A stretch of 64,000 bases of DNA from positions 3,149 to 67,148 of the forward strand of contig QCPW01000007.1 of assembly GCA_003209655.1 (NCBI GenBank), read 5' to 3'. The notes under the pieces were generated by a model. It was not told the DNA's origin, did no database searches, and worked only from the letters and a program-made list of their open reading frames with translations. The number at the start of each line of letters is the position of its first letter. Positions within the stretch are counted from its first letter, which is position 1. This DNA is from Prochlorococcus sp. AG-442-M23. Its GTDB lineage: Bacteria; Cyanobacteriota; Cyanobacteriia; PCC-6307; Cyanobiaceae. Below, piece after piece: positions 1 to 64,000 of this stretch. The position numbers and the translations under genes are program-made.

Positions 1-1272
1 ACTGGTGACTTAGGTGAATTACTTAATGGGTTTAACCGAATGGCTTCTCAACTAGAGAATTATGATGAAGCAAATATTGAAGAGCTTAAAGCTGCTCAGG
101 TAAAGCAACAGTCGCTTATAGCTACTATGGCTGATGGGGCTATTTTATTGGATTCGCAAGGTAAAATCGTTCTTACTAACCCCACAGCAAAAAGAATTTT
201 TCGTTGGGAGGGAAGGTTTTTAGAAGGAAGATATCTTTTAAATGAAATTCCTGAAATTTTATCTAATGACCTACACACAAATATAGAATCAATTTTAAAT
301 AGAGAGAAGGAAAGTGATGATTTAAGGTGCAGTTTAGGAGAGCCAGCAAGGACGCTCAGAATTGTTTTACAGTCTGTTTTAGATACAAATAAAATTGAAT
401 TAAAAGGAATAGCGGTAACAATACAAGATTTAACAAGAGAAGTCGAACTTAATGCAGCACAAAATAGATTTATAAGTAATGTTTCTCATGAACTAAGAAC
501 TCCACTTTTTAATATAAAGAGTTACGTAGAAACTTTGTATGATTTAAAAGATCAACTTTCTCATGAAGAACAACTTGAATTTTTGGGTATTGCAAATTCA
601 GAGACTGATAGATTAACAAGACTAGTAAATGATGTCCTTGATTTATCAAGATTGGAGTCAGGTAAAATAGTACAATTAGAGCCAATGGATATAAAGCCTG
701 CGATAGAACAAACATTAAGAAATTACAGACTTAATGCTACTGAAAAAAATGTTACATTGGCTCATGATATTGAGGAAAACATTCCATTAATTCTTGGGAA
801 TTTTGACTTACTTTTGCAAGTTTTTGATAATTTGCTGGGTAACGGTTTAAAATTTAGTCCCAAAAACAGCACTCTAAAAATTAGGGCTTACACTTGGCCT
901 GATTCATGTCCAGCCTTCCCACCTATCAACAATAAAGAAGTTCCTCACTGTGAATTAGTTTCGCCTTTACCCAAAGTGAGAATTGAAATTGCAGATACAG
1001 GTTCAGGTATATCCCAGCTTGATCAAGAGAAAATATTTGATCGTTTTTATAGAGTTGAAAATGCCGTTCACACTGAACAAGGTACTGGATTAGGTTTGTC
1101 AATTGTAAGAGGAATAATTGATAAACATGGAGGAGAAATTCGGATGGCTAGTGAAATAGGTGTCGGAACAACTTTTTGGTTTGATTTACCGCTAGAACAG
1201 TCTGACAAAGAGGAATTACTTACTCAAACTATTAGTAATATGGAAAACTTTTCTGATTCTCAAATTAAGTGA
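1..1272 (+). CDS. Two-component sensor histidine kinase; 5' end lies outside the window
   Basis: The frame is open from base 1 (TGDLGELLNGFNR, a HAMP-like tail) into track ORF 40..1272. PAS-like segment, H box VSHELRTPLF, N box DNLLGNGLKF, G boxes DTGSGI and GTGLGLSIV. Confidence 0.9.
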   Translation, partial: TGDLGELLNGFNRMASQLENYDEANIEELKAAQVKQQSLIATMADGAILLDSQGKIVLTNPTAKRIFRWEGRFLEGRYLLNEIPEILSNDLHTNIESILNREKESDDLRCSLGEPARTLRIVLQSVLDTNKIELKGIAVTIQDLTREVELNAAQNRFISNVSHELRTPLFNIKSYVETLYDLKDQLSHEEQLEFLGIANSETDRLTRLVNDVLDLSRLESGKIVQLEPMDIKPAIEQTLRNYRLNATEKNVTLAHDIEENIPLILGNFDLLLQVFDNLLGNGLKFSPKNSTLKIRAYTWPDSCPAFPPINNKEVPHCELVSPLPKVRIEIADTGSGISQLDQEKIFDRFYRVENAVHTEQGTGLGLSIVRGIIDKHGGEIRMASEIGVGTTFWFDLPLEQSDKEELLTQTISNMENFSDSQIK

Positions 1273-1278
1273 ATTAAT

Positions 1279-2808
1279 CTAATTTTTATCAATTCCTTTG
1301 AAAACATTTTGAATATTCTGATCGGGAATAATTCTATGAGGAGCGCCACTAAATATTTGCTCAAAATTAGAAAATGAATCCTTTATTTCAGGCCCTTGGC
1401 TGGTGATTATAAATTCTCTTATTCTTTTATCATGCCATGAACCTCTCATTTTAAATACATTTAAGGCTCTAGCCATCTCCCCTTTAATTTCGACGTATTG
1501 AAGTAATAATATGGTATCAGTTATTGTTGAGATATGAGAGTCGGTAATAGAATGACTTCCCATAAATTCTTCAGCAGTATTAGTGAAAAAACCTGCTATC
1601 TCTTCCTGTTTTGAATATCCAGTAACTCCAATTACAAACTGTCTAAAAGCATTCAAACTTACACCTCTTGCAAGTGCCGAGAGAGAATCAATCGCCATTC
1701 TTTTTGGCTTAAATTGATTTATTTGAGTTTTTATAATCTGTAAGTGATCTTCTAAACCAGTTGATTCAGGGTATGCACAAATAATTTTTAACAAACCATC
1801 ACTTTCCATTTTTTCAAAATCTATTCCCCAACTCGTTGCATTTCTAAGTAGTTGAGCTCTAGATTCTTCATAAGCAAAGAGAATTGCTCTTTCATTATGG
1901 TTGTAGGCATCTTCAATAAATTTAGATACAAGCATTGTTTTACCTGTACCAGTGGCACCAGTTGCCAGAATTATTGAATCCTGAAAATAACCACCTCCAC
2001 ACATTTCATCAAGATCATTTACTCCTGAACTTATTCTGATGTTTGAGGATCTTTGAGTTAATCTCATAGCTCCCAAAGCAAAAACACTTATTCCATCATT
2101 TCCCATTGTGAATGGGAATTCTCCTTTCATATGAACTGTTCCTCTCAGCTTTAAGACTTCTAAAGTTCTTCTTCTCTTCTCCGATTCAAGAACATTTCTT
2201 AATAAAACGACATTATCAGATACGAACTCCTCAACTCCATAACGAGCTATAGGTCCATAATCTTCTACCCTTTCAGTAGTCATAACAGTAGTTACCCCTA
2301 TTTCTTTTAATCTTGCGATAAGTCTGAAAATCTCTCTTCTGACAACATATATAGCATCATATTGCTGGAAAACAGCGGTTATCGAGTCTATCGCCACTCT
2401 CTTTGCTTTATATTTTCTTATTGCATAACTAATCCTTTCAATCAAACCTGAAAGATCAAAACTACCCGCAACATCCTGTCCATCAGGATCAGGTGATGCG
2501 TCCAAGATAAAAAGTTTATTTTGATCAATTAGATTCTGTAAATCCCATCCAAAGCTCGCTGCATTCCTAATTATATCCAAAGGTGATTCTTCAAAGGTAA
2601 TAAAAATTCCTGGTTCATCAAAATTGCAAATTCCATGATGTAAATATTGAAGAGAAAAAACAGTTTTTCCTGTTCCAGATGTTCCGCTAACAAGTGTGCT
2701 TCTAGCAGCTGGTAAACCGCCTCTACAAACATCATCGAAACCTTCTATTCCAGTAGGTAATTTCTGGACTTGCATTTTAATTGAATTACTAATTTTTTTA
2801 TCTTTCAT
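1279..2808 (-). CDS. kaiC: Circadian clock protein KaiC
   Basis: 509 aa with two RecA-like halves, each carrying a Walker A (GTSGTGKT and GATGTGKT). Lies directly downstream of kaiB on the same strand. Confidence 0.97.
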   Translation of the reverse strand: MKDKKISNSIKMQVQKLPTGIEGFDDVCRGGLPAARSTLVSGTSGTGKTVFSLQYLHHGICNFDEPGIFITFEESPLDIIRNAASFGWDLQNLIDQNKLFILDASPDPDGQDVAGSFDLSGLIERISYAIRKYKAKRVAIDSITAVFQQYDAIYVVRREIFRLIARLKEIGVTTVMTTERVEDYGPIARYGVEEFVSDNVVLLRNVLESEKRRRTLEVLKLRGTVHMKGEFPFTMGNDGISVFALGAMRLTQRSSNIRISSGVNDLDEMCGGGYFQDSIILATGATGTGKTMLVSKFIEDAYNHNERAILFAYEESRAQLLRNATSWGIDFEKMESDGLLKIICAYPESTGLEDHLQIIKTQINQFKPKRMAIDSLSALARGVSLNAFRQFVIGVTGYSKQEEIAGFFTNTAEEFMGSHSITDSHISTITDTILLLQYVEIKGEMARALNVFKMRGSWHDKRIREFIITSQGPEIKDSFSNFEQIFSGAPHRIIPDQNIQNVFKGIDKN

Positions 2809-2876
2809 AGATGTTTGTTCTAAAGTAATTATTCTTAAATTTAAGTATTAATATTCACTTTAAATTATAAAAGGTT

Positions 2877-3203
2877 TTATTTATTATTTTTACCTCCACT
2901 ATATTCACTCTCTGATAATTCATCAAAAAGCAAATCTAAACCAATTAGAACCTTTTCTCTATCAGAGAGATCCCCAATTATTCTTCTGACAGGCGGAGGT
3001 AAAATTTTAGCTAGAGTTGGCGTAGCCAATATCTTATCTTCTTCTGCGAGTTGTGGTTGTTTAAGAACATCTATTACTTTTAAGGCATAAACTCCCTTAA
3101 ATTCGTTTTCCAGAATTTCTTTAAGGGTATTAAGAGCTCTCATTGAGTTAGGAGTATTACCTGCTACGTAAAGTTTTAAAATATATGTTTTTCTTACTGC
3201 CAT
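2877..3203 (-). CDS. kaiB: Circadian clock protein KaiB
   Basis: [28 protein letters not shown] is the canonical KaiB N-terminus. The track ORF extends to 3218, but the second Met (MAVRKTY) fits the family start. Confidence 0.92.
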
Positions 3204-3348
3204 TTGTTGATACCTCAAACTTTATAAAAGATTTTAATAATAAACCTTGACTTATTACACTATAAAATAAGAAAATAAAAAAACCTTTATGACTGCTTCT
3301 CGGGCTGAATCAAATTTATACATTTGAGCCTGGGTGCGTCTTTGAAAT

Positions 3349-3789
3349 ATGACTTCTTCAAAAAAACCTTCAGATAAAGCTTTAGAAAGTAATAATTTAT
3401 ACGCAATAGCTGAGACTTCAGGTCAACAGTTCTGGTTTGAAATTGATAAATACTATGATATTGATAGATTAAACGCTAAAGAAAAAGATAAAATAACGAT
3501 TGATAAAATTCTATTAATAAAAGACAAAGAGAATGTTTCCATAGGGAAGCCCTACATAAAAAATGCAAAAATTGAACTAGAAGTCATTTCACATAGAAGA
3601 GATAAGAAAATAATCGTATATAAAATGCGTCCTAAAAAGAAGACGCGTAAAAAAATGGGGCATAGGCAAGAACTCACAAGAGTTATGGTAAAATCAATAT
3701 CAATATCCAACAGTACTCCTAAAACATCTTCAAAAACTGAAGTTAAAAAAAAGAGTGCTAGCCCAAAAAAACTTAATTCTGAAAACTAA
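3349..3789 (+). CDS. rplU: 50S ribosomal protein L21 with a Lys/Ser-rich C-terminal tail
   Basis: YAIAETSGQQFWFE and KMRPKKKTRKKMGHRQ motifs. Immediately upstream of rpmA, the conserved rplU-rpmA pair. Confidence 0.88.
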   Translation: MTSSKKPSDKALESNNLYAIAETSGQQFWFEIDKYYDIDRLNAKEKDKITIDKILLIKDKENVSIGKPYIKNAKIELEVISHRRDKKIIVYKMRPKKKTRKKMGHRQELTRVMVKSISISNSTPKTSSKTEVKKKSASPKKLNSEN

Positions 3790-3798
3790 TTTTTACTA

Positions 3799-4059
3799 AT
3801 GGCTCATAAAAAAGGTACAGGATCAACCAGAAATGGAAGAGATTCAAATTCAAAAAGGCTTGGTGTTAAAGCCTACGGAGGAGAAAAAGTATCAGCAGGA
3901 TCTATCATAATTCGTCAAAGAGGTACTTCTTTTTTGCCAGGGATCAACGTTGGCATAGGTAAGGATGATACACTTTTCGCCCTAAAAGAAGGTACTGTTA
4001 GCTTTGACAGTATCAAAAGGAATTTAAAAAACAGAAAAAGAGTCAATATAGTTGTTTAA
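3799..4059 (+). CDS. rpmA: 50S ribosomal protein L27
   Basis: [25 protein letters not shown]-terminus; 86 aa. Confidence 0.96.
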
Positions 4060-4793
4060 ATTTTTTTATAAGATCTTGTAGTGATTAGGATCGGATGAAA
4101 AACTTCAAGAAATTTTGATTGAAGAGTGTTAAAAAATTCTTCAACAGTTTCTAAGTCGTCGATATGGAAGGGATATTCATTTTTTTCACCTTTATAAAAG
4201 TACCAATTAAACAAACCAATTGAGTCAGGGCCCATAATTTTATGAAAAGCATCAAGCTGAAAAGCTGGATCAGATAAATGCTCTAATACATCAAGGCATA
4301 CGATTGTATCAAAACTTGATACTGCAGTTTCCTGAATTGTTTTGCAAAAAGTGAGTTTTTTACCCAATCCAAGTTTATTAGCCCTATATTCAACAAACTC
4401 TCTATTAGTTTGATTAATGTCAACAAAAAAAACATGCTCTACCTCAGGTGACATAGCATTAGCCAAGGCATGTGTACCAATACCTCCACCAAAATCTAGG
4501 ACCAAATTTCTTGCAAATCTCTGCTGAAGTTTTAATGTATCAGCAATATAAACCTTACTTGAGATATGCCAGGCAGCTAAATCAGCCAAATGTTTATCTC
4601 CAACAATTTCTTTATAAAAATCTGAAGCCTCACTTAAACTATTTCCTGGATGAAGATTAGCTAAATCCATCTTTGCATTCACGAGAAACCCATCTAATTC
4701 AGACTCCTCAATTGACAAAAATTCCATTAAATGAAATTTCAAATCAAACGCATGATTTATAAATTCTTTTAGTATAAAATTATCTTTTTTCAA
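4056..4793 (-). CDS. Class I SAM-dependent methyltransferase
   Basis: Motif [10 protein letters not shown], followed by acidic post-I and VCLDVLEHL motifs; 245 aa. Confidence 0.7.
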
Positions 4794-4869
4794 TTTCTTA
4801 CTTAAATAATTCCATGTTAAAAATAATAAAATAGTTAGAAATAGTTCTCATAGTAATCTTAATATTAAA

Positions 4870-5787
4870 ATGAAAATTAAGGATGGATTCATAGCAATAA
4901 ATAAAGAGAAAGGATGTACCTCTCATGACTGCGTTAAACAAATTAGAAAATTATTTAAAACCAAAAAAGTTGGTCATACTGGCACTTTAGATCCCCAGGT
5001 AACAGGCACTTTACCTATAGCAATAGGAAGTGCTACCAAATTTATTCAATATTTGCCCCAAGACAAAACCTATATTGGACAAATTCAATTAGGTATAAGA
5101 ACAAAAACTGATGATATGCAAGGCGAAATCCTCAATACAAAAGAGTGGCCTATTTTGAGCGAGAAGGAATTAAATAAATATTTAAATAACTTCAGAGGGA
5201 TCATTCAACAAATCCCTCCGAAAGTATCAAGCGTCCATGTTAATGGAGAAAGAGCATACAAAAAATCATTGAAGGGTGAGGAATTTGAATTACAACCAAG
5301 AGAAGTAAAAATAGAAGAATTAGTTCTAGAAAAATGGGATCAAGTAAGTGGAATATTAGAAATAAAAGTTTCATGTACCTCAGGAACTTATATAAGATCT
5401 ATTGCTAGAGATTTGGGTCAAATTTTAGATTCTGAAGGTTGCTTATTGAACCTAAAAAGGATTTCCGCTTGTGGATTTCATGAGGAAAATTCTGTAAAGA
5501 TATCTGAGATAAGTAATCTTAATGACAAAAATTATTCCTTTATTATTCCTACAATTTCTGCTCTTGATCATATTTCAACACTTGTTTTAACTGATCAGAA
5601 AGAAATTAACTTTTGGAAAACTGGAAGAGAAATTAAGTTTGATAAAAAAAACTTTATTAAAAGCTGCTCATTTGATTACAAAAAACCAATAAAAATTATT
5701 GATAATAAAGAAATACTTTTAGGAATTGGTTTTGTTAATGAAGAGGAAGCTACTTTACATCCTAAATTAGTTCTTAATGCAAAATAA
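4870..5787 (+). CDS. truB: tRNA pseudouridine-55 synthase
   Basis: [10 protein letters not shown] catalytic Asp motif; length and order typical of TruB. Confidence 0.9.
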
Positions 5788-5790
5788 GAT

Positions 5791-6984
5791 TTATAAGAAA
5801 TTTTTGTTAAATGGTTTAATTCTTACGCCCTTATAAAAATGTTTTAAGATTCTTTCTGCTTTTATACCTTTGGAGGCCATATATCTTGCGCCCCATTGAC
5901 TCATACCTACACCATGGCCAGACCCTTTACCAAAAACTATTAAAATTCTTTCTTTAGAAATATTGGAATTAATATTATCAGAAATAATTGTTTTGTCTTC
6001 AATAAATTTAAATCGCATAAAATTACTTTTAAGATTAAGTCTTTTTCTAAGATCAACCCCTGACATTTGATTAGAACCGTAATTACCAAAAAGTTTTACA
6101 TTTTTTACTCTTCCTGTATTAGTTATATTTAAAATCTCAATTTTGTTTATTCCACCAATTTTAGGGAACAAGCTTTCCAATTCTTTGTTCGAGAATTTTT
6201 TCTGCCATCTCAGTTTTGGATTATTTTTATCAAAATCTTTAACACTAGATAAGTAAGGATATTCATTCTTCCAGACATCTTTACTATTTTCTGTCATACC
6301 TCCTGAACTACTGTGAAATAAGGCATTAATCAATTTATCTTTATATGTCAAGACTAATGACCTCGTACTTCTTACTGCTCTTGTAGTTTTATAAGTTCTT
6401 GATTCCAAACCATTATAAACTTGATTTTTCTGAGTGGAATCAATGTCATAAAATGAATTCCCTTTCTGTTTTAAGGCATAAGTCCTTGAGGCAATAGCTT
6501 GAGCTTTTAATGCCTCTAAAGGCCATTTAGTTGGCATCTCTGAGCCAACCACACTACTTAGATACTTCTCAATCCCAAGGATATTAATCACTAACATCTC
6601 AGAATCAAGAACTAATAGATTTAATATCCCTGAATATCTTTTCTGACCAACCCAAATACCCCTTCCATCAGAGGATTTAACAATGATTCTTGCTTTATTT
6701 TTCAACTCATAGATATTTTGTTTATTTTTATCAAAAAATAACGTGGTGCCATTTCTTTCCTTTTTTAAAGTCAAACCTTTAATTTTTTTATTTGAGAATT
6801 TTTGTCCTTTAATAACTAGTGGAATTGAGCTATCAGATCTGATTCTTAAATTTTTATTTTTTGATATTAAAACCCTAATTACTGGCTCTCTAGAGGCGGA
6901 TAAAGATTGATCCTGAAAAACGCTGAAACATACAACACTTATTAAACATAATTTATGAGAGATTTTTATAATTTTAAGAATCAC
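5791..6984 (-). CDS. SpoIID/LytB-domain protein (secreted amidase enhancer-like)
   Basis: N-terminal signal-like helix, FHSSSGGMTE and GHGVGMSQWGA motifs. Confidence 0.8.
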   Translation of the reverse strand: MILKIIKISHKLCLISVVCFSVFQDQSLSASREPVIRVLISKNKNLRIRSDSSIPLVIKGQKFSNKKIKGLTLKKERNGTTLFFDKNKQNIYELKNKARIIVKSSDGRGIWVGQKRYSGILNLLVLDSEMLVINILGIEKYLSSVVGSEMPTKWPLEALKAQAIASRTYALKQKGNSFYDIDSTQKNQVYNGLESRTYKTTRAVRSTRSLVLTYKDKLINALFHSSSGGMTENSKDVWKNEYPYLSSVKDFDKNNPKLRWQKKFSNKELESLFPKIGGINKIEILNITNTGRVKNVKLFGNYGSNQMSGVDLRKRLNLKSNFMRFKFIEDKTIISDNINSNISKERILIVFGKGSGHGVGMSQWGARYMASKGIKAERILKHFYKGVRIKPFNKNFL

Positions 6985-7072
6985 TTTGTTTTAAAAACAA
7001 ATTTTGTATTTGCCTTAGTTTGACTAAAAGTCTAGATTTAATCTAGATATCAAAACAAAAATATTATAATAA

Positions 7073-8011
7073 GTGAACATCACTTTTTTAGGAACAAGCT
7101 CAGGAGTTCCAACTTTAACTAGAAATGTCTCTTCCTTAGCCCTGAAATTATCTCAAACTGCTGAAGTATGGCTTTTTGACTGCGGAGAAGGCACGCAGCA
7201 TCAAATAATGAAGAGTAATATAAAATCCTCACAAATTAAGAAAATATTTATTACTCATATGCATGGTGATCATATATATGGCTTACCAGGTCTTTTAGCT
7301 ACATTAGGATTATCTGGAAATAGCAATGGAATTGAAATATATGGTCCTTCAGAGTTAAAAAGCTTTGTAACTTCTGCACTTCAAAACAGCTTTTGCAAGT
7401 TGGCATTTCCTTTACATTTTGTAGAAGTTGAAGATTTCGCCGCATTTAATAAAATTTTATTTGAAAACGAAAAATTAGAAGTTCAATGTGGCTGTCTCAA
7501 ACATAGACTACCAGCTTACGGTTATCGTGTAAGCGAAAAAGATAAGCCAGGAATATTCGATATCAAAAAAGCAGAAGATTTAAATATTCCAGCAGGACCC
7601 ATATATTCAGAATTACAAGCAGGTAAAACAGTTAAATTGAAAGATGGGAGATCTTTTAATGGAAAAGATTTTTGTGGTCCTCCTCGCAAAGGTAAAAGTT
7701 TCGTTTACTGTACTGATACAGTCTTTAGCGAGTCGGCAGTTGACTTATCCAAAAATGCTGATTTACTGGTCCATGAATCTACATTTTCAAAAGAAGATGA
7801 AAAAATGGCTTACGAAAAATTACATTCGACAACAATTATGGCTGCAAAAACTGCACTTTTGTCCAACGCAAAAAAGCTAATTATCACACATTTCAGTCCT
7901 AGATATACTCAAAAAAGTTCAATCAAGCCAAGTGATTTGCTGAAAGAAGCTCAAAAAATTTTTCCTAATACTTTTCTTGCAAAAGATTTTTTAACCCTAG
8001 AAATTAAATAA
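7073..8011 (+). CDS. rnz: Ribonuclease Z (metallo-beta-lactamase fold)
   Basis: [11 protein letters not shown] start and HMHGDH zinc motif; 312 aa; GTG start in the track. Confidence 0.9.
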
Positions 8012-8070
8012 ACTGCAACAGTTCGTGAGCAGTAGGGTTGTAAATGACCAACCCATGAAATAATAGTCAT

Positions 8071-8649
8071 ATGGTTTTTTTTAATTTGATGTCGATCGAA
8101 ATGGTTTCTATTTTTTCATCACTGAACAAGTCTTTCAAAAGACTTCTTATTTTTCTTCCATTGATTATTGGTTTACTTTTTAATCCAATATCTGCGAATG
8201 CACTTTATCCAAGTGATCCTTCATCTGTAGATGGATTGAAAGAAGATCTTCATGGTGCTGATCTTCAAAATAATGAATTTGTAAAATATGATTTATCTAA
8301 TCAAGATTTAGGCGAAGCCAATCTTCAAGGCGCTTATATGAGCGTAACAACTGCCAAGAACTCTAGTTTCAAAGGCGCCAATATGAAAGATCTTATTGCA
8401 TATGCTGTACGTTTTGATAATGCTGATTTATCAGATGCAAATCTTACAAATGGAGAGCTAATGAAAAGTGTTTTTAATGGTGCAACTATAGATGGAACAG
8501 ACTTTACTGACGCGAATCTTGATCTTTCTGAGAGGAAATCATTATGTGAGAGAGCAACAGGTACTAATTCAAAAACTGGCGTGGATACAGTTGACAGTCT
8601 TGAATGCTCAGGTTTAAAAGGTTATATGCCTCCAAAACCAAAAGCTTAA
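8071..8649 (+). CDS. Pentapeptide-repeat protein with an N-terminal signal/anchor
   Basis: Runs of A(D/N)LxG-type pentapeptides (GADLQNNEF, GEANLQGAY, NADLSDANLTNG, TDFTDANLD). The exact start among several Met codons is uncertain. Confidence 0.8.
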   Translation: MVFFNLMSIEMVSIFSSLNKSFKRLLIFLPLIIGLLFNPISANALYPSDPSSVDGLKEDLHGADLQNNEFVKYDLSNQDLGEANLQGAYMSVTTAKNSSFKGANMKDLIAYAVRFDNADLSDANLTNGELMKSVFNGATIDGTDFTDANLDLSERKSLCERATGTNSKTGVDTVDSLECSGLKGYMPPKPKA

Positions 8650-8657
8650 AAAATACT

Positions 8658-9023
8658 TTATATACTTTCTGGCAAAACATTACCAGGTTCTTTTGATCCT
8701 GGTTTTTTGCTATACCACCATTCTTGGATTTCTGAAGAAAACTTCTTAGAGAATAGAGTGATTACCGTTTCAACAGGTTTTGATCCTGGTTCTAAAATTT
8801 GAACCGAATATGATGGACTTTTCCTTGAGGCCATATCTGCTACAAATCTAGCTCCTATCCTTCTCCAACTTGGCTCTTTGCTTCGCCAGGCAATCCTAGA
8901 ACAAGGCCAAGGTAACTCTTCCCTGTCATATAGCCTGCAACATGGACCAATCACTTTGTAGCTGAATTGGCCACCATAACTGGAATGAATTGCACCGCTT
9001 TTAAATAATTCAAATTTATTCAT
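8658..9023 (-). CDS. Hypothetical protein (Trp/Arg/Pro-rich, non-AT-biased composition)
   Basis: 121-aa ORF that fills the gap between flanking genes. Its composition is unlike a shadow ORF. No motif recognised. Confidence 0.5.
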   Translation of the reverse strand: MNKFELFKSGAIHSSYGGQFSYKVIGPCCRLYDREELPWPCSRIAWRSKEPSWRRIGARFVADMASRKSPSYSVQILEPGSKPVETVITLFSKKFSSEIQEWWYSKKPGSKEPGNVLPESI

Positions 9024-9030
9024 TTATCGC

Positions 9031-9061
9031 AAAAAAAATGCCACCTCCTATGAGAATGGCA
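9031..9061 (-). terminator. Rho-independent terminator downstream of petF
   Basis: On the minus strand: TGCCA, 13-nt loop, TGGCA, followed by T8. Confidence 0.6.
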
Positions 9062-9104
9062 GAAAAATTTTAATAAAACAACTAACTAGCGTTATTTTTT
9101 ATAA

Positions 9105-9404
9105 TTAATAAAGCTCTTCTTCAGCATGGGTAGTAATTGTCACATCTGAAGATGGATAAGCTACACAGGTTAGAACGAATCCAGCTTCAAGTTGATCATC
9201 ATCTAAAAAACTTTGGTCTGATTGATCCACAGTACCTGATGTGATTTTGCCTGCACAAGTAGAACATGCTCCAGCTCTGCAAGAATAAGGGAGGTCAACA
9301 CCCTGTTCCTCAGCAGCATCTAGAATGTACTGATCATCAGGCACTTCAATAGTAGAATTGAGACCTTCACTTTCGCTGATAAGTGTAACTTTGTAAGAAG
9401 CCAT
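9105..9404 (-). CDS. petF: Plant-type [2Fe-2S] ferredoxin
   Basis: 99 aa; [12 protein letters not shown]...LTC cysteine ligand pattern; ASYKVTL start. Confidence 0.96.
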
Positions 9405-9547
9405 TTAAATAAAAAATTGATGGTAAAAATTTACCTTTAATACTTTTTTAACATTGTTTGCAAGCATTTGTGTGTATTAATGGTAGAAAATGAAACAATG
9501 AAATGTAAAAAGAAGGTTAGATTAGAAAAACTTATCTATTTATAAGA

Positions 9548-10450
9548 TTAGCTGATTTTTTGTGCTGTAATGCACACCCAATCTTTCATAGAAGATACAT
9601 CATTTATTTGAAAATTACTAGCATTCAATAAATTAAAAATTTCAACTTTTTGTGAATTCAAAATTCCGCTTAAAATTACTTCTCCATCTTTTTTTAGGCA
9701 GTTACTTATTTCCGGAATTATACCTTTTATAACTTCTGCAAGAATATTACAAAAAATAAAATCAAAATTCTTCAAAGAATATTTTGAAACCAACTCATCA
9801 AAAGGTCCTAGATATGTCTTTAAATCATCTAGATTGCCGAAATTTAGACGAAAATTAGACTTAGTCGAATTTATTGCTAAATAATCATTATCAATAGCAT
9901 AAACCTCACTTGCACCAAAACATTTAGCTGCAACACTTAAGATTCCACTCCCTGAGCCTATATCTAAAATTTTATTACGAGATAAAGCAATTTTTTCTAT
10001 TTTTTCTAAGCAAAGAGTTGTCGTGGGATGGCTTCCAGTCCCGAATGCTGCTCCAGGATCTATTTTTATAACTTTCCTATTTTTATATTCCTTTGGCAAC
10101 TCTAACCAACAAGGTAATACAAGTAAATTATCCCCAAAAAGTTCTGGTCCCCAATATTTTTTCCAACTTGATACCCAATCTTCCTGCTCAACAACATTCC
10201 ACTCAAAATAATTAGTTTGATAATTGTTTTTATCTAAAAGCTCTTTAATATTTCTCTCAAGTTGTATTCTTACATTTTTTGGCCAATTTAAAGTTGGAAG
10301 CCAAATTATTACTTTTTTATTGTTTTTATTATTTAATAAATATTCGAATGCAAAACTAAAAATACCTAATTCATTTAATTTCCAAATAATAATTTCTTCT
10401 AGATTAGTTTCTATTTCAAAAGTAAATTTATACCAATTATTTATTTCCAT
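9548..10450 (-). CDS. prmA: Ribosomal protein L11 methyltransferase
   Basis: [15 protein letters not shown] and [11 protein letters not shown] motifs; 300 aa. Confidence 0.87.
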
Positions 10451-10466
10451 TCAATACTCTTATTAC

Positions 10467-12053
10467 TTATAAGGTTACTGGATCGGAACTAGTAATACCC
10501 TCAACTTCAAGGATTAATTCAAGCAACTTTGTAGGAATTGGATCATCAATACTTAAAACCATAACAGCCTCACCTCTGACAATCTTTCTCCCAACTTGCA
10601 TTGAAGCAATATTGACATTATGATCACCCAGTAGAGAACCTAACTTTCCAATTATACCCGGCATATCTCTATGCCTAGTTATAAGCATAAATCTACTTGG
10701 AGAGACATTAACTGGATATTGGTCAATACTAATAATTCTTAATTCCCCATCTGCAAAAATGCTCCCTGCAACGCTGTGTTCTCCATTATCTCCAAATGTA
10801 GTTAACTGTAGTGAACCACTAGCAAACTCAGGTCTAACCTCGTCTTTACTTTCAACTACAGAGATCCCCCTAGATTCTGCTTCGAGAGAAGCGTTAACAT
10901 AATTTATGCGATCACCAAGAGCCTTACTTAACAGACCTTTTAAACTAGCTATGATTAAAGGCTGAGAAGGGTGTTGCACGAATTCACCTTGCAGCCTTAC
11001 CTCTAACTTTTGAATTTGCCCTCCAGAAAGTTGACTTATTAAAAGACCCATTGTTTCAGCTAATTGTAAATGAGGTTTCAGGCTATCCATAATATCCGGA
11101 CTCAAACCGGGTATGTTTACGGCTGTTCTTGCAGAAAGGCCCAAAAGGACATCTCTTATTTGCTCTGCAACATCTACAGCAACATTCTCCTGAGCCTCCC
11201 TGGTTGATGCTCCTAAATGAGGAGTAAGAATTAAATTTTTTTCAACTTTAAGTAGTGGCGAATTCGAGTCTAAAGGCTCTTCAGAGAAGACATCGATAGC
11301 AGCTCCTCCTATTAATGAATTATTAAGTGCCTCAGCTAAAGCTTCTTCATCAATTAACCCACCTCTCGCACAGTTTATTAATTTTGCATTATTTTTCATA
11401 CTTTTTAAGACCTTCATATCTACTAAGTTTTCTGTTTCTAAGGTCCTAGGCAAATGCAAAGTAACATAATCAGATTCCTCAAATAATATTTTTAATTCTG
11501 ACAATTTAACCTGTAATTGTTGTGCTCTTTCTGAAGAAACAAATGGATCATAGCCATAAACATCCATTCCAAGAGCATTAGCTACTTTCGCGACATGAGT
11601 TCCTATTTTTCCTAAACCAACAACACCAAGCTTTTTCTTAAAAAGCTCATTACCGACAAATTTTTTCCTTTCCCACTTACCCAAAAAAGTACTTTTATTG
11701 GCAATAGGTATATTTCTAGACAATGCCAACATCATTGCAATTGTGTGTTCAGCAGCAGCTATAGTATTACCACCTGGCGAATTAACGACGAGAACACCCT
11801 TTTGTGTAGCAGCCTTAACATCTACATTATCTACACCAACTCCTGCCCTCCCAATTATTCTAAGTTTTTTAGAAGAATTAATAATATCTCCTGTTACTTG
11901 AGTCCCAGAACGAATCATGAGAGCATCATAATCAAATATGATGGACGCCAATTCAGAGTTGGAGATTCCTATTCTCTGATCAACCTGAGCAACTTGTGAA
12001 AGAATATCAATTCCTGTTTGATCAATTGGATCTGTAATTAGAACTTTTGTCAT
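10467..12053 (-). CDS. serA: D-3-phosphoglycerate dehydrogenase with C-terminal ACT domain
   Basis: GVVGLGKIG NAD fold; 528-aa long form; ACT-like tail (PGIIGKLGSLLGDHNVNIASMQVGR). Confidence 0.93.
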   Translation of the reverse strand: MTKVLITDPIDQTGIDILSQVAQVDQRIGISNSELASIIFDYDALMIRSGTQVTGDIINSSKKLRIIGRAGVGVDNVDVKAATQKGVLVVNSPGGNTIAAAEHTIAMMLALSRNIPIANKSTFLGKWERKKFVGNELFKKKLGVVGLGKIGTHVAKVANALGMDVYGYDPFVSSERAQQLQVKLSELKILFEESDYVTLHLPRTLETENLVDMKVLKSMKNNAKLINCARGGLIDEEALAEALNNSLIGGAAIDVFSEEPLDSNSPLLKVEKNLILTPHLGASTREAQENVAVDVAEQIRDVLLGLSARTAVNIPGLSPDIMDSLKPHLQLAETMGLLISQLSGGQIQKLEVRLQGEFVQHPSQPLIIASLKGLLSKALGDRINYVNASLEAESRGISVVESKDEVRPEFASGSLQLTTFGDNGEHSVAGSIFADGELRIISIDQYPVNVSPSRFMLITRHRDMPGIIGKLGSLLGDHNVNIASMQVGRKIVRGEAVMVLSIDDPIPTKLLELILEVEGITSSDPVTL

Positions 12054-12152
12054 TTAAGATTGGTTCTTTAATCTTTTACTTTAACTTAATCTATAGTGTA
12101 TCTATCTTATTTTATTAATTTGAATAACACACAAACATTTGAGGATTGAAAT

Positions 12153-12719
12153 TTGACTAAAAGTATTGTGATATTTGAAGACATTGATAAATGTATCAAT
12201 CTTTTTGAAGTTTTCAAAGAAAAATCAGTAATGGTCTCTGAAGCTATTTTGATCCCACCAATGAATGAGAAAATATCATCAGGTGAAACAGAATTGCTAA
12301 ATGCGAAAGCAAATATCATATTCAAATCTCAAAATTTTGAAGATATAAGAATCTTAAATCCTAAACTTGATAGAAAGATTAGACAAAAAGAAATGAGTAG
12401 ATGGCTAATGCCATTTGGTTTTATAGCTGGAATAGCTTTTTCTAATATGACAAATTTATCTACTTTCAGCTTTCTTGGTTTAAATAACATCGGGGAATCC
12501 TTAATTGGAGGTTTTTTAGGAATGGGTTCAGGATATTTAGGTAGTGTTGTTTCTTCTGCAAGTATCAACATCAATAGAAATAAAGAGTTGAGATCAATTA
12601 TCAATTTTAATAAAGAGGGTAAATGGCTTGTTCTGCTTGAAAATCAAATTGGAACTGAATTACCTTGGGCTTTGATAAAACAATCAGAAGCAAAAGATAT
12701 AATTTTTTTAGAAGGCTAA
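12153..12719 (+). CDS. Hypothetical membrane-associated protein
   Basis: 188-aa ORF with a non-ATG (TTG) start. Central Gly-rich hydrophobic segment. Abuts the next gene with no gap. Confidence 0.5.
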   Translation: MTKSIVIFEDIDKCINLFEVFKEKSVMVSEAILIPPMNEKISSGETELLNAKANIIFKSQNFEDIRILNPKLDRKIRQKEMSRWLMPFGFIAGIAFSNMTNLSTFSFLGLNNIGESLIGGFLGMGSGYLGSVVSSASININRNKELRSIINFNKEGKWLVLLENQIGTELPWALIKQSEAKDIIFLEG

Positions 12720-13511
12720 ATGATTGACTTAAAAGAAATATTAATAAATTCAAACTACAAAAAAGAAACTGAGGAATTAATAAATATTGCTAATTTAGCT
12801 CACAAACACTGGGAAACTTATTGGACTGGGTTTCATTCAACTTATGTTTGCGAGGAAATTTTAAAAGATTTTGAAAATTTAAGTGATTTTAAATTTTTTA
12901 TTTATGGAGGATTCTCCTCTTCTCAAAGATCTAGGATAGCTTGCTTTAGAGCAGATAACATTCCTGAAGAGGATGTGCTAAAAAGTAATTTCCCAGCTCA
13001 AGGGATAAAAATTAATGGCAATTTTTTATTTGATAATGCTACACAAGACGACTTTAGATCCCTATTAATTGAAAATGGGGTAAGTAAAATAAAATTAGGG
13101 GATATATGGACCATTGGCGATAGGGGGGCTCAAGGAATAATTGATAATTTGGATGTTAAATATTTAAATGAAAATTTTTTTTATTTGAGAGACGTAAAAG
13201 TCAAAATTAATTTAGTTGGTATAGATGAATTACAAATACCTTCTGGAAGATCAAAAAAACTTGTTAATACAGTAGAAGCTTCAACAAGATTAGACGCTAT
13301 AGCTTCAGCAGGTTTTAGGATATCACGAACCAAAATTATTGCAAGGATAGAAAATGGAATGCTCAGATTAAATGGAAGCAAAGTTAATAAGCCTACTATT
13401 AATTTAAAAATTGGCGACAAACTAGAACTTGAAAATAAAGGATTTATCGAAATTCTAAATATAGAAATCACCAAAAGAGAACGATGGAAAGTTAAATTAC
13501 TTAGAAAATGA
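12720..13511 (+). CDS. S4-domain RNA-binding protein (YlmH-like)
   Basis: C-terminal S4-like segment (RLDAIASAGFRISRTKIIARIENGMLRLNG); 263 aa. Confidence 0.65.
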   Translation: MIDLKEILINSNYKKETEELINIANLAHKHWETYWTGFHSTYVCEEILKDFENLSDFKFFIYGGFSSSQRSRIACFRADNIPEEDVLKSNFPAQGIKINGNFLFDNATQDDFRSLLIENGVSKIKLGDIWTIGDRGAQGIIDNLDVKYLNENFFYLRDVKVKINLVGIDELQIPSGRSKKLVNTVEASTRLDAIASAGFRISRTKIIARIENGMLRLNGSKVNKPTINLKIGDKLELENKGFIEILNIEITKRERWKVKLLRK

Positions 13512-13560
13512 AACGCAACCTGCTATTTTCTTATTAGGGGGATTAAAAATTCTTCAATTT

Positions 13561-13632
13561 GGGCGATTAGCTCAGTGGTAGAGCACTACCTCGACACGGT
13601 AGTGGCCACTGGTTCGAATCCAGTATCGCCCA
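13561..13632 (+). tRNA. tRNA-Val (anticodon GAC); CCA not encoded
   Basis: Cloverleaf folded by hand. Acceptor GGGCGAT/ATCGCCC, D arm GCTC/GAGC, anticodon stem CTACC/GGTAG with loop TCGACAC, T arm ACTGG-TTCGAAT-CCAGT. Confidence 0.8.
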
Positions 13633-13700
13633 TGAAAAGTTTTGACAGCCTAGGGTTGTATCCACAGAAAATAATTTCATTTTTTAGATTATTAAAAAAG

Positions 13701-14318
13701 ATGAAACTTAATCAAATAATTAATCTTCATAAGGGGCTCACTGCATTTGTAGTAATAGGTCTTATGATTCTTTTTGATAATTTTACTATCGCTCCCTACG
13801 TTTATTTAGCTCTACATGGTACTTATGGATTACTTTGGCTTCTAAAAGAAAAAATATTTCCGGATCCTTATTTTAAAGAAAAAATCAATTTTTTAACTTC
13901 AATTACTGGTTTTATTTTCCTTGGAAGTTATTGGGTAGCTCCCTACATTCTTATCTCATCTCAGAAATCTGTTCCAAATATTGTAATAGCTGCTTCTGTA
14001 TCTATAAATATAATTGGTGTGTTTTTACACTTTGCTAGTGATGCCCAAAAATATTTTTCTCTTAAACTAAAAAAAGATTTAATTAAAGAAGGATTTTTCG
14101 AACATATAAGGAATACAAATTATCTAGGCGAAATACTAATTTATCTATCTTTCGTCATCCTTTCAATGAGTTTCATTCCATTATTAATTCTAGCAATATT
14201 TTTCTCTATAGTTTTTCTGCCAAGAATGATAAAAAAAGATAAATCACTCTCAAAATATGATTCGTTCGAAGAATACAAAAAGAAAAGTGGTCTTATTTTA
14301 CCTAAATTAAATGCTTGA
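13701..14318 (+). CDS. Polytopic membrane protein, ICMT/DUF1295-like
   Basis: Track ORF 13575..14318 overlaps the tRNA, so I place the start at Met-43 (MKLNQ). Multiple TM helices and an NTNYLGEILIY motif. Confidence 0.6.
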   Translation: MKLNQIINLHKGLTAFVVIGLMILFDNFTIAPYVYLALHGTYGLLWLLKEKIFPDPYFKEKINFLTSITGFIFLGSYWVAPYILISSQKSVPNIVIAASVSINIIGVFLHFASDAQKYFSLKLKKDLIKEGFFEHIRNTNYLGEILIYLSFVILSMSFIPLLILAIFFSIVFLPRMIKKDKSLSKYDSFEEYKKKSGLILPKLNA

Positions 14319-14862
14319 TAACAACTTACCAAGTTGGAGACAATATTTAAAATCTTCTAGAAAAAAAGAGGGCAAATCACCTTCTAATAGATGGATACAG
14401 CTTGCAACAGTTAGCGAAAAAAATGAACCAAGATTAAGAACAGTAGTTTTTAGAGGATGGCATAAAGATAGTTCAATGATTATTTTTACAGATAGAAGGA
14501 GTGAAAAAATTGAACATTTAAAATCTAACCCTAATGCAGAAATATTATGGTTGTTTTTGAAAACCAAATCACAATATAGATTCAAAGGTAAAATAAGTGA
14601 ACTAATTGATAACAATAATTATTGGAATACATTATCAGAAAAATCTAAATCTTCTTGGTTTTGGGGATCACCTGGAAAGAAAATAAACCCAAAAGTGCAA
14701 TCTAATAATGAATTATTATCCAATTTACCTAAGTCAGAAAATTTTGTAGTTCTAAATTTTGAAATCGATTCAGTAGATCTTCTTAAATTAAAACAGCCTA
14801 CTCATAAAAGATATTTATGGGAAAAGATAAAGAGATGGGAAAAAATTGAAATTAATCCTTAA
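14311..14862 (+). CDS. Pyridoxamine-5'-phosphate-oxidase-like FMN-binding protein
   Basis: WIQLATVSEKNEPRLRTVVFRGW split-barrel N-terminal pattern; 183 aa. Confidence 0.6.
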   Translation: MLDNNLPSWRQYLKSSRKKEGKSPSNRWIQLATVSEKNEPRLRTVVFRGWHKDSSMIIFTDRRSEKIEHLKSNPNAEILWLFLKTKSQYRFKGKISELIDNNNYWNTLSEKSKSSWFWGSPGKKINPKVQSNNELLSNLPKSENFVVLNFEIDSVDLLKLKQPTHKRYLWEKIKRWEKIEINP

Positions 14863-14930
14863 TTATTTCTAAATTGTATATTTAGGTTGAAAAACATTTA
14901 GGGATCGGTCAGTTTTAAAAAAGAAGTATT

Positions 14931-15110
14931 ATGCATATGAATTTCTCAGAAATTCCAGAAAACCCTTTAATTTTTTTATCTTGGGTGACTGTTATAGGAC
15001 TTTTTATAAGTCTTTCTGAAGCAACAATTAAGATAAAACTCGAGAAAAGAAACAGTACTCGAAAAAGGTTAGAGCTAATTAATAGCCTTTATCCTAAAAA
15101 ATTAGCTTGA
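14931..15110 (+). CDS. Small membrane protein candidate (59 aa)
   Basis: Below the track cutoff. One hydrophobic helix (LIFLSWVTVIGLFISL) followed by a basic tail. No homology evidence. Confidence 0.3.
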   Translation: MHMNFSEIPENPLIFLSWVTVIGLFISLSEATIKIKLEKRNSTRKRLELINSLYPKKLA

Positions 15111-15653
15111 AGTATCTGAGAGTATGTTTGCTTGAAGGAATTGGAATAAACCACCTTTACTTGCTTCTTCTTTAATTACGACTTCCTTAGAAGATTTTGA
15201 TTTTGTTGAAGATATAATTTCTTCTTCATCTTCAGATTTCAAAATTCTAATAATAACTTCATCCAAAGAGAAATTACCAGGACCTGTTAAAGCAATTGAA
15301 GTAGCTGAAGCAAAATACAGAAGTAAGAGTTCTAGTAGAAAAATATTAAAACCTGAAGTAATAAGTGCATGATATATAGCGACAGAAATTGTTCCAACAA
15401 TTGCTAAAGCTCCGAATCTTGTAGCTAAGCCGATAATTAATAACCAACTCCCACCGATCTCTGAAAATGCCGCTATGTATGATAAAAATATTGGGAATGG
15501 AAGATGTAATGGTCTGACGAAAGCATCAGCAAAATTTTCTATATTTGCTAATTTCTCATAACCATGATGAATAAGAACAGTTCCAGTTATGACTCTAAGA
15601 ATTAATAAAGCAGTATCTTTGCTAATCGATTTGGTGAGAATTGTTGAAAGCAC
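15102..15653 (-). CDS. DoxX-family membrane protein
   Basis: LRVITGTVLIHHGYEKL N-terminal pattern, four TM helices, acidic/Ser-rich tail. Confidence 0.65.
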   Translation of the reverse strand: MLSTILTKSISKDTALLILRVITGTVLIHHGYEKLANIENFADAFVRPLHLPFPIFLSYIAAFSEIGGSWLLIIGLATRFGALAIVGTISVAIYHALITSGFNIFLLELLLLYFASATSIALTGPGNFSLDEVIIRILKSEDEEEIISSTKSKSSKEVVIKEEASKGGLFQFLQANILSDTSS

Positions 15654-15789
15654 TATAAAAAAATTGTCCTTAAGTAAAAATAACTAGTCACAGTAACCAT
15701 CGTGGATTAAACAGCAAAAGTCGCACCTAATTAAGTATTTATACTCACTCATCTAAATAATTCTTTTTCTGATTATGAATTCATCTAAA

Positions 15790-17004
15790 TTAAAAATTAT
15801 TTTTTGAATAATTTTCGTATATTCTCTGATTAATTTTCGGAATATTTTCTTTAAATTTGAAAAAACCCTTTTTGGCGAATTCCCACGCAAATAAATCTTC
15901 ATCTCTTACAAGATTAAAAATTTTTTTATTTTGATAATTTTTAAACTCAGTTATAAAATCATAATTTTCTCCCACTCCAGGATAAATAATGTCTATTTCC
16001 TTAATATCTTTAAAAGAAATTTCCAGTGAATATGGATCAATCTGTTCAACATTATCAAATTGCTCTACAAATTCAGAGACCAAATCTTGTTTAAAATTCA
16101 AAACGGATTCAGACAATTTAATTTGTCTTTGTTCATTCTTTAAAAGGATAATAAATACTTTTTTATAGCTTGGAAGTAAGTTTTTAAGGGTTGCAAGGTG
16201 CAGATCATTTTCAAACATAATCAGATTATCTGATTTAGGATCCATATTATTTTTATAAATCTCATCTTCTAATGGTATTTGATTAGATTCTTCAAGAAAA
16301 ATTTGTTTATTAATTATTTTTTCTGCATTCAATCTATTATTTGAAAATTTTCTGAGGTTTGATGATGAAAAAAGATATTGCTTTCCCTTAGTTTGCAATC
16401 CTCCGACCCATCTCCAGCTAAGGAGATTAGATGCAGCATCACCATCAAAAAGATATTTAAAGAAAAACTTTGCTCCTAATTGCCATGGGAGGCCTAAATT
16501 AAATATCCATGTACTCGCAAACCACATTCTTGTATGGTTATGCAAGTAGTTATACTGCTTTAATTCATGGACCCAAGAATTAAAAAAATCTATTTCTGTA
16601 TTGCCATTAATTGCACTTTCATATAGCGCATAATCAAAATTAAAATTTTTTTCTGAAATAAAATTTCGCCAAACTTTAGGTCTATTTTCCATCCACCCTT
16701 TCCAGTAAACTCTCCAAAATATTTCTTCAACAAATTTTGTTGAATTTTTGATTTTGTACTTACTTTTAATATCATGAATCAGATCATATTCCGACAAAAT
16801 TCTATGCGTAATGAAAGGTGATAATTTTGACACTGAACTTTCGTTGTTTGGCCCAAAATCAAAATTTCTTAATTTTGCATAATCATTAATTTTATATTTC
16901 GCAAAATTGTCCCAGATACTTTGAGCTTTTAATAAAAATGACATTTTCTGATAACTATAAAAATTTTTTTGTATTGATAGAAATTTCAAAAAATTAGCCT
17001 GCAA
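15790..17004 (-). CDS. Photolyase/cryptochrome-related FAD-binding-domain protein
   Basis: HNHTRMWFASTWIFNLGLPW...FDGDAASNLLSWRWVGG resembles the photolyase FAD-binding domain. Confidence 0.7.
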   Translation of the reverse strand: MQANFLKFLSIQKNFYSYQKMSFLLKAQSIWDNFAKYKINDYAKLRNFDFGPNNESSVSKLSPFITHRILSEYDLIHDIKSKYKIKNSTKFVEEIFWRVYWKGWMENRPKVWRNFISEKNFNFDYALYESAINGNTEIDFFNSWVHELKQYNYLHNHTRMWFASTWIFNLGLPWQLGAKFFFKYLFDGDAASNLLSWRWVGGLQTKGKQYLFSSSNLRKFSNNRLNAEKIINKQIFLEESNQIPLEDEIYKNNMDPKSDNLIMFENDLHLATLKNLLPSYKKVFIILLKNEQRQIKLSESVLNFKQDLVSEFVEQFDNVEQIDPYSLEISFKDIKEIDIIYPGVGENYDFITEFKNYQNKKIFNLVRDEDLFAWEFAKKGFFKFKENIPKINQRIYENYSKNNF

Positions 17005-17219
17005 ATTAATCCTTGAAATTTTCTATTTCAATTACATGTAAATATGTTTGATTGAAGTATTTAATATAAACTCCTCGTCAGTACATTTTATACTCTTAAA
17101 TCTCTCTCTGCGTAGGAAGATATTTAGTTGACAATTACTTTTTAAATCGAGTTTTAATTTTTAAATCTTTATTTAAATGATTTTTTCTAAAAGATTTTTA
17201 AATATTTATCAAAATTATT

Positions 17220-17969
17220 ATGAATAATATTTTAGTGAGAGATGTTAAGTATCTTGATGAACAATACAGAATAGGTGAAGGCATAATTTCCGATGATGCA
17301 TTTAAGCAACTTGAGAAACTCTTTATACCTGTTGAACCAAATTATGACTACTTTAATCAAAAAATTAATAGACTTTTGCCAAAATTAGCTAAAGAAAACT
17401 ATAAAGAATTTTTGAGAAGTTTATTAATAAAAACAAGATTAAGCATTCAACCAAAAATTGATGGCTGCGCTATTGCAATTAGATATAAAAATGGCAATTT
17501 TAATAAAGCTATTACAAAAAAAGGATTTGATGTCTCAAGAAAAATTAAACAAATTAAAAATGTCCCCGATTGTATTCCTATCAAACGAGATTTTCAAATT
17601 AGAGGTGAACTATACGCCTCAAACCAAATTGCCGGAATTTCCCAAAGAATTGCAAGAAAATACCTCAATGATAAAAAAGGGATTGGAGAAAGTCTCCGCT
17701 TTTGCTGTTTCCAAATACTTAATGGAAGACTTAATCAATATGAAACCCTTAACTATCTTAAAAAATGTGGCTTTAGCACCCCGGATAGTTACTTCACCAA
17801 TAATACAAGCGAAATCGAAATATATAAAAAAAATTGGTTAGAGAAAAAAATATTTGCGAAATATCCTGCTAATGGGATAGTCATTAAAATAAATAGTAGG
17901 AAACTACAGTTACTAAGAGAGAAAAGTTTATCTCAAAATAACGAATGGCAATATGCCATTGAAAAATAA
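17220..17969 (+). CDS. Stand-alone NAD-dependent DNA ligase adenylation (nucleotidyltransferase) domain protein
   Basis: LigA Ia-like start (YLDEQYRIGEGIISDDAFKQLE), KxDG motif (QPKIDGCA) and RGE motif (IRGELY). The ORF ends just after an AIEK motif-V-like site, so the OB, Zn, HhH and BRCT parts are absent. Confidence 0.6.
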   Translation: MNNILVRDVKYLDEQYRIGEGIISDDAFKQLEKLFIPVEPNYDYFNQKINRLLPKLAKENYKEFLRSLLIKTRLSIQPKIDGCAIAIRYKNGNFNKAITKKGFDVSRKIKQIKNVPDCIPIKRDFQIRGELYASNQIAGISQRIARKYLNDKKGIGESLRFCCFQILNGRLNQYETLNYLKKCGFSTPDSYFTNNTSEIEIYKKNWLEKKIFAKYPANGIVIKINSRKLQLLREKSLSQNNEWQYAIEK

Positions 17970-18076
17970 TACTAACTAATGCCCTTAAAAAGAGCTCACG
18001 ATACTGAGTCCAATTATTTACAGTAGAAAGGTAATTATTTTTGGTTAAATTCCAAAGCAATTTGCAGGATTACTAA

Positions 18077-19006
18077 ATGACTGCCACTATTTCAAGACCT
18101 AAAATCTCTAACTGGGAAACGTCTAATATTCCAAACCTTACAGACAAAACAGCACTAATAACTGGTGCAAATAGTGGTTTAGGATACTACACAGCAAAAG
18201 CCTTAGCCGAAAAAAATGCTCATGTAGTTATAGCTTGTAGATCGCTTGAAAAAGCTAATCAAACTATCAAAAAACTTAAAGTTCTTAATCCTGAAGGAAT
18301 ATTTACACCTGTAGAATTAGATTTGTCAGATTTAAAAAATGTTGTAGAAGTTCAGTCTAAAATTTTTGATGATTTTGAAAATTTGGATTTACTAATCAAT
18401 AATGCAGGCATAATGCATCCGCCTAAAACACTTAGTGCCCAGGGATATGAAATACAATTTGCAGTTAATCATCTAGCTCACATGCTTTTGACCCTAAAGC
18501 TTCTTCCAATTATTGAAAAAAAAGAAGAATCGAGAATAGTGACGGTTACTTCTGGTGCACAATTTTTTGGCAAAGTTGGTTGGAAAAATCTGAAAGCCGA
18601 GAACTATTACAACAAATGGGAATCTTATTCCAATAGCAAATTGGCAAATGTAATGTTTGCTTTGGAACTAAATGAGAAATTAAAAAACAAAAATACAATT
18701 TCTTTAGCTGCTCACCCAGGAATTGCAAAAACAAATCTCTTTACTGCTCAAAAACCTAAACCTAGTCCAATAGAAACATTCTCCATGGAATTATTTAGCC
18801 CTATTTTTCAATCTGCTGAGATGGGTGCTTTACCTCAACTTTTTGCAGCTACTTCACCAGAGGCAAGAGGCGGTGATCATTATGGTCCTAAGTTTAATTT
18901 CAGAGGTCATCCAAAACTATCCCCTACTTCTCCTTTTGCTCTTAATAAAAAAGAAAGAAAAAATTTATGGGAAAAAAGCCTTGAAATACTTAGCAACTTC
19001 TTATAA
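18077..19006 (+). CDS. Short-chain dehydrogenase/reductase
   Basis: TGANSGLGY cofactor motif and YSNSK catalytic motif. Confidence 0.87.
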   Translation: MTATISRPKISNWETSNIPNLTDKTALITGANSGLGYYTAKALAEKNAHVVIACRSLEKANQTIKKLKVLNPEGIFTPVELDLSDLKNVVEVQSKIFDDFENLDLLINNAGIMHPPKTLSAQGYEIQFAVNHLAHMLLTLKLLPIIEKKEESRIVTVTSGAQFFGKVGWKNLKAENYYNKWESYSNSKLANVMFALELNEKLKNKNTISLAAHPGIAKTNLFTAQKPKPSPIETFSMELFSPIFQSAEMGALPQLFAATSPEARGGDHYGPKFNFRGHPKLSPTSPFALNKKERKNLWEKSLEILSNFL

Positions 19007-19267
19007 ATTTTTCATTTTTACTAGCTTTAGAAAATACTTCAAGATATGTAATTCACTCTCTGAGAGTTTCATAAATTCTATTAAGGCATCATAATTTTTT
19101 TCATCAATTTTTTTTGACAATTGAATAAAACTATCATGGTTTTCATTAACAAAGCGCTCAGCAATCTGAGATGGAGTTAAACCCTGTTCTATTAATTCAC
19201 CTGGAGCATTTTTCTCCCACTTTTCATAAAACCAAGAGAACCAATATTTTGCAGTATTATCTTCCAT
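19001..19267 (-). CDS. Hypothetical protein, paralogue of 30132..30461
   Basis: Shares WxxW, IAERFV/VAEKFI and DE..D.L..F.KL.E.E.H motifs in the same order with the 109-aa island ORF. Confidence 0.55.
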   Translation of the reverse strand: MEDNTAKYWFSWFYEKWEKNAPGELIEQGLTPSQIAERFVNENHDSFIQLSKKIDEKNYDALIEFMKLSESELHILKYFLKLVKMKNL

Positions 19268-19346
19268 TAATTAACTTTTATTAGACGAATTCTATAAATA
19301 CTGAAGAAAGATCTCATGATTGAATTAACCCTTAAACCCAATTAAT

Positions 19347-20774
19347 ATGAATGCAATTATAAATTTAATGATAGATAATAATCATTCAAGTAAACGAAAA
19401 AATATTAATCTTGTAATTGGATTAGGTAAATCTGGATTTTGGGCTGCCAAGTATTTGAGAAGCATCGATAAGAGAGTAATTGTTTGGGAAAATAAAGATG
19501 GGATAGAATTCTTAGAAAGAAAAACAGAATTGGAAGAACTTAATATACTAGTTTCTCTGAATAAAGAATTTGTATTTGAAGAAATTAATCCTTTTGTGAA
19601 AGAGATTGAAACTGTTGTTGTAAGTCCATCAATACCTTATGACCATAAAACTATTATTAAATTAAAAAAAAAAGGAATTAAAGTTATTGGAGAAATTAAT
19701 GTTGCATGGGAAATTTTAAAAGACACAAATTGGATAGGTATTACTGGCACTAATGGCAAAACTACTGTTACTCATCTACTAAGCCATATACTCTGCGAGA
19801 CTGAATTATATGCTCCTTATGCTGGAAATATTGGCACACCTTTATGTAAATATGCATACTCCAAAAAACGTGAAAAAATTGATTGGATTGTAGCTGAATT
19901 AAGCAGTTATCAAATAGAAATATCTCCAGAAGTAAAACCTAATATTGGAATCTGGACAACCTTCACAGAAGATCATCTTGAAAGACATAAAACACTTGAA
20001 AACTATTTCAACATAAAAAAAAGCTTGCTAGAAAAATCAGATTTTAGAATTTATAATTATGACGATAAAAATCTAAGAAATAACTACAGTTCACTATCAA
20101 GAGGGGTTTGGATAACAACTAGTCTCGAGAAATCAAATTTTATTCAATGCGATTATTGGATAGATGATCAAGCATTCATTATTGAGAGAGGAAAGAGACT
20201 TTTCAAACTTGAACATTTTTCTTTAAAAGGGATGCATAATCTTCAAAATCTTTTATTAGTCATAGCAGCAGCAAGAAAAGTTGGATTATCTGGAAAGAAG
20301 ATTAAAGATTCTTTATCTAATTACAAACAATTACCGCATAGGATGGAAACAATTTATAAAAATAATGATCTAGAAATAATTAATGATAGTAAAGCAACAA
20401 ATTTTGATTCATCTATTGCAGGAATAAATTCAATTAAAGGCCAAATAATGATAATTTCTGGGGGCAGATTAAAAGGCAATAAATACACTGAATGGATAAA
20501 AGTTTTAAAGAAAAAAGTTAGATGTGTTTTTCTTTTTGGAGAAAGCTCAAAAGTAATAAAAATGGCGCTCATTAATGATGGATTTAAAAAAGATATTTTT
20601 GAATTTTCAGAACTCAAAGAACTTTTAAATTTTGTTTTTAATTATTTACAAAATAACAGGGTTGGAACATTATTGTTCTCACCTTCGTGCTCTAGTTTTG
20701 ATCAATTTAAAAATTATGAAGAGCGTGGAGATTATTTCAAGAAACTAATAAGTGAAAAATTAAAGGTTAATTAA
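19347..20774 (+). CDS. murD: UDP-N-acetylmuramoylalanine--D-glutamate ligase
   Basis: VIGLGKSG and [10 protein letters not shown] motifs. The true start may be an internal Met a few codons downstream. Confidence 0.9.
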
Positions 20775-20889
20775 TACATTTTTTGTTCAAATATCATTTC
20801 GTAATTTTCAGGTCGGTCATCACAACCGTCAACCACTAGCAAATTTTCACTTAATTAGTTAGATTTTAATTATAAATATTTTACTAGCA

Positions 20890-21204
20890 ATGAGTGAATC
20901 TAACAATTTACCTCAAGCAATCAGTCATAAAAAATTAAGTTACTTGATGCTTAAGGCACAAAAAGATTCTCATTTTTCTGATGAATTAACAGAAATAGAA
21001 AGCCCCGAAAAAAGAGAATTTGAAGAGTTAATAAACAATTGGGAAGCTTCAACTAAGAAAGTAGTTAATGAATTATCAAAAAGAAAAGAGAACTTACTTA
21101 AAGATAAATCACCAAATTCATTAATTGCACTTGGTGCTATGGAAGTTCACCTAAACATGGCTTTGCAAGCCTTAAATGCATTTAATAAAGGAGTTGATGG
21201 GTAA
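20890..21204 (+). CDS. Hypothetical protein
   Basis: 104-aa ORF in an otherwise empty gap with plausible composition. No motif recognised. Confidence 0.45.
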   Translation: MSESNNLPQAISHKKLSYLMLKAQKDSHFSDELTEIESPEKREFEELINNWEASTKKVVNELSKRKENLLKDKSPNSLIALGAMEVHLNMALQALNAFNKGVDG

Positions 21205-21217
21205 TAGAAAAGATAAA

Positions 21218-21949
21218 TTATAAGGAAGGCATCGAAAATAAGAGGAAATCTAATTCTTTTTCAGTATCTATAGAGATATCATCATAATAATTAACTTCAA
21301 ATCCTAAGCCATCTCCGGATGAGAGACAAATATTTAAATTAGGATCTTCACTTTTTAATAAAAGATTACCTTCTATTATTTGTATCCAATTATATTTATC
21401 AATTTTTAATGGCAATTTTTTTTCTTTAATAGGTTTATATTTACAACGCCATAAAGATATATCTTGATTTATTAAAAGTTTCTTTTTCCCATCTAAGTAA
21501 TCAATAATGAGATTCTCTTCTATGCCATTTTTAAATGATGTTTGCTTATAATCAGGCTTAAGATTACTTTTTTTAGGATAAATCCAAATCTGAAATAACT
21601 TACAGGGTTTATTCTCTTCATTTTTCTCACTGTGAGTAATCCCAGTTCCAGCTGACATAACTTGAACTTCATTTTCATAAATTTTTCCTGCATTATTTAA
21701 TGAGTCCCGATGAGTAATTGCGCCTTTTGTTACAACAGTAATTATCTCCATGTCGGAATGAGAATGCATATTAAAGCCAGAATTTGGAGAAATAGTATCT
21801 TCATTTATGACTCTAATATTCCCAAAATTATCCCATTTTGGATCCCTATGCTCTGCAAAAGAAAATGTATGCATTGAATGCAGCCAATCTCTTCTTGATA
21901 AAAATCTATCATCGGATTTTCTTAGTTTAATGATATTAAAAACCATCAA
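21218..21949 (-). CDS. Pirin-family (bicupin) protein
   Basis: HSHSDMEIITVVTKGAITHRD matches the pirin metal-site pattern; 243 aa. Confidence 0.78.
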   Translation of the reverse strand: MMVFNIIKLRKSDDRFLSRRDWLHSMHTFSFAEHRDPKWDNFGNIRVINEDTISPNSGFNMHSHSDMEIITVVTKGAITHRDSLNNAGKIYENEVQVMSAGTGITHSEKNEENKPCKLFQIWIYPKKSNLKPDYKQTSFKNGIEENLIIDYLDGKKKLLINQDISLWRCKYKPIKEKKLPLKIDKYNWIQIIEGNLLLKSEDPNLNICLSSGDGLGFEVNYYDDISIDTEKELDFLLFSMPSL

Positions 21950-22038
21950 AATTTAAATAGAATAAAAAAATTCTAAATAATTAAAAAAAATATGTAAAAT
22001 TTTCTTTATAAATTATTCTTAAAAAGCAAATATATTAT

Positions 22039-22167
22039 TTAAAAATTTATTTTACTCTGAGCTTTAGTAGCTTTTATCAATATTTTTTTTGCTTCATCTC
22101 TTGTAAGGCATTTTTCTGCTTTAACATTTAAGTTTTTAAGTTTTTGCAGTTGCTTTGTGTTACTCAT
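22039..22167 (-). CDS. Small basic ORF candidate (42 aa)
   Basis: MSNTKQLQKLKNLNVKAEKCLTRDEAKKILIKATKAQSKINF. Translated by hand. No further support. Confidence 0.2.
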   Translation of the reverse strand: MSNTKQLQKLKNLNVKAEKCLTRDEAKKILIKATKAQSKINF

Positions 22168-22232
22168 AATTTAACTCGTTCTTAAAGACATCTTAACATA
22201 ATGTTAAATTTATTTCCTCAAAAATCTCTTCA

Positions 22233-22775
22233 TCAAATACTTTTTACAGTTTTCAGAATAGAATTATCGGAACAATATAGAGGATGTATTGGATTATCCT
22301 TGATTGTTTTCTTAATTAAAAGCGGTCCAAGAGGATTATCAAAATTACTTTTCCTAATTGAGTTATATTGCATTATTTTTTTCGATATTCTTTTATTTCT
22401 ATTTAGAAATTTCCCTTTGTTACCCCAACCTAACCATAAATCACAATTTTTATTTTCAGACCAGTATTTTAAATTTTTATAAATATGATTATTATTTAAA
22501 TACCCAACAGGGTTTTTGTGATTAAAAAGTCTTTCTGGATTACTTGAAATTAGAGCAAATAGATTGATTAATTTTACTTTGCCATAATTATTATTTTTCG
22601 AAATTTTGATTATCTTTTTTGTTGTATTATCCAAAAAAAAGGAATCTGATAATGAAGGGTTCAAACCAATAAATATGATTTCCTGTTTTGATTTAGAAAT
22701 TTCATAACTTAAACTCCATCTATATTTTTTACTTTTACTTATTGAACAATTTCTTTCGTAAAAAAATTCTTTCAA
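22233..22775 (-). CDS. DUF1643-like protein
   Basis: IFIGLNPS motif near the N-terminus; 180 aa; overlaps the upstream gene by 4 nt. Confidence 0.55.
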   Translation of the reverse strand: MKEFFYERNCSISKSKKYRWSLSYEISKSKQEIIFIGLNPSLSDSFFLDNTTKKIIKISKNNNYGKVKLINLFALISSNPERLFNHKNPVGYLNNNHIYKNLKYWSENKNCDLWLGWGNKGKFLNRNKRISKKIMQYNSIRKSNFDNPLGPLLIKKTIKDNPIHPLYCSDNSILKTVKSI

Positions 22776-23257
22776 CCTAGACCTACTCCTCTAGCCATTA
22801 AAGTTGCGAATAAAGGGATAGTTGCAAAACCAATCAATTCAGTTGTGATAATCAATTTAAATCTTTTAACAAGATTTTCTGAAATTTCAGGTAATTTATT
22901 TTTGCTCAATGGTATCGCCCATAATATATAAGTCGTTGTTGGATATAAGGACAATAATCCAACCAATATATAGAGTGATACTTTAATCCAAAATACCGGA
23001 TTACCTGTATAAAATTCGCCTCCTTGGCCAAAATATTTCACCCTTAGAATGCCTGTAACCAATATTGCCACTCCTGCTAAACCATAAATAACATCTGCAA
23101 TAATCATTGATATAGTTTGGTTTCTGTTAAGATCAACCTTTAAAGTCAACCTTTCAAACAAGAGGGATCCAAAGCAGAGAATTATCCCTAAATAATGTAT
23201 ATAAGCCACAAATGCGCTTTTAGCTATCTCACCGGTAAATAAAGTTCCTATTAACAT
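22772..23257 (-). CDS. Integral membrane protein (about five TM helices)
   Basis: 161 aa, strongly hydrophobic, overlaps 22233..22775 by 4 nt. Confidence 0.55.
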   Translation of the reverse strand: MLIGTLFTGEIAKSAFVAYIHYLGIILCFGSLLFERLTLKVDLNRNQTISMIIADVIYGLAGVAILVTGILRVKYFGQGGEFYTGNPVFWIKVSLYILVGLLSLYPTTTYILWAIPLSKNKLPEISENLVKRFKLIITTELIGFATIPLFATLMARGVGLG

Positions 23258-23341
23258 TTTTGAGTCAAAATTTATACAATACTAGCTTTTTTAATAGCTA
23301 TTCGTCCAAAAAATTCGCGCAAAAAAATTATATCTTAGATT

Positions 23342-24091
23342 TTAAGATTCTAAGAACCTTTTCTGTCCAACTTCAAAGGAGTCTTTTTTGTTCCATACCT
23401 CAACTACATCTGGGAAATGCTTTTCCATACAAACATCACACACTCCATGACTAAATCTGATATCACTTATTTTTGAGAGGTATTTTTCTAGATGCATCCA
23501 ATCACCATTATCATTTTTTACTTCCCTGCAATAAGAACAGACGGATAATATACCTTCCTGTTTATGTAAGTTCGATAAAGCCTCTAATAAATTTAAAGAT
23601 TTTTTTCTCAATTCCAAGAATGAAACTATTTGCTTGGACAATAATTCCATTACATTGTATTGCTTTGGAGAGAGATTACCAGGTTTCCTATCAATAACGC
23701 ATAAAGTCCCAAGTTTATTACCATCTTGATTTTTTAGAGGGAACCCAGCATAAAACCTAATTTTAGGATCGCCAGTTACTAAGGGATTATTTATAAATCT
23801 TTCATCCTGAAAAGCATCCTCCACAATTAATGGACTATTTTCTTTTATTGCGTGAGTACAAAAGGACCAATCTCTTTTTGTTTCATTAATTTCAAGGCCA
23901 ATTTTTGACTTAAACCATTGCTTATCCTTGTCAACTAAAGTCATTAAAGATATTGGAACATCACATGTTGAAGCTGCTATTTTTGTAATGTCGTCATAGC
24001 AAGCTTCTGGTTTTGTCCCCAATATCCTATATTCGGCTAATGCTTTTAACCTTCTTTCTTCTTCTTCCTGTTTAGGAATTAGATTTTGCAT
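23342..24091 (-). CDS. GAF-domain protein with a C-terminal Cys cluster
   Basis: GAF-like core (FYAGFPL...GTLCVID) plus CSYC...HGVCDVC. Confidence 0.68.
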   Translation of the reverse strand: MQNLIPKQEEEERRLKALAEYRILGTKPEACYDDITKIAASTCDVPISLMTLVDKDKQWFKSKIGLEINETKRDWSFCTHAIKENSPLIVEDAFQDERFINNPLVTGDPKIRFYAGFPLKNQDGNKLGTLCVIDRKPGNLSPKQYNVMELLSKQIVSFLELRKKSLNLLEALSNLHKQEGILSVCSYCREVKNDNGDWMHLEKYLSKISDIRFSHGVCDVCMEKHFPDVVEVWNKKDSFEVGQKRFLES

Positions 24092-24176
24092 CTTTATTTT
24101 TTAGTTTTTTAACTTTAAAATTAATCACTCGTTAAAAACCTTTTCACCTTTAATACTTAATAAAAAAAAGATAAAC

Positions 24177-25424
24177 TTATTGATTTGTTACTTTATTAAA
24201 TAACTTTGAGACTGCTTTACCAGCGAGCCATCCACTAGTCCAACAATGTTGAAAATTAAACCCCCCAGTAATACCGTCTACATCAAGAACCTCCCCAGAA
24301 AAAAATAACCCTGGACATTTTAAACTTTCCATACTTTTAAAATTGACTTCATTAATTGATACTCCTCCAGAAGTGACAAATTCCTCCTTAAATGGACCTT
24401 TACTAGAGATTGTATATTTGTCCTTTAAGAGAATATTGATCATTTTCTCTCTTTCATTAGCTAGTAAATCTGACCACTTCTTATCCTTGTCAATTTCCAT
24501 TTTATTTAATAAAAACAACCATAATCTTTTAGGTAATAACGTGAGTGGTCTTAAATTAGTTAAGTTTAATTTGCCATTATTTAATTTAAAGTTATTTATT
24601 TTTTCTTTTAAATCTTTATATTCTAAATCAGACCATTTAACTATAAGAGTGCATTTATATTTCTGGTCAAATAATTCTCTTGCTGCTATTGAAGAGAGCT
24701 TTAAAATAACAGGACCGCTAAATCCCCAATGGGTAATGAGTAAATCTCCCCTATTTTTAAAAGACTTATTATTTAGTTGGATTTCAATATCTATATTTTT
24801 AATAGATACCCCACTACATTCATTCAACTTAGTTTCTTTAGTCGTTAAAGTAAAAAGCGATGGAACAGGTCTTACTATGCTATGCCCAAGGCTTTTAGCT
24901 AATCTGTACCCACTAGGGTGGCCACCAGTCGAAAGAATAATATTTTTAGTAATTATCAAATTTTTTTCACTATCTAAAATCGTAAAAAGATTTTCAGGAG
25001 TCTTTAAAATTTCTTTTACAAAGAATTTAGTTGATATCTTTACACCTTTGGTAATTGCATTTTTTTTTAAGCAATTTATTACATCTAAAGATGAATCCGA
25101 TGCCGGGAAAACTCTATTATCTGCTTCAATCTTTAATTTCAATCCTCTTTTCTCAAACCAATCAAATACATCCCCAGCAGCAAAACGATTAAATGATTCT
25201 AAAAGCTTAACTCCACCTCGAGGATAATTTTCTGCTAACTCATTTGGTATCCATGATGCATTTGTTAAATTGCATCTACCTCCTCCACTTATTCTTACTT
25301 TCTCCATAAGTTTTGTAGAGCTCTCAAGAATTATTATCTTTTTAACTCCGTTTTCAGCTGCAGTGACGGCTGTCATAAAACCTGCTGCACCACCACCAAC
25401 CACTACTAAATCAAAAGGATCCAA
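24177..25424 (-). CDS. HI0933/YhiN-family flavoprotein
   Basis: VVVGGGAAGFMTA dinucleotide fold and GGGRCNLTN motif; 415 aa. Confidence 0.87.
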   Translation of the reverse strand: MDPFDLVVVGGGAAGFMTAVTAAENGVKKIIILESSTKLMEKVRISGGGRCNLTNASWIPNELAENYPRGGVKLLESFNRFAAGDVFDWFEKRGLKLKIEADNRVFPASDSSLDVINCLKKNAITKGVKISTKFFVKEILKTPENLFTILDSEKNLIITKNIILSTGGHPSGYRLAKSLGHSIVRPVPSLFTLTTKETKLNECSGVSIKNIDIEIQLNNKSFKNRGDLLITHWGFSGPVILKLSSIAARELFDQKYKCTLIVKWSDLEYKDLKEKINNFKLNNGKLNLTNLRPLTLLPKRLWLFLLNKMEIDKDKKWSDLLANEREKMINILLKDKYTISSKGPFKEEFVTSGGVSINEVNFKSMESLKCPGLFFSGEVLDVDGITGGFNFQHCWTSGWLAGKAVSKLFNKVTNQ

Positions 25425-25615
25425 AAATTTAAGCGCCGAATTTTTTCCTTTCTTTGATAATGGTAGTACAGTTTATCAAAAAAAAAAAGATTTCAACTAA
25501 AAAATTTCTATGACAAGATTTAATCATCTCGAGTATTGAGAGTTAACAATAAAAACATCTTAAATTTTTGGTTTACATAAACACGCAACTATCTTTTATA
25601 CATTATTTTAGTTAA

Positions 25616-25852
25616 ATGACTAATTTCTTCTCCTACGTCAAATATTCAGAAGCTAGTTTTCCAATGACAGGTCAATATACTGCTCTTTTACTTATAACTA
25701 CAATTATTTGGATACTTCTTTGGATTGGCTATAGACAAAATAAAATAAACGATGAAATCAAGAAAAAGGAGAAGGAAGAAAGAATTAATGCGAAAAAAGA
25801 AAGGGAAAAAAAACTAGAAAGTTTATATCCAATTAGAAAAACTAACTTTTAA
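25616..25852 (+). CDS. Small membrane protein with a Lys/Glu-rich tail
   Basis: One TM helix (ALLLITTIIWILLWIGY) followed by a KKKEKEERINAKKEREKK tail. The start may be the internal Met. Confidence 0.4.
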   Translation: MTNFFSYVKYSEASFPMTGQYTALLLITTIIWILLWIGYRQNKINDEIKKKEKEERINAKKEREKKLESLYPIRKTNF

Positions 25853-25857
25853 AAGAA

Positions 25858-26010
25858 TTAAATTGAATTCACTTCAGATTTACTTTTAAATTCGCTTCTA
25901 ACTTCAATAAGTTTTGAAATTTCTTGGTTAAGTTCTTCTTCAGAATTAAAACCTAACTCGTCGTAAGGTTCTAGGCCTAATGAAGCTTGATGTTTGTTAA
26001 TAAACTCCAT
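25858..26010 (-). CDS. Small acidic ORF candidate (50 aa)
   Basis: MEFINKHQASLGLEPYDELGFNSEEELNQEISKLIEVRSEFKSKSEVNSI; hand translation with no internal stops. Confidence 0.3.
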   Translation of the reverse strand: MEFINKHQASLGLEPYDELGFNSEEELNQEISKLIEVRSEFKSKSEVNSI

Positions 26011-26400
26011 TACTAACTACAAACTATAATTTTAATAATATATAACTGTTTAATTAAGGTAATTACTTAGTGATTAATTCAACATATTAGAAAGTGTTAT
26101 TAACCTTTAAAATAAAAACATTTAATTTCTAAAAGTTCTCCTATAAATTTATACAATTAAGAATCTCTATATTCATTAAATGTATAAAATTTATATGTAA
26201 ATTTCTTAATTCATTAGTACCTAATTTCCGCTTTGAGACTTTATATTATTTAAAAATAGTAAAAAGTCTTTAAGTAATCATGGGAACTAATCGATTTAAG
26301 TCATTAGTACAATATCTACCGGGCTTTCTAATTCTTCTATACGTTTTCTTTTTAGGAGTAACACAATTTATAAAGTAAAAATTTTTAAAAATTATTAACT

Positions 26401-27276
26401 TTGATTGGAATAATTTCAGCTTTTGGAGCAGCTATATCTTGGACTTATGCATGCTTTATATGGCGTTCTCATACTAAAAAGTATGAATCGATTGACATTA
26501 ACTTAATAAAAAATGTAATAGCATTTCTAATTTTTCTACCTGCATTTTTTAATTTTCACATTTTAACTGATTTTAAATCTTTACTGATTCTTTTGCTTAG
26601 CGGAGTTGTTGGTATAGGTTTAGGAGATACTTTTTATATAAAGTCATTACAAGTAATTGGGACAAGAAGAACTCTATCTATAGAAGCATTATCACCACTC
26701 TTAGCATCATTATTCGGTGAAACATTTATTAATGAAAATTTATCTCTTAGATCTTACATAGGGATAATCATTACATCATTTTCACTTTTCATTCTACTCA
26801 GGCAAAGAACTAATCTTTTGATACATAATCAAACAAAATCTAAAAAAGAAAAAAATTTTAAAATTTATATATTTCCTCTTTTATCAGTCTTATGTGCTGT
26901 TTTAGGTGGTCTTTTGACACGAATTGTCTTTTTAGAAAAAGATTTATCTCCTTTCCAAACAACAGAAATCAGGTTGCTTGGAGCAATAATATTTTTAATA
27001 ACAATAAAAAATTTTAAAGTTAATTTCTTTTTAAAGAGATTAGACAATAATTCTCAAAAAAAGTTTCTACTCTCAATATTTTTAGGAACAAATTTAGGGA
27101 TATTACTACAACAAATAGTTTTCAAGAATCTTCCTCTGGGAATAGGTTGGACCATACTTAGTATATCGCCTGTGATTTCTCTTTTTTTCGCAACAAAAGA
27201 AGAAGGTCAAATAACAAAAGTCGTAATATTCTTTACCACGTTATTATTTTTAGGTTTATGTTTAATAATTCTATAA
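26401..27276 (+). CDS. EamA/DMT-superfamily transporter
   Basis: About ten TM helices in two halves; GLGDTFY and GAIIFL patterns; TTG start in the track. Confidence 0.68.
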   Translation: MIGIISAFGAAISWTYACFIWRSHTKKYESIDINLIKNVIAFLIFLPAFFNFHILTDFKSLLILLLSGVVGIGLGDTFYIKSLQVIGTRRTLSIEALSPLLASLFGETFINENLSLRSYIGIIITSFSLFILLRQRTNLLIHNQTKSKKEKNFKIYIFPLLSVLCAVLGGLLTRIVFLEKDLSPFQTTEIRLLGAIIFLITIKNFKVNFFLKRLDNNSQKKFLLSIFLGTNLGILLQQIVFKNLPLGIGWTILSISPVISLFFATKEEGQITKVVIFFTTLLFLGLCLIIL

Positions 27277-27351
27277 AAGTAATTATGTGTAGTAAATACT
27301 CATGTTATCAAAAAGAACTATAAATAAAATTATTTTAGAAACTTTTAAAAT

Positions 27352-27468
27352 ATGAAAATCCTAAAGAAAAAGAGACTTGGTATTTTTGAAGTATATTTAA
27401 TATTTTTATCATGTATTTACGCCGGTTTTATAGGTTATAAGTCCTTATTAAATACATTTTTTACCTAG
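27352..27468 (+). CDS. Small membrane ORF candidate (38 aa)
   Basis: MKILKKKRLGIFEVYLIFLSCIYAGFIGYKSLLNTFFT. Only the ORF and its hydrophobicity support it. Confidence 0.2.
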   Translation: MKILKKKRLGIFEVYLIFLSCIYAGFIGYKSLLNTFFT

Positions 27469-27469
27469 G

Positions 27470-27604
27470 CTAATTTATTTTTTGAGCCGATTTTATCAAG
27501 TGTCCTCCATCTTGATCATCATCATCGCTTGAGGCGAAAAACAAGCAATATATCCCTATTGATGCTATTGATATTGAAATAGAAAGGGCTGAGAGTTCGT
27601 CCAT
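27470..27604 (-). CDS. Small TM peptide with a DDDDQDGG acidic motif (44 aa)
   Basis: MDELSALSISISIASIGIYCLFFASSDDDDQDGGHLIKSAQKIN. Same TM-plus-acidic-motif layout as 28753..28932. Confidence 0.4.
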   Translation of the reverse strand: MDELSALSISISIASIGIYCLFFASSDDDDQDGGHLIKSAQKIN

Positions 27605-28091
27605 CAAAAGAAGAATTTATTAAATACTAATAGAAAAATAAAGAAAAGCTTGTTTATTAATTAATAGTCTTCAAATGTAGTTTGAATTTTCAACTTATTT
27701 ATAAAAAACGTATTAGATTTAAGGAATGGTGAATGTTATTATCAAATCGCCATGCAGGGCAAGATTGACTATCCAGTATGGAATTCTGACTTAGTACATT
27801 TGGGAATACGGGCTAAGCAATTTCCCATGAAACTACGATGAGCAAGATTTTTGCTAAATATATGAAAGGCAAAGCAAATTTTAAGACTTAGGCATTAGAG
27901 AGTTACTTTATTCAATCAAAAGACTAAGTTAAATTTCTCAAGGCACTTTCTTGCAATTACCAAATAATTAAAAGTATAAAAAAAGTAATTTAAATAATTA
28001 GAATAGTCTTAAAATGTTTCTCTTATCAATTAACCAATTTTGATTATTAAGGTACTATTAGCTGGTAAATTACTCATAAAAATATAATTTT

Positions 28092-28262
28092 ATGACTTTC
28101 ACTGACAATGAATACTTTGAAGTAATCCAAAAAAACGAAAAAGTCCAAGATGCATTCGAAAAAATAAAAAAAACATGTATTAATTTACAAAAACAAACAA
28201 ATTGTCCAGAAGAAGATATTGAAAATTTTCTAATATTTATCTCTAAACAATGGAATAATTAA
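28092..28262 (+). CDS. Small ORF candidate (56 aa)
   Basis: MTFTDNEYFEVIQKNEKVQDAFEKIKKTCINLQKQTNCPEEDIENFLIFISKQWNN; ORF only. Confidence 0.3.
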   Translation: MTFTDNEYFEVIQKNEKVQDAFEKIKKTCINLQKQTNCPEEDIENFLIFISKQWNN

Positions 28263-28325
28263 AAATTTATAAATCTTCCTAAATGATTTGATTGTTAAAA
28301 TCTTTTAAAGTTATTTATCATTTTC

Positions 28326-28460
28326 TCAAGTTTCAAAATCTTTTTTAGGAACTGTATTTATACTCGATGTTCCCTTTGCCGCTGATACAAAGAAAAAGAA
28401 ACCTACTATTCCCGAAATACCGAAAATTGCAGCTAAAGGATCAAAAGTGAAAGAGAACAT
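28326..28460 (-). CDS. Small TM peptide candidate (44 aa)
   Basis: MFSFTFDPLAAIFGISGIVGFFFFVSAAKGTSSINTVPKKDFET. Confidence 0.3.
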   Translation of the reverse strand: MFSFTFDPLAAIFGISGIVGFFFFVSAAKGTSSINTVPKKDFET

Positions 28461-28752
28461 AAAAAACTATAAAATCAAAATAAATAATAGTTTTTGAATT
28501 CAAATTGTACAATTATTGTTAAGTAACATAAGTTACAAGAACGTATCTCAATGTGTCAAAATAAATCTTTAGTTTTAGTTAAATAACAAATAAAATTTCA
28601 AAAAATAGAGTTTATTTTTATTTATTTATGATCTCAACATTTTATATCTAAGGTGTAATGCTATAAATTTATAACCTATTTTATAAAAACATCAGTCTAG
28701 AAAACTGAACAAAATATCCACAATTTAAATTTTTTTTTATTATAGTTTTGGT

Positions 28753-28932
28753 ATGATAGATTTTCCTTCTGCTTCAACTGCAATAAATCCATTAACTGCA
28801 ATATTATGGTGTTTCTACCCATTATCAATATTAGTGTTGGTTGAATTATTTTTGGGTGGTGGATTCGATGATGATAATGATGACCAAGACGGAGGAATGA
28901 TGATACCTGCATATTCAACTACTAATAATTAA
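28753..28932 (+). CDS. Small TM peptide with a DDDNDDQDGG acidic motif (59 aa)
   Basis: MIDFPSASTAINPLTAILWCFYPLSILVLVELFLGGGFDDDNDDQDGGMMIPAYSTTNN. Paralogue of 27470..27604. I prefer it to the opposite-strand His-rich track ORF 28697..28918. Confidence 0.45.
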   Translation: MIDFPSASTAINPLTAILWCFYPLSILVLVELFLGGGFDDDNDDQDGGMMIPAYSTTNN

Positions 28933-29279
28933 AATAATATTCAAAATAGATAGCTTACAATTCTAAATGAATTAACGCTTATACCAGTACAAATTGGACA
29001 GTTTATTACTTACATCGTTAGTTTTTTTGGCAATTTTTATTGTCATATTTTTGTCTTGGCTAGTAATTAATACTATGCAAGAAGGAAAAGAGGCTTTAGA
29101 AAAAATGAGGAGAGATTTAAAATAAATATCTTTTTCTCTTCAGAAATATGTAAATAAATCAAAAAATACAAACTGCAACGATACTTTAAGTAGTTAAAAG
29201 TATATTTTAATTTTATTAGAAATTACTTATTATTGAGTTAATATTTGTTTTAATAAATTTTTTCTGAAGATTACTCAAA

Positions 29280-29372
29280 ATGCATCTTAATTCTTTACTT
29301 TATGTATTTTCTATATCTTTATTTATTTATGTCATGGCTCTCTTTTGGAGAGATCTACCTAATCAAAAATAG
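29280..29372 (+). CDS. Small TM peptide candidate (30 aa)
   Basis: MHLNSLLYVFSISLFIYVMALFWRDLPNQK; ORF only. Confidence 0.2.
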   Translation: MHLNSLLYVFSISLFIYVMALFWRDLPNQK

Positions 29373-29456
29373 AAGTGAAATATAATTATTATTAATATTG
29401 TTGCCGAAACAACAAAATTTAGTTATTAATTTAATAATGTTTCTATTACTTAATAA

Positions 29457-29621
29457 ATGCAAATAGAGTCTTCAAATAATCCAAAAGGAAAGTATTTTTC
29501 TAACTCATTGAAAATTGAAGATGAAAATATTAATTGTAAGGATGGTTTTTGTCCATTACCTATTAAAAATGAAAATCAAAGTACCAAAAATAATAAAGTG
29601 AATTTATTTGATCCTATTTAA
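29457..29621 (+). CDS. Small ORF candidate (54 aa) with a CKDGFC motif
   Basis: MQIESSNNPKGKYFSNSLKIEDENINCKDGFCPLPIKNENQSTKNNKVNLFDPI. Confidence 0.3.
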   Translation: MQIESSNNPKGKYFSNSLKIEDENINCKDGFCPLPIKNENQSTKNNKVNLFDPI

Positions 29622-29709
29622 TTTTTAGAAACTAAATATGTGAAGTAAAACTTTTAAATATATTTTCTAAAATATAAATTTATAACGTTAATAATAAAAA
29701 TAAGAGCTT

Positions 29710-30045
29710 ATGTACAAAAATTTTTTTAAAGCCTATCAAGAATTTTGGTTAAAAGCTACTGACTTTAATAGTAAAACCTCCAGATCCGATTGGTGGTTGG
29801 TCCAATTGGCAAATCTTATTATATCTATTTTTACTATCCCAATATTTTTAAGAACATTTGGCTTTAACATCTATGGAATCATCTGTATAATCCCTCAAAT
29901 AGCTATCGATATTAGAAGATTGAGAGATTTTGGAAAGGACTGGAAATGGATTTTTATCAATTTTATTCCAATATTAGGATGGATAATATGGTTTATATGG
30001 CTCGGGTTTGGGAAGTCAGGGGTTGGAAAATCAAAATTTATTTAA
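29710..30045 (+). CDS. DUF805-like inner-membrane protein
   Basis: SRSDWWLVQLANLI followed by three TM helices, as in YhaH/DUF805 proteins. Confidence 0.55.
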   Translation: MYKNFFKAYQEFWLKATDFNSKTSRSDWWLVQLANLIISIFTIPIFLRTFGFNIYGIICIIPQIAIDIRRLRDFGKDWKWIFINFIPILGWIIWFIWLGFGKSGVGKSKFI

Positions 30046-30131
30046 AATTTTAATTTTTTGACCCAATATCATTATCCATTAACTCGAAAGTAAAAATTTA
30101 AGCAGTTTATTAAAAAAAATTTTTTACTTTC

Positions 30132-30461
30132 TTACTTTTTTACTTTTTCTCTTTTTTTAAAATCTACAAAAGTTACCTTATTTCGAAACTCTAATTGTTT
30201 TTTTAAAATTCTAAATACATGGCATTCACATTCAGTTAACTTTTGAAATTGATCTAAAGTGTCTTTATCCTCTTCATCAAATTTATCAAAAATATCTGAT
30301 ATACCCAAACTGTTTACTTCAATAAATTTCTCTGCTACGTCGGCGGGATTCTGGCCTGATGCAAAGTCTTTAAAAGCCTCATAAGAATTTAATTTTCTAG
30401 TTAACCAATCTAACCATAACTCTGAATCATTATTAATTCCTTTTCTAACTATTTTTTTCAT
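30132..30461 (-). CDS. Hypothetical protein, paralogue of 19001..19267
   Basis: See 19001..19267: shared motif order over about 75 residues. Confidence 0.55.
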   Translation of the reverse strand: MKKIVRKGINNDSELWLDWLTRKLNSYEAFKDFASGQNPADVAEKFIEVNSLGISDIFDKFDEEDKDTLDQFQKLTECECHVFRILKKQLEFRNKVTFVDFKKREKVKK

Positions 30462-30698
30462 AAAAAGATAATAACTATATTAATGATTATTGTTAATTCT
30501 CTATTTGGCACCTGTAAAATTACTCATAATTGATAAATAATAACCTAAAAAATTTGTAATATATTTTTAGATACAAAAAAACTACTTTTTATGAAAAATA
30601 AATCCAATAGGTAAAAATAATTAATGGTTATTTAAAAAATAAAGTTTCGAATTCAAGACTTTAAGTTTTTAATACTAATTTTTGAATTATAAGAGGAT

Positions 30699-30854
30699 AT
30701 GGACAAGCAGCACCTTGTAGAATTAATCTCTAGCAGTTTGATTTATGAAAATCAAACACTTAACTCAAGAGAAACTTCTAATGAAATTATTAATTATTTA
30801 AATAGATTAAATTTAGATCAATTAAGAACAATGTCTAAAGAATTTATTCTTTAG
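30699..30854 (+). CDS. Small ORF candidate (51 aa)
   Basis: AAGAGGA Shine-Dalgarno-like sequence ending 3 nt before the ATG. MDKQHLVELISSSLIYENQTLNSRETSNEIINYLNRLNLDQLRTMSKEFIL. Confidence 0.35.
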   Translation: MDKQHLVELISSSLIYENQTLNSRETSNEIINYLNRLNLDQLRTMSKEFIL

Positions 30855-31018
30855 ACTTTAAAGTCATAAAAATTAAATATCTTGAATAAAAAAACAAATT
30901 ATATGAAAATGAACCAATATAAAAGTTTTGAATTCAGTTTCATATATTTACAAATTTATTACACTCCCACGATAACTTTTAAATAAACTATCCTTAGAGT
31001 TTACTAGCAGGAAAATAT

Positions 31019-32125
31019 ATGGATAAAATAAAGCGATCCGACTTCTTGATAAAACCATTTCTAAAAAGAAATAATTATAGAGCCTTTTATCAATTAATCA
31101 TCACTATCATACCAATAATAACTCTCTGGTTAATAGTATCGAAGATTATATATTCTCCTCTTTTACAAATTACAAAAGGGTTATTTTTAATTCCCGTACT
31201 TTTTCTTCTAACCCTCTTATCCTCTAGAATATTCTCATTAATGCATGATTGTGGACATAATTCCCTTTTTGAAAAACGTTCTTTAAACAATGTAATTGGA
31301 TTTTTTCTGGGTTTATTAAATGGAATCCCTCATAAACCTTGGGCTAACGACCATGCATTTCATCATAGAAATAATGGAAATTGGGAAATTTATAAAGGTC
31401 CAGTAGATGTTTTAAGCCTAGAAGACTATGAGGGCCTTAACAAAAGAGAAAAACTTATTTATAAGATAAGCAGACATTGGATAATGCTTTTCCCAGGTGG
31501 TTTCTTTTATTTAGTTATTAAAGCCAGATTAAGTTTGATATTAATTATTTTTAATTTTATCAAATCTCTAGTCAAAGAAACTTTTCAAAAAATTAAAAAA
31601 AGAAATTTTATAGAACTTTTCAATATCAAATCGAGAATTAAACCTCCCTTCTCTGATTATGGAGACAACTTTGAGGAATTATTTGATCTAATAGCAAATA
31701 ATCTTTTTGTGATAAGTGGATGGATACTTATGTGTAAATGGCTAGGAACTGTTTTTTTCTTAACTTTTTACTCACTAATATTAACTTTTTCAGCAGCAAT
31801 TTTCTTATGTATTTTTTTCACGCAACATAATTATGAAAATGCATATGCAAGAAGTACAAAAAATTGGGACATTGTCGAAGGTGCTATTTCTGGGAGCAGC
31901 AATTTAGATATCCCAAACTGGTTAAATTGGTTTTTAGCCGATATCTCTTTCCATAGCATTCATCATCTCTCTGAAAGAATTCCTAACTACAATTTAAGAG
32001 ATTGTCACAAAGCAAATTTACATTTGCTACAAAAATCGAAAGTTCTCAAATTAAGTGACTTCCCAAATTGTTTTAAATATATTATTTGGGACAGCAAAAA
32101 CGAAAACCTTATTCCAATTAATTAA
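31019..32125 (+). CDS. Membrane fatty-acid desaturase
   Basis: Three His boxes: HDCGH, HAFHH, HSIHH. N-terminal TM helices. Confidence 0.85.
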   Translation: MDKIKRSDFLIKPFLKRNNYRAFYQLIITIIPIITLWLIVSKIIYSPLLQITKGLFLIPVLFLLTLLSSRIFSLMHDCGHNSLFEKRSLNNVIGFFLGLLNGIPHKPWANDHAFHHRNNGNWEIYKGPVDVLSLEDYEGLNKREKLIYKISRHWIMLFPGGFFYLVIKARLSLILIIFNFIKSLVKETFQKIKKRNFIELFNIKSRIKPPFSDYGDNFEELFDLIANNLFVISGWILMCKWLGTVFFLTFYSLILTFSAAIFLCIFFTQHNYENAYARSTKNWDIVEGAISGSSNLDIPNWLNWFLADISFHSIHHLSERIPNYNLRDCHKANLHLLQKSKVLKLSDFPNCFKYIIWDSKNENLIPIN

Positions 32126-32128
32126 ACC

Positions 32129-32311
32129 TTAGCTAAATCTTCTTCTCATTTTTCTTTTTAGAGGCACATTACTATAGGCGTGAGCTCCAATAGATGGTGG
32201 CAAGTCATTTTTAACGGGATGAATAAAAGCATTTGCCATGCTCTCTAACATTTTAGAAAGCCAATTAATAATTGATCTCATTTGAAAATCTAAAAAGTAC
32301 AGTAATATCAT
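32129..32311 (-). CDS. Small hypothetical protein (60 aa or shorter)
   Basis: Convergent with the desaturase gene. Composition looks protein-like (MRSIINWLSKMLESMANAFIHPVKNDLPPSIGAHAY). The start is ambiguous. Confidence 0.3.
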   Translation of the reverse strand: MILLYFLDFQMRSIINWLSKMLESMANAFIHPVKNDLPPSIGAHAYSNVPLKRKMRRRFS

Positions 32312-32546
32312 CTAACAAAATTTTTAAAAAGTAAATCAGTCTTTATGCTGATTTACTCCTTATTATCATTTCTATCGATATATTAAATTCAGCGATCAAT
32401 AATAAATATAATTATCCAAAAGCGGCACTTAAAAAATAAATACTAAAAGCTAGTAACTTTTACTTATTTCTCAGAATTATCTTAACAAAACAAAATTTAG
32501 TTTTTAAAGTCATGCTATATATCATTCCAAATTAAGTAATAAACTC

Positions 32547-32705
32547 ATGGATCATTTATCTTTTTCTTCAAATCAAATAACCGCAAAAGATACCATTGAT
32601 TCATATTTTGAATGCATAAGTGAATGCAGTATTGTTGATGGTCATCAAGAATGTGTTACTCGATGCGTAGAAGTTCATCTTAAGGGGGTAAATAAAAATG
32701 AATAA
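32547..32705 (+). CDS. Twin CX3C small protein (52 aa)
   Basis: FECISECSIVDGHQECVTRC gives C-x3-C-x8-C-x3-C. Paralogue at 50188..50355 has identical Cys spacing. Confidence 0.45.
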   Translation: MDHLSFSSNQITAKDTIDSYFECISECSIVDGHQECVTRCVEVHLKGVNKNE

Positions 32706-32847
32706 AAAATATTCTCCCCAGAGAAAAACAACTTTAAAGTGGAACTCTAATGGAGAACTTTCTGAGATTGATATGCTGAGAATTTTGGAGAAAATTTCAG
32801 CTGCCGAACTTAATCAATGTGAATTATCTTGCGATTTAGATTTATAG
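32698..32847 (+). CDS. Small ORF (49 aa) whose start overlaps the upstream stop
   Basis: Its ATG (32698) lies just inside the end of 32547..32705. MNKKYSPQRKTTLKWNSNGELSEIDMLRILEKISAAELNQCELSCDLDL. Confidence 0.35.
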   Translation: MNKKYSPQRKTTLKWNSNGELSEIDMLRILEKISAAELNQCELSCDLDL

Positions 32848-33120
32848 ATTTAAAAATAACTTTATTAAATTTCTGTTATTTAAGTTTCTTGTAATAAAGG
32901 TCAATTTTTCTACATACCAATATTTTATGAGTCCATGATTAAAAATATAAACCACTACAAAAAAAATAATTATGATGTTATACAAAAAATCTTAATTTAA
33001 TACTTATTTCAGTCTTACAAAGCAAATAGGAGTTTTTGTAGTTAAAGTTTAACTATATTTGCTGAATTTATATTTTTTACTATTAAATTGTTTTTTGCAT
33101 GATTTGAAAAAATTAATCTA

Positions 33121-33264
33121 TTAAATCTCTTTGTTATACTTCTTCTTATCAAATAAGTTATTAGAGATTTCTTGCCTTGTTAGTTGTATAGGCTCTGATT
33201 TCCATGAATTCCCATGAGTTGGGCAGTAATAAGTCATTAACATCCATTTTTTATCTTTAGTCAC
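33121..33264 (-). CDS. Small ORF candidate (47 aa)
   Basis: AGGAAGG lies 7 nt upstream of a GTG start. VTKDKKWMLMTYYCPTHGNSWKSEPIQLTRQEISNNLFDKKKYNKEI. Confidence 0.3.
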   Translation of the reverse strand: MTKDKKWMLMTYYCPTHGNSWKSEPIQLTRQEISNNLFDKKKYNKEI

Positions 33265-33456
33265 AAATTTACCTTCCTAATGAAAAATTTATAAATGTTA
33301 TCTAGGATATAAATCTCTAAAACTTCTTATATTTAATCTTTTTTTCATTTTTCCTTCACAATATATAAAGTTGTAAAGATATGGCCTCATTAGATATAAA
33401 TACGCATGACTAAAAAAATAATTACTGCTATTTGTTAAGTTAATTGAAATTAAATT

Positions 33457-33588
33457 ATGTCTCTAGAATCAATATTGATGGTTGTGGCTCCAATATGTGT
33501 TTTTACCGCAGGAGTTATTATTTTGCCAATATTAGTAAAACCACGAAAGCAAGCAGTCTCATCAAAAAGATACGTTAGAGGTTTATAA
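33457..33588 (+). CDS. Small TM peptide candidate (43 aa)
   Basis: MSLESILMVVAPICVFTAGVIILPILVKPRKQAVSSKRYVRGL. Confidence 0.3.
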   Translation: MSLESILMVVAPICVFTAGVIILPILVKPRKQAVSSKRYVRGL

Positions 33589-33701
33589 ATTTAATGCAGA
33601 TTTTTAAAAGAGTTTTCTTTAAAGTCAAACAGTAAATACATGCCAAAATAAAAATTAAAACTATATTAATTCAAAATATTTACAAAAATATTTCTATTAA
33701 T

Positions 33702-34144
33702 ATGGATTTTCCTGAAGCAATTCTTTTTGATTTAGATGGTGTTCTTTTAGATACAGAACCTTTCTTTTCTAGCTTTTGCTTGGAGTGAAACTGCAAAAGA
33801 ATATAACCACATTTTATCAAATGATAAATTATTAGAGTTAAAAGGAAGAAGAAAAATAGATTGCGCAAAAAAATTCTTTAAATCCTTTGTTAAATTTATT
33901 TGAGACAAAGATTCTTGGAGATGATAAATTTATTTCTGCTGGCAAACCCTCACCAGCTGACTATCTGCAAGCGTTAAAATTATTGGATGTAAATCCAAAA
34001 AAACATGGTAAAGAAGATTCATACGCAGGGTCTATCTTAGGATTAAAAGCGGAATGTCACTTATTATTTTTGCCCAACGATATTGAAATACTTAATAGAT
34101 TAATAAATGAATTTAATCAAGAAAAGATTCAAAAAATAAATTAA
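33702..34144 (+). pseudogene. Decayed HAD-superfamily phosphatase gene (CbbY/beta-phosphoglucomutase-like)
   Basis: Motif I (MDFPEAILFDLDGVLLDTEP) is followed by a stop and then a frame change. Motif III/IV (AGKPSPADYLQALKLLDVNP...EDSYAGSILGLKA) sits in track ORF 33887..34144. The middle of the domain is missing. Confidence 0.6.
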
Positions 34145-34234
34145 TTATCAGAAATCATTTATTATTTAAAATTATTGAAAGGATTTAAAATAAAATGTTG
34201 AATAAAACCCGTAACACAATCCCTAAGAATGAAT

Positions 34235-34873
34235 ATGTGCGGAAGATTTGAACTTAAAACAAAATTTGATAAGTTACCAAAAATTTTAAGACAAAACTAT
34301 CCAAGTGGGCTTGATACGAAATACCAAACTCAGAATTTAATTAGACCCAGTGATCCAGTTTTGGTAGTAAAGAATGAAGGGAAAATTCAGACTACTTTTA
34401 TGAGATGGGGGTTCATACCTTCTTGGGCTAAAGACCCATTTGAGAAGAAAAGACCAAGACCATTTAATGCAAGATCAGAAACTATTGAAGAGAAAAAATT
34501 ATTTAGTGTAAGTTGGAAACATAAAAGATGCCTAATACCAGCAAGTGGTTTTTTTGAAAAAAAATATCGCCTTAGGAAAGAGAATTATGAGACTTTTTGG
34601 TTAGGAGGGATTTGGAGTAAATGGGCTGCACCTGATGGCACAGAGTTAGAAAGTTGCTGTATTTTAACAACTAAGCCAAATGAATTGATTAAGCCTATTC
34701 ATAATCGTATGCCAGTTGTAGTTCCTGATGGATACGAAGAACAATGGACTGAACAGGTTAAGGATACTAATGAATTGAGAGATTTTATCCACATTATTAT
34801 GGGATGGTCATTATCCGGCTGGATAAAAGAAGAAATAAATAGAGAAGCTATAGATCAAAAGAGCTTTTTTTAG
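34235..34873 (+). CDS. SOS-response-associated peptidase (SRAP/YedK family)
   Basis: MCGRF start, with the catalytic Cys2 required at the N-terminus, so Met-3 of the track ORF is the likely start. IHNRMPVVV motif. Confidence 0.85.
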   Translation: MCGRFELKTKFDKLPKILRQNYPSGLDTKYQTQNLIRPSDPVLVVKNEGKIQTTFMRWGFIPSWAKDPFEKKRPRPFNARSETIEEKKLFSVSWKHKRCLIPASGFFEKKYRLRKENYETFWLGGIWSKWAAPDGTELESCCILTTKPNELIKPIHNRMPVVVPDGYEEQWTEQVKDTNELRDFIHIIMGWSLSGWIKEEINREAIDQKSFF

Positions 34874-35297
34874 ATTTTTAATATTATTTTTGTTATTGAA
34901 ATTTATTAAGTTTATTTGATTCAGCCTCCAACCTTAAATAGGTTTAGATTAATTCTGTTGAAATCAATGGCTAAAAGAATTAACAGAAAGATTAGATTTT
35001 TTAGATGGCTAAATACTGGTCTAATTTTGCCTCTTTTTGCCTTGGCAATTACTTCAACACTTTTTCTATATTTAGTTCTCTTACTAGTTCTTAAATAATT
35101 TTTCTTTTTTAATAAGAGATTAAGTATTTATAACTTAAAAACTTTGAACTTTAAACTTTTTAAAGTTGATTAATTTATCTAATTAATACTTTTTGAGCTA
35201 TTCAAAGTACACATTACTTTCACAAACAGAATCTTTGATGGATAATTAATTATATAAGTTTAAATTAATTTAAATCCACATCCTAAACCAAAATAAA

Positions 35298-36458
35298 TTG
35301 AGTAATATTAATTTTTCTGGCCTTAAAGGTCAAGCTCTTTCGACAAAGACAAGTGATATCCCAAGCATGAAAGAGTTTAAAAGTGTTATTCCAAAACATT
35401 GCTTTTCTTCAGATACGATAACCTCATTAGGCTATCTTTTACAATCAATCATAATTCAAGCAGTTGTTATAGCGATAGGATTAGCAATTCCTTTCACTCA
35501 AAGAATGATCCCTATTTGGATTATTTATGCGTTTTTATCAGGAACCACTGCGATGGGGTTTTGGGTAATCGCACACGAATGTGGTCATGGAGCCTTCTCG
35601 AAAAATAGGGTTTTGGAAACTATTACTGGCTATATATTGCATTCATTATTATTAGTTCCTTATTTCTCTTGGCAACGTTCACATGCAGTACATCATCGTT
35701 TCACAAATCATATAACTAAAGGAGAAACTCACGTCCCCTTAGTCATTGGTGGAAATGGAGTTAACGAAAAAGTTGGAGGCGATATCGAACTGGCTTTCTC
35801 AAATAAATTAGGAAAAACTAAATACGGAATTCTTCAACTCGTATTACATCTTTTCTTCGGTTGGCCTGCTTATTTATTAACTGGAAGTACAGGAGGAATA
35901 AAATATGGGACCTCAAATCATTTTTGGCCAAGGAAACCATTCTCTGAGAAATTATGGCCTGCAGAATGGGCTAAGAAAGTCTGGATTTCAGATATTGGTG
36001 TGGCTGTAGTGATAATTGGAGTAATGATTTTAGTAATTAAGTATGGAGTAATTCCGGTCATAGGTATGTATGTTGGACCTTTATTAGTCGTTAATTGTTG
36101 GTTAGTTTTATATACTTGGCTTCATCATACAGATTCAGATGTGCCACACCTCTCTAATTCTGAATTTTCTTTCATGAGAGGTGCTTTCCTTTCGATAGAT
36201 AGGCCTTATGGGAAAATTATTAATTTCCTCCATCATCACATTGGTTCAAGTCACGTAGTTCATCATGTTTGCCCAACTATTCCTCACTATCATGCAAGGC
36301 AAGCTACTTTAGAAGTAAAAAAAGCATTTAATAAAGTCTACCTTTATAATCCTGACCCAATACACAAGGCTCTATGGAATATTGCTTGCAATTGTATCGC
36401 CGTTAAATCAGATATCAAAGAAGGTAATTATATTTGGCAATCCTCTTACAAAAAATAA
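35298..36458 (+). CDS. Membrane fatty-acid desaturase (delta-12/FAD2-like His boxes)
   Basis: HECGHGAF, HAVHHRFTNH and HVVHH boxes; non-ATG start in the track. Confidence 0.85.
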   Translation: MSNINFSGLKGQALSTKTSDIPSMKEFKSVIPKHCFSSDTITSLGYLLQSIIIQAVVIAIGLAIPFTQRMIPIWIIYAFLSGTTAMGFWVIAHECGHGAFSKNRVLETITGYILHSLLLVPYFSWQRSHAVHHRFTNHITKGETHVPLVIGGNGVNEKVGGDIELAFSNKLGKTKYGILQLVLHLFFGWPAYLLTGSTGGIKYGTSNHFWPRKPFSEKLWPAEWAKKVWISDIGVAVVIIGVMILVIKYGVIPVIGMYVGPLLVVNCWLVLYTWLHHTDSDVPHLSNSEFSFMRGAFLSIDRPYGKIINFLHHHIGSSHVVHHVCPTIPHYHARQATLEVKKAFNKVYLYNPDPIHKALWNIACNCIAVKSDIKEGNYIWQSSYKK

Positions 36459-36591
36459 GCAAAATAATTTATTAAAAAGTATTCTTATATCACATTAATT
36501 TACACAAATCTGAAAAAAATATAAAAGAATTAGAAATTATGTCTTTTATATATTAAAAATTTATATTGATAGTACGGTTCTTTTTTAAGTT

Positions 36592-36753
36592 ATGAGCGGA
36601 GACAATCTTCACGGTAAGCAACCAATTAAATTCTACTCTGAAGAAATAACACTTACTAAAGTGCAATTGTTAGAAAAGCAATTAAGTTTAGGAGATAAAG
36701 TTTCAGATTTAGATGAGAAGCATAAGGAATGGAGTAGGAAGTTATCTAGATAG
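36592..36753 (+). CDS. Small ORF candidate (53 aa)
   Basis: MSGDNLHGKQPIKFYSEEITLTKVQLLEKQLSLGDKVSDLDEKHKEWSRKLSR. Confidence 0.3.
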   Translation: MSGDNLHGKQPIKFYSEEITLTKVQLLEKQLSLGDKVSDLDEKHKEWSRKLSR

Positions 36754-36914
36754 CTACTTTTTGAAGTATATATAAGGTACTTAAAAAATAAAATAATCAA
36801 AGGGTCTAGTGCAAATTTAGCTTTTTTTGTAATTAAAAATAATTTTAAAATGCATATATTTACTTCTATAATTTTCAGTTTATTTATGTTAAAAAAAAGT
36901 TATTTATATCTCTG

Positions 36915-37538
36915 CTATAAGACAACTTTCCTGTAAATTACAGAAAAGTTGTTGGCTGGCATTCGAATAAGCTCTTCTCTACTAAAACCATTCTTGGAAG
37001 CTTGTTCACTCACTTCTCCAAGGTCTCTAACACCCCAAAATTTATTTTGCATTTTTAAGGATTTATCGAATAAAGAATTGCTTTGACTTATGTGCTTATT
37101 ACCAATTTTAAATGGTCCATATAACATCAAAAATTGTCCTTTTTTTAATAATTTCCCTGACTCGTTAAACAGTGATTTTGTACAGTTCCAAGTAGATATA
37201 TGAATCATATTTATAGATATTATTCCTTGAATAGATAGAAACATTTTGAATGGAATTTTCCAAGGAGTTTTCTCCACATCAATATCTAAAGGTTGAGGCA
37301 TTTTTAAATTTAATCCCTCATATTCAATCCAAGAACTAATACTCTTTCTGTGCAAAAGTTCAGGATCGCTTGATTGCCAAGTTATTTCTGGGAACCGTTT
37401 TTGAAATACAACTCCATGCTCACCACTACCACTTCCAATTTCTAAAACAAAACCTCTATTAAGAAGAATTTTTGATAGTACTTTCCCTATAGACTCTCTA
37501 TTTCTCTCAGTCGCAGGAAAAAAAAGTCTATTATCCAA
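36915..37538 (-). CDS. DUF938-type SAM-dependent methyltransferase
   Basis: FFPATERNRESIGKVL start and LEIGSGSGEH motif I; TTG start. Confidence 0.68.
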   Translation of the reverse strand: MDNRLFFPATERNRESIGKVLSKILLNRGFVLEIGSGSGEHGVVFQKRFPEITWQSSDPELLHRKSISSWIEYEGLNLKMPQPLDIDVEKTPWKIPFKMFLSIQGIISINMIHISTWNCTKSLFNESGKLLKKGQFLMLYGPFKIGNKHISQSNSLFDKSLKMQNKFWGVRDLGEVSEQASKNGFSREELIRMPANNFSVIYRKVVL

Positions 37539-37547
37539 AGTATTTTT

Positions 37548-37712
37548 TTATTTAGCTTTTCTCAATTTTGGCGCTTTATAAAACATAATTTTGAAGCTAA
37601 AAAATAATATTGAAAAAGATAAAATTGGTAAAATATATAGTATTAAATCAGGGCTAAGTAAAGATGGTAGGTTTCCAAAAATTAAGTGCATATAATAAGT
37701 AGTAAATGACAT
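37548..37712 (-). CDS. Small membrane ORF (54 aa) directly upstream of the DUF938 gene
   Basis: Its stop lies 9 nt before the DUF938 start on the same strand. MSFTTYYMHLIFGNLPSLLSPDLILYILPILSFSILFFSFKIMFYKAPKLRKAK. Confidence 0.35.
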   Translation of the reverse strand: MSFTTYYMHLIFGNLPSLLSPDLILYILPILSFSILFFSFKIMFYKAPKLRKAK

Positions 37713-37814
37713 AACTATTTAATTTTATTTATTTAATTAATAGCAATTATTTACAAAAATAAAAATAGTTTTAAAAAAAATTTCTAAGAATATAAATTTA
37801 TTTAAATATTAGAT

Positions 37815-37905
37815 AAAAAGAGTCAGCCTGTATCCCTACTAGCTGCCTCTTAAAGCGATATTAGTTTAAATTTACTTTAAATGAGGATTCTTGTCTTTAA
37901 AAATT
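37815..37905 (-). ncRNA. Candidate small RNA, copy A (3' hairpin with conserved loop plus U-tract; 5' end is a guess)
   Basis: Minus strand reads GAGGCAGCT-AGTAGGGATACA-GGCTGACTC-TTTTT. Homologous to copy B at 42466..42500 and over about 30 nt upstream of the hairpin. Confidence 0.4.
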
Positions 37906-38246
37906 ACTTAGAGGATAATTTTTTGATATAAGGAAAAAAGTAATGATTTAGTTACTAAAAAATGAAAAAGATTACTTTTTTAACAAAAATGAATTCCTAA
38001 GAAAAATTGATTTTTAAACTATTAATTATAAAAACCAACCTCAATCACAATAATAAATGTGTTCATGATATAATAAAGGTATCTCAGGTAGAGATAAGAT
38101 TAATTAATATTGACCAAGCCAATAAATTTCTATTAAGAATCTAACTTGCAAGAGTCATTTATCCTCAATAATTTGAGTTTTTAATCTATATAAATAGATT
38201 AAATTAAAATTTTATTTTTTATCAGGCCTGAATTAATATCATTTCA

Positions 38247-38381
38247 ATGAAAAAACTAAACAAAAAATATGCAGACTTACTGCATCAAGCTTCAATAGCA
38301 ACTGGAAGAAAAGAAGCAGTAAATTTATTACAAAAAGCTGCAAAGCTCCAAAACAAATTTGATGAGAAGTCTAAGCTTTAA
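38247..38381 (+). CDS. Small basic ORF candidate (44 aa)
   Basis: MKKLNKKYADLLHQASIATGRKEAVNLLQKAAKLQNKFDEKSKL. Confidence 0.25.
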   Translation: MKKLNKKYADLLHQASIATGRKEAVNLLQKAAKLQNKFDEKSKL

Positions 38382-39066
38382 ATAGATTTTGATTGAATTT
38401 CAATAATAAGTTAGGGTAAATCTTTTCTGCTTCATTTCTTATCTGTTGAGAGAGTTTCAGGATAATTATTTTTTAATTTGTGCGGGGATTATCAAGAGTA
38501 AATTCCACGATCTAAAACGGCAGAAATTTGTTTAGAGATTATGCATAGAGATTAAATGAATAATTTCAGATATAGATAAGAATAATTCCATTGCGAGGTA
38601 AATCGCACAACAAATAACTTTCTGAGAAAGCTAAAAGAAACTTATTTATTACTTATTTTGAAAGAAAAAATTTAAAGATAAAAATTATCAATAAGATATT
38701 AAACTCGTGTAAATACATTTTTGAAATGACACTAAAAAAATAAACTATTTCTCTTTGAGAATTACTTCGAGTTGGAGATCATCTAATTGTTCCAGATAAT
38801 TTCGCATTACAAGGAAATGAATTGCGACTTTTTATTTTTCAACTTTTCCTAAGAATTTCTGCGGAAACTCTATCAAGTAATTCTTTATGATTCATGAATA
38901 TATTCTTTTTCAACTTGATTAATTACACGATTAAAAATTCTTATAATAATTGTGATGGATCAAACACTGAAACCTTTATATCTTCGTTAAAAATTTTATT
39001 TGTAGTTTAATTTAGGTTGTTCATGCGACTTAGGTTGAGTGGTAAGTTCATTTATTGATTAAATGT

Positions 39067-39315
39067 TTATATTTTTTTATACAGATCGCAAGAATGAGTT
39101 AAATGCTGACCATGATAAATAAGTTTTTGATGCCAGTTACAACAAAGAATTGAACCATAACTTTCTTTGATTTTGTAATCAAATTTTGAACAAGTCATAC
39201 ATACATGACTACCTATCGATCTTGAATAAGTTGGATCCTCAATATATTCCCATTCATCGTGAAGCTTATGGTATTGCTCACATAATAAAGAGGATACTGT
39301 TATTTTTTTGAGCAT
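39067..39315 (-). CDS. Cys/His-rich small protein (putative metal-binding)
   Basis: 82 aa with CEQYH, HVCMTC, CCNWH and HSC clusters. Confidence 0.5.
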   Translation of the reverse strand: MLKKITVSSLLCEQYHKLHDEWEYIEDPTYSRSIGSHVCMTCSKFDYKIKESYGSILCCNWHQKLIYHGQHLTHSCDLYKKI

Positions 39316-39557
39316 AACATTAATAATACATTTGTACTATTATTTTTACATCCTCGCAGGTAAGAGGTCAACTTATACATCAAGATAATACTTATAAGAT
39401 CCCGAATCTTGATCTAAAAAAGAAAGTTATCGACTTAATCGAGCATTTATGTAGCATAAATGTACCTTTAAGGATCTATTTTTAGATAATTTTGGAATTT
39501 TCTTTACAAATTTAAATATATATGTTATATTTATTTACATAACTTATTTTTAAAAAA

Positions 39558-39665
39558 ATGACTCCTGAAGCAGAACGTTTTAATGGTTGGGCCGCAATGT
39601 TAGGTTTCGTAGCAGCTGTAGGTGCTTATGTAACAACAGGTCAAATTATTCCAGGTTGGTTCTAA
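39558..39665 (+). CDS. hli: High-light-inducible protein (35 aa)
   Basis: ERFNGWAAMLGFVAAVGAYVTTGQIIPGWF is the HLIP/CAB-like helix. Below the track cutoff. Confidence 0.85.
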   Translation: MTPEAERFNGWAAMLGFVAAVGAYVTTGQIIPGWF

Positions 39666-39805
39666 TGAAAAAAGACGAAAAAAAATTAATCGAAAAAGAA
39701 AAAATAGTAGCTGAGAAGTTAAATGGTAGGTTTGCGATGATGGGCTTTGTGGCCTTAGTTGGAGCTTATCTAACAACAGGTCAAATAATACCTGGCTTTA
39801 TTTAA
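39665..39805 (+). CDS. hli: High-light-inducible protein (46 aa)
   Basis: EKLNGRFAMMGFVALVGAYLTTGQIIPGFI. Its ATG overlaps the upstream TAA (TAATG). Track ORF 39587..39805 is in the same frame with an over-extended start. Confidence 0.85.
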   Translation: MKKDEKKLIEKEKIVAEKLNGRFAMMGFVALVGAYLTTGQIIPGFI

Positions 39806-40043
39806 TAACTTCTAAACTAATAACATTTCTAACCAGGTTGTTTAAACAATCTGGTTTTTAATTGTCTTAAATAAATTATTTTCAGAAATTAAAAAATTTG
39901 TTAATAGTATTTCTATCTATCAATAAATTTCTTAATCATTAAACATTTATCTTTTTGCTTAAAAGCTAATAATTTTTTACTCTGTCTTAATATTTTAAGT
40001 TTCTCATTTCTCAGGCTTTATAAAATCATGATTAATAAATAAA

Positions 40044-40175
40044 GTGATTTACCCTCCACCTCAGATTGTTTTTGGCTTACTACTTTTATTCACTGCAGTA
40101 GTCTTGATTTGGGACATCAGATACAATCCATTCGGAGAGAACGAGGACAGAAAATTAAAAAAAAAAGGTTTTTAA
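40044..40175 (+). CDS. Small TM peptide (43 aa), PPPQI family
   Basis: VIYPPPQIVFGLLLLFTAVVLIWDIRYN (GTG start). Paralogue at 48984..49088 reads MILPSPQIAIGLLLISIGIFATFDIRLN. Confidence 0.35.
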   Translation: MIYPPPQIVFGLLLLFTAVVLIWDIRYNPFGENEDRKLKKKGF

Positions 40176-40551
40176 ACCACTAATAGAATTATGTGAGGGA
40201 AATTTATATTAAGCTATTTTTTTCTAAATCTTTTTGAGCTTCCTCTAGTTTTTTAAAATAACTTTAGATTTATAATTAATAAATTCTCAATTTTTTCTTA
40301 TATAGAGTTCAACCTTATGGAATTTTCCAGTTGGTGTAATTTCTTTTCTTAATTTAGTAATATTTGATTAGTGACTTTTTCAATAATAGAAATTTAGTTA
40401 GCTAATCACACTTCTTTCTTCAAAAAAGAAAAATGATTAACGTTTTTATTAAAATAAACTTTATTAAATTAGATTTTTAATCAGTATAAAAACTCTTTCG
40501 GAATAACAAAAATCATATTAAAGTTAAATCAAATAATTGGAGGGGAATAAG

Positions 40552-40653
40552 ATGACTAACCTCGGATTGGAAATTGTATTCTGGCTAATTTTGTTAACCT
40601 ATCTTGGAGCGAGAATCACTCAAACTAAAAAAGGATACAAACAACAATATTAA
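40552..40653 (+). CDS. 33-aa TM peptide, MTNL family
   Basis: GGAGGGG Shine-Dalgarno. MTNLGLEIVFWLILLTYLGARITQTKKGYKQQY. Paralogue at 54755..54856 has the same length. Confidence 0.5.
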   Translation: MTNLGLEIVFWLILLTYLGARITQTKKGYKQQY

Positions 40654-40751
40654 ATAAGGGTTTGCAATCCTACTATTTGGAAATCCTTACAAAGATATAA
40701 TTTAAAAATATAGTAATTTCTTTAATTAATTATTTTTTATTTTCTAGTATC

Positions 40752-40879
40752 GAATTAAGAAAACCAAATGACAATCCATTGGGGGCCAATTTAATATCAG
40801 ATTTCCTTATTAAAGATTATTGGAAAGAAAAATGCGCAATGGATTCCTCTTAAAAAAATACCTTCTCTATTGCAATTAA
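40752..40879 (+). pseudogene. Probable decayed copy of the C-x8-C-x3-C peptide family
   Basis: DLISDFLIKDYWKEKC aligns with DLSYDIKTKELEAYWNKEC of 54516..54668. It has no ATG and an early stop, and a ...LLYCN stop follows in another frame. Confidence 0.3.
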
Positions 40880-40971
40880 AATCTACTTTTTTTACTTAAA
40901 AATGTAAACTTTGCGGATTGATTTTTAATAGATCCATCCTAAATTAAATTTAATTCATCAAAGGAAGATTT

Positions 40972-41076
40972 ATGACTACAAGAAGGAAAAATTCCAAGAC
41001 AAAAAAAGTTGAAACTAATACAGAATGGTTAGATAAAGTTATCAATCAACTTACCAATAAGGAGCTTCTTAATTAA
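40972..41076 (+). CDS. Small ORF (34 aa), NTEWLDK family
   Basis: AAGGAAG Shine-Dalgarno. MTTRRKNSKTKKVETNTEWLDKVINQLTNKELLN. Shares NTEWLDK(V/L)I with 62661..62798. Confidence 0.4.
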   Translation: MTTRRKNSKTKKVETNTEWLDKVINQLTNKELLN

Positions 41077-41224
41077 TCCTTGAACAATTATTTGCAGCAA
41101 GTGGCTTTAACTAACAGTATATACTTGAGCTCTAGCTTTAAATTTCTTTTGGATAAATATCAATTCAAAGAAGAATTTTTAATTGTGAAAGGTGCTAGAT
41201 TTATCAAGTAATTTAGGATGCCAA

Positions 41225-41353
41225 ATGAGAGTAAAACTGGAACCCGAAACTGCATTTATAGGTAAAAAATTTGCATATATTTTCCTGGGAATAATATTTG
41301 GGCTTAATGGAATAGCCTTTATTTGGTTTTTCTTTTTTTCTAACCTGAAATAG
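41225..41353 (+). CDS. Small TM peptide candidate (42 aa)
   Basis: MRVKLEPETAFIGKKFAYIFLGIIFGLNGIAFIWFFFFSNLK. Confidence 0.3.
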   Translation: MRVKLEPETAFIGKKFAYIFLGIIFGLNGIAFIWFFFFSNLK

Positions 41354-41663
41354 GGTTAATCAACTAGAACTTATTAATATATTTCGGTTGAATATTGGGA
41401 TATATTTTCCCCTTATACTTAGAGTTATATGTAAATCCTATAAAAATCAAATTAGATATGAATAAAAGATTTATAGCTGAAAAAATAATGACTCTTATTA
41501 TTTCTCTTATAAGTTAATAATATTATCAATTATTATTATTTCTTATGTTTCTTCTTGGTGTTAGAAATTCATTTGTTGATTTATTTATATTTATCTTTAA
41601 ATAAAATATTCTTATATGATCGTTTTGCAAAATACAGATGCACTCTAATTGAAAATTGAAGTT

Positions 41664-41756
41664 TTAAACAAATCCATCAATGATTTGCCCTGTTGTTAAA
41701 TAGATACCAAGTAGAGCTAACAAAAAAAATGTCATTCCAAATCTTCCATTAAGAAT
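41664..41756 (-). pseudogene. N-terminally truncated hli remnant
   Basis: (I)LNGRFGMTFFLLALLGIYLTTGQIIDGFV-stop, with an in-frame TAG immediately upstream and no ATG before the helix. Confidence 0.55.
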
Positions 41757-41925
41757 CTAGGCAAATACTTTTTATTTCTCAACTTTATTGTTGTAGGATT
41801 TGAGTTATTTATTGGTTTATTGAATGAATAATTTATATTTTCCTATTGAAAATTTATTGTTAAACATACAACAAGAAGGGGTGTAAGGGTTAAAACAAAA
41901 CTCAAGGAGCAAGCAAGATGACCTA

Positions 41926-42132
41926 CTAAAAAATACCTGGAATAATTTGGCCTGTTGTTACATAAGCACCTATTAACGCAACAAGGCCAATCATTGCCCA
42001 ACGACCGTTAACTTTCTCTGCATTTTGAGGGTAACCGTCATATGAGACAGATTCATCAATATATGGACGAGTTTCAGCAGGGAACATATTCTGTCTTCCG
42101 CCTGATTCTGTTGTGACTTCTGAATTAGCCAT
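41926..42132 (-). CDS. hli: High-light-inducible protein (68 aa)
   Basis: EKVNGRWAMIGLVALIGAYVTTGQIIPGIF C-terminal HLIP helix. Confidence 0.9.
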   Translation of the reverse strand: MANSEVTTESGGRQNMFPAETRPYIDESVSYDGYPQNAEKVNGRWAMIGLVALIGAYVTTGQIIPGIF

Positions 42133-42145
42133 TGCTAGTTATGTA

Positions 42146-42163
42146 ATTGTTAAAGAATGTAAC
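42146..42163 (-). promoter_or_regulatory. HLR1-like direct repeat upstream of the 68-aa hli gene
   Basis: Minus strand reads GTTACATT-CT-TTAACAAT. It matches (G/T)TTACA(T/A)(T/A)-N2-(G/T)TTACA(T/A)(T/A) at 15 of 16 positions and ends 13 nt before the ATG. Confidence 0.4.
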
Positions 42164-42404
42164 ACAAGTATTAAAAAAAGTAAAGTATATTGCAAAAAAA
42201 TCAGATTAACTATCATTATTTGACAACTATGTACCACACCTGTCAAATAAAAGTATTTTAGGTTACTACTTCTCCATAACCAATAAAAACAAAGGGGCTT
42301 AATAGGAATTCGAGGCTTGCACAAACCAAAAATCATATTCCATGAAAGAGTATAAGCATTTATACTCACACTAAGTAATTTTACTTACTATTATATATAT
42401 AAGG

Positions 42405-42500
42405 CATTTAGGAAGTGCTTAGCTGGTTAATTTCAGTCAGTTTGAATTTAACTTATTCGTCATGAGAGTTTGCTGGTAGGGATACAAGCAAGCTCTTTTT
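42405..42500 (+). ncRNA. Candidate small RNA, copy B (3' hairpin with conserved loop plus U-tract; 5' end is a guess)
   Basis: GAGTTTGCT-GGTAGGGATACA-AGCAAGCTC-TTTTT at 42466..42500. A TATATATATAAG -10-like tract lies about 70 nt upstream. Confidence 0.45.
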
Positions 42501-42597
42501 ATTATCCAAACTAAAGAACTGATTTTAGTTTGATAAGTTAAAGCTTTTTTATTAAAAATAATCATTGATAAAAGATTAATTGCATCCAAAAAAATTG

Positions 42598-42645
42598 TTA
42601 GATTTTAGTATTTTAGATTTTAGTATTTTAGTATTTTAGAATTTA
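42598..42645. repeat. Tandem 7/8-nt repeat (T)ATTTTAG x6
   Basis: TTAGATTTTAGTATTTTAGATTTTAGTATTTTAGTATTTTAGAATTT, read directly. Confidence 0.85.
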
Positions 42646-42714
42646 TTTTTTTAGAAATTTACCTGTCAATATAAAATTAATTTGCTAAAAAAAGGATAAA
42701 GTTTGAGTTTAAAA

Positions 42715-42816
42715 ATGTCTCTAGACTTCGTTCTTATTCCTTTTTGTATTATTTTTATTTTATGGCTTTTTAATAGGGAGAACAAGATCTACTACAATAA
42801 TAAAAAAGTAAGGTAG
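42715..42816 (+). CDS. Small TM peptide candidate (33 aa)
   Basis: MSLDFVLIPFCIIFILWLFNRENKIYYNNKKVR. Confidence 0.25.
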   Translation: MSLDFVLIPFCIIFILWLFNRENKIYYNNKKVR

Positions 42817-42930
42817 CGTTAAATTGTTCTCCACAAATTTATACTAGATATTTATAACACTATAATTTTTCTAATATTATTTTTATTCGGAAGGGAGCCG
42901 TATCTTATTTATGCAATAAGGTAATAAAAT

Positions 42931-43050
42931 TTAATTATTTAATTTATTAATAATTACCTTATCCCAATAAACTTTTGAACGATTAATTTGTTCTAATTTT
43001 TCTTTGCAATGAGTACAATTACAATTTTTCAATAATAATTTAGAAACCAT
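42931..43050 (-). CDS. Small Cys-containing ORF candidate (39 aa)
   Basis: MVSKLLLKNCNCTHCKEKLEQINRSKVYWDKVIINKLNN. Confidence 0.25.
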   Translation of the reverse strand: MVSKLLLKNCNCTHCKEKLEQINRSKVYWDKVIINKLNN

Positions 43051-43361
43051 AACTTCAGTTTTATTTAATAAAACAAATATTTAAGTTAATTGCAATAAAA
43101 GAATTTTGATCTTAGGGATTTTTCAAGAAGAGATTTTTTTTAACTCCTAAAATAATATAAAAACGAAAATCTCCACATTTTTATGGTTAAATTTTCTTCC
43201 TAAGAGATAAGGATCCAATAAAATTGATAAAAAAGCTTTTAACTGATAAAGAAAAGTACAAAAAAGTTTTTATATTAAATTTAAAAGATCTTAACCAATA
43301 AGCAAAAAGACCTAAAAAAAGTTAGGTAAAAAAATATTATTATGTAGCTAATATTAACTAA

Positions 43362-44549
43362 CTAAAATCTACTAGATCTCCATAATAAGAATGTTCCAAA
43401 TCCCAAAAACAATAGCACAGGAATCCAAGCTGCAAGAAATGGAGTTAATAAGCCTATAACTCCCATTGAACTAAATACAAAACAAGTTAAATAATATAAA
43501 AAAATAAGTATTATGCTAATTCCAAAGCCTTGAGATTTCGAAGATCTAATATTTTGTTTTATTCCAAGAGTACTTCCTATTAATGAAAAAACTATGCAAG
43601 ACATAGGTAGTGTCATCTTTTCATTTATTCTTACTTTCATCTTTCTAGATTCTTTTATATTTCCAGACATCTCATACATTTTTTGAGCTTGTTTAGCCTC
43701 AGATATTGTCATATTATTAGCGTCACGGGGAATTTGAGCTAATTTAGACGGGCCATTATCTAATGGATAAATATATGTATCAAATAAAATGGTCGAAACT
43801 GATCCCTCATCCTCAGTAGCCATTATTTTTCCATCATTAAATTTCCAACTACTTAATTGATCATCAAAGGAACCATTATTAGCAGTTAATAATATTTTTG
43901 TTCCTTGTTTTGAAAAATCAATAACTGTAACATCATACATAATTTTATTTAAGAATCTTCTTGCATAAAAAATATGAGTTAAATGAGATGCTCCATCTAT
44001 AGGTTTGTTAGTTTTACTATCTATTATCGAGCCATATTTCGAAAATGAAATATTGTATCTTCCTTTTTCTGTTCTTATTGATTTACCAAGACTATTCTGC
44101 AATAAATCAGAAGCCACACGATTTGAAATTGGTACCAAATTATCACTAAAAGTAAAAGTAAGAAATGTCATAAATAATGCCAAAAGCAAAGAAGGTAAAA
44201 CTATTCGATAGTTATTAATTCCTAAGCTTTTTAGAGCTAATATTTCTGAGTTTGAGGAGAGAGTTCCATAAGTTAGTAAACACGAAAGAAGAACTGACAT
44301 TGGAAATGCAATAACCAAGAATCCAGGCAAACTTAAAAAAAATATTTTTAAAGCTATAAAGATAGGTAATCCATACTCAACAATTTTTCTTATCAGATCG
44401 AACATTACTCCTACAGAAAGAGATACGATGGTAAATGCAGAAATTGCAAAAAATAATATTGGTATTAATTTAGATATTATCCACCTATCTATAAGTGGAA
44501 TTTTTTTTAAGATTGCAGACATCAGATAATTTAATTTTAAATTTCTCAA
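43362..44549 (-). CDS. LptF/LptG-family (YjgP/YjgQ) permease
   Basis: IDRWIISKLIPILFF start, three TM helices, a large soluble insert, then three more TM helices; 395 aa. Confidence 0.78.
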   Translation of the reverse strand: MRNLKLNYLMSAILKKIPLIDRWIISKLIPILFFAISAFTIVSLSVGVMFDLIRKIVEYGLPIFIALKIFFLSLPGFLVIAFPMSVLLSCLLTYGTLSSNSEILALKSLGINNYRIVLPSLLLALFMTFLTFTFSDNLVPISNRVASDLLQNSLGKSIRTEKGRYNISFSKYGSIIDSKTNKPIDGASHLTHIFYARRFLNKIMYDVTVIDFSKQGTKILLTANNGSFDDQLSSWKFNDGKIMATEDEGSVSTILFDTYIYPLDNGPSKLAQIPRDANNMTISEAKQAQKMYEMSGNIKESRKMKVRINEKMTLPMSCIVFSLIGSTLGIKQNIRSSKSQGFGISIILIFLYYLTCFVFSSMGVIGLLTPFLAAWIPVLLFLGFGTFLLWRSSRF

Positions 44550-46288
44550 GATAATATTTTACGACTTGAGGAAACTACTTTAATAGGGAAGATATATATG
44601 CTATTAGATCTACTATATGAATTATCCCTTTTTGCATATTTAGAAGAATTTTTGTCAAAATTCATAGAGTCAAAAAATATATTATTTTCTTTAAAGTAAG
44701 GTTCCTCAGCAAGCGTTATCTTAACATCTTTATATTTAGTTATTAGCTCATCACCTTTCTTTAAATCTAATGAAAAATTTTCTATTTCTTTAATGCTTTG
44801 GGTAACTAATAATCTTGTGCCAATAAAATAAATTGGAACATATATTTGAGGATCTTTTTTATTATATGTAGCTCTTATGTTTGAAAAATCATTGTATAAA
44901 TAATGAGTATCACAATCAACTAAAGATATTGTATTAGTATTATTTGTAGCAACAAATTCTCTTATATTTAATGGAATTTCATTAGTTTTAAGTGGGTCAA
45001 AACGAAAGTAAGATGAATAAATTGACAAGATCATTAAAAATGTAAGCAATGAAATACTGCATATTTTTTTAATTACAATTGCTCTAAAAAAAATACTTTT
45101 CAAATCTAAATACATTAATTGCAAAGCAACTGCAACTAAGAAAATAAAATATGGTGTTATAAAAAGTGAGTGTCTTGTTAATCCAAAAGACAACTGTCCA
45201 ATACTTATTAATATAAATATAAAAATTAAATTTATTATAGAAATATCAAGCGCGAATTTTAATGATTTAGATTTTTTATATGAAATAGAAATCTTTATAT
45301 CGTTTAATAATCTTTTACATAGTGTGTAGAAACATAGAATGAATAATGTGATTGAGTTTACAAGAGTTAAAGTACTAATTTTTGAATTCTGAGGCAAGAA
45401 AGCAAATGGAGTCAAAAAACCTCTAGGGTCAAAATCAATTCTATTTCCGCTATTAAAAGGGAAAAAAAACAAAATTATAAATAAAAATGTAAGAAAACCT
45501 ATCTTATTAGAACTAATTACCAAAACTAATTTTTCAACTAATATATTTTTTTTCTTATATTTTAAAATTAAATTTTTTGTAAAAATTCTCTTTATATAAA
45601 AATATATATTATGGCTAAAAAAGTGGATCATAGCAGGGTAACTAGTCATTAAAGCAAGACTAAAACCATATTTTGAGACCTTATTACAAAAAAATATTGT
45701 TGAAGAAATGGATATCAGCGACCCAGATATAAACCAAATGGTACTACCTAAATGATATGTATATGAATTTATAGAATAAAAACTAAGCAGCCCAAAGGAG
45801 CAAAGAAATGATATGTATTTTGAAATACCAACAAATTTAAGTGCTTGATAAAAAATCAGCATTGCAGAAACAAAAAATACTATATTTATAAATGAAGCAT
45901 ATTCATAAAAAGATCCAAATCGATCGGGTAAATATAGTCCATAAAGAAAACCTTCTAAAGGAGGATATGTCATCTTTAAAGGTAATAATATTAAGGACCT
46001 TATAAAATCAAAAGGAATAATTGAGATAGTTAAAGCAAAAAAAATTCTTAGAGGAGTAAAAATAAAACCGGTTTTCCATATATGCCCTATAAAATGTGCT
46101 CTTGAAAATATTGGCGAATCAGTTAAGTATTTGTAAACATCACTTGAGTCGCATTCATGAAAATGAAATAAGGAGATAATCGAATGTGAAATTAAAACTA
46201 AAAAAATAAATAATGCAGTAACTATTTTTTCTTTATCATCCAATAAATTTTTTAATTTAGTCAGATTCAACAATTTATAAAATTGCAC
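44546..46288 (-). CDS. Large polytopic membrane protein with a C-terminal soluble domain (possible envelope glycan transferase/polymerase)
   Basis: 580 aa with at least 12 predicted TM helices by eye. Overlaps the downstream permease gene by 4 nt. The functional assignment is only a guess. Confidence 0.55.
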   Translation of the reverse strand: MQFYKLLNLTKLKNLLDDKEKIVTALFIFLVLISHSIISLFHFHECDSSDVYKYLTDSPIFSRAHFIGHIWKTGFIFTPLRIFFALTISIIPFDFIRSLILLPLKMTYPPLEGFLYGLYLPDRFGSFYEYASFINIVFFVSAMLIFYQALKFVGISKYISFLCSFGLLSFYSINSYTYHLGSTIWFISGSLISISSTIFFCNKVSKYGFSLALMTSYPAMIHFFSHNIYFYIKRIFTKNLILKYKKKNILVEKLVLVISSNKIGFLTFLFIILFFFPFNSGNRIDFDPRGFLTPFAFLPQNSKISTLTLVNSITLFILCFYTLCKRLLNDIKISISYKKSKSLKFALDISIINLIFIFILISIGQLSFGLTRHSLFITPYFIFLVAVALQLMYLDLKSIFFRAIVIKKICSISLLTFLMILSIYSSYFRFDPLKTNEIPLNIREFVATNNTNTISLVDCDTHYLYNDFSNIRATYNKKDPQIYVPIYFIGTRLLVTQSIKEIENFSLDLKKGDELITKYKDVKITLAEEPYFKENNIFFDSMNFDKNSSKYAKRDNSYSRSNSIYIFPIKVVSSSRKILS

Positions 46289-46356
46289 CTTTTATTTTTA
46301 AAATAACTTAAATATTCAAGTAATCAAAATATATAGCTTTAAAATTCAAAACTTAT

Positions 46357-46500
46357 TTATTTAAACCAGCCTTTTTTCTTGGCTTTAACTTCTGGTATTG
46401 CTTTAACCCTTTTTGTTTCTTCTGTTCTACCTTTGAAAATCATCAGAGGAACAATTGCCCATAACAGAAGGAATAATATCCAAAATATGTAAACGTTCAT
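46357..46500 (-). CDS. Small TM peptide candidate (47 aa)
   Basis: MNVYIFWILFLLLWAIVPLMIFKGRTEETKRVKAIPEVKAKKKGWFK. Confidence 0.3.
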   Translation of the reverse strand: MNVYIFWILFLLLWAIVPLMIFKGRTEETKRVKAIPEVKAKKKGWFK

Positions 46501-46730
46501 AATTAATAGTTTTTTTTATCTTAAGGAAGTTTTCTATCAGTTTGTGGCTTTCTTTTTATAGATTTCTTTAAAAAGTCAAATCTAATTCGTTGAAATATAT
46601 GCAGATTTCAATATCTGCAAATTTAAAGAAATTAATGAGCAAAAAGAAATAAGGATATTTGATTCACAAGGTGTTGGTTTGGAAATTAATTTAATTTCTA
46701 TCTAGCTTTCACGAGTTTAAAATCAAGAAC

Positions 46731-47135
46731 TCACTCTTCAAATTCAATTTCATGGAAATCTTTTACGTCCTCATAAAGAGTGCTAAAGGATTTTTCTATT
46801 AAATCTTTACCTTTTCTAGTAAGTTTTAAAAGAGTTCTTCTTTTATCCTTTGGATCTTGTTCTTTAGAAATCAACCCTAGCCCTGGTTTACCTAGCCTGT
46901 GATATCTGCTTATATAATCGGTCATTCTTGAGGCACTAGCCTTACTCATTTTGAAGTGATCTTCAATATCCTTTTTACTACAATTCTGATAAGTGGCTAC
47001 ATACCAAAAAACTGCCATTGACTGTAAAGGAACATCCTGTGTATTATCCAACTTCATAAACATATGTAAAACTCTTAAAAGGTTATATGACTCGTTGTCT
47101 ATATTGAGCAATTCTTCTAGTTTTGCTTGTGTCAC
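46731..47135 (-). CDS. MarR-family winged-helix transcriptional regulator
   Basis: CSKKDIEDHFKMSKASASRMTDYI (HTH) and DPKDKRRTLLKLTRKGKDLIE (wing); 134 aa. Confidence 0.72.
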   Translation of the reverse strand: MTQAKLEELLNIDNESYNLLRVLHMFMKLDNTQDVPLQSMAVFWYVATYQNCSKKDIEDHFKMSKASASRMTDYISRYHRLGKPGLGLISKEQDPKDKRRTLLKLTRKGKDLIEKSFSTLYEDVKDFHEIEFEE

Positions 47136-47321
47136 TTCTATTACATACCTATTATCATAAACACTATTTTAACTCATAAAATTCGATTTGTATATATAGA
47201 TCCACCCATGGATAATTCATTATTAAATAGAACTAAATTAAAAAGTGTTCTTATTTTAAATCTCTAAAGCAAAGCTAAATAAAATTTCTGCGGTTTATTC
47301 TTTAATCATATTAAAAATATT

Positions 47322-47345
47322 AAGATTTTAAGATTTTAAGATTTT
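47322..47345. repeat. Tandem 8-nt repeat AAGATTTT x3
   Basis: Read directly. Lies about 190 nt upstream of the MarR start. Confidence 0.85.
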
Positions 47346-47884
47346 TTGGAAAATAAAAAAGTTATAAAATCAGCCTCAATTAATTATGAATAAAATTCCA
47401 GAAGAATCATTCAATAAGTTTTTTCCACTAGGTTTCAAATAAATCGGCATTTCTACGCATATACAAAAAAAATTATTCATACTAATTTTTTATTAATTAA
47501 TCGGAGGGGTTTTCAAATGATCGATAGTCCACCAGAGAAGTTCACTAGATTGGTTTAAGCTGCCAATTGTTTACTACTACACATAACTAAGTTAAGAGAT
47601 TAATTTCAAAAGAAAATGATTAATCTCTTTTTTATTGCCTTAATCTCTAAATATATGTCTTATGAGAGGTTATTTTAAAAGAATTTAAAAGGATTTAGCT
47701 CTTCTAAAACAAATCCTTGTCTAAAGATTCAAATAAATTTCTTAGTATCTATTAAAGTATCCTCTATTGTTTATTGAGATAAACATTAGATCTTTATCTT
47801 AAGTAACTAGATCCCCTATAAGTAAGCTTTATTAATTTTTCTTCTTGCCTCTTACAGTATACAAATGACTTGCCATTGAAATAC

Positions 47885-48004
47885 ATGTTTACCATGATGC
47901 AGCTCCAGAATTTGCTCAAGTCCCCGTCCTATGGCTTGAGTCGTACTGCGGTCTATCAAATGTTAGATCGGACGATTTTGGTAGTATTAACTACAATTTA
48001 TTAA
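47885..48004 (+). other. 39-codon ORF in a GC-richer patch; possible remnant of an excisionase/AlpA-type HTH gene
   Basis: MFTMMQLQNLLKSPSYGLSRTAVYQMLDRTILVVLTTIY. The GLSRTAVYQMLDR part resembles the recognition helix of small phage-type HTH proteins. The tail looks non-native. Confidence 0.2.
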
Positions 48005-48355
48005 TATAGTATTTATACTTATTTGTCAACCTTTAAGTGTAAATAATCTTCAAATTCAATTGGAGCTTTGCTCTTAAAAAATCCCTAAAAAGAAAAAAGA
48101 ACATATAACTTCGAGTAACTCCTATACAAATCGATAGAAATGCTAGACCTATGCAGATAGGGCAATGTGGAAAGCCCATTATTTATTTTCTAAAATGAAT
48201 ATCAATTGAGTCTCTGCTCTATAGATATCAATTCTTTTTTTGAGTAAGTTGAAAAATCTAATCATTTAATATTAAACCTATTGGGAATTTCGATTATGAA
48301 TATAACTCCCGGAATCTATTATTATCAATGGGCAAATATACTGAATCTATTGGTA

Positions 48356-48466
48356 CTAATTAGATCTATCAAATCCTTTTCTCAAAATCTTATTTTTTAT
48401 AGACATATCAGATAGACAATAAAGGGTTAAAAACAAAACTATTGTTGCAAAAAATGAAATTTGCAT
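48356..48466 (-). CDS. Small TM peptide candidate (36 aa)
   Basis: MQISFFATIVLFLTLYCLSDMSIKNKILRKGFDRSN. Confidence 0.25.
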   Translation of the reverse strand: MQISFFATIVLFLTLYCLSDMSIKNKILRKGFDRSN

Positions 48467-48764
48467 AATTAAAATAACTTTATTTGCATAGAACCAAATT
48501 TCAACAAAAAGAGTAAATTAGAAATTCTTATTAATTATAGAATTCTTCTTCCATCCATCAAATAAAAACTGTTTATATTCCTTTATTGAATTTTTAATAG
48601 ATCCAACTCTTAAATCTTTCATTACTAGGTTAATTGACCTTTTATAAAACTCCTATAAGAAATCTCAATTAGATAAATAGTAGAAGAAGGGTTACAAATA
48701 TTTTTACAAGGCTTAAATACTTTTATGGGACTACTATCCTCATTTATCAAATTAAATCATTCCA

Positions 48765-48962
48765 TTAATTATTTTTTTGTCTTAATTCTGGGAAGCATTT
48801 AACAATATTAATTAACTCATAAACCTCTGTATTTTCATATTTTTTATTAGGAACTCCGCTACCTACCTCTATTCCTTTTGCTTTCATTTTCTTTAGGATC
48901 AATTCTTGCCTTTCAGTACTAGACAAAGATTTGAACCTTTTTATTCTCTCTTCCTTTTTCAC
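48765..48962 (-). CDS. Small basic hypothetical protein (65 aa)
   Basis: Track ORF, same strand as the two small ORFs just upstream of it (48984..49220). Confidence 0.4.
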   Translation of the reverse strand: MKKEERIKRFKSLSSTERQELILKKMKAKGIEVGSGVPNKKYENTEVYELINIVKCFPELRQKNN

Positions 48963-48983
48963 TTGATCTAATTTAAATTGATT

Positions 48984-49088
48984 CTATTTTTTATCTTTTA
49001 ATAAATTCAATCTAATATCAAAAGTAGCAAATATACCAATACTAATAAGGAGTAAACCAATTGCAATTTGTGGTGAAGGTAATATCAT
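48984..49088 (-). CDS. Small TM peptide (34 aa), PPPQI family
   Basis: MILPSPQIAIGLLLISIGIFATFDIRLNLLKDKK. Paralogue of 40044..40175. Confidence 0.4.
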   Translation of the reverse strand: MILPSPQIAIGLLLISIGIFATFDIRLNLLKDKK

Positions 49089-49220
49089 TCAGCGATTCAT
49101 TATGTAAGTTAGAAAGCCAGTAAAGGTAAGTAATTTGAATCCAATAAAAAAAGGTAAAAACTTTTTAGTTTTTTTACCGATAGGTAATAATTTATCTACT
49201 GACTTGACTATCGTTTCCAT
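49089..49220 (-). CDS. Small membrane ORF (43 aa) abutting the next ORF
   Basis: Its TGA is immediately followed by the ATG of 48984..49088. METIVKSVDKLLPIGKKTKKFLPFFIGFKLLTFTGFLTYIMNR. Confidence 0.35.
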   Translation of the reverse strand: METIVKSVDKLLPIGKKTKKFLPFFIGFKLLTFTGFLTYIMNR

Positions 49221-49354
49221 AAAAATTTTGATATCTGAACAGTCTAACGAATTATTTTTAAAATTTGCGCCTAATATTTATTATCAAATTTTTGAACCCT
49301 CATACTGAAATTGCAATATTTTTAATGCTCCCATAACACCGATCTCTTTTCTAG

Positions 49355-49474
49355 ATGGATAATTTTATGGATAATAAGCTTATTCCAAATAAATTTGATA
49401 GGGTATATTTAAAGCTTAAGAATCGCCTAAGCAGAAGAAAAACATCTAACTTTAAATCATTTCTTTATAATTGA
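49355..49474 (+). CDS. Small basic ORF candidate (39 aa)
   Basis: MDNFMDNKLIPNKFDRVYLKLKNRLSRRKTSNFKSFLYN. Confidence 0.2.
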   Translation: MDNFMDNKLIPNKFDRVYLKLKNRLSRRKTSNFKSFLYN

Positions 49475-49515
49475 CAGTCGATCTAAAATTAAGAAGTATT
49501 TAGCTTCTTTTTTTA

Positions 49516-49779
49516 ATGAACATACTAATAATTTCAACTTTTAACTGTACATTTGAAGAATTTGAAAATGACGTTAGTAATTTATTTCTTGAAGAAATGT
49601 GCAAAGAGTTTGTCACTGAATATGAGTTTGTTAAAGTCAATGACCATAAATCTCATTTATTAATGAACTGTACTGATTTAGAGCAATTAGGAGTAGTTAT
49701 GAAAGATCCATTAGTTAAGGAGTGGGATAAAAAAAATAATTGTAAGGATATGGTCTATTCGATTGAACTTGTAGGCTAA
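49516..49779 (+). CDS. Hypothetical protein (87 aa)
   Basis: Track ORF. Its TAA overlaps the ATG of the next small ORF (TAATG). Confidence 0.45.
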   Translation: MNILIISTFNCTFEEFENDVSNLFLEEMCKEFVTEYEFVKVNDHKSHLLMNCTDLEQLGVVMKDPLVKEWDKKNNCKDMVYSIELVG

Positions 49780-49895
49780 TGAATATTTCTCCTCACTTAT
49801 TAATAGATGCTGTAATACTAATTGCTGCTCTTACTATAACTCTTTTACTAAGAGCTAAGGGTAACGCAGCTAGAAAAAGAGATAAAAATGATTGA
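49779..49895 (+). CDS. Small TM peptide (38 aa)
   Basis: MNISPHLLIDAVILIAALTITLLLRAKGNAARKRDKND. Its start overlaps the upstream stop, and its own end overlaps the micro-ORF at 49888. Confidence 0.35.
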   Translation: MNISPHLLIDAVILIAALTITLLLRAKGNAARKRDKND

Positions 49896-50187
49896 TATAG
49901 CTTCAGAGAAGTTTATAAGATTGGTTCGATCAACCAACTAAAGCAATAAAAAGGTTCAATAATTTAATTAAATAGTTAATTATTCCTAAAATAACTAAGC
50001 CCTAATAGAGTAGATTGGTCCCTAAAATTGTGATTAAACCTTTTTTTATTAGCTTTACCCAAATAAAAGCCTCTCGATTCATTTCACAAATACCAAATTC
50101 AACAACATAAGAATAGGTACTTTACCTAAAATTTGACTTTACTAGTAAAAGATTGCTAAATGTGCCTTAGATTTTAAAAAATTAACC

Positions 50188-50355
50188 ATGAAAAAAAATT
50201 TTTTATCAAATATTAAAAATTCAGATGCTTTGGAAAGTTTTTTCGAATGCATAACTTCTTGCAGTATCAATAGTGAAGGAGTTGAATGTACAACTGCTTG
50301 TTATGTAAAGCATCTTGAATCAGCTAATATTGATTATCCTTTAAGCTTTTCATAA
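50188..50355 (+). CDS. Twin CX3C small protein (55 aa)
   Basis: FECITSCSINSEGVECTTAC gives C-x3-C-x8-C-x3-C. Paralogue of 32547..32705. Confidence 0.45.
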   Translation: MKKNFLSNIKNSDALESFFECITSCSINSEGVECTTACYVKHLESANIDYPLSFS

Positions 50356-50431
50356 GCAAAATTAAAACCGTTGAAAAAATAAAAAGTATTGATTTAAGGA
50401 GTTCTATATAAAGATCATTTTTTAATTAAAT

Positions 50432-50454
50432 AAAAAAGGGCTTAAAAAAAGCCC
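50432..50454 (-). terminator. Rho-independent terminator downstream of the hli gene at 50478..50606
   Basis: Minus strand reads GGGCTT-TTTTT-AAGCCC followed by T6. Confidence 0.6.
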
Positions 50455-50477
50455 TCAAAAATATCAAAAAGATTTTT

Positions 50478-50606
50478 TTAGAAGATACCTGGAACAATTT
50501 GACCAGTAAAATAGTATGCTCCTACAAGAGCGAACATTCCAAGCATTGCAGCTTTACCGTTGAGCTTTTCAGCTTTTTCGGTCATAATGTTTTTTGCGAA
50601 TTTCAT
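50478..50606 (-). CDS. hli: High-light-inducible protein (42 aa)
   Basis: EKLNGKAAMLGMFALVGAYYFTGQIVPGIF. Below the track cutoff. Confidence 0.85.
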   Translation of the reverse strand: MKFAKNIMTEKAEKLNGKAAMLGMFALVGAYYFTGQIVPGIF

Positions 50607-50752
50607 AATTAAGTGTAATAGATTTATATTTTCAAAATAATTATTTTTAATAGACAATTGATGTAGTATTTCCTACCTAAATAAACTTTTTTTTTAAAAT
50701 TTTATTTTTTATTTATTTTTCATTTTAACTTTTTGGAATTATTTATACAAAG

Positions 50753-51892
50753 TCAACTTTCGATAATACATTCAAATTGCTGAGAAGAGACTGGACATCT
50801 CTTCCATGATGATCTTAAAGCTTTTAGCTTTTTTAAGCTGCAAATAATTGGTTTATTTTCAGTTGATTCTATTAAAGGAAAAAAATGACCAAAAGGAAAA
50901 ATATCAAAGTATTTTATATCTCCAGATAAATCGTAATCGAATATTGTTTGGATATTAGACCAATGATGAGAGCTCCCTTTTGTAAAATATGGTGCAGAAG
51001 AAATTCTGTTAACTATATGTTTATATTTGGAATTCTTATACAAATCAGAATAAATATATTGATTAAAGTGTTCAATACTCATTTCTCCTAGAGAAACATA
51101 ATTACAACACAAATCGAAATTTTTCTTTGACACAACGCTAAACAAATGAGCAGGAATTAAATTTATTTCATTACCCACAATTGATAATTTGTCTGAAGAA
51201 CTATTAATTATATTTATCGATTTACCTTTCAAAACACTTGAAATATAATATGCAGCTAAAGGTATGTTTTCTCCGAGATCAACAAGTGTATAATTTTTTT
51301 TTGGGAGACTTTCAGCCAAAAGGGAAATAAAACCACCATAGCAACCTCCAATATCAATAATTGAATTAATATTTTCTAACTTATTTGACTTAAAGGTGGA
51401 AAATAACCTTTCTCTTAAATATAAATATCTTAACCACCTTAAGTTCCACTTAAATTGAGCATTTGTATTCATAACTGGGGGATTACCAAATTCTTTTATT
51501 GACTCAGTGTAGTTTGAGTAACCAAAATTAGAACGCTCATACTGTGAATAATTCCACTTAATAAAATCTCTTTCTGCATAAGAGAAAGGATGCAAATATT
51601 TACAAATTTTCATAGTAATGTATTTAGTTAGATTATTTAATTTTCGATTGCTCTTTAATTTTCTATATCCATTAATTGCATGCATTTCACCAATAATTGA
51701 GTTACTTTCGGGATGACGAAAATTAGATATAAATTGTTCGCATAAATTTTTATCTTCTAATAATTTCCTTTGGTTAATGATCCTTGTTCTATAGGAAGCC
51801 TCGATATTTGAAAAATAAGAATCACTAGTAAAGTTAAACTCCCCATTTAATAAACTTTCTAATAAAGAGGATTTTGAATTTACTTGAAACAC
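50753..51892 (-). CDS. Putative SAM-dependent (sugar O-)methyltransferase
   Basis: IIDIGGCYGGF motif-I-like segment in the middle of a 379-aa protein, same strand as the AsnB-like gene. The family call is tentative. Confidence 0.5.
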   Translation of the reverse strand: MFQVNSKSSLLESLLNGEFNFTSDSYFSNIEASYRTRIINQRKLLEDKNLCEQFISNFRHPESNSIIGEMHAINGYRKLKSNRKLNNLTKYITMKICKYLHPFSYAERDFIKWNYSQYERSNFGYSNYTESIKEFGNPPVMNTNAQFKWNLRWLRYLYLRERLFSTFKSNKLENINSIIDIGGCYGGFISLLAESLPKKNYTLVDLGENIPLAAYYISSVLKGKSINIINSSSDKLSIVGNEINLIPAHLFSVVSKKNFDLCCNYVSLGEMSIEHFNQYIYSDLYKNSKYKHIVNRISSAPYFTKGSSHHWSNIQTIFDYDLSGDIKYFDIFPFGHFFPLIESTENKPIICSLKKLKALRSSWKRCPVSSQQFECIIES

Positions 51893-52200
51893 AATACAAA
51901 TTTCCCATAAAGATTTTATTTTATAGCTAAAAAAACTTCAAAACATATAAATTTATAGACTGAAATTATGTCTCTTAAACCAGCTCTTTGAAGTAAACCA
52001 AGATTACTATCAGAAGAAAAAGGTTCTAATACACTTTTTAAACTTTTGAGTTTGCAATTATATTTTAAGGGTATAGTCTTTTTTTATTTGTTATTCAGTA
52101 TAGATTTGATTCATGTAATCTTGGAATCTTGCATCAGGAGCGTTATCTCCCTCACAAACTGAAGCTATACTGTTAAATGTTTTTTGAAGATATATGCGGA

Positions 52201-54117
52201 CTAGATTAACTCAAAAAGATAATTTTCAACTTCATTTATACTCATAGATGATTCATACATCATCATGATTAACTCAAAAGAAAGAAAACTATATTTCATT
52301 CTGGTTGAGAAACTAGACTCATATGCATCTATACCTATGAGTTTTGCAATTGATTCTCTAGAGATTCCAAGGAGATTACTCAAATGATGAAATTCGCAAG
52401 ATCTAGTTGCTAAATCTAATTGCTTCTCACAATTAAATGAAGGTCCTTTCTTAGCAAAATTTTGCATTGAGAATCTCCCCTTATATTTCTCTTTGATAAG
52501 TTTTCTTATTAATCTTTTCCCTTTCTTTCTGTGATTAAGGCTAAATGGATTTCCTCTCCTTAACGCAGAAATATTAACAGCGAAAGATACAATCTTTTGG
52601 TCTAGATAAGGTACTCTTAATTCGATCGACTCCATCATGCTAAAACGATCATTCCGCAACAAAAACCTAGGTAATCTAGATGAAATCTCATCTAAAAGAA
52701 AAGAATTAGAATACCTCTCTAAGTTAGAGCTAATAAATGAATAACTTTGCATAGCCCTACTGAAGTTATTATTTAATTGATCTCCTTTTAAGGAGTAAGC
52801 CAATAAAGGTGTAATTGCTGATAACGAAGTAGGTGAATATAGATTGTAATGTTCTAAGAAACCATTAGCAATTGCATCAGTAGAAAATAATTTATCAAAG
52901 ATAAAACTTATTGGTATAAATTTAGAAATTTGATTAATTCTTTGGTTCCAACACATCCCACTAAAGTTACTATATCCACCGAATAATTCATCGGCAGCAC
53001 AGCCTGATAACAATACTTTAATACCATCTAATCTCGATAACTTACATAATTTTGCAAGGATAAGACCTTCCATTTTATTCGGTTCCTCATATGACCATAA
53101 AAGTTTTGGCAGCTGATAAATAGGATTAGGCTCATCTACGTTTAAAGAGACTAAATTTAGATTATTAAAAGATGCTATCTTTTCAGGTGATCCCAATAAA
53201 TTTGTAGAAGATGATGATGCATGGTACAAACTCTTTTGTTTATCGTTACTCAAGTAGGTGGTAATTAAATTAGAGTCAACCCCAGTACTAAATAAAAGTC
53301 CTAATTCTACATCAGAAATACAATGTTTTTTTACTGAGTAATTCATTAAATGATCTAACTCATAAGTTAGATCATTTAATGAATTTTTAGAGTAATAAAT
53401 ATATCTATTTTCATCCACTAATGAACTTGGATGAAAGTATTCATTAACATATTCTATTGATATAGTATCAACATTAATTTCTATGTATGTACCTGGAGGG
53501 ACACTTTTAACACCTTTAAAAATTGAGCCTTCTAAAGGCATGCCAGTAAGAAATAATGATGGATAAGCTTTTTTGAGGTCTACTTTAAGTTTTTGTTTAT
53601 ATGGAATAAAAGCTTTTGCTTCAGAGGCTAAAAGTATAGATTTTTCACCTTCAAAGTTTTCAGTGGTATAAAATAAAGGTTTTTGTCCAAAATGATCACG
53701 ACATAGATATATCTTATTTTTTAATTTATCCCAGAGAGCAAAAGAAAACATACCCTCTATTATTTTAAGTGTCTCTTCTAACCCTTTAAATTTTATGCAT
53801 TCTAAAAGAACTTCTGTATCTCCTGTTGATTTCCATTGGAAAGATTGATTAGATTTATCTAATACTTTTCTGATCTCATTGTAATTATATATTTCTCCAT
53901 TAAAAACAATAATATATCTCTTGCAAGCAGATTCCATAGGCTGATCTCCAGCATCACTAATATCTTGTATTGATAGCCTATTGAATCCCAACTTAACATT
54001 TTTATCTTGATGTATTCCAGAAGAGTCGGGACCTCTATAGCTAATAATATTAAGTGCCTCTTTTAGTTTTTCTACTGAAGTAGAGTAATTTGATATAACT
54101 CCAACAAAGCCACACAT
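52201..54117 (-). CDS. Asparagine synthetase B-like glutamine amidotransferase
   Basis: MCGFVG Ntn nucleophile start, GEIYNY motif, and a degenerate PP-loop (LFSTGVDSN); 638 aa. Confidence 0.88.
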   Translation of the reverse strand: MCGFVGVISNYSTSVEKLKEALNIISYRGPDSSGIHQDKNVKLGFNRLSIQDISDAGDQPMESACKRYIIVFNGEIYNYNEIRKVLDKSNQSFQWKSTGDTEVLLECIKFKGLEETLKIIEGMFSFALWDKLKNKIYLCRDHFGQKPLFYTTENFEGEKSILLASEAKAFIPYKQKLKVDLKKAYPSLFLTGMPLEGSIFKGVKSVPPGTYIEINVDTISIEYVNEYFHPSSLVDENRYIYYSKNSLNDLTYELDHLMNYSVKKHCISDVELGLLFSTGVDSNLITTYLSNDKQKSLYHASSSSTNLLGSPEKIASFNNLNLVSLNVDEPNPIYQLPKLLWSYEEPNKMEGLILAKLCKLSRLDGIKVLLSGCAADELFGGYSNFSGMCWNQRINQISKFIPISFIFDKLFSTDAIANGFLEHYNLYSPTSLSAITPLLAYSLKGDQLNNNFSRAMQSYSFISSNLERYSNSFLLDEISSRLPRFLLRNDRFSMMESIELRVPYLDQKIVSFAVNISALRRGNPFSLNHRKKGKRLIRKLIKEKYKGRFSMQNFAKKGPSFNCEKQLDLATRSCEFHHLSNLLGISRESIAKLIGIDAYESSFSTRMKYSFLSFELIMMMYESSMSINEVENYLFELI

Positions 54118-54308
54118 AAAAAAAGCTTCTAGTAATCAAAAATATTAAAAGTTATCTTCTTAAGAAAATAGCTTTATCTAATATAAACATAACCTTAAAT
54201 GATTATTTTTCCCATCACCTCACGATATTTATAATTTTTTCATTTAGGTCTATTCGATCCGCGACAAAGCTGAAAATGCCTATAAATTTCAATGCATATC
54301 TGAAAAAG

Positions 54309-54341
54309 TTATCCAAACTTTATCCAAACTTTATCCAAACT
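54309..54341. repeat. Perfect tandem 11-nt repeat TTATCCAAACT x3
   Basis: Read directly. It sits in the intergenic region between the AsnB-like gene (about 190 nt away, divergent) and the small-peptide cassette. Confidence 0.9.
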
Positions 54342-54515
54342 TTTTTAAATTAAAAATTAAAACCTTTGAAGATATTTTTCTGGTCTTTATTTTTACTTTG
54401 AGAATTTTTTTTAATCCTTAATCCGTACAATTTTGTTCCTCTAACCGCACACATAAAACTTGAGATTAACTATTCAAATGAATTAGAACATAAGTGTAGT
54501 CAAGAGGTAAGTCTT

Positions 54516-54668
54516 ATGGCACTAAACGACACATTCACTATCCAAGAGATGGACTTGGATACAAAAGATCTTTCATACGATATTAAAACAAAAGAACTTG
54601 AAGCTTACTGGAATAAAGAATGCGAAAAGCGTCCTAGTAATAACCATTGCAAAATTTTTTGCGATTAA
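54516..54668 (+). CDS. C-x8-C-x3-C small protein (50 aa)
   Basis: AAGAGG Shine-Dalgarno. MALNDTFTIQEMDLDTKDLSYDIKTKELEAYWNKECEKRPSNNHCKIFCD. Paralogue at 54870..55016. Confidence 0.45.
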   Translation: MALNDTFTIQEMDLDTKDLSYDIKTKELEAYWNKECEKRPSNNHCKIFCD

Positions 54669-54754
54669 TACTCGAACTTTTTAGGTATTCTTACGCTTGA
54701 TTTTTATACATCATCCGTACTAAAGCATAGTCAGATAGAAAGGAGGGAAAGCTG

Positions 54755-54856
54755 ATGACTAATTTAACTATAGAGATTCTATTTTGGGCAATTTTAGTTT
54801 CTTATCTAGTATTAAGATTTTCTAAAACCTGGGATGGCTTCAAAAAACAGTATTAA
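54755..54856 (+). CDS. 33-aa TM peptide, MTNL family
   Basis: AAGGAGGGA Shine-Dalgarno. MTNLTIEILFWAILVSYLVLRFSKTWDGFKKQY. Paralogue of 40552..40653. Confidence 0.5.
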   Translation: MTNLTIEILFWAILVSYLVLRFSKTWDGFKKQY

Positions 54857-54869
54857 TTAGGAGAGAAAA

Positions 54870-55016
54870 ATGAAACTTCAAACACAATTCACAGTTCCAA
54901 ACAAAGATCTTCGAGATCTTGATTATGTCAATAAAGTAGAAGTTTTAGAAGAAACTTTTAAGAGAGAATGTCAAGATTACTCAACTAAAGAAGATTGTTT
55001 AGTTTTTTGCAACTGA
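54870..55016 (+). CDS. C-x8-C-x3-C small protein (48 aa)
   Basis: AGGAGAG Shine-Dalgarno. MKLQTQFTVPNKDLRDLDYVNKVEVLEETFKRECQDYSTKEDCLVFCN. Confidence 0.45.
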   Translation: MKLQTQFTVPNKDLRDLDYVNKVEVLEETFKRECQDYSTKEDCLVFCN

Positions 55017-55088
55017 CTATTCATTAATCGGTTTTCATAGCTTATAAATTTTAAAAATATTCATAAATTTTTAAGGAGAGGTTTAACC

Positions 55089-55607
55089 ATGAAATTAAAA
55101 TTCTCGCCAACAACTATTTTTAGAGAGACTCCAAAAGTGACATTCTTTGATGCAGGTGTCGAGGAATCAAATGGTTGCGATGTGGTAATTCACTCTGAAG
55201 AAGCTATATCTCCTCCAGATGATTTTAAAGTTGAACAATATTACGTTCACAATCATCAAATTGATCACAACTTAGTTATTACTGGGCAAAGAACATTTGT
55301 TTTAATAAATCCTGCATGGGATGAACCTCATCATGTGATTTATTTAAATAGATCTATGGGAGCATTAGAAATTCCTATTGGAACTTATCACAGATCAATC
55401 TCAGGTAAAGAAGGTAGTATTGTTTTAAATCAACCCACAAGAGATAAATTTTTTGATCCAGCTAAAGAATTTATCCCACAAAAATTAGGCCAAACAAGTT
55501 TAATAAAGGCAAGAAAAACTCCACCTGTTTATTGGGTTTGGGAAAATGATCAAATTAAGAGAGTTGGGTTTAATCCCCTAGAACGAAAAATTAAGACCCT
55601 GGCTTGA
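55089..55607 (+). CDS. Hypothetical protein, possibly cupin-like
   Basis: 172-aa track ORF with a GGAGAGG Shine-Dalgarno. A His-rich beta-type segment (YYVHNHQIDHNLVITG...GTYHRS). The fold call is a guess. Confidence 0.45.
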   Translation: MKLKFSPTTIFRETPKVTFFDAGVEESNGCDVVIHSEEAISPPDDFKVEQYYVHNHQIDHNLVITGQRTFVLINPAWDEPHHVIYLNRSMGALEIPIGTYHRSISGKEGSIVLNQPTRDKFFDPAKEFIPQKLGQTSLIKARKTPPVYWVWENDQIKRVGFNPLERKIKTLA

Positions 55608-55608
55608 T

Positions 55609-55938
55609 ATGAACAAAACACAAAAAGATATTTCAACAAAAATTAATAATTCAAAAAATCTGAATTTAATTATTAATTCTGATACATATAAATTAGCTCA
55701 TGAAGATATTAGTTTTCTGAAAAAGATTGGATTTATGGAATTAAAATTCAGTTGGTATATTTCTAACCAAATGCAAGATTGGATAGTTAGTAGAAAACCT
55801 GACTATCCCAATCTGGCAGAATTTATTGCTTGGGTAGAAGAAAAGTTAAAGAGAGATGGATCGGACTACAAATTAACAAAACAAGATCTTGAAGATATTG
55901 AAACTGCCTATGCATTTCAAACTAGTGACTTAAATTAA
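55609..55938 (+). CDS. Hypothetical protein whose last 26 codons are duplicated at 63567..63644
   Basis: 109-aa track ORF that starts 1 nt after the upstream stop. Confidence 0.5.
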   Translation: MNKTQKDISTKINNSKNLNLIINSDTYKLAHEDISFLKKIGFMELKFSWYISNQMQDWIVSRKPDYPNLAEFIAWVEEKLKRDGSDYKLTKQDLEDIETAYAFQTSDLN

Positions 55939-55953
55939 AATTTTAAAATCCTT
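55859..55953 (+). repeat. Left copy of an approximately 95-nt direct repeat (3' end of 55609..55938)
   Basis: 74 of 80 positions up to the stop codon are identical to 63565..63644 in my manual alignment. Similarity continues about 14 nt past the stop. Confidence 0.85.
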
Positions 55954-56043
55954 ATTTGAAGAGTTTTAAAAAAGTTTTCTAAATTTTTTAAAGTATAATT
56001 TCTTTGGTGTTTCTTTGGAAGAGTTTCACCAGGAGGGGCTAGT

Positions 56044-56065
56044 TTTAGCCCCTTTTATCTCAAAT
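56044..56065 (+). terminator. Rho-independent terminator after the 55089..55938 gene pair
   Basis: GGGGCT-AGTTTT-AGCCCC followed by TTTT. Confidence 0.6.
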
Positions 56066-56128
56066 ATCTTTGATTGATATTCGATCTAAACTGGAGGGAT
56101 AAAACTCTTTTTTAACTTTTTCTTCCTG

Positions 56129-56347
56129 TTATTCTGATTCTTCTTTAACTTCAATTGTATTTACCTCTTCCGCTTTTACTTCCTCTTCTTTAACTTCAAC
56201 AAATTTTACCTTTGGCTCTTCCGCTTTTACTTCAACTAATTTTGATTCTATAGATTCGAACTTTCCTTTAATAAAATTTGCTATGAAAATTAATATTGGA
56301 ACATGGGCTAGACCACCCATTATCACTTTAGTTTCTGAATAATACAT
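56129..56347 (-). CDS. Small membrane-anchored protein with a repetitive Glu/Lys/Val tail
   Basis: One TM helix followed by VEVKAEEPKVKFVEVKEEEVKAEEVNTIEVKEESE. Confidence 0.45.
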   Translation of the reverse strand: MYYSETKVIMGGLAHVPILIFIANFIKGKFESIESKLVEVKAEEPKVKFVEVKEEEVKAEEVNTIEVKEESE

Positions 56348-56603
56348 TTGTAAGTTAATGAGAACTGAAATATTTAAGCATAAATTTAATTTGTATTTAA
56401 TTATATTAAAGTTAATTTATAACAAAAAGTTTGAGTAACACCTACTCAAAGCTTTAAAAATCGATAAGATCCTATGATATGACTGAAGAAAAGTTTTGGA
56501 TAATGAAAAGTGCGCGAGATGCATTTTGCTAGTGATAGCAAGGGTTTTATTTTTAAAAAAATTTCATTCGAACCTCATTCGAACTTTTAAAAGAAATTAA
56601 TCA

Positions 56604-56759
56604 ATTATTTTCTCTTAAATAAATCTTGTATTACATAAATTTCTTCTGCGCTCGGATACTTCTCTTTAAAAATACTTACTGCAGTATTTGGAGATGAAGC
56701 AAACAAATTTACTTTGATTCTATAAGTATCAACTAAACCAGTAATTAAATAATTTTTCA
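56604..56759 (-). CDS. Small ORF (51 aa) downstream of 56816..57253
   Basis: MKNYLITGLVDTYRIKVNLFASSPNTAVSIFKEKYPSAEEIYVIQDLFKRK. Same strand as its upstream neighbour, 56 nt away. Confidence 0.35.
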
Positions 56760-56815
56760 TTACAAATAACTATGTTTACGTAACTAATAAAAGCATTAAT
56801 TTAATTTTGTTTTTT

Positions 56816-57253
56816 TTAAAAACTCTTTTGTGACTCTATCTCATAAAATTTCTCATCTTCTTTGATTAAATACACGCTTATTTTTTTATATACTTTTTTA
56901 TCAAAGTATCCTGTTCTCTTATCTATTGAATAACGAACAGTTGGAATATCTCGAATCCAATTAAAATAATTGATTACTTCTGAATCGATAGAAATATATC
57001 TGTACTCTTTGTAGATATAACTCATCCAATCAAAATGATCGATAGATACTGTTATGTCAAAGACATAACCGTTGTAATCACCTATACACCAGCCTGCTGA
57101 TATAAAGCATCTTACTGGAGGTATTCTTGGAATATTAATCTCTACTGGACTATTTACTATCCAGTTAAAAAAGTTTTTTCCTTCAGGTTCTTTGACAGAA
57201 GAATTGCTGATCCAATTCTCAAATTTTTTTCTCTGTGAAGGACGAACCAACAT
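56816..57253 (-). CDS. Hypothetical protein with three (F/Y)xNWI repeats
   Basis: FENWISNSSVKEP, FFNWIVNSPVEIN and YFNWIRDIPTV. Divergent from the nuclease-helicase operon. Confidence 0.5.
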   Translation of the reverse strand: MLVRPSQRKKFENWISNSSVKEPEGKNFFNWIVNSPVEINIPRIPPVRCFISAGWCIGDYNGYVFDITVSIDHFDWMSYIYKEYRYISIDSEVINYFNWIRDIPTVRYSIDKRTGYFDKKVYKKISVYLIKEDEKFYEIESQKSF

Positions 57254-57386
57254 TAAAAATGTTCAACAACTAATTTTTTTAGATTAATAAAAATAATTTT
57301 TTGGAACACTATATATTTTGATATGCCTGGATAAGGAGTAAAAAAGATTCAAATCGTTTAAATCTGAATAAGTAAATTTTTAAATT

Positions 57387-57728
57387 ATGGATCGAATAAC
57401 TACAATGCCACATAAAATAGAATTGGAATTAAAAGAACTTGTGAATCTTCTTGTAACTCTTGATAAACAACAACTAATTGAAAATTCTATGGAATCTAAA
57501 TTAAGTCAATTAGATTTTGAAAGAATTATCAAAAAATTACTACTTGATTTCGGTTTAAATCTAGTTAAAACTTTTACAAAAAAAAATGGAAGAGAGTTAA
57601 TCACAATCAATATTGTTCCTATAACTACACAAATCGAAAGGGATTTCGAATTGAATATCAAAAGTAATCTCAAAGATGAATTGGAGAAATTTATAAACGA
57701 GAAAACTATGGAGGCAGAATATGATTAA
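57387..57728 (+). CDS. Hypothetical 113-aa protein whose gene overlaps the start of the nuclease-helicase gene
   Basis: Its stop (57726..57728) lies 8 nt inside the next gene. No recognisable motif. Confidence 0.55.
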   Translation: MDRITTMPHKIELELKELVNLLVTLDKQQLIENSMESKLSQLDFERIIKKLLLDFGLNLVKTFTKKNGRELITINIVPITTQIERDFELNIKSNLKDELEKFINEKTMEAEYD

Positions 57729-60700
57729 TCGATCAAGTGAGAGAACTTTTGCACCAGGTGAATTAGCTTTGTTTTGTCAAAGTCCTCTAGCTGCTTGGTG
57801 GAATGAATTAGATCGTCGCAAACTATTTAAAGGACAAAAACTTAAAGAAGATCCACTAAATGAAATACTCAAAAAAGATGGAATTAGACATGAAGAAAAG
57901 CTAATCAAAGAATTAGAAAATCAAAATTTTAAAGTTCAAAGGCTTAAAGGCAAACAAGATAAATCAGACTATGAAGAATGTATCAAAGCTATTAATCATG
58001 GATATGATTTTATTTATCAAGGTAGTTTTAATAATGGGGAAATTAGGGGGGCAGTTGATTTACTTAAAAGAGTAGATATTCCATCAAGACTAGGTCCTTT
58101 TAGTTACATCCCAATTGAATGCAAATTAGCATCAAAAATAAATATCAAATTTATAATTCAAGCTCTTTGTTATTGTGAATTACTTATTGAATCTATGGGT
58201 AATCGTCCTAAAACATTCGAACTTTATCTTGGTGGTCGATCTTTTGAGTATTTTGATGTTGATAAATATTGGGCATGGTATCAGTTTAAGAAAAATCAAT
58301 ACAAATCTTTTCTAAGACATTTCAACCCAAATAAAGAACCAGAAGATATTCCAGGTGATCATTCAAATTGGACAGAATTCATAACTGAAAGGCTTAAGAC
58401 AAAAAGAGATTTAATATTGGTGCACAACATGTTAAAGACCCAACGTAACAAACTTAGAGCCAAAGGAATATTATCGATTGATCAACTTGCAGTCATTAAA
58501 CCTAATTCAAAAATACCTGGAATGAATCCAGAGATTCTAGAGAGATTAATAAAGCAAGCAGCGATACAAATTAAGCCAAGAAAGAATAAAAATGTTCCAG
58601 AATTTATTTTGAAAGATCAGGATAATTCCTTTGGTCTATTTAACCTACCAAAACCCAGTCAAGGGGATATATGGTTTGATTTAGAGGGATCTCGTGATTT
58701 CGTTAAAGGAACCAAACTCGAATACCTTTTTGGTGTTGTTTATTTAGATAAAAATAATCAACTAACTGACTATTACTGGTGGGCTCATACAGATGAGGAA
58801 GAGAAATTAAGCTTTGAAAAATTTGTAGATTGGGTTGAGAAAAGACGTAAAGAATTTCCTGATCTTCATATTTATCATTACGCAAATTATGAAAAAGTAG
58901 CTGTAAGAGATCTCCAACAAAAATATTTAACTTGCATAACTGAGATTACCGAGTGGCTTACAAATAATTTGTTAATAGATCTACAACCAATAGTTCAAAA
59001 CACAATCATCTTGGGCGAAGAAAGCTACTCACTAAAAAAGGTTGAAAAACTATATATGTTAAGGGAAGAAGATATGCAATCCGCAGTCGAATCAATGGTT
59101 GCATATGAACTTTGGAAAAATTCTGATGAACCAGGGATGCCAGGGAAGCTTGAAGATGGTTTAAGTCCAATGCTTGAAGAAATAAGGCTTTACAACAAAG
59201 ATGACTTAGTTTCAACTTATAAACTTAATCAATGGCTTTTAAAATTAAAATCAGATTTAAATATTCAAGAATCAGTTTCTGAGGAAGAAGAGCAAAAAGA
59301 AAAAAAGCATAGAGAAATTGATATTGAAGCCTCTCTTTTATTAGATGAAATTCCTAGCCAAGCATTTAATAGAAACAAAAATAAAAGCAAAGTTATTCCC
59401 CCCAATCCAAGAGGATGGAGTTGGGAAACACAAAAAGTTTTATCATCTTTAATGGGTTTTTTAGTTCGTGAGCAGGATGTTAATTATTGGAGATATTTTG
59501 ATAGGGTAGAGCAATCTTTTGTTAATCCATCCTCACTTTTAAAAGATGATGAAGTTATTGCTGAAGCACGTTTAGTTGAAAATTCGGAAGATATTGAATA
59601 TTCCTTTAATCCAGAACAGCCTATTAAGTTAGAAAAAGATGCAAATAATTCATGGGGCTTGAGATTATTTCTTCCGAAAAGTGAAAGGAAGTTAAAGGTA
59701 CAACCTTATGGACTTGATTGCGAGAAAGGCACTATAAAATTCAACGAAAGTAAAAGGAATATTGGTAAGAGTCTAGCAATTGAAGAATGTCTTATAAAAG
59801 TAGAATTTGACTTTACTAAAAGTGTAAAAACAAGTCTTTTAGCTCAAGCGAAAGAATGGGTAAGTGATGTTAGTACAATCTCACCAACAATTATTCAATT
59901 ATTAGAAAGAGATACGATACCTGAACTAGTTTCGGTTAACGAAAAAATTCAAAAAGATCTACCCAACATCAAGAAATATATTTCAAATTTTATTTTAAAT
60001 AATGATGAAATATTGTTTGCAATTCAGGGACCTCCTGGTACTGGTAAAACGACATTATCAAGCAAGGTAATTGCTGATTTAGTTCAAAAAGGCTTTAGGG
60101 TTGCAATTACATCTAATAGTCATAAAGTAATTGATAATTTACTTTTAAAAATAGATACTCATTTTAAAGATCACAATATCGAAAAATTAATAGTTAAATG
60201 TGATACGAGAGAAAATGAAATATTTCTGCACAGTAAGGTTTTAATACTTCCCCCTAAAAAAATTGGAAATCATATATCAGTCATGGGTGCTACAACCAAT
60301 AAATTCTGTAGTAAAGATTTTGATTCTAAATTTGATCTATTAGTGGTTGATGAAGCGGGTCAATACGCTTTAGCAAATTTACTAACAATCGCAAAACACT
60401 CTAAATCAATTCTTTTGGTAGGAGATACTCAGCAATTAGCAATGCCTACTAAGGCGAGTCATCCAAATAATTCTGGACAATCATGTTTACAATTTCTAAT
60501 GAACGGATTAGAAGTTGTTCCAAATAATAAAGGTATCTTTCTACCAATAAGCTGGCGAATGGCGCCTGCTATTAATAATGTCGTATCGGAACTTTTTTAC
60601 CAAGGGAAGCTTAAACCAAATACTAAAAATAGTGAAAATAAAATCATTTGGGAGCAATCTTCTATAGAAAAAGATAAATCAATCTATCCTGATCGAGGTG

Positions 60701-61158
60701 TCATATTTGTCCCTGTAAGACATCAAGATTGCTCTTTAAAATCAGAAGAAGAAGCAGAAAAAATTAAACAACTTATAAAACTACTTTTATCATCAAAATA
60801 TAAATTAACCTCCGATCAAGAAAAATTTATCTCTGAAAAAGATATCCTCATTATTGCTCCCTTTAATGTTCAAGTTAACTATTTAAAGCATAAGTTAAAC
60901 GAAAATTTAAAAATTGGAACAGTTGATAACTTTCAAGGTCAAGAAGCATTAATTTCTATATTCTCACTCACTTCTAGTTCAGGGGAAGATGCTCCTCGCG
61001 GACTTGATTTTCTATTAGAACCTAACCGTCTAAATGTTGCGATATCACGTGCAAAAGTGCTTTCTATAATCGTAGGTTCGCCATCACTGGCAGAAAGTTT
61101 TTGCAAAACTAACGAGGAAGTTAAAAAATTAAATAGATTAATAAGAATAATGAAATAG
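57721..61158 (+). CDS. Fusion of a RecB-family PD-(D/E)xK nuclease, a DEDD/RNase-H-like exonuclease and an SF1 (Upf1/DNA2-like) helicase
   Basis: N-terminal nuclease: GAVDLL...IPIECKLASK...QALCY. Middle exonuclease-like part: WFDLEGSRDF, IYHYANYEK, YNKDDLVST. C-terminal helicase: Walker A GPPGTGKTT, Walker B LLVVDEAGQ, LVGDTQQL, VDNFQGQEA, LNVAISRAK. Confidence 0.9.
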   Translation: MINRSSERTFAPGELALFCQSPLAAWWNELDRRKLFKGQKLKEDPLNEILKKDGIRHEEKLIKELENQNFKVQRLKGKQDKSDYEECIKAINHGYDFIYQGSFNNGEIRGAVDLLKRVDIPSRLGPFSYIPIECKLASKINIKFIIQALCYCELLIESMGNRPKTFELYLGGRSFEYFDVDKYWAWYQFKKNQYKSFLRHFNPNKEPEDIPGDHSNWTEFITERLKTKRDLILVHNMLKTQRNKLRAKGILSIDQLAVIKPNSKIPGMNPEILERLIKQAAIQIKPRKNKNVPEFILKDQDNSFGLFNLPKPSQGDIWFDLEGSRDFVKGTKLEYLFGVVYLDKNNQLTDYYWWAHTDEEEKLSFEKFVDWVEKRRKEFPDLHIYHYANYEKVAVRDLQQKYLTCITEITEWLTNNLLIDLQPIVQNTIILGEESYSLKKVEKLYMLREEDMQSAVESMVAYELWKNSDEPGMPGKLEDGLSPMLEEIRLYNKDDLVSTYKLNQWLLKLKSDLNIQESVSEEEEQKEKKHREIDIEASLLLDEIPSQAFNRNKNKSKVIPPNPRGWSWETQKVLSSLMGFLVREQDVNYWRYFDRVEQSFVNPSSLLKDDEVIAEARLVENSEDIEYSFNPEQPIKLEKDANNSWGLRLFLPKSERKLKVQPYGLDCEKGTIKFNESKRNIGKSLAIEECLIKVEFDFTKSVKTSLLAQAKEWVSDVSTISPTIIQLLERDTIPELVSVNEKIQKDLPNIKKYISNFILNNDEILFAIQGPPGTGKTTLSSKVIADLVQKGFRVAITSNSHKVIDNLLLKIDTHFKDHNIEKLIVKCDTRENEIFLHSKVLILPPKKIGNHISVMGATTNKFCSKDFDSKFDLLVVDEAGQYALANLLTIAKHSKSILLVGDTQQLAMPTKASHPNNSGQSCLQFLMNGLEVVPNNKGIFLPISWRMAPAINNVVSELFYQGKLKPNTKNSENKIIWEQSSIEKDKSIYPDRGVIFVPVRHQDCSLKSEEEAEKIKQLIKLLLSSKYKLTSDQEKFISEKDILIIAPFNVQVNYLKHKLNENLKIGTVDNFQGQEALISIFSLTSSSGEDAPRGLDFLLEPNRLNVAISRAKVLSIIVGSPSLAESFCKTNEEVKKLNRLIRIMK

Positions 61159-61171
61159 AGATATGAAAAAA

Positions 61172-61204
61172 ATGTTCACGATATGTTCATGATATGTTCA
61201 CGAT
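61172..61204. repeat. Tandem 11-nt repeat ATGTTCACGAT x3 (middle unit has a C-to-T change)
   Basis: Read directly. It occupies most of the 49-nt gap between the helicase stop and the next ORF. Confidence 0.9.
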
Positions 61205-61207
61205 TTA

Positions 61208-61411
61208 ATGGCTTCACCTTCGAGTTGGGAATTCTATAAAGAAGAACAAACTAAGATTTTATGGGTCCATATTTGTACCCAAGATTTAACGGTTGTAGCT
61301 ATTTCAATAAATAAATGGTGGAAGACAAGGTATCCAGAGTTCAAAATGAGAATAGTTTCTAAAAAAGAATTCGAACATATAAAAATGCAGGAGCCGCAAC
61401 AGCCACAATAA
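61208..61411 (+). CDS. Hypothetical protein (67 aa)
   Basis: Track ORF immediately after the 11-nt repeats. Trp-rich, with non-AT-biased composition. Confidence 0.4.
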   Translation: MASPSSWEFYKEEQTKILWVHICTQDLTVVAISINKWWKTRYPEFKMRIVSKKEFEHIKMQEPQQPQ

Positions 61412-61487
61412 AATTAATCTTTGGTAAATTTTGATGCTGAATATTTTATTTATGCAGCTAATATAAACCCATCACATATATGAACAA

Positions 61488-61643
61488 ATGAATTCTGCAT
61501 TTACAAAAGTCTCAAATTTGAAAGTTAACAGGGCTTCTAAAATAGCTATTACTCTGGCATCATCGACTTTCTTCTTATACGCATTAGGTCAAGCACCGAT
61601 TTTTAAAAATATTCTTGCAGGCGCTTTTTCTTGTTCTGGTTAA
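61488..61643 (+). CDS. Small membrane ORF candidate (51 aa)
   Basis: MNSAFTKVSNLKVNRASKIAITLASSTFFLYALGQAPIFKNILAGAFSCSG. Confidence 0.3.
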   Translation: MNSAFTKVSNLKVNRASKIAITLASSTFFLYALGQAPIFKNILAGAFSCSG

Positions 61644-62032
61644 ATAAAATGCTTCCTAGGAGATGATATGGTCCGCGGATTAAGATTTAATTAATCATGA
61701 TTAAATCAATCTTAAGGATTCATGCAAAATATTTGAGAGCGATTAATTTAATTATACGACAGTTCTGGTGATCGACTAGACCAAGGTTGACCAACTAGAT
61801 CTTCACTAATCCATGGTCTGCAACACCAAGGTAAATTAACTTTTCTAACCTTTACGGGAAAAAAAGTTAAATGATCAGATATTAAACTCTCGGGAGTAAT
61901 TCTGAACTATCTTAAAAATAAAGTCGTTTGTAAAGCATGAAGAAGTGATTAATCACTTTTACTTTCAAAACTAATTTTTATGAAAATTCTTAATCTGATT
62001 ATTAAATAGATCCCCTTTCTGTCGTCATCATT

Positions 62033-62060
62033 AAAAAAGACCTGTAACAGGGTCTTTTTT
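62033..62060. terminator. A-tract/hairpin/T-tract element, probably terminating the minus-strand 62430..62136 unit
   Basis: AAAAAAGACCTGTAACAGGGTCTTTTTT. Confidence 0.5.
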
Positions 62061-62135
62061 ATGTCTTAAATTTTATTGATTGACTGTTAATCCAGAAATA
62101 ACTAAATATTTTTATCTCGCTCTTTCGTGATCAGT

Positions 62136-62243
62136 TAATGCTTTTTCAAAAGTAGAAAAGAAAGTACAAATGCTATTCAATGCAACCAACAAAATAACTA
62201 CTGATCTTCCATGTTGATTTAATTGAAGTGTTCTTTGAGTCAT
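62136..62243 (-). CDS. Small ORF candidate (35 aa)
   Basis: Starts 5 nt after the stop of 62248..62430. MTQRTLQLNQHGRSVVILLVALNSICTFFLLLKKH. Confidence 0.25.
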
Positions 62244-62247
62244 ACTC

Positions 62248-62430
62248 TTAATAATCTTCGTTGTAATCGGATGGACTACCAGTTAAAGAACAAACAACTG
62301 ATTCCTCCTTTTTCATTTCTTTTATTTTCATTATTGGTCTGCCAATTTTCTTAAGAACATTTATATCTTCTTTAGTCTGACAGCGAGCAATTATGTTTCC
62401 ATTTTGATCGAAGCAAGAGTAGTAAGTCAT
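62248..62430 (-). CDS. Small hypothetical protein (60 aa)
   Basis: Track ORF with non-repetitive composition. Confidence 0.4.
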   Translation of the reverse strand: MTYYSCFDQNGNIIARCQTKEDINVLKKIGRPIMKIKEMKKEESVVCSLTGSPSDYNEDY

Positions 62431-62660
62431 TTTGCTTAATGAAATTTAAAAATTATGGTTGATTTCAGTTGTAGCAACACAACCGACTCATGACAACCAT
62501 GCTTTTAATCTAGGTCAGCCAAAAATTTAAATGGCTAAAAAAAGATACCTCTTTCCGTACCTATATGTTCATCAAACCGCACTCATAAGATACGCAGTGC
62601 TTTGTTCAAATCAATTAGAACAAAAAAAGAAAGTTAAAAATAATTTACTAAGGAGAATTT

Positions 62661-62798
62661 ATGAGTGGAGATTTTGAGACTCTTGAAATAAATCAACCAA
62701 AAATTACATATCTAAAACCAGAAAACAATACAGAATGGTTAGACAAATTAATTCATCATATTGAGGACATGAAGAACAAGATATCAAAAGATTATTAG
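62661..62798 (+). CDS. Small ORF (45 aa), NTEWLDK family
   Basis: AAGGAG Shine-Dalgarno. MSGDFETLEINQPKITYLKPENNTEWLDKLIHHIEDMKNKISKDY. Confidence 0.4.
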   Translation: MSGDFETLEINQPKITYLKPENNTEWLDKLIHHIEDMKNKISKDY

Positions 62799-62932
62799 AA
62801 ATTTAAGAAAGAAACTTTTTTATTAGTTCATTAATTTAAATGAGAAGCAATTCAAAAAAGATCTGAATTTTGTATTTAAGGTAACCGCTTTTTTGTGAGC
62901 ATTATTCAGAATAAGAGTCCGATTATTTTTTT

Positions 62933-63076
62933 ATGCAAAAAAATTTAGATGAAAATTCTTATGAAAAAAGAATTGAAAATATAGAAAAAGGAAAATCTTA
63001 TTTAAAAAGTAATGGGTTTTTTAAATCAAAATCGAATCTATTCGAAGACATACAAAAATTTATCCATAAAAGGTAA
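62933..63076 (+). CDS. Small ORF candidate (47 aa)
   Basis: MQKNLDENSYEKRIENIEKGKSYLKSNGFFKSKSNLFEDIQKFIHKR. Confidence 0.25.
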   Translation: MQKNLDENSYEKRIENIEKGKSYLKSNGFFKSKSNLFEDIQKFIHKR

Positions 63077-63193
63077 TTTATAAAATATTTTTTACTTTTG
63101 ATTAATTAAATCTCTCCATAAGCAAGCCATCACATAAAAGAAAGAAAGACTTGAAAAGGTTAGGAGAAAAAAAGAATGGGTCATTTTCAATAA

Positions 63194-63298
63194 CTAAATT
63201 AATCCCAATAATCCTGCAGTAAAACCAACAGTCGCAAAGAATATGAACTCGATCAAATCTCTTGGAGCAGAGTTCATAAATAAACTGATTTGAGTCAT
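63194..63298 (-). CDS. Small TM peptide (34 aa) downstream of 63303..63497
   Basis: Starts 5 nt after the upstream stop. MTQISLFMNSAPRDLIEFIFFATVGFTAGLLGLI. Confidence 0.3.
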   Translation of the reverse strand: MTQISLFMNSAPRDLIEFIFFATVGFTAGLLGLI

Positions 63299-63302
63299 AG
63301 TT

Positions 63303-63497
63303 TTATGACTTGAGAGAATCTTTTAAATCAAACTTTTCAGCTTTTTCAGTTTGACATTCAGTATCATCTTCAGCGCATTTAATTTCAGCTTTTTTGTTCA
63401 TGTGGCTACTACAACCACCGGCTATAACTGGTAAACAGGTTGTAGCCGTAAAACCAGTTAAACATGCAAAGGCGATATAGGGGAAAAGTCTTTTCAT
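63303..63497 (-). CDS. Small secreted or lipoprotein-like protein
   Basis: Signal-like N-terminus ending in VIAGGCSS, then a Cys- and acid-rich mature part. Confidence 0.45.
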   Translation of the reverse strand: MKRLFPYIAFACLTGFTATTCLPVIAGGCSSHMNKKAEIKCAEDDTECQTEKAEKFDLKDSLKS

Positions 63498-63564
63498 TTA
63501 ATTGTTACTTTATGTAAACTTATTATGTTACAAAAAAAGCTCAAGCGTGAGTAGCTGATAATTT

Positions 63565-63658
63565 GATCGGAATACAAGTTAACAAAACAAGATCTTGATG
63601 ATATTGAAACTGCTTATGAATTTCAAACTAGTGATTTAAATTAAATTTTAAACTCTTT
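63565..63658 (+). repeat. Right copy of the direct repeat: an orphan 3' gene fragment
   Basis: Encodes SEYKLTKQDLDDIETAYEFQTSDLN-stop, with an in-frame TGA immediately upstream and no start codon. Confidence 0.85.
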
Positions 63659-63795
63659 CATTAAATGATTGCGAATACTAGATTTATACACCTCGATTTT
63701 TTACCAATTTTCTTGCTTTTTCCTTATTTTTTCGTAAGTATGCTTATATAGGCTCTAATTTGCTCTAAAAAACTGTCACATGGGGGTTGACGATT

Positions 63796-63999
63796 ATGGA
63801 AATTCCAGACGAAATGTTGAAAGAAATTAGAGAAAGTGGATACGATCAAGAGCTTGTATATAACTACATAAGAGAACTATTAAACAGCGATAAACAAATT
63901 AATGAAAATAACAATCTAGAGCTTATAGACAATTACTTATTAGACAAAGCTATACAAGAACCTGCTGCTGAGATACAAATAGCAGCAGAGATTATAGAC
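63796..63999 (+). CDS. Hypothetical acidic protein; 3' end lies outside the window
   Basis: An ATG follows a GGGGG tract, and the frame stays open to the window edge (MEIPDEMLKEIRESGYDQELVYNYIRELL...). Confidence 0.35.
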   Translation, partial: MEIPDEMLKEIRESGYDQELVYNYIRELLNSDKQINENNNLELIDNYLLDKAIQEPAAEIQIAAEIID

Positions 64000-64000
64000 A

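Follow-up and report, generated by a model that had tools for sequence, protein, structure and literature searches.

Two inverted hairpins that flank an hli gene cluster in a 64-kb stretch of Prochlorococcus DNA (the window) most likely end two paralogous small-RNA (sRNA) genes, Yfr20 and an ortholog of Yfr27, which are transcribed outward, share a terminator module by common descent, and occupy a conserved locus of high-light-adapted Prochlorococcus, with Yfr20 representing an hli-type transcript minus its coding part. With very few protein regulators of its own, Prochlorococcus is thought to compensate by means of sRNAs. We know of no function for Yfr20 or Yfr27, which were fixed as paralogs around hli genes in all high-light lineages examined. 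The elements themselves were already known; what seems new is their family relationship, including a link to an operon composed of an hli gene and a 36-aa ORF (hli-ORF36).

A conserved module and probable terminator

The hairpins had been described in an earlier note as sharing an identical 11-nt core (GTAGGGATACA) and tail (CTCTTTTTAT), and both were found in the sequence. Copy B lay exactly where described, at 42466-42500; copy A read as quoted, but its stem started with the first G at 37849 and not at 37851.

42466..42500, plus strand: copy B hairpin; stem GAGTTTGCT (42466-42474), G, GTAGGGATAC (42476-42485), A, AGCAAGCTC (42487-42495), then TTTTT (42496-42500)
37849..37820, minus strand: copy A hairpin, followed by a T run at 37819-37815

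The module is predicted to consist of a lower stem of 9-11 bp, a 1x1 internal loop, a 3-bp upper stem, and a GGGA tetraloop, followed by a U tract, and the same fold was predicted for every hairpin variant. The two window hairpins folded much more stably than shuffled sequences, at -13.2 kcal/mol (z -3.3) and -17.0 kcal/mol (z -5.3). As in intrinsic terminators, folds of -13.2 to -18.3 kcal/mol were each followed directly by T5 or more, and both the size of Yfr20 and the yfr27 read interval end at the hairpin/U tract. We infer that both elements are intrinsic-terminator modules of paralogous sRNA genes, serving in termination and 3'-end protection. A simple terminator scanner missed both hairpins because it limited loops to 3-8 nt and did not permit an internal loop.

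The 11-mer is weak alone, as at least two matches with up to one mismatch occurred in 8 of 100 shuffles. A family covariance model (R1) was decisive against chance, scoring copy B at 77.1 bits and copy A (37807-37882) at 76.5 bits (E about 2e-14), with the next independent match in the 64 kb at 17.8 bits. A genome scan gave 77 matches in Prochlorococcus. The copies differ by two base-pair-preserving stem changes, C-G versus U-A at position 5 and A-U versus U-A at position 6, and MED4 contributes one more, from A-U to G-C. Across 116 distinct sequences, 97.6% of hairpin cells were paired, compared with 31-41% in slid controls, and 4 of the 12 hairpin pairs had changed on both sides, bearing out the proposal of a paralogous, conserved RNA structure with true covariation. 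At position 9, copy A has U.G where copy B has U-A. Copy A also carries a G.A mismatch at position 4, the sole one among the 116 sequences, and this mismatch together with slightly different promoter spacing means that the window copy could be weakened. Upstream similarity between the copies (AATTTAA-CT-AT) proved real and is kept across the whole family.

Yfr20 and the Yfr27 ortholog

The proposal that the hairpins end small-RNA genes held for both, copy B being Yfr20 and copy A the Yfr27 ortholog.

42402..42500, plus strand: gene for the sRNA Yfr20 (copy B), comprising a 5' hairpin, a second hairpin, unpaired UCGUCAUGAGAG at 42457-42468, the terminator hairpin at 42466-42495, and a U tract at 42496-42500
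42365..42394, plus strand: Yfr20 promoter-like site from a consensus scan (-35 CTCACA, -10 TATTAT), within the conserved block GCATTTATACTCAC...TAAGTAATTTTACTTA
37815..37911, minus strand: Yfr27-like sRNA gene (copy A); invariant AUCCUCAUUUA (37888-37878), hairpin (37849-37820), U tract (37819-37815)

Copy B matched the Rfam Yfr20 family (RF02367) over its full length (1-89) at 42402-42490, with 96.4 bits and E 3.7e-16 against a gathering cut-off of 44 bits; it also resembles Yfr20 in its three-hairpin layout and its position beside hli genes, and the window gene folds at -30.3 kcal/mol (z -3.67). In MED4 (locus L138), the Rfam match coincides exactly with the published 1336435-1336523, where high light induces Yfr20, a discrete and abundant RNA of about 89 nt (Steglich et al. 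2008, PLoS Genet 4:e1000173, PMC2518516). The transcription start in the window was placed by homology to the MED4 5'RACE start (PMC2518516). The GCATTTATACTCAC...TAAGTAATTTTACTTA block is kept in all Yfr20 loci and also occurs upstream of hli-ORF36 operons. Upstream of the terminator, Yfr20 has a conserved unpaired stretch, UCGUCAUGAG, a linker that is missing from copy-A-type RNAs in most genomes.

Copy A was also tried as Yfr20 and rejected: it scored 15.0 bits with RF02367 (E = 7; cut-off 44), only the 3' hairpin aligned, the common part spans only the last ~50 nt, and the 5' hairpin GCAUUUAGGAAGUGC is absent. Sequence and position both make copy A orthologous to the MED4 locus that bears the yfr27 label. 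The MED4 copy-A-type module (1333758-1333834, minus strand, locus L138) covers the fragment 1333763-1333821, minus strand, which ends in the U tract and is labelled yfr27 in Table S3 of Lott et al. 2020. Both loci have the same flanks, PMM2067 and DUF938, and the window copy aligns with MED4 along the predicted RNA. The label '3' region of yfr27' is given to another MED4 locus in the same table. According to the literature, transcripts over the Yfr27 3' end occur in the sea. The putative 5' end of copy A, near 37911, was placed from a conserved AATAAT-like -10 box in the alignment. Voigt et al. are said to have named and defined Yfr27 in 2014 (ISME J 8:2056). In RNAalifold analysis of 46 HLII Yfr27-type sequences, the terminator was the sole consensus structure, and AUCCUCAUUUA was invariant and unpaired; HLI and HLII versions of Yfr27 differ throughout the 5' half.

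The earlier note had taken the hairpin loop for a seed region free of pairing. According to the predictions, most of the core is helical, with GUA pairing with UAC, and this 3-bp helix capped by a GGGA tetraloop makes the core poorly suited as a seed; the stretches that are both conserved and unpaired are found upstream. Across the 116 sequences, which come from four kinds of transcript, GGGAUAC is nevertheless invariant except for rare GGGGUAC and GGGAUGC forms, and it stays fixed while the lower stem covaries. It is even kept in HLII Yfr20, where loss of one base has shifted the pairing register. Because this conservation exceeds the need of a generic terminator, some specific role for the apical part is possible. 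As a recognition element of both RNAs, however, whether a seed or a protein/RNase binding site, the apical GUAGGGAUACA is an unlikely candidate: prediction and covariation leave 3-4 loop bases unpaired in every variant, a seed would need more than four bases, terminators commonly carry GNRA tetraloops, and a diverged homologous copy with GUAGAAAUGC has GAAA instead of GGGA, keeping the GNRA-type loop and helix and not the sequence.

Simple complement searches for sRNA targets showed no enrichment and identified no target. Trans-acting target recognition, if any, would probably use the unpaired upstream segments, UCGUCAUGAG in Yfr20 and AUCCUCAUUUA in Yfr27, the latter a CU-rich, putatively anti-Shine-Dalgarno-like motif as in Yfr1. 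In that cyanobacterial sRNA (Rfam RF01116), an unpaired ACUCCUCACAC stands between two hairpins; Yfr27-type RNAs likewise carry an unpaired CU-rich motif before the terminator hairpin, with UCCUCA as the common core. The likeness is one of design and not of membership, as length and flanks differ and Rfam returned no Yfr1 match at this locus. The shared light-responsive promoter and the two motifs suggest where regulation and targets might be sought.

A fixed locus around hli genes

The interior between the hairpins was as previously described, with two tandem hli genes, an hli remnant, and a 68-aa hli gene. Each sRNA gene diverges from an hli gene, and a small membrane ORF follows it.

36915-37538: DUF938 gene, after the 54-aa ORF; conserved outer flank
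37548..37712, minus strand: membrane ORF of 54 aa, a homolog of MED4 PMM2067, with the same strand as copy A and downstream of it; conserved outer flank
37775-37746, minus strand: promoter-like site of the 54-aa ORF (promoter scan)
39503-39531, plus strand: promoter-like site of the tandem hli genes (promoter scan, 10/12 with TG)
39558..39805, plus strand: tandem hli genes (35 aa, 39558-39665; 46 aa, 39665-39805), from ORFs, tblastn, and PHROG (high-light-inducible protein)
41225..41353, plus strand: small membrane ORF MRVKLEPETAF..., placed like PMED4_15791 of Steglich et al.
41667..41801, minus strand: hli remnant with no intact ORF (tblastn, 56% identity over 45 aa to the 46-aa Hli)
41926..42132, minus strand: 68-aa hli gene, divergent from Yfr20 (phrog_178, E 6.8e-28); same position in HLII genomes
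42703..42816, plus strand: membrane ORF of 37 aa, with the same strand as Yfr20 and downstream of it; conserved outer flank
43362-44549, minus strand: LptG-like gene, after the 37-aa ORF; conserved outer flank

The PMED4_15791 correspondence was drawn from a MED4-like SAG; at the MED4-like locus L055, this ORF immediately precedes Yfr20 and shares its strand, matching the MED4 description (PMC2518516). The outward-facing pair was present in 49 of 49 Prochlorococcus loci holding both sRNA genes, as well as in the window, in MED4 and MIT9215, and in two further loci, and strain SB, locus L082, and a MED4-like SAG have the same gene order.

The earlier note had also raised the possibility that the hairpins bound a mobile or recombining hli cassette as its inverted ends, and we considered this in the form of inverted terminal repeats and mobility or site-specific recombination. 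The repeats are indeed inverted and outward-facing, the interior varies between lineages from 1.5 to 4.7 kb (1.48-1.76 kb in most loci, 2.3-4.0 kb in some, 4.7 kb in the window), the locus lies within MED4 hypervariable island 5 (PMC2518516), and phages also carry hli genes. The reading fails, however, because no integrase, transposase, or recombinase gene was found in the sRNA-bounded interior, the interior was never inverted, and no copy was found among phages of the IMG/VR or INPHARED collections. Moreover, outer flanks are fixed in about 54 loci, with DUF938 and the 54-aa ORF on one side and a 33-aa ORF and LptG on the other; similarity stops about 50 nt from the hairpin; and each repeat belongs to a transcribed sRNA gene. 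We regard a mobile cassette as extremely improbable. Only slightly better is the case for cis-acting leaders or attenuators controlling whether transcription reads on into the small membrane ORFs 100-200 nt downstream, which we consider very unlikely. Both sRNA genes do precede a small hydrophobic ORF on the same strand, and the short U tract (CTCTTTAAA) of some genomes would permit read-through. Yet the Yfr20 transcript is an abundant, discrete species of 89 nt (PMC2518516), the 54-aa ORF is served by a conserved promoter-like block of its own, the terminator-to-ORF regions of the two sides are not alike (z 0.8), and no conserved alternative antiterminator pairing was found.

Yfr20 and the hli-ORF36 operon

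The module is found on protein-coding transcripts as well. Its arrangement of ACAUCGUCAUG-GAAG-hairpin-U run also forms the 3' end of the hli-ORF36 operon, whose ends score 52.7-58.2 bits against the module. The 5' regions of these operons align with the Yfr20 promoter and leader, and a Yfr20 5' profile matched at exactly these places (E about 7e-4) and in none of seven control hli loci, although E values for the 5' homology are modest (about 1e-3). Given this shared 3' module and the matching promoter and leader, Yfr20 looks like, and from these alignments is best read as, an hli-type transcript without its coding part. Common descent would account for the module shared by Yfr20, Yfr27, and the hli-ORF36 operon; Yfr20 would have arisen when an hli-type transcript lost its coding part and kept its high-light promoter, leader, and 3' end.

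A broader reading, which we offer tentatively and think possible rather than likely, is that UCGUCAUG-RRAG and the hairpin with its GGGA cap together form a functional 3' domain that is portable and marks a small high-light regulon, with Yfr20, Yfr27, a 36-aa-ORF transcript, and the hli-ORF36 operon 3' UTR as siblings. Its evolutionary half, the origin of Yfr20 from an hli operon, is fairly well supported; in its functional half, the shared promoter type and 3' recognition element would couple hli expression with trans-regulation.

Multicopy sRNA families such as Yfr2-5 and Yfr11/16 of Prochlorococcus, or Qrr and PrrF elsewhere, similarly have several paralogs per genome with a conserved module, but the present RNAs have unrelated 5' halves and only their 3' module in common, and that module is also found at the end of protein-coding transcripts. 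Enterobacterial sRNAs from mRNA 3' UTRs or decayed genes (CpxQ, SroC, DapZ) are alike in that a terminator and adjacent stretch are common to an mRNA and free sRNAs. Unlike these, Yfr20 has its own promoter, homologous to that of the hli-ORF36 operon, and has the look of an internal deletion and not of a processing product, offering a clean natural example of an mRNA-born sRNA. For annotation, the module covariance model would detect Yfr27-type genes now missed by Rfam.

Two terminator-type hairpins that belong to sRNA genes

Both elements were shown to be terminator-type hairpins of sRNA genes; the transcript size of Yfr20 and the point where the yfr27 read interval stops agree with the 3' position of the hairpins.

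37849-37815, minus strand: copy A, hairpin and U tract, Yfr27 type
42466-42500, plus strand: copy B, hairpin and U tract, end of Yfr20
42365-42394: promoter-like site of Yfr20

Copy B matches the sequence quoted in the earlier note exactly; copy A also reads as quoted, but its stem starts at 37849 and not at 37851. The core GTAGGGATACA and tail CTCTTTTTAT are the same in both copies, which differ by the compensatory changes described at stem positions 5 and 6, and copy A has a G.A mismatch at stem position 4. The 11-mer alone is within chance, with two hits in 8 of 100 shuffles at ≤1 mismatch. Both hairpins are much more stable than shuffled sequences (z -3.3 and -5.3), and R1, a covariance model of the shared 3' module, scored the two sites at 77.1 and 76.5 bits (E ~2e-14). 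These scores and conservation in at least 77 Prochlorococcus hits rule out a chance origin. With filters off, R1 found no third copy in the 64 kb, where all else scored ≤18 bits except reverse-strand shadows of both hairpins. The earlier interpretation is upheld as to conserved structure, paralogy, and membership in sRNAs, but its loop-as-seed and mobile-cassette readings are not supported.

The full Rfam model of Yfr20 (RF02367) matches 42402-42490 with 96.4 bits, and the copy B hairpin is the terminator of this RNA. In MED4, Yfr20 is an abundant RNA of ~89 nt with its own promoter, sits in genomic island 5 less than 2 kb from hli11/hli12, and, alone among the ncRNAs, was induced when cells were moved from darkness to high light (Steglich et al., 2008; PMC2518516). 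Between the Yfr20 terminator of the window and a 37-aa ORF lies a tandem repeat array (42598-42661, plus strand) of ~6 copies of the unit TTAGTATT, alternatively readable as periods of 15 and 23.

Copy A scored only 15 bits against Rfam Yfr20, through the hairpin alone, and matched no other Rfam family; given this score and an unrelated 5' half, we rejected it as a second Yfr20. An exact-pattern scan with GTAGGGATNCANNNNNNCTCTTT, using one genome per species, returned at least 119 loci. Among the matches listed, at least 77 hits were from Prochlorococcus, comprising ~65 of copy-A type, ~10 Yfr20, and 3 hybrids; hits in Streptococcus and other organisms were dismissed as chance, as none matches R1. 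The copy-A-type layout is ...AUCCUCAUUUA..AAUUUAAAUUAAUAU..AGAG UCAGCU A GUAGGGAUAC A GGCUGA CUC U(n).

We reached the corresponding region of the MED4 chromosome via the neighboring 54-aa protein PMM2067. There, Rfam Yfr20 coincides exactly with the published interval 1336435-1336523, and the copy-A-type module occupies the minus strand at 1333758-1333834. On that strand, a fragment with transcript coverage (1333763-1333821) carries the label "yfr27" and RNAz values of z -4.71 and P 0.977 (Lott et al., 2020, Table S3; PMC7368042). It consists of the hairpin and ~20 nt upstream, and its end falls in the U tract. Because module and fragment share this position, copy A is the ortholog of Yfr27. 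Both RNAs had been named previously, Yfr27 reportedly by Voigt et al. in 2014; what looks new is the paralogy of Yfr20 with Yfr27, their invariable bracket around hli genes, and a module common to sRNAs and an hli operon. CP138976.1 (1,661,798 bp; L132) is identical to the MED4 sequence BX548174.1 (L138) across the aligned Yfr27 region, which suggests that a MED4-type genome was sequenced again.

A fixed sRNA pair around a variable hli interior

Yfr20 and the Yfr27-type gene face outward in 49 of 49 loci with both, among the matches listed, and also in the window, MED4, MIT9215, and two further genomes. The order is constant: LptG-like gene, 33-aa membrane ORF, Yfr20, 68-aa hli gene (missing from MED4-like genomes), 42-aa ORF, tandem hli genes, Yfr27-type gene, 54-aa membrane ORF, DUF938 gene. 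The sole variable is interior length: most genomes (HLII-like) have 1.48-1.76 kb, MED4-like genomes ~2.76 kb, and the locus in the window 4.7 kb.

The earlier note had suggested that the hairpins might be inverted ends of a mobile or recombining hli cassette. Interior gene orientation is constant across the compared loci, and no integrase or transposase is present among the interior genes. Three pattern scans of IMG/VR gave chance hits or none, without an R1 match, and BLAST of INPHARED with both sRNA genes returned nothing; on these searches we rejected phage origin or phage copies. The mobile-cassette reading therefore fails, and what remains is a stretch prone to insertions, held between two sRNA genes that are anchored in place. 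Inverted duplication of a whole module (small ORF, sRNA, intergenic region, and hli) was also rejected, as only the hli-proximal promoter regions of the two sides are alike (z 4.7, versus 0.8 for the stretches downstream of the terminators). Judged by this similarity, those promoter regions are homologous.

The extra DNA behind the 4.7-kb interior includes an 82-aa Cys/His-rich ORF (39067-39315, minus strand) with no Pfam or PHROG match, not seen in MED4-like or HLII loci with ORFs listed. A 38-aa membrane ORF, MEGNKMTNLGLEIVFWLILLTYLGARITQTKKGYKQQY (40537-40653, plus strand), matches phage family phrog_36745 (E 1.2e-5) and also occurs in MED4-like loci and beside a diverged copy of the hli-ORF36 operon in L093. 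Outside the bracket, tblastn found another hli copy at 50481-50585 (minus strand) with 66% identity to the 35-aa Hli. Farther away are a tRNA-Val (13560-13633) and, ~5 kb beyond Yfr20, Rfam matches to Yfr11 (47495-47634, plus strand, 66.7 bits), which lies in another island in MED4, and to the Glutamine-II riboswitch aptamer (47915-47977, minus strand, 59.4 bits).

A perfect inverted repeat, CATTTATG-TAG-CATAAATG (39444-39462, plus strand), precedes the -35 box in the tandem-hli promoter by ~50 nt. HLII genomes have related ACAT(A/T)TATGT palindromes in each of the two intergenic regions between hli and sRNA genes (L058, 3900-3917 and 2795-2810), and GCATTTATAC is located upstream of Yfr20. 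These sites are candidates for a common light-response operator.

Fold of the module and its possible function

Across 116 distinct module sequences, 97.6% of cells hold standard pairs, versus 31-41% with the partner column slid. Double-sided changes affect 4 of 12 pairs (U-A/C-G, C-G/U-A, A-U/U-A, and U-G/A-U); most divide the paralog classes and thus represent few independent events. Further compensated variants occur inside the Yfr27 type, UUGGCU/GGCCGA in MED4 and UUAGCU/GGCUAA in L069. All variants share a predicted fold, in which a 1x1 internal loop separates the lower stem from an upper helix (3-4 bp) that ends in a 3-4-nt loop. The proposed single-stranded seed is not supported by this fold, in which most of the "loop core" is helical, with GUA paired to UAC and a GGGA tetraloop capping the stem. 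GGGAUAC is near-invariant, including in HLII Yfr20 despite one missing base and a register shift, and such unusual invariance gives room for tip-specific recognition; in a diverged copy with GUAGAAAUGC in its place, the loop is still of GNRA type although its sequence has changed. We consider a specific recognition role for the tip unlikely.

In HLII Yfr27-type RNAs (n=46), the terminator is the sole consensus structure, and AUCCUCAUUUA is invariant and unpaired. A 5' hairpin is weakly supported (82.6% paired), and a conserved CCUC:GAGG hairpin was rejected, since changes in the partner are not compensated and the pair is absent from the RNAalifold consensus. The module would end transcription and stabilize the RNA 3' end, and the light response of Yfr20 would derive from its hli-type promoter. 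Should they work in trans, both RNAs would probably pair through their conserved unpaired segments, UCGUCAUGAG in Yfr20 and AUCCUCAUUUA in Yfr27; AUCCUCAUUUA resembles the CU-rich motif of Yfr1. In a simple search of the window, complements were not enriched (AUCCUCAUUU, 42 observed versus 37 expected; UCGUCAUGAGAG, 3 versus 2), and therefore we propose no target.

Relatives of Yfr20

In two single-cell genomes (SAGs) where Yfr20 or the Yfr27 type is present, a separate contig holds a third element, composed of a Yfr20-like leader (AUUGCAUUAGGAAGCGUCUUAGCU), a 36-aa ORF (MDLISKKQRYVPLKAVPYIFFVAVVLSITTTTNTFV), UCGUCAUGAGAG, and a hairpin with Yfr27-type stems. This element fits a second MED4 entry of the same table, "3' region of yfr27" at 1348946-1348997, minus strand (Lott et al., 2020; PMC7368042); a protein search with the 36-aa ORF returned no MED4 protein.

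36-aa ORF elements
L093, 6333-6547, plus strand
L124, ~1277-1575, minus strand
L141, 9823-10170, plus strand
L142-L144

On four further contigs, a 44-aa hli gene shares an operon with a paralog of the 36-aa ORF; this operon starts with the Yfr20 promoter block and leader (TTATACTCAC ... GCATT(T)AGGAAG.G.CTTAGCT) and ends in ...ACAUCGUCAUGGAAGUCAGCUAGUAGGGAUACAGGCUGACUUUUUU (52.7-58.2 bits). A profile of the Yfr20 promoter and first 28 nt matched at exactly the operon-start positions (E ~7e-4 to 3.5e-3) and at 0 of 7 unrelated hli loci. The conserved 36-aa membrane ORF, MD.ISK.Q.YVPLK.VPYIFF.AV.LSITTTTNTFV, is either the only ORF after a Yfr20-like leader or comes right behind a 44-aa hli gene, and the same hairpin module closes both arrangements; tblastn did not find it in the window. 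The simplest reading of these sequences would be a deletion series from hli-ORF36 operon to ORF36-only transcript to Yfr20, with the Yfr27 type retaining the 3' module only. UCGUCAUGAGAG is still present in one Yfr27-type variant, L073.

What the first reader, a model, noticed from the sequence alone, without database searches (positions are those of the whole stretch)
55859..63658. A duplicated gene 3' end brackets a 7.7-kb segment containing the nuclease-helicase locus
The last 80 nt of gene 55609..55938 recur at 63565..63644, with 74 of 80 positions identical in my manual alignment and about 14 further similar nt past the stop. The right copy has an in-frame TGA immediately upstream and no start, so it is an orphan fragment. 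Of the six differences, three are synonymous third-position changes and three are conservative (D/E, E/D, A/E). This suggests both copies once evolved as coding sequence. There are two readings. The repeats could be att-like repeats left by integration of an element into the 3' end of a gene. Alternatively, the right copy could be a remnant of a paralogous cassette whose 5' part was deleted. Either way they mark recombination boundaries around the candidate system.
Basis: seen in the sequence. Interest (0 to 1): 0.65.

Follow-up and report, generated by a model that had tools for sequence, protein, structure and literature searches.

The report
Orphaned gene end: island recombination scar
The repeated 80 bases are real. 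The right copy is the leftover tail of a second copy of a small Prochlorococcus gene, cut off by an untidy recombination in a hypervariable genomic island, so the pair is not the two ends of a mobile element carrying the nuclease-helicase, and the feature is ordinary.

Summary
The repeat is confirmed: 55859-55946 against 63565-63652, 88 nt at 91%, with 74 of 80 coding positions identical, far above chance. The window is a Prochlorococcus genomic island.

The left copy ends a conserved 67-aa gene (sORF, 55735-55938). In this genome the sORF is fused to the first 37 codons of a LOG-family gene. The right copy is a tail with no start codon.

The att-like reading fails on six counts:
- No recombinase was found in the large ORFs scanned.
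- The left copy is allele A along its whole length, like metagenome contig L022. The right copy is allele B2 at every variable site, like L023/L024, where a full sORF sits directly before the window's right flank. There was therefore no crossover inside the repeat.
- The 7.7 kb is a mosaic whose parts differ about 100-fold in abundance in the sea.
- The helicase module has its own borders (56604-61161) and occurs in another genome without the repeat.
- Metagenome contigs that skip the helicase join about 56050 to 61204, not repeat to repeat.
- Other orphan tails are cut at different points, and one is a proven in-place deletion.

Interest is low.

The parts
55609..55938 (+). Chimeric 109-aa ORF. 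It joins the first ~37 codons of a LOG/SLOG-family gene (55609-~55718) to the native 31-nt leader and the whole 67-aa sORF, allele A (55735-55938). The junction lies at 55704-55718, over an imperfect ~15-nt microhomology AGATATTnnTTnnCT.
   Evidence: Protein hits fall into two groups: LOG N-termini covering residues 1-39, and free-standing 67-88-aa proteins covering residues 43-109. Homology to intact [172aa][LOG] loci stops at 55718-55721. No rest of LOG is in the window.
55859..55946 (+). Left copy of the repeat: the last 26 codons and stop of sORF allele A, plus 8 nt.
   Evidence: It is A-type (the same as L022) at 55866, 55872, 55908 and 55929, and also at all informative 5' sites.
55996..56062 (+). 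Conserved two-hairpin element downstream of sORF-A ('type A flank'). The second hairpin looks like a terminator.
   Evidence: It is conserved in L001, L010 and L022, with 2 compensatory pairs. It occurs in L010 and L001 without the sORF. The consensus terminator scan did not call it.
56129..56347 (-). 72-aa gene of unknown function, part of the common type-A flank.
   Evidence: 92% identical to the protein in L022. Metagenome depth here is 540-1700.
56414..56601 (+). Multi-copy island element holding a decayed 5' fragment of an EVE-domain gene (56446-56526). It abuts the left border of the helicase module.
   Evidence: tblastn of the L091 EVE protein matches residues 16-42 at 48% with a stop. 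Copies occur in L008 (twice), L009, L010, L025, L084 and L085.
56604..61161 (.). Helicase module: 51-aa (56605-56760, -), 145-aa (56816-57253, -), 113-aa (57387-57728, +) and the 1145-aa TM0106 RecB-like nuclease fused to an SF1 helicase (57721-61158, +).
   Evidence: L019 matches 56604-57434 at 85% and 57420-61161 at 83%, in a different context next to Mrr and a type I restriction-modification system. Domain matches: Pfam RNase_H_2 and AAA_11/AAA_12; TIGR03491 at 183 bits against a cut-off of 97. Metagenome depth is 10-100 here, against 1000-9000 in the flanks.
61204..61649 (+). Common two-gene cassette (67 aa and 51 aa). 61204 is the recurrent right edge of contigs that skip the helicase block.
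   Evidence: L001 7609-8054 matches at 83%, next to a type-A flank copy with no helicase between. Joints 56038, 56054 and 56113 to 61204 appear in runs X1, X3 and X8.
61698..63564 (.). Abundant block of small genes ending with the 64-aa gene (63303-63497, -) and its upstream region. In most cells this block is followed by the EVE / DUF2811 / DUF1818 / rpoZ genes.
   Evidence: L094 matches 61698-63563 at 92%, and L091-L093 match up to 63566. Depth is 1200-9000.
63565..63652 (+). Right copy of the repeat: an orphan 3' end of sORF allele B2. The coding remnant is 63565-63644, with an in-frame TGA at 63564-63566 and no start. The illegitimate junction is 63564|63565, with 2 nt (GA) shared with the usual continuation.
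   Evidence: No contig in 8 metagenomes crosses this junction.
63645..64000 (+). Native downstream flank of sORF-B2. The gene starting at 63797 runs off the window.
   Evidence: In L024 (95.7%) and L023 a full-length sORF is directly followed by this flank. Metagenome contigs show the same, for example X21 record 10.

Best explanation
The window is a hypervariable genomic island of a high-light Prochlorococcus. The repeated sequence is the 3' end of a small conserved gene (sORF, 67 aa, function unknown). The stop codon of this gene is a border between conserved and highly variable DNA in the population.

The genome holds pieces of two allelic versions of the gene. A complete allele A sits with its own downstream flank (55735-56113 and beyond). 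The last 80 nt of allele B2 remain attached to B2's own downstream flank (63565-64000). The B2 copy lost its first 124 nt and its upstream DNA in one illegitimate recombination that joined it to the upstream region of the 64-aa gene (63564|63565, 2-nt overlap).

That event was either a deletion between two island cassettes, or the joining of incoming island DNA anchored by homology further left. In the second case the join would resemble homology-facilitated illegitimate recombination. Which of the two happened is inferred and not resolved.

The 7.7 kb between the copies is not a unit. It is a chain of separate cassettes, and the nuclease-helicase module (56604-61161) is a rare one with its own borders. 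The repeat is therefore a scar with no function of its own.
For: - **Each copy has a full-length counterpart in its own flank context.** L022 matches 55704-56507 at 94% for the left copy. L023/L024 carry a full sORF followed by 63645-64000 at 96% for the right copy. Contigs of the second kind also occur in three further metagenomes.
- **The allele pattern excludes a crossover in the repeat.** The left copy is A-type at every informative site along the gene. The right copy equals L023/L024 at all 7 variable sites.
- **The interior is a mosaic.** The helicase module occurs in L019 with borders at 56604 and 61161 and no sORF nearby. 61204-61649 lies next to a type-A flank in L001 with no helicase between. 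61698-63566 is followed by EVE/rpoZ or other DNA in L091-L094.
- **Abundance differs about 100-fold.** Depth is 10-100 over 56568-61103, against 1000-9000 on both sides. Joints run from 56038-56113 to 61204, not from repeat to repeat.
- **Independent 5'-truncated sORF tails are cut at different points.** These are ~55848 (L088), 55855 (L084/L085), 55859 (window), ~55870 (L089) and ~55881 (L008). L084 is shown to be an in-place 117-nt deletion relative to L026.
- **No recombinase was found.** Pfam scans of 30 ORFs across 13.5-63.5 kb, including the larger ORFs of the 7.7 kb segment, found none. The sORF and the helicase are both absent from phage and viral collections.
- **A second nearby tail is rare.** Only 2 of 33 loci of at least 3 kb with a full sORF have one. 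In L008 the tail lies upstream of the full copy, the opposite order to the window.
Against: - L023/L024 also look like the 'empty site with a single repeat copy' that an integration model predicts. Only the allele pattern argues against that.
- All orphan tails found are 3' tails, and their cut points cluster within about 35 nt. This could hint at a preferred site or at selection for the tail.
- No genome with two full-length sORF copies was seen, so the two-copy ancestor needed for a plain deletion is hypothetical.
- The junction microhomology is only 2 nt.
- The source genome beyond 64000 (about 5.7 kb of contig) could not be read, and its raw reads were not available. A chimera from single-cell amplification cannot be excluded by me.
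Confidence: 0.78

Rival explanations
1. The repeats are attL/attR of an integrated 7.7-kb element. The element entered the 3' end of the sORF by site-specific or Campbell-type recombination, bringing a replacement 3' end and pushing the resident 3' end to the far side.
For: The repeats are direct and at a gene's 3' end. The orphan sits on the far side and is followed by the native flank. L023/L024 have one copy followed by that flank, as an empty site would. The sORF stop codon is a border of hypervariable DNA: downstream flanks fall into 34 clusters among 81 copies, while 54 of 73 upstream flanks fall into one cluster.
Against: No integrase or other recombinase was found. The left copy's 5' part is A-type, not B-type, so a crossover would have to lie in the first 7 of 88 nt and in a recombinant resident allele that was never observed. 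The interior parts have separate histories and abundances. No repeat-to-repeat joint appears in four metagenomes. Orphan cut points differ between genomes, and one is a plain deletion. In L008 the orphan is upstream of the full copy.
Confidence: 0.07
2. The junctions are artefacts. The source looks like a single-cell assembly, and 63564|63565 and/or the LOG::sORF join could be amplification chimeras fixed in the assembly.
For: Both junctions are unique. No protein among 5.8 billion covers more than 71% of the fusion ORF. No contig in 8 metagenomes crosses 63564|63565.
Against: A second, independent assembly (Logan contig L090) is 100% identical across the right junction over 2377 nt. A mis-join through the repeat would give a full hybrid gene, not a truncated one. 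The copies share no exact run long enough to collapse in an assembly graph. Similar truncated tails exist in unrelated metagenome contigs.
Confidence: 0.05
3. The 3' tail is kept because it works, for example as a promoter or RNA element for a neighbouring gene. That would explain why only 3' tails survive.
For: All five independent remnants keep the last 57-92 nt. A minus-strand promoter-like site lies inside the repeat (63626 to 63598, 10 of 12 matches) and points at the 64-aa gene.
Against: Promoter-like sites are no more frequent than in shuffles: 3 found against 3.3 expected. There is no Rfam match. In most cells the 64-aa gene has a different upstream sequence with no sORF tail. The remnants have different neighbours. 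A scan that needs the C-terminal motif to detect short pieces will favour 3' tails.
Confidence: 0.05

Closest known systems
Partial tRNA/tmRNA repeats flanking tycheposons and older island remnants in Prochlorococcus (Hackl et al., bioRxiv 10.1101/2020.12.28.424599, read)
   Same: Both are direct repeats of the 3' part of a gene inside a Prochlorococcus genomic island. In both, an intact copy lies at one side and orphan pieces lie further in.
   Different: Those repeats are tRNA/tmRNA segments made by tyrosine or large serine recombinases carried on the element. Here the gene codes for a protein, no recombinase is present, the two copies are different alleles with no crossover, the cut points vary, and the DNA between them is not one element.
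Scars of illegitimate or microhomology-mediated recombination, including homology-facilitated illegitimate recombination (de Vries and Wackernagel 2002; cited from my own knowledge, not read here)
   Same: A truncated resident gene abuts unrelated DNA at a junction with 2-15 nt of shared bases. One side of the block could have been anchored by homology.
   Different: The event itself was not observed. Natural transformation is not known in Prochlorococcus, so the route of entry, if the DNA came from outside, is open.
Flexible gene cassettes and replacement genomic islands of marine bacteria (Coleman 2006 and Kashtan 2014, from my own knowledge; Lopez-Perez 2014, from my own knowledge and seen only as an entry in the reference list of the paper read)
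   Same: Conserved anchor genes with many alternative neighbours starting right at the gene's end, and cassettes with very different population frequencies.
   Different: This particular anchor (sORF next to the EVE/rpoZ flank) and its orphan tails were not found described in the one literature search and one paper I read.
TM0106-family RecB-like nuclease fused to an SF1 helicase (NCBIfam TIGR03491)
   Same: The 1145-aa protein passes the family cut-off and has the same architecture as Synechococcus/Cyanobium proteins named this way.
   Different: It is rare in Prochlorococcus. Here it is paired with a 113-aa gene whose stop overlaps the helicase start. Its matches to defence-system models (MkoA/MkoC) cover the helicase domain only.

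Membership tests
Integrative element bounded by att repeats | A site-specific recombinase (tyrosine or serine) encoded in or beside the bounded segment | tested here: not met
   Pfam scans of the larger ORFs of the 7.7 kb and of 20 further ORFs between 13.5 and 54 kb found none. ORFs under about 90 aa outside the segment were not scanned.
Integrative element bounded by att repeats | The repeats arise from one crossover, so the intact copy is a resident/incoming chimera and the orphan is its reciprocal | tested here: not met
   The left copy is allele A throughout and the right copy is allele B2 throughout. Only a crossover in the first 7 nt would fit.
Integrative element bounded by att repeats | An empty site with a single repeat copy joined to the far flank exists in relatives | tested here: met
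   L023/L024 and contigs in runs X20, X21 and X23 carry a full sORF followed by 63645-64000. The remnant model predicts this equally.
Integrative element bounded by att repeats | The bounded segment behaves as one unit, with the same content, frequency and ends wherever it is found | tested here: not met
   Depth is 10-100 against 1000-9000 within the segment. Sub-blocks occur separately in L001, L010, L019 and L091-L094. Joints run from 56038-56113 to 61204.
Integrative element bounded by att repeats | Excised circle or precise repeat-to-repeat deletion detectable in reads | tested here: inconclusive
   No such joint was seen in four metagenomes. Reads of the source genome itself were not available.
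Pseudogene remnant / recombination scar | A full-length homologue in the same flank context exists elsewhere | tested here: met
   L023/L024 match 63565-64000 at 89-96% with the complete gene upstream.
Pseudogene remnant / recombination scar | The fragment cannot be translated as a gene (no start, in-frame stop) | tested here: met
   TGA at 63564-63566, and no ATG/GTG/TTG in frame.
Pseudogene remnant / recombination scar | Independent truncations of the same gene, with different break points, occur in the population | tested here: met
   L084/L085, L088, L089, L008a, and the internally deleted copy in L094.
TM0106 family RecB-like nuclease (TIGR03491) with SF1 helicase | Match to the family model above its curated cut-off, plus AAA_11/AAA_12 helicase domains | tested here: met
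   TIGR03491 scores 183.4 bits against a cut-off of 97.45. PF13482, PF13086 and PF13087 match above their cut-offs.
Tycheposon | Integration at one of the named tRNA/tmRNA genes, with an integrase and a replication module | tested here: not met
   The only tRNA in the window is Val(GAC) at 13560-13633. There is no integrase and no partial tRNA near 55-64 kb. Family features are taken from the paper read.

The most novel reading that the evidence does not exclude
The stretch between the sORF stop codon and the start of the EVE-domain gene may be a preferred entry point for island cassettes in Prochlorococcus that needs no element-encoded integrase. Incoming DNA would bring its own sORF copy as a homology anchor and join at the other end by microhomology. 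This would leave sORF tails and EVE 5' fragments behind, in the way tRNA fragments mark tycheposon sites.
Probability: 0.12. Interest if true: 0.5.

Novelty: new member of a known kind. Interest (0 to 1): 0.2.

Why it matters
The result mainly clears up a false lead. The nuclease-helicase locus should not be treated as cargo of a 7.7-kb mobile element defined by this repeat. Its real unit is about 4.6 kb (56604-61161): two small genes, a 113-aa partner and the helicase.

It also gives a worked example of how Prochlorococcus islands are assembled. Cassettes have sharp, recurrent edges. Truncated anchor genes remain as scars (the sORF tail, the LOG head, the EVE head). Neighbouring cassettes can differ about 100-fold in population frequency. 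This is useful for anyone annotating such islands, but it does not change what is known about them.

Tried and rejected
- **Source genome look-up.** An exact look-up of the helicase protein to find the source contig and read past 64000 found nothing on record. Only 295 nt beyond the window were recovered, through L090.
- **Reads of the source genome.** No public run holds the window at more than 23-50% of sampled words. Excision in the strain itself could therefore not be tested; only metagenome contigs were laid.
- **RNA families.** Rfam found nothing in 55400-64000, even at E<=1.
- **Phage or virus origin.** The sORF is absent from 50,697 phage records. The repeat pattern and the helicase are absent from IMG/VR.
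- **Defence and naming models.** The PADLOC and NCBIfam libraries returned no family at E<=0.01 for the small genes scanned from the segment. Pfam gave only one sub-threshold match, for the 113-aa protein.
- **Further homology upstream of 63565.** A faint 'KKLKRE' resemblance seen by tblastn was rejected. All full-length relatives lose homology exactly at 63565, and the sequence to the left belongs to the 64-aa gene block.
- **A second break at 63661-63670.** I first read the divergence from L008/L010 there as a second break of the remnant. L023/L024 show that this flank is native to allele B2, so only one break is specific to the window.
- **Terminator scan.** The consensus scan did not call the hairpin at 56034-56055. 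It is supported only by the alignment fold.
Full report
**1.

The repeat finder gives one two-copy family, 55859-55946 and 63565-63652, 88 nt at 91%. In the coding part, 74 of 80 positions agree. A gapped local alignment scores 144, against 25.6 +/- 3 for shuffled sequence. A 33-nt core with up to three mismatches occurs only at these two places in the 64 kb.

The six differences are three synonymous changes and three residue changes (D44E, E53D, A60E). Five of the six are at third codon positions. The right copy starts with an in-frame TGA and has no start codon. A second public assembly (L090) is identical across the right junction.

**2. Where we are**

The window has about 28% G+C. It carries high-light-inducible-protein-like genes, the cyanobacterial RNAs Yfr20 and Yfr11, and a glutamine-II riboswitch. 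All related genome loci are Prochlorococcus single-cell genomes, apart from one short metagenome-assembled contig labelled Marinoscillum. The region from about 14 kb onwards looks like a genomic island, with low G+C, many tiny ORFs and cell-surface genes.

**3. The gene that carries the left copy is a fusion**

Protein hits to the 109-aa ORF fall into two groups:
- Free-standing proteins of 67-88 aa match residues 43-109. I call this gene sORF.
- LOG/SLOG-family proteins match only residues 1-39.

Genomes with the intact order [small Cys-rich ORFs][172-aa gene][LOG] (L001, L008) lose homology to the window at 55718-55721, which is LOG codon 37. The sORF's native 31-nt leader starts at 55704. 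The two homologies overlap in an imperfect ~15-nt stretch. No other part of LOG is in the window. No protein in the 5.8-billion-sequence collection covers more than 71% of the fusion.

**4. What the sORF is in the population**

One genome scan and one metagenome scan gave about 80 copies, mostly complete. The 400 nt upstream fall into one cluster for 54 of 73 copies; in the loci I inspected (L026, L084) that stretch holds a high-light-inducible-type gene. The 300 nt downstream fall into 34 clusters among 81 copies. The sORF stop codon is therefore a border of hypervariable DNA.

Among the closest relatives the same upstream unit (a 297-aa gene on the other strand, 95-99% identical) and the same sORF are followed by three different sequences:
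- **Type A** (L022): the window's 55939-56507.
- **Type B2** (L023, L024): the window's 63645-64000.
- **Type C** (L009, L025): an EVE-domain gene.

**5. The two copies are two alleles, each with its own flank**

At every site where L022 and L024 differ and the window's left copy matches one of them, it matches L022 at all but one (55816). This holds in the 5' part (55712, 55751, 55785, 55809, 55828) and in the repeat (55866, 55872, 55908, 55929). The right copy equals L023/L024 at all seven variable sites.

The left copy is thus not part resident and part incoming, as a crossover inside the repeat would make it. Contigs with a full sORF running into 63645-63780 occur in three more metagenomes. 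No contig in eight metagenomes crosses 63564|63565. From the left, contigs continue as CAGAAATTTAT... (towards EVE) or as CGCGTGCACCC... From the right, they continue as the full gene.

**6. The 7.7 kb is not one unit**

- The helicase module matches L019 over 56604-57434 and 57420-61161. There it lies beside Mrr and a type I restriction system, is split by two extra genes, and has no sORF nearby. L020 shares only the helicase.
- 61204-61649 lies in L001 about 190 nt from a copy of the type-A flank, with no helicase between.
- 61698-63563 is in L094. The 64-aa gene block up to 63566 is in L091-L093, followed by EVE, DUF2811, DUF1818 and rpoZ.
- Laid metagenome contigs give depths of 10-100 over 56568-61103 and 1000-9000 on either side. 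Joints run from 56038, 56054 and 56113 to 61204 in three runs. None runs from repeat to repeat.

**7. Other orphan tails**

Five independent 5'-truncated sORF tails start at about 55848, 55855, 55859, 55870 and 55881. L084 aligns with L026 on both sides of a clean 117-nt gap, so that tail arose by deletion in place. L094 has an internally deleted, decayed copy. Only the window and L008 have a tail within reach of a full copy (2 of 33 loci). In L008 the tail is upstream of the full copy.

**8. No mobility genes**

The Pfam scans found no integrase, transposase or other recombinase. They covered the larger ORFs of the segment and 20 further ORFs. The sORF and the helicase are absent from phage and viral collections. 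Tycheposons, the known island-building elements of Prochlorococcus, use tRNA/tmRNA sites and carry integrases. Neither applies here.

**9. Mechanism**

*Shown:*
- The right copy is a truncated B2 allele still joined to its native downstream DNA.
- Its left edge is a junction not seen in any other public sequence examined here.
- The left partner of that junction is normally followed by other DNA.

*Inferred:*
- One illegitimate recombination joined ...GATAATTTGA to sORF nucleotide 125, with a GA overlap.
- This was either an internal deletion between two cassettes or the far end of imported DNA anchored by homology to the left. I cannot tell these apart, because no genome with two full copies was found and the contig beyond 64000 is out of reach.
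- The LOG::sORF join is a second scar of the same kind, with longer microhomology.

**10. Points that pull the other way**

- L023/L024 are what an empty att site would look like.
- All the remnants are 3' tails, with cut points within 35 nt.
- Three different continuations start within 3 nt of 63564-63567.

These keep alive a modest chance that the sORF-EVE border is a preferred entry site for cassettes. They do not rescue the claim that this pair of repeats bounds the helicase locus.

**11. Verdict**

The att reading is not supported and the remnant reading is supported. This is a new example of a known kind of feature: a recombination scar in a Prochlorococcus island. Interest is low.

Noticed in passing
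window 55609-55938: The annotated 109-aa gene is a fusion of the first ~37 codons of a LOG-family gene with a complete small gene. No other part of LOG is in the window, so this genome may lack LOG at its usual place.
   Followed up: yes
window 56414-56601 (EVE fragment 56446-56526, +): This is a decayed 5' fragment of an EVE-domain gene. The intact EVE gene, with DUF2811, DUF1818 and rpoZ, is the usual neighbour of both the sORF and the 64-aa gene in other cells. Copies of the fragment are scattered in islands (L008 twice, L010, L084/L085).
   Followed up: partly
window 55996-56062: A conserved two-hairpin element lies downstream of the sORF. The second hairpin is GC-rich with a T-run and shows two compensatory pairs across four sequences. 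It could be a terminator or a small RNA.
   Followed up: partly
window 61172-61203: Three tandem 11-nt units (ATGTTCAYGAT) lie between the helicase stop codon and the next gene's start. This is exactly where contigs that lack the helicase block rejoin.
   Followed up: no
window 57387-57728 and 57721-61158: The 113-aa gene overlaps the helicase start by 8 nt and travels with it in L019 but not in L020. In L019 the pair lies next to Mrr and a type I restriction-modification system. This fits a defence-island setting, but the pair matches no known defence system beyond the helicase domain.
   Followed up: partly
window 42402-42490, 47495-47634, 47915-47977(-): Rfam matches above the gathering score: Yfr20, Yfr11 and a glutamine-II riboswitch.
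   Followed up: no
window 63564-63567: Three different continuations begin within 3 nt of each other in different cells: the sORF tail here, CGCGTGCACCC... in L094, and CAGAAATTTAT... leading to EVE in L091-L093. This is a sharp, recurrent cassette edge.
   Followed up: partly
L008 2570-2834: Another scar built from the same pieces. An sORF tail with type-A flank is joined to the last 148 nt of the 172-aa gene plus the first 21 nt of LOG, 4 kb upstream of that genome's full sORF.
   Followed up: partly
window 17220-17969, 34229-34873: Two DNA-repair-type genes lie in the island: a protein with only an NAD-dependent DNA ligase adenylation domain, and an SOS-response-associated peptidase (SRAP).
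   Followed up: no

Follow-up and report, generated by a model that had tools for sequence, protein, structure and literature searches.

A long ORF at 57721..61158 on the forward strand of the 64,000-nucleotide stretch of Prochlorococcus sp. AG-442-M23 DNA analysed here (the window) encodes a protein of 1145 aa which, judged from its sequence, is an intact member of the TIGR03491/COG2251 family fused to an SF1B helicase. Its gene is a rare, horizontally mobile accessory gene on a Prochlorococcus genomic island, and the short ORF overlapping its start is a Prochlorococcus-specific orphan that stands outside the conserved system. Tentatively, we read the large protein as an enzyme of the TIGR03491/COG2251-helicase family that processes DNA ends by itself.

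Modules and conserved residues of the large protein

The TIGR03491 model was matched with 183.4 bits (cutoff 97.45), its positions 52-462 of 462 aligning with residues 69-506 (NCBIfam). This coverage and invariant motifs place an N-terminal PD-(D/E)xK module of the RecB/Cas4-like type at 57721..58320 (forward strand, as for all parts of the gene; approximately residues 1-200), a region with no stand-alone Pfam match. It is followed at 58672..59238 (residues 318-506) by an RNase H-fold domain of the DEDD-like 3'-5' exonuclease type, YprB/PolB-exo-like and detected as PF13482 RNase_H_2 (Pfam; E=4e-16, 59.7 bits, cutoff 22). The C-terminal part, 59971..61158 (residues 751-1145), is an SF1B helicase core of the Upf1/Dna2/IGHMBP2-like type with its motifs all intact, among them Walker A, Walker B (DEAGQ) and motifs III, V and VI; Pfam matched AAA_12 (105 bits) and AAA_11 (62.7 bits) over residues 756-1121, and PDB sequence matches of the helicase region were to IGHMBP2, DNA2 and Upf1. 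Directly ahead of the motor, 59398..59970 (about residues 560-750) gave no Pfam match and probably forms an accessory region of stalk helices and a beta-barrel, which in the structural model appears to resemble the 1B/stalk of Upf1-like helicases. The alignments that Foldseek made with IGHMBP2 and Upf1 cover ~670 columns, extending beyond the RecA core alone.

Motif conservation was judged on an alignment of 58 sequences at 40-100% identity. The PD-(D/E)xK residues D113, E133, K135, Q147 and Y151 were invariant, as were D320, E322, H386, Y387, Y390, E391, Y491, N492 and D495 in the DEDD-like region, where D320, E322, E391, Y491 and D495 are the candidate catalytic residues. Walker A was largely invariant (G770, P772, G773, G775, K776); elsewhere in the helicase E878, Q881, G901, D902, Q904, Q905, Q1072-Q1074 and R1110 did not vary, and D877 was kept in at least 90% of the sequences. 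A conserved four-cysteine Fe-S cluster of the Dna2/Cas4/AddB type is absent from residues 1-300, C134 alone being invariant across the 58 sequences; C152 is nearly invariant and C19, C87 and C150 are unconserved. Purifying selection acts on all modules, with dN/dS of 0.13-0.21 for the gene and 0.05-0.14 for the DEDD-like domain, the most constrained of them. These results bear out the first-pass annotation, which had proposed two ORFs overlapping by 8 nt (57387..57728 and 57721..61158) and, in the larger one, intact nuclease, exonuclease-like and SF1 helicase modules: both ORFs are real, and the motifs quoted for the large protein are all present.

The AF2 model of the protein (pLDDT 83.5, pTM 0.78) had Dna2 (5ean_A) as its top Foldseek match, with E=8e-23 over 1123 columns, yet at a low TM-score of 0.32-0.35. 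Further matches were IGHMBP2, Upf1, Sen1 and nsp13, the E-values for Dna2, IGHMBP2 and Upf1 lying at ~1e-21 to 1e-23. Like the large protein, Dna2 (PDB 5EAN) carries in a single chain an N-terminal PD-(D/E)xK nuclease and then an SF1B 5'->3' helicase. Unlike Dna2, the 1145-aa protein has an extra DEDD-like RNase H-fold domain between nuclease and motor, and sequence similarity between the two is confined to the helicase.

Family, distribution and island setting

The three-module architecture, which had at first seemed possibly uncharacterised, is known in the annotation sense: it corresponds in sequence to the TIGR03491/COG2251 'TM0106 family RecB-like putative nuclease' joined to a COG1112 helicase, a fusion described in 2014 and annotated in RefSeq. 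In COG2251 the PF13482 domain is accompanied by a DUF83-like nuclease and by AAA domains in tandem, and the PF13482 family was assigned to a 3'-5' exonuclease clade, grouped with PolB-type DNA exonucleases (Majorek 2014). A protein at least 90% identical to the present one, in cultured Prochlorococcus marinus XMU1414, bears the TM0106-family name in RefSeq. No biochemical or genetic test of any family member was found in the literature.

At least 586 bacterial species representatives carry the nuclease-helicase fusion; 50,697 phage records contain none, and 58 full-length copies lie on plasmids. Domain order (PD-(D/E)xK, PF13482, AAA_11/AAA_12) and length across the family match the 1145-aa protein, full-length homologues sharing ~30% identity across Bacteria. 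The Prochlorococcus clade has this same architecture and differs by its 38-45% identity to the nearest homologues, in Synechococcus/Cyanobium, and by its own lineage-specific upstream genes. Within Prochlorococcus the large gene occupies at least four different chromosomal contexts, and its 90% clusters hold ~58 sequences in total, versus 1700-2000 for core proteins encoded in the same window, in keeping with an accessory gene and not a core gene at a fixed position.

The island around the large gene has a GC content of 0.23-0.31, contains mostly orphan ORFs and has flanks that are mosaic relative to those of its relatives, in agreement with the hypervariable setting originally proposed for it. 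The other local features listed in the first-pass annotation are also real. A divergent orphan ORF of 145 aa, with no known domain, lies at 56816..57253 on the reverse strand and accompanies the cluster in two related loci, L001 and L006. A duplicated gene end brackets 7.7 kb, in the form of an 88-nt direct repeat whose forward-strand copies, 91% identical and 7706 nt apart, lie at 55859..55946, the 3' end of a 109-aa ORF (55609..55938), and at 63565..63652, an orphan gene-end fragment. Downstream of the large gene is a 3 x 11-nt tandem repeat, ATGTTCACGAT, at 61172..61204 (forward strand), directly 5' of a 67-aa ORF at 61208..61411. Since homology to the window stops at 61161 for L001 and at 61120 for L006, this repeat lies outside the segment that the relatives share and gives no support to its belonging to the nuclease-helicase unit.

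Origin of the small upstream ORF

Comparison of the DNA with L001 and L006 revealed that the 113-aa ORF at 57387..57728 (forward strand) is an in-frame chimera of the first and third genes of a four-gene cluster. Its promoter, ribosome-binding site and codons 1-16 derive from the first gene, and codons 17-113 from the third, which is the true 113-aa orphan family. Base-by-base comparison located the deletion junction joining the two at 57427..57434 (forward strand), in the microhomology AATTAAAA. Relative to L001 and L006, ~1.45 kb is absent from the window, including a 248-aa signal-peptide TPR gene; the deletion took the second gene of the cluster plus parts of the first and third. The resulting N-terminus of the small ORF is shared by 0 of 183 relatives.

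The two ORFs had been proposed to form a two-gene unit, and this did not hold: the 113-aa family precedes the large gene in one sub-clade only (the window, L001, L006 and L099). It amounts to a single 50% cluster out of 1.84 billion representatives, is found only in Prochlorococcus and has no match in Pfam, NCBIfam or PADLOC, with a dN/dS of 0.16-0.29. Relatives of the large gene at 72-82% identity carry unrelated upstream genes, those of close relatives encoding 111/115-aa, 290-aa M48-like, 343-aa and 162-aa proteins. No upstream gene or neighbour is common to 80 wider loci of the large gene, and comparison of the 113-aa family with a 147-aa neighbour in Synechococcus gave an hhalign probability of 0.2%. 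As it is not conserved, the small partner cannot be an obligatory component. The 8-nt overlap is identical in L001, L006 and L092, and a Shine-Dalgarno-like GGAGG at 57710..57714 (forward strand), within the end of the small ORF and 6 nt ahead of the large-gene ATG, has a position compatible with translational coupling, which may operate here.

Neighbours, related systems and function

Across the family, neighbours of the large gene are a mixture of defence genes, WYL regulators and SbcCD-like repair genes. SbcD/SbcC-like genes adjoin it in four loci (L005, L012, L014, L016) and an SbcD-like gene in L058. In other lineages the gene is often placed under WYL-type regulators: WYL/WCX regulators are adjacent in L025, L060, L065, L077, L078, L079 and L082, and occur on a Rhizobium plasmid (divergent, directly upstream) and on a Pseudomonas luteola plasmid, and AAA_33-WCX proteins were found in four cyanobacterial loci. 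Upstream VWA-Metallophos synteny is conserved in six to seven Cyanobium/Synechococcus loci, which indicates stable chromosomal residence there.

On the defence side, McrB/McrC adjoin the gene in six loci (L021, L053, L059, L067, L072, L077) and HsdR in three (L043, L053, L070). A type I R-M system lies nearby in L001, and L100 holds an N6-methyltransferase fusion, recognised by sequence motifs alone without a profile search. BREX-1 and a TrlF ATPase are found near the gene on Vibrio tubiashii p123, R-M, McrBC and a toxin on Acaryochloris pMB05, and toxin-antitoxin pairs on Piscirickettsia and Picosynechococcus plasmids. PADLOC matches among the immediate neighbours were WYL, Cas3c, SspE, HEC-06 and PD-T4-3. 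As a raw count, recognisable defence neighbours were present in a minority of ~85 loci.

RecBCD and AddAB combine repair with the destruction of foreign linear DNA. They are multi-subunit enzymes in which AddA/AddB and RecB are UvrD-like SF1A proteins, RecBCD having in addition the SF1B motor RecD. The large protein would be their functional analogue in joining helicase motor and RecB-type nuclease at DNA ends; unlike them it has a single chain, in which the motor is SF1B and Upf1-like and a DEDD-type nuclease is added to the RecB-type one. Mokosh likewise pairs an Upf1-like COG1112 helicase with a nuclease, in type II as one protein, and the MkoA model PDLC03920 was matched by residues 851-1141 (186 bits, E=3.7e-55; model positions 769-1094 of 1112; PADLOC). 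However, the defining nuclease of Mokosh belongs to the PLD family, and type II proteins carry the helicase at the N-terminus (Millman et al. 2022), whereas here the nucleases are PD-(D/E)xK and DEDD-like, both N-terminal, and Pfam, NCBIfam and PADLOC found no PLD domain in the protein or its neighbours. In concept the large protein resembles Nhi of Staphylococcus, where nuclease and helicase activities in a single polypeptide break down the replication intermediates of phages. The ten PADLOC matches of the 1145-aa protein at E<=0.1 include no Nhi family, in a library whose inclusion of an Nhi model is unconfirmed.

A preprint describes LT3115 of Limnobacter thiooxidans, 1156 aa long, in which a YprB RNase H-like domain is combined with two P-loop domains at the C-terminus, the structure being RecB-like/DNA2-like (bioRxiv 10.64898/2026.05.23.727404). 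It is induced together with RecA by gamma-rays (28.8-fold in RNA, 12-fold in protein) and also by oxidative stress and heat, and proteins of its type are sporadic, in 968 genera (bioRxiv 10.64898/2026.05.23.727404). Size and architecture, as described in the preprint, agree with those of the large protein and suggest homology. This induction is the only functional datum, and it concerns LT3115.

As a DNA-end-processing enzyme, the protein would load its C-terminal Upf1/Dna2-like SF1B motor on ssDNA at an end, flap or gap and translocate using ATP, in the 5'->3' direction that family membership alone would predict. The unwound strands would then be cut by the two N-terminal nucleases, a RecB-type PD-(D/E)xK enzyme and a putative PolB-exo/YprB-like DEDD-type 3'-5' exonuclease, making the protein a single-polypeptide analogue of Dna2, AddAB or RecBCD. 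It might then have a RecBCD-like double use: processing DNA that is broken or damaged, and destroying linear DNA of foreign origin. A DNA substrate, the helicase polarity, the strand cut by each nuclease and the biological role are what we infer for it. A damage- or stress-responsive role in end processing appears slightly favoured over a function dedicated to immunity. In favour of the end-processing reading are the family architecture, the invariant catalytic residues and purifying selection, the structural match to Dna2 and to 5'->3' SF1B helicases, the SbcCD-like and WYL-type neighbours, the stable synteny in Cyanobium/Synechococcus and the induction of LT3115.

A slightly less likely alternative is a role dedicated to defence against phages or plasmids, with the protein as a one-chain nuclease-helicase immune enzyme comparable to Nhi or type II Mokosh. 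It would then detect replication intermediates or linear DNA of foreign origin and break them down, and the variable small protein encoded upstream would be its regulator, sensor or inhibitor. The sporadic, horizontally transferred distribution, with copies on plasmids and none in phage records, is consistent with this, as are the hypervariable island with its mosaic flanks, the fast turnover of small upstream genes, the PADLOC matches next door and the defence genes (McrBC, HsdR, R-M, BREX-1, toxin-antitoxin) adjoining many loci. However, such loci are a minority and the small partner is unconserved; no PADLOC model matched the full protein, MkoA and MkoC matching the helicase part alone; and SbcCD-like neighbours and the co-induction of LT3115 with RecA point to DNA damage. 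A defence role for the large gene is a reasonable hypothesis, no better supported than one in DNA damage and repair.

Upf1-like motors can act on RNA, so that DNA is a presumed substrate here. An enzyme whose motor runs on RNA and whose nucleases degrade RNA or RNA/DNA hybrids, in RNA surveillance, R-loop removal or attack on phage transcripts, would fit the RNase H fold and the motor's best PADLOC and PDB matches, which are RNA helicases (MkoA, IGHMBP2, Upf1, Sen1/SETX, nsp13). We consider it improbable, since the PF13482 clade sits with PolB-type DNA 3'-5' exonucleases (Majorek 2014), a RecB-type PD-(D/E)xK module in a Dna2-like layout is typical of DNA enzymes, the neighbours are DNA-centred (R-M, McrBC, SbcCD) and residues 243-279 give a weak, below-threshold HhH-like DNA-binding signal (E=0.068). 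At least as unlikely is a function for the carrier island or plasmid, in its replication, maintenance or competition with other elements, and not for the host. Plasmid carriage, the 88-nt repeat around the 7.7-kb segment, the AAA_25/RepA-like ATPase and orphan genes beside the L001 cluster, and transposases flanking the gene in Cyanobium NIES-981 and Legionella all speak for it; yet genes for an integrase, a relaxase or replication are all missing from the bracketed 7.7 kb, consistent linkage to a mobile-element gene is not seen, and many chromosomal copies keep stable synteny, in the Cyanobium clade and in Binatia.

Two observations run against the end-processing reading. The rarity of the gene in Prochlorococcus and its location on an island are unusual for a repair function of general use, and many of the loci have surroundings like those of defence islands. 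Some defence systems, too, typically show DNA-damage induction and WYL control.

A three-module enzyme of a named nuclease family

The first-pass annotation had described a 1145-aa nuclease, exonuclease-like and helicase protein whose gene overlaps a small upstream ORF by 8 nt. Both ORFs were confirmed on the + strand, the small one at 57387..57728 and the large one at 57721..61158, sharing 8 nt, and a GGAGG motif was read from the sequence 6 nt upstream of the large-gene ATG. All quoted catalytic motifs were found in the large protein, and the candidate catalytic residues were invariant in two alignments, one of 12 and one of 58 homologues, spanning 40-100% identity. These residues are D113, E133, K135, Q147 and Y151 in the PD-(D/E)xK/RecB-type nuclease, D320, E322, H386, Y387, Y390, E391, Y491, N492 and D495 in the DEDD-like region, and E878, Q881, Q904/Q905, Q1072-Q1074 and R1110 in the helicase. 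The Walker A motif was mostly invariant (G770, P772, G773, G775, K776), and D877 was kept in at least 90% of the aligned homologues. Purifying selection acted on all modules; dN/dS was 0.13-0.21 for the whole protein and 0.05-0.14 within its RNase H-like domain.

The NCBIfam model TIGR03491 ("TM0106 family RecB-like putative nuclease") matched residues 69-506, scoring 183 bits where the cutoff is 97. Pfam PF13482 (RNase_H_2) fell within this span at residues 318-506, and AAA_11/AAA_12 covered residues 756-1121. Neither the N-terminal nuclease nor region 511-750 gave a stand-alone Pfam match, HhH being found below threshold only. This combination of domains has been described: COG2251 proteins pair PF13482 with a DUF83-like PD-(D/E)xK domain, frequently followed by tandem AAA domains (Majorek et al. 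2014). The TM0106-family name is already attached to a protein of cultured P. marinus XMU1414/XMU1424, which belongs to the 90% cluster of P0002, a relative 89% identical to the large protein. We conclude that the large protein is a standard member of the named TIGR03491 family. It is a real, intact and accessory three-module enzyme, as first read, with an architecture that already had a name.

AlphaFold2 with a 58-sequence input yielded a confident model (pLDDT 83.5, pTM 0.78). Its best match in the PDB was Dna2, aligned over 1123 columns (E=8e-23) with a low TM-score of 0.32-0.35, followed by the 5'→3' SF1B helicases IGHMBP2, Upf1, Sen1/SETX and nsp13. A viral structure library returned a YprB-like protein (594 aa) from Cafeteria roenbergensis virus, aligned over 599 columns; judging by its size and name, it would correspond to the N-terminal half of the large protein. 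Unlike Dna2, Cas4 and AddB, the large protein lacks a conserved four-cysteine cluster. PADLOC recognised the helicase part alone, as MkoA/MkoC of Mokosh; Mokosh, however, is defined by an Upf1-like helicase together with a PLD nuclease, and the large protein has no PLD domain. Nhi is an analogue in concept. Literature searches for TM0106, COG2251, TIGR03491, Rv1251c and 'RecB-like putative nuclease' found no functional study.

The small upstream ORF

The 113-aa ORF, described as having no recognisable motif, indeed matched nothing in Pfam, NCBIfam or PADLOC. Its 183 relatives were all marine or from Prochlorococcus, with at least 72% identity among the 120 listed. Searched exhaustively with its profile, 1.84 billion cluster representatives yielded nothing beyond its own cluster and fragments thereof, and the 113-aa family is therefore a strict orphan family. 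It is nonetheless a real gene family, with dN/dS of 0.16-0.29. The AlphaFold2 model of the small protein (pLDDT 59) was too low in confidence for a fold search.

Comparison with L001 and L006, two of the loci carrying relatives of the large gene, showed how the ORF of the window arose. Both contain a four-gene cluster, in the order 119/121-aa gene (gene 1), 248-aa TPR protein with a signal peptide, 113-aa gene (gene 3) and nuclease-helicase; the TPR region between the two small orphan genes lies at 6212-7310 in L001 and 4216-5314 in L006. In the window, the upstream region, start codon and codons 1-16 of the small ORF match gene 1, and codon 17 onward matches gene 3, the switch occurring inside a common octamer, AATTAAAA, at 57427-57434. 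The window has therefore lost ∼1.45 kb in frame, and its small ORF is a chimera. The resulting N-terminus was found in 0 of the 183 relatives, and the nearest of these (92-94% identity over residues 12-113) have the ordinary one, so that the deletion looks recent. TPR neighbours recur, since a more divergent TPR protein (25% identity) was also seen 2.6 kb downstream of the large gene in L002.

The proposal that the two ORFs form a two-gene unit did not survive comparison of upstream genes, since the 113-aa ORF was not co-conserved with the large gene. The 113-aa family was upstream only in the window, L001, L006 and L099, where large-gene identity to the window was 82-91%. An unrelated 111/115-aa protein took its place in L092/L093 and L100 (80-82%), and the 8-nt overlap was present in L092/L093 despite this different upstream gene. 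At lower large-gene identity, the upstream gene encoded a 290-aa M48-like protein (L090 and L101, 72-78%), a 343-aa protein (L091, 73%) or a 162-aa acidic protein (L002, 72%). No universal upstream or downstream neighbour was found across 80 loci. Furthermore, the closest pair for the small gene was L001 and L006 (dS 0.16), whereas for the large gene it was the window and L006 (dS 0.23); the two trees disagree, and therefore recombination has separated the genes.

The 113-aa, 111/115-aa and 119/121-aa types aligned co-linearly with weak statistics (1-28% hhalign probability without the chimera). With the chimera excluded, the groups compared gave 1.9% for A against the gene-1 family, 1.2% for A against B and 28% for B against the gene-1 family, an earlier value of 48% having been inflated by the chimeric row. 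An ORF of ∼147 aa without known domain precedes the large gene in freshwater Synechococcus, Cyanobium and Vulcanococcus (L004 7540-7986, L005 7509-7949, L014 5289-5735 and L020 5475-5918; L004 and L005 copies 45% identical). Its homology to the 113-aa ORF was rejected (hhalign probability 0.2%). A ∼700-aa AAA_33-WCX protein was found near the gene in three of these four loci (L004, L005, L014).

For the window, the outcome is mostly a correction: the architecture is known, and the supposed partner, here a deletion chimera, lies outside any conserved system.

Distribution, neighbours and possible role

Homologues 72-91% identical, of equal length and domain order, were found in Prochlorococcus single-cell genomes and marine metagenomes. 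Those of Synechococcus, Cyanobium and Vulcanococcus (38-45% identity) are named TM0106-family nucleases in RefSeq, and ∼30% full-length identity extended to Legionella, Acinetobacter, Pseudomonas, Psychrobacter, Binatia, Dehalococcoidia, Obscuribacterales and numerous further groups. Matches came from at least 586 species representatives. The window is of high-light type, with a GC content of 0.23-0.31 and core proteins sharing 90% clusters with MIT 0604 and P. marinus XMU14xx. Within Prochlorococcus the large gene is rare, its protein clusters (P0001-P0010) totalling ∼58 sequences versus 1700-2000 for core proteins of the window. Its location differs among Prochlorococcus genomes and its flanks are mosaic, segments of the window being present in L006 in rearranged order. 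Both observations contradict a fixed-position core gene, in agreement with the hypervariable island first noted.

Plasmids carried 58 full-length copies (Piscirickettsia, Rhizobium, Acinetobacter, Vibrio, Legionella, Acaryochloris). No full-length copy was present among 50,697 phage records; viral sequences gave one partial viral-contig match without the helicase and one weak helicase-only phage match. Distant blastn with the Vibrio copy found no E. coli homologue, a result that is uninformative. On L098, a Picosynechococcus PCC 73109 plasmid with many toxin-antitoxin pairs and NurA/ATPase genes, an IS5 transposase splits a family member into 'TM0106 family nuclease' and 'AAA domain' parts (7001-11388), a natural inactivation.

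From what is known of related enzymes, the SF1B motor would load onto single-stranded DNA, at an end or a flap, and move 5'→3', and the PD-(D/E)xK nuclease and DEDD-type 3'-5' exonuclease would then cut the unwound strands. In this way the large protein would be analogous, within a single chain, to Dna2, AddAB or RecBCD. The neighbours of its gene are heterogeneous. SbcD/SbcC-like pairs lie near the gene in L005, L012, L014 and L016, NurA is encoded on the Picosynechococcus plasmid, seven genomic loci and two plasmids have a WYL/WCX protein next to the family member, and AAA_33-WCX proteins occur in four cyanobacterial loci. A protein of Limnobacter thiooxidans, LT3115, rises 28.8-fold in RNA and 12-fold in protein upon gamma irradiation, alongside RecA, responds also to oxidative stress and heat, and is of a type found sporadically in 968 genera (bioRxiv 10.64898/2026.05.23.727404). 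Its architecture, by the preprint's description, matches that of the large protein, a likeness from which we infer the link. Together, the SbcCD neighbours, WYL control, gamma-ray induction and Dna2-like layout lead us to favour, tentatively and at somewhat less than even chance, a role in damage-responsive DNA-end processing.

Dedicated immunity is a possible, less probable role. Island and plasmid carriage and the absence from phages speak for it, as do neighbours: McrB and McrC (L021, L053, L059, L067, L072, L077), HsdR (L043, L053, L070), a type I R-M system in L001, and type I R-M, McrBC and a toxin near the family member of Acaryochloris pMB05. Toxin-antitoxin pairs adjoin family members in further loci. 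On the conjugative plasmid p123 of Vibrio tubiashii (L088, 7974-14037), BREX-1 (pglZ, brxL), a SMEK-domain protein and two hypotheticals precede a family member that shares 8 nt with a 2.6-kb TrlF-family AAA-like ATPase gene, which may represent a different two-gene arrangement. In L100 (2-2584), a Prochlorococcus-type metagenomic contig, a >860-aa protein running off the contig start directly precedes the 111-aa ORF and the large gene. It reads as a methyltransferase fusion by its N6-adenine methyltransferase-like features, which are sequence motifs only, and would be a further R-M-like neighbour besides the L001 system. By analogy with RecBCD, repair and immunity need not exclude each other. 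Targeting of RNA by the large protein and maintenance of mobile elements both rank below them, each being very unlikely.

To our knowledge, few defence systems are recognised in Prochlorococcus. On a reading that we consider unlikely, the nuclease-helicase would there form a true cassette against cyanophages or mobile elements. Interchangeable, very fast-evolving proteins of ∼111-121 aa, encoded directly upstream and often with the identical 8-nt overlap, would set how active or how specific it is; the 113-aa, 111/115-aa and 119/121-aa types, with their weak co-linear similarity, would be such proteins. If true, the arrangement would be one of modular sensors and effectors, and the chimera of the window a natural recombinant of two such modules. 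As a rare, island-borne, predicted DNA-degrading enzyme beside R-M genes, the large protein could plausibly help to explain why Prochlorococcus strains differ in phage susceptibility or UV tolerance, an idea made testable by the cultured carriers XMU1414/XMU1424. Plasmid-borne copies in pathogens and symbionts, and three nucleic-acid enzymes per chain, extend the interest of this large family; deciding whether it works in RecBCD-like repair, as an immune effector or in both ways would give thousands of genes an annotation.

A VWA-domain protein and a Metallophos phosphatase were found at positions -4/-3 upstream in L007, L008, L013, L017, L020 and L021 (Cyanobium/Synechococcus), the phosphatase being syntenic in L009 too. 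The presumed Limnobacter homologue is reported to be co-induced and to co-occur (124 genera) with a VIT-VWA protein (bioRxiv 10.64898/2026.05.23.727404), which hints at a recurrent VWA link to the family.

Repeats, RNAs and shuffled cassettes in the island

Three surrounding features pointed out by the first-pass annotation were real: a 3x11-nt repeat at 61172-61204, a divergent 145-aa orphan ORF at 56816..57253 and a duplicated gene end. The last is an 88-nt direct repeat (55859-55946 and 63565-63652; 91% identical, 7706 nt apart) whose copies correspond to the 3' end of a 109-aa orphan ORF (55609..55938). The 7.7 kb between them hold only orphan ORFs and the nuclease-helicase, with no integrase, and the repeat pair resembles an att-type scar left when a cassette inserted. 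It is missing from L006, where the corresponding segments stand in a different arrangement; a reading of the bracketed segment as a mobile unit that is simply circularly permuted in L006 was rejected, as the rearranged order fits no clean permutation.

Rfam matches in the low-GC island upstream of the large gene were two cyanobacterial sRNAs, Yfr20 and Yfr11, as well as a glutamine-II riboswitch (42402-42490 (+), 47495-47634 (+) and 47915-47977 (-)). Promoter and terminator scans gave counts below or near shuffled expectation and were uninformative. An 11-nt unit, TTATCCAAACT, occurred in 3.2 tandem copies at 54309-54343, as a single copy at 42502-42512, 12 nt past Yfr20, and as a double copy in the related island of L006 (10690-10711); the window holds 4 exact copies versus 0.18 expected. 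The unit may be a regulatory or a recombination site.

Finally, a small ORF at 56129-56347 (-), with a counterpart in L006 at 10759-11004 (-), encodes a protein with a hydrophobic stretch at the N-terminus, after which come acidic EVK/EE repeats. At 56115-56261 a degenerate 51-nt unit recurs five times internally, its registers overlapping at spacings of 15-36 nt. In L006 this ORF lies on the other side of the nuclease-helicase gene, illustrating cassette shuffling within these islands.
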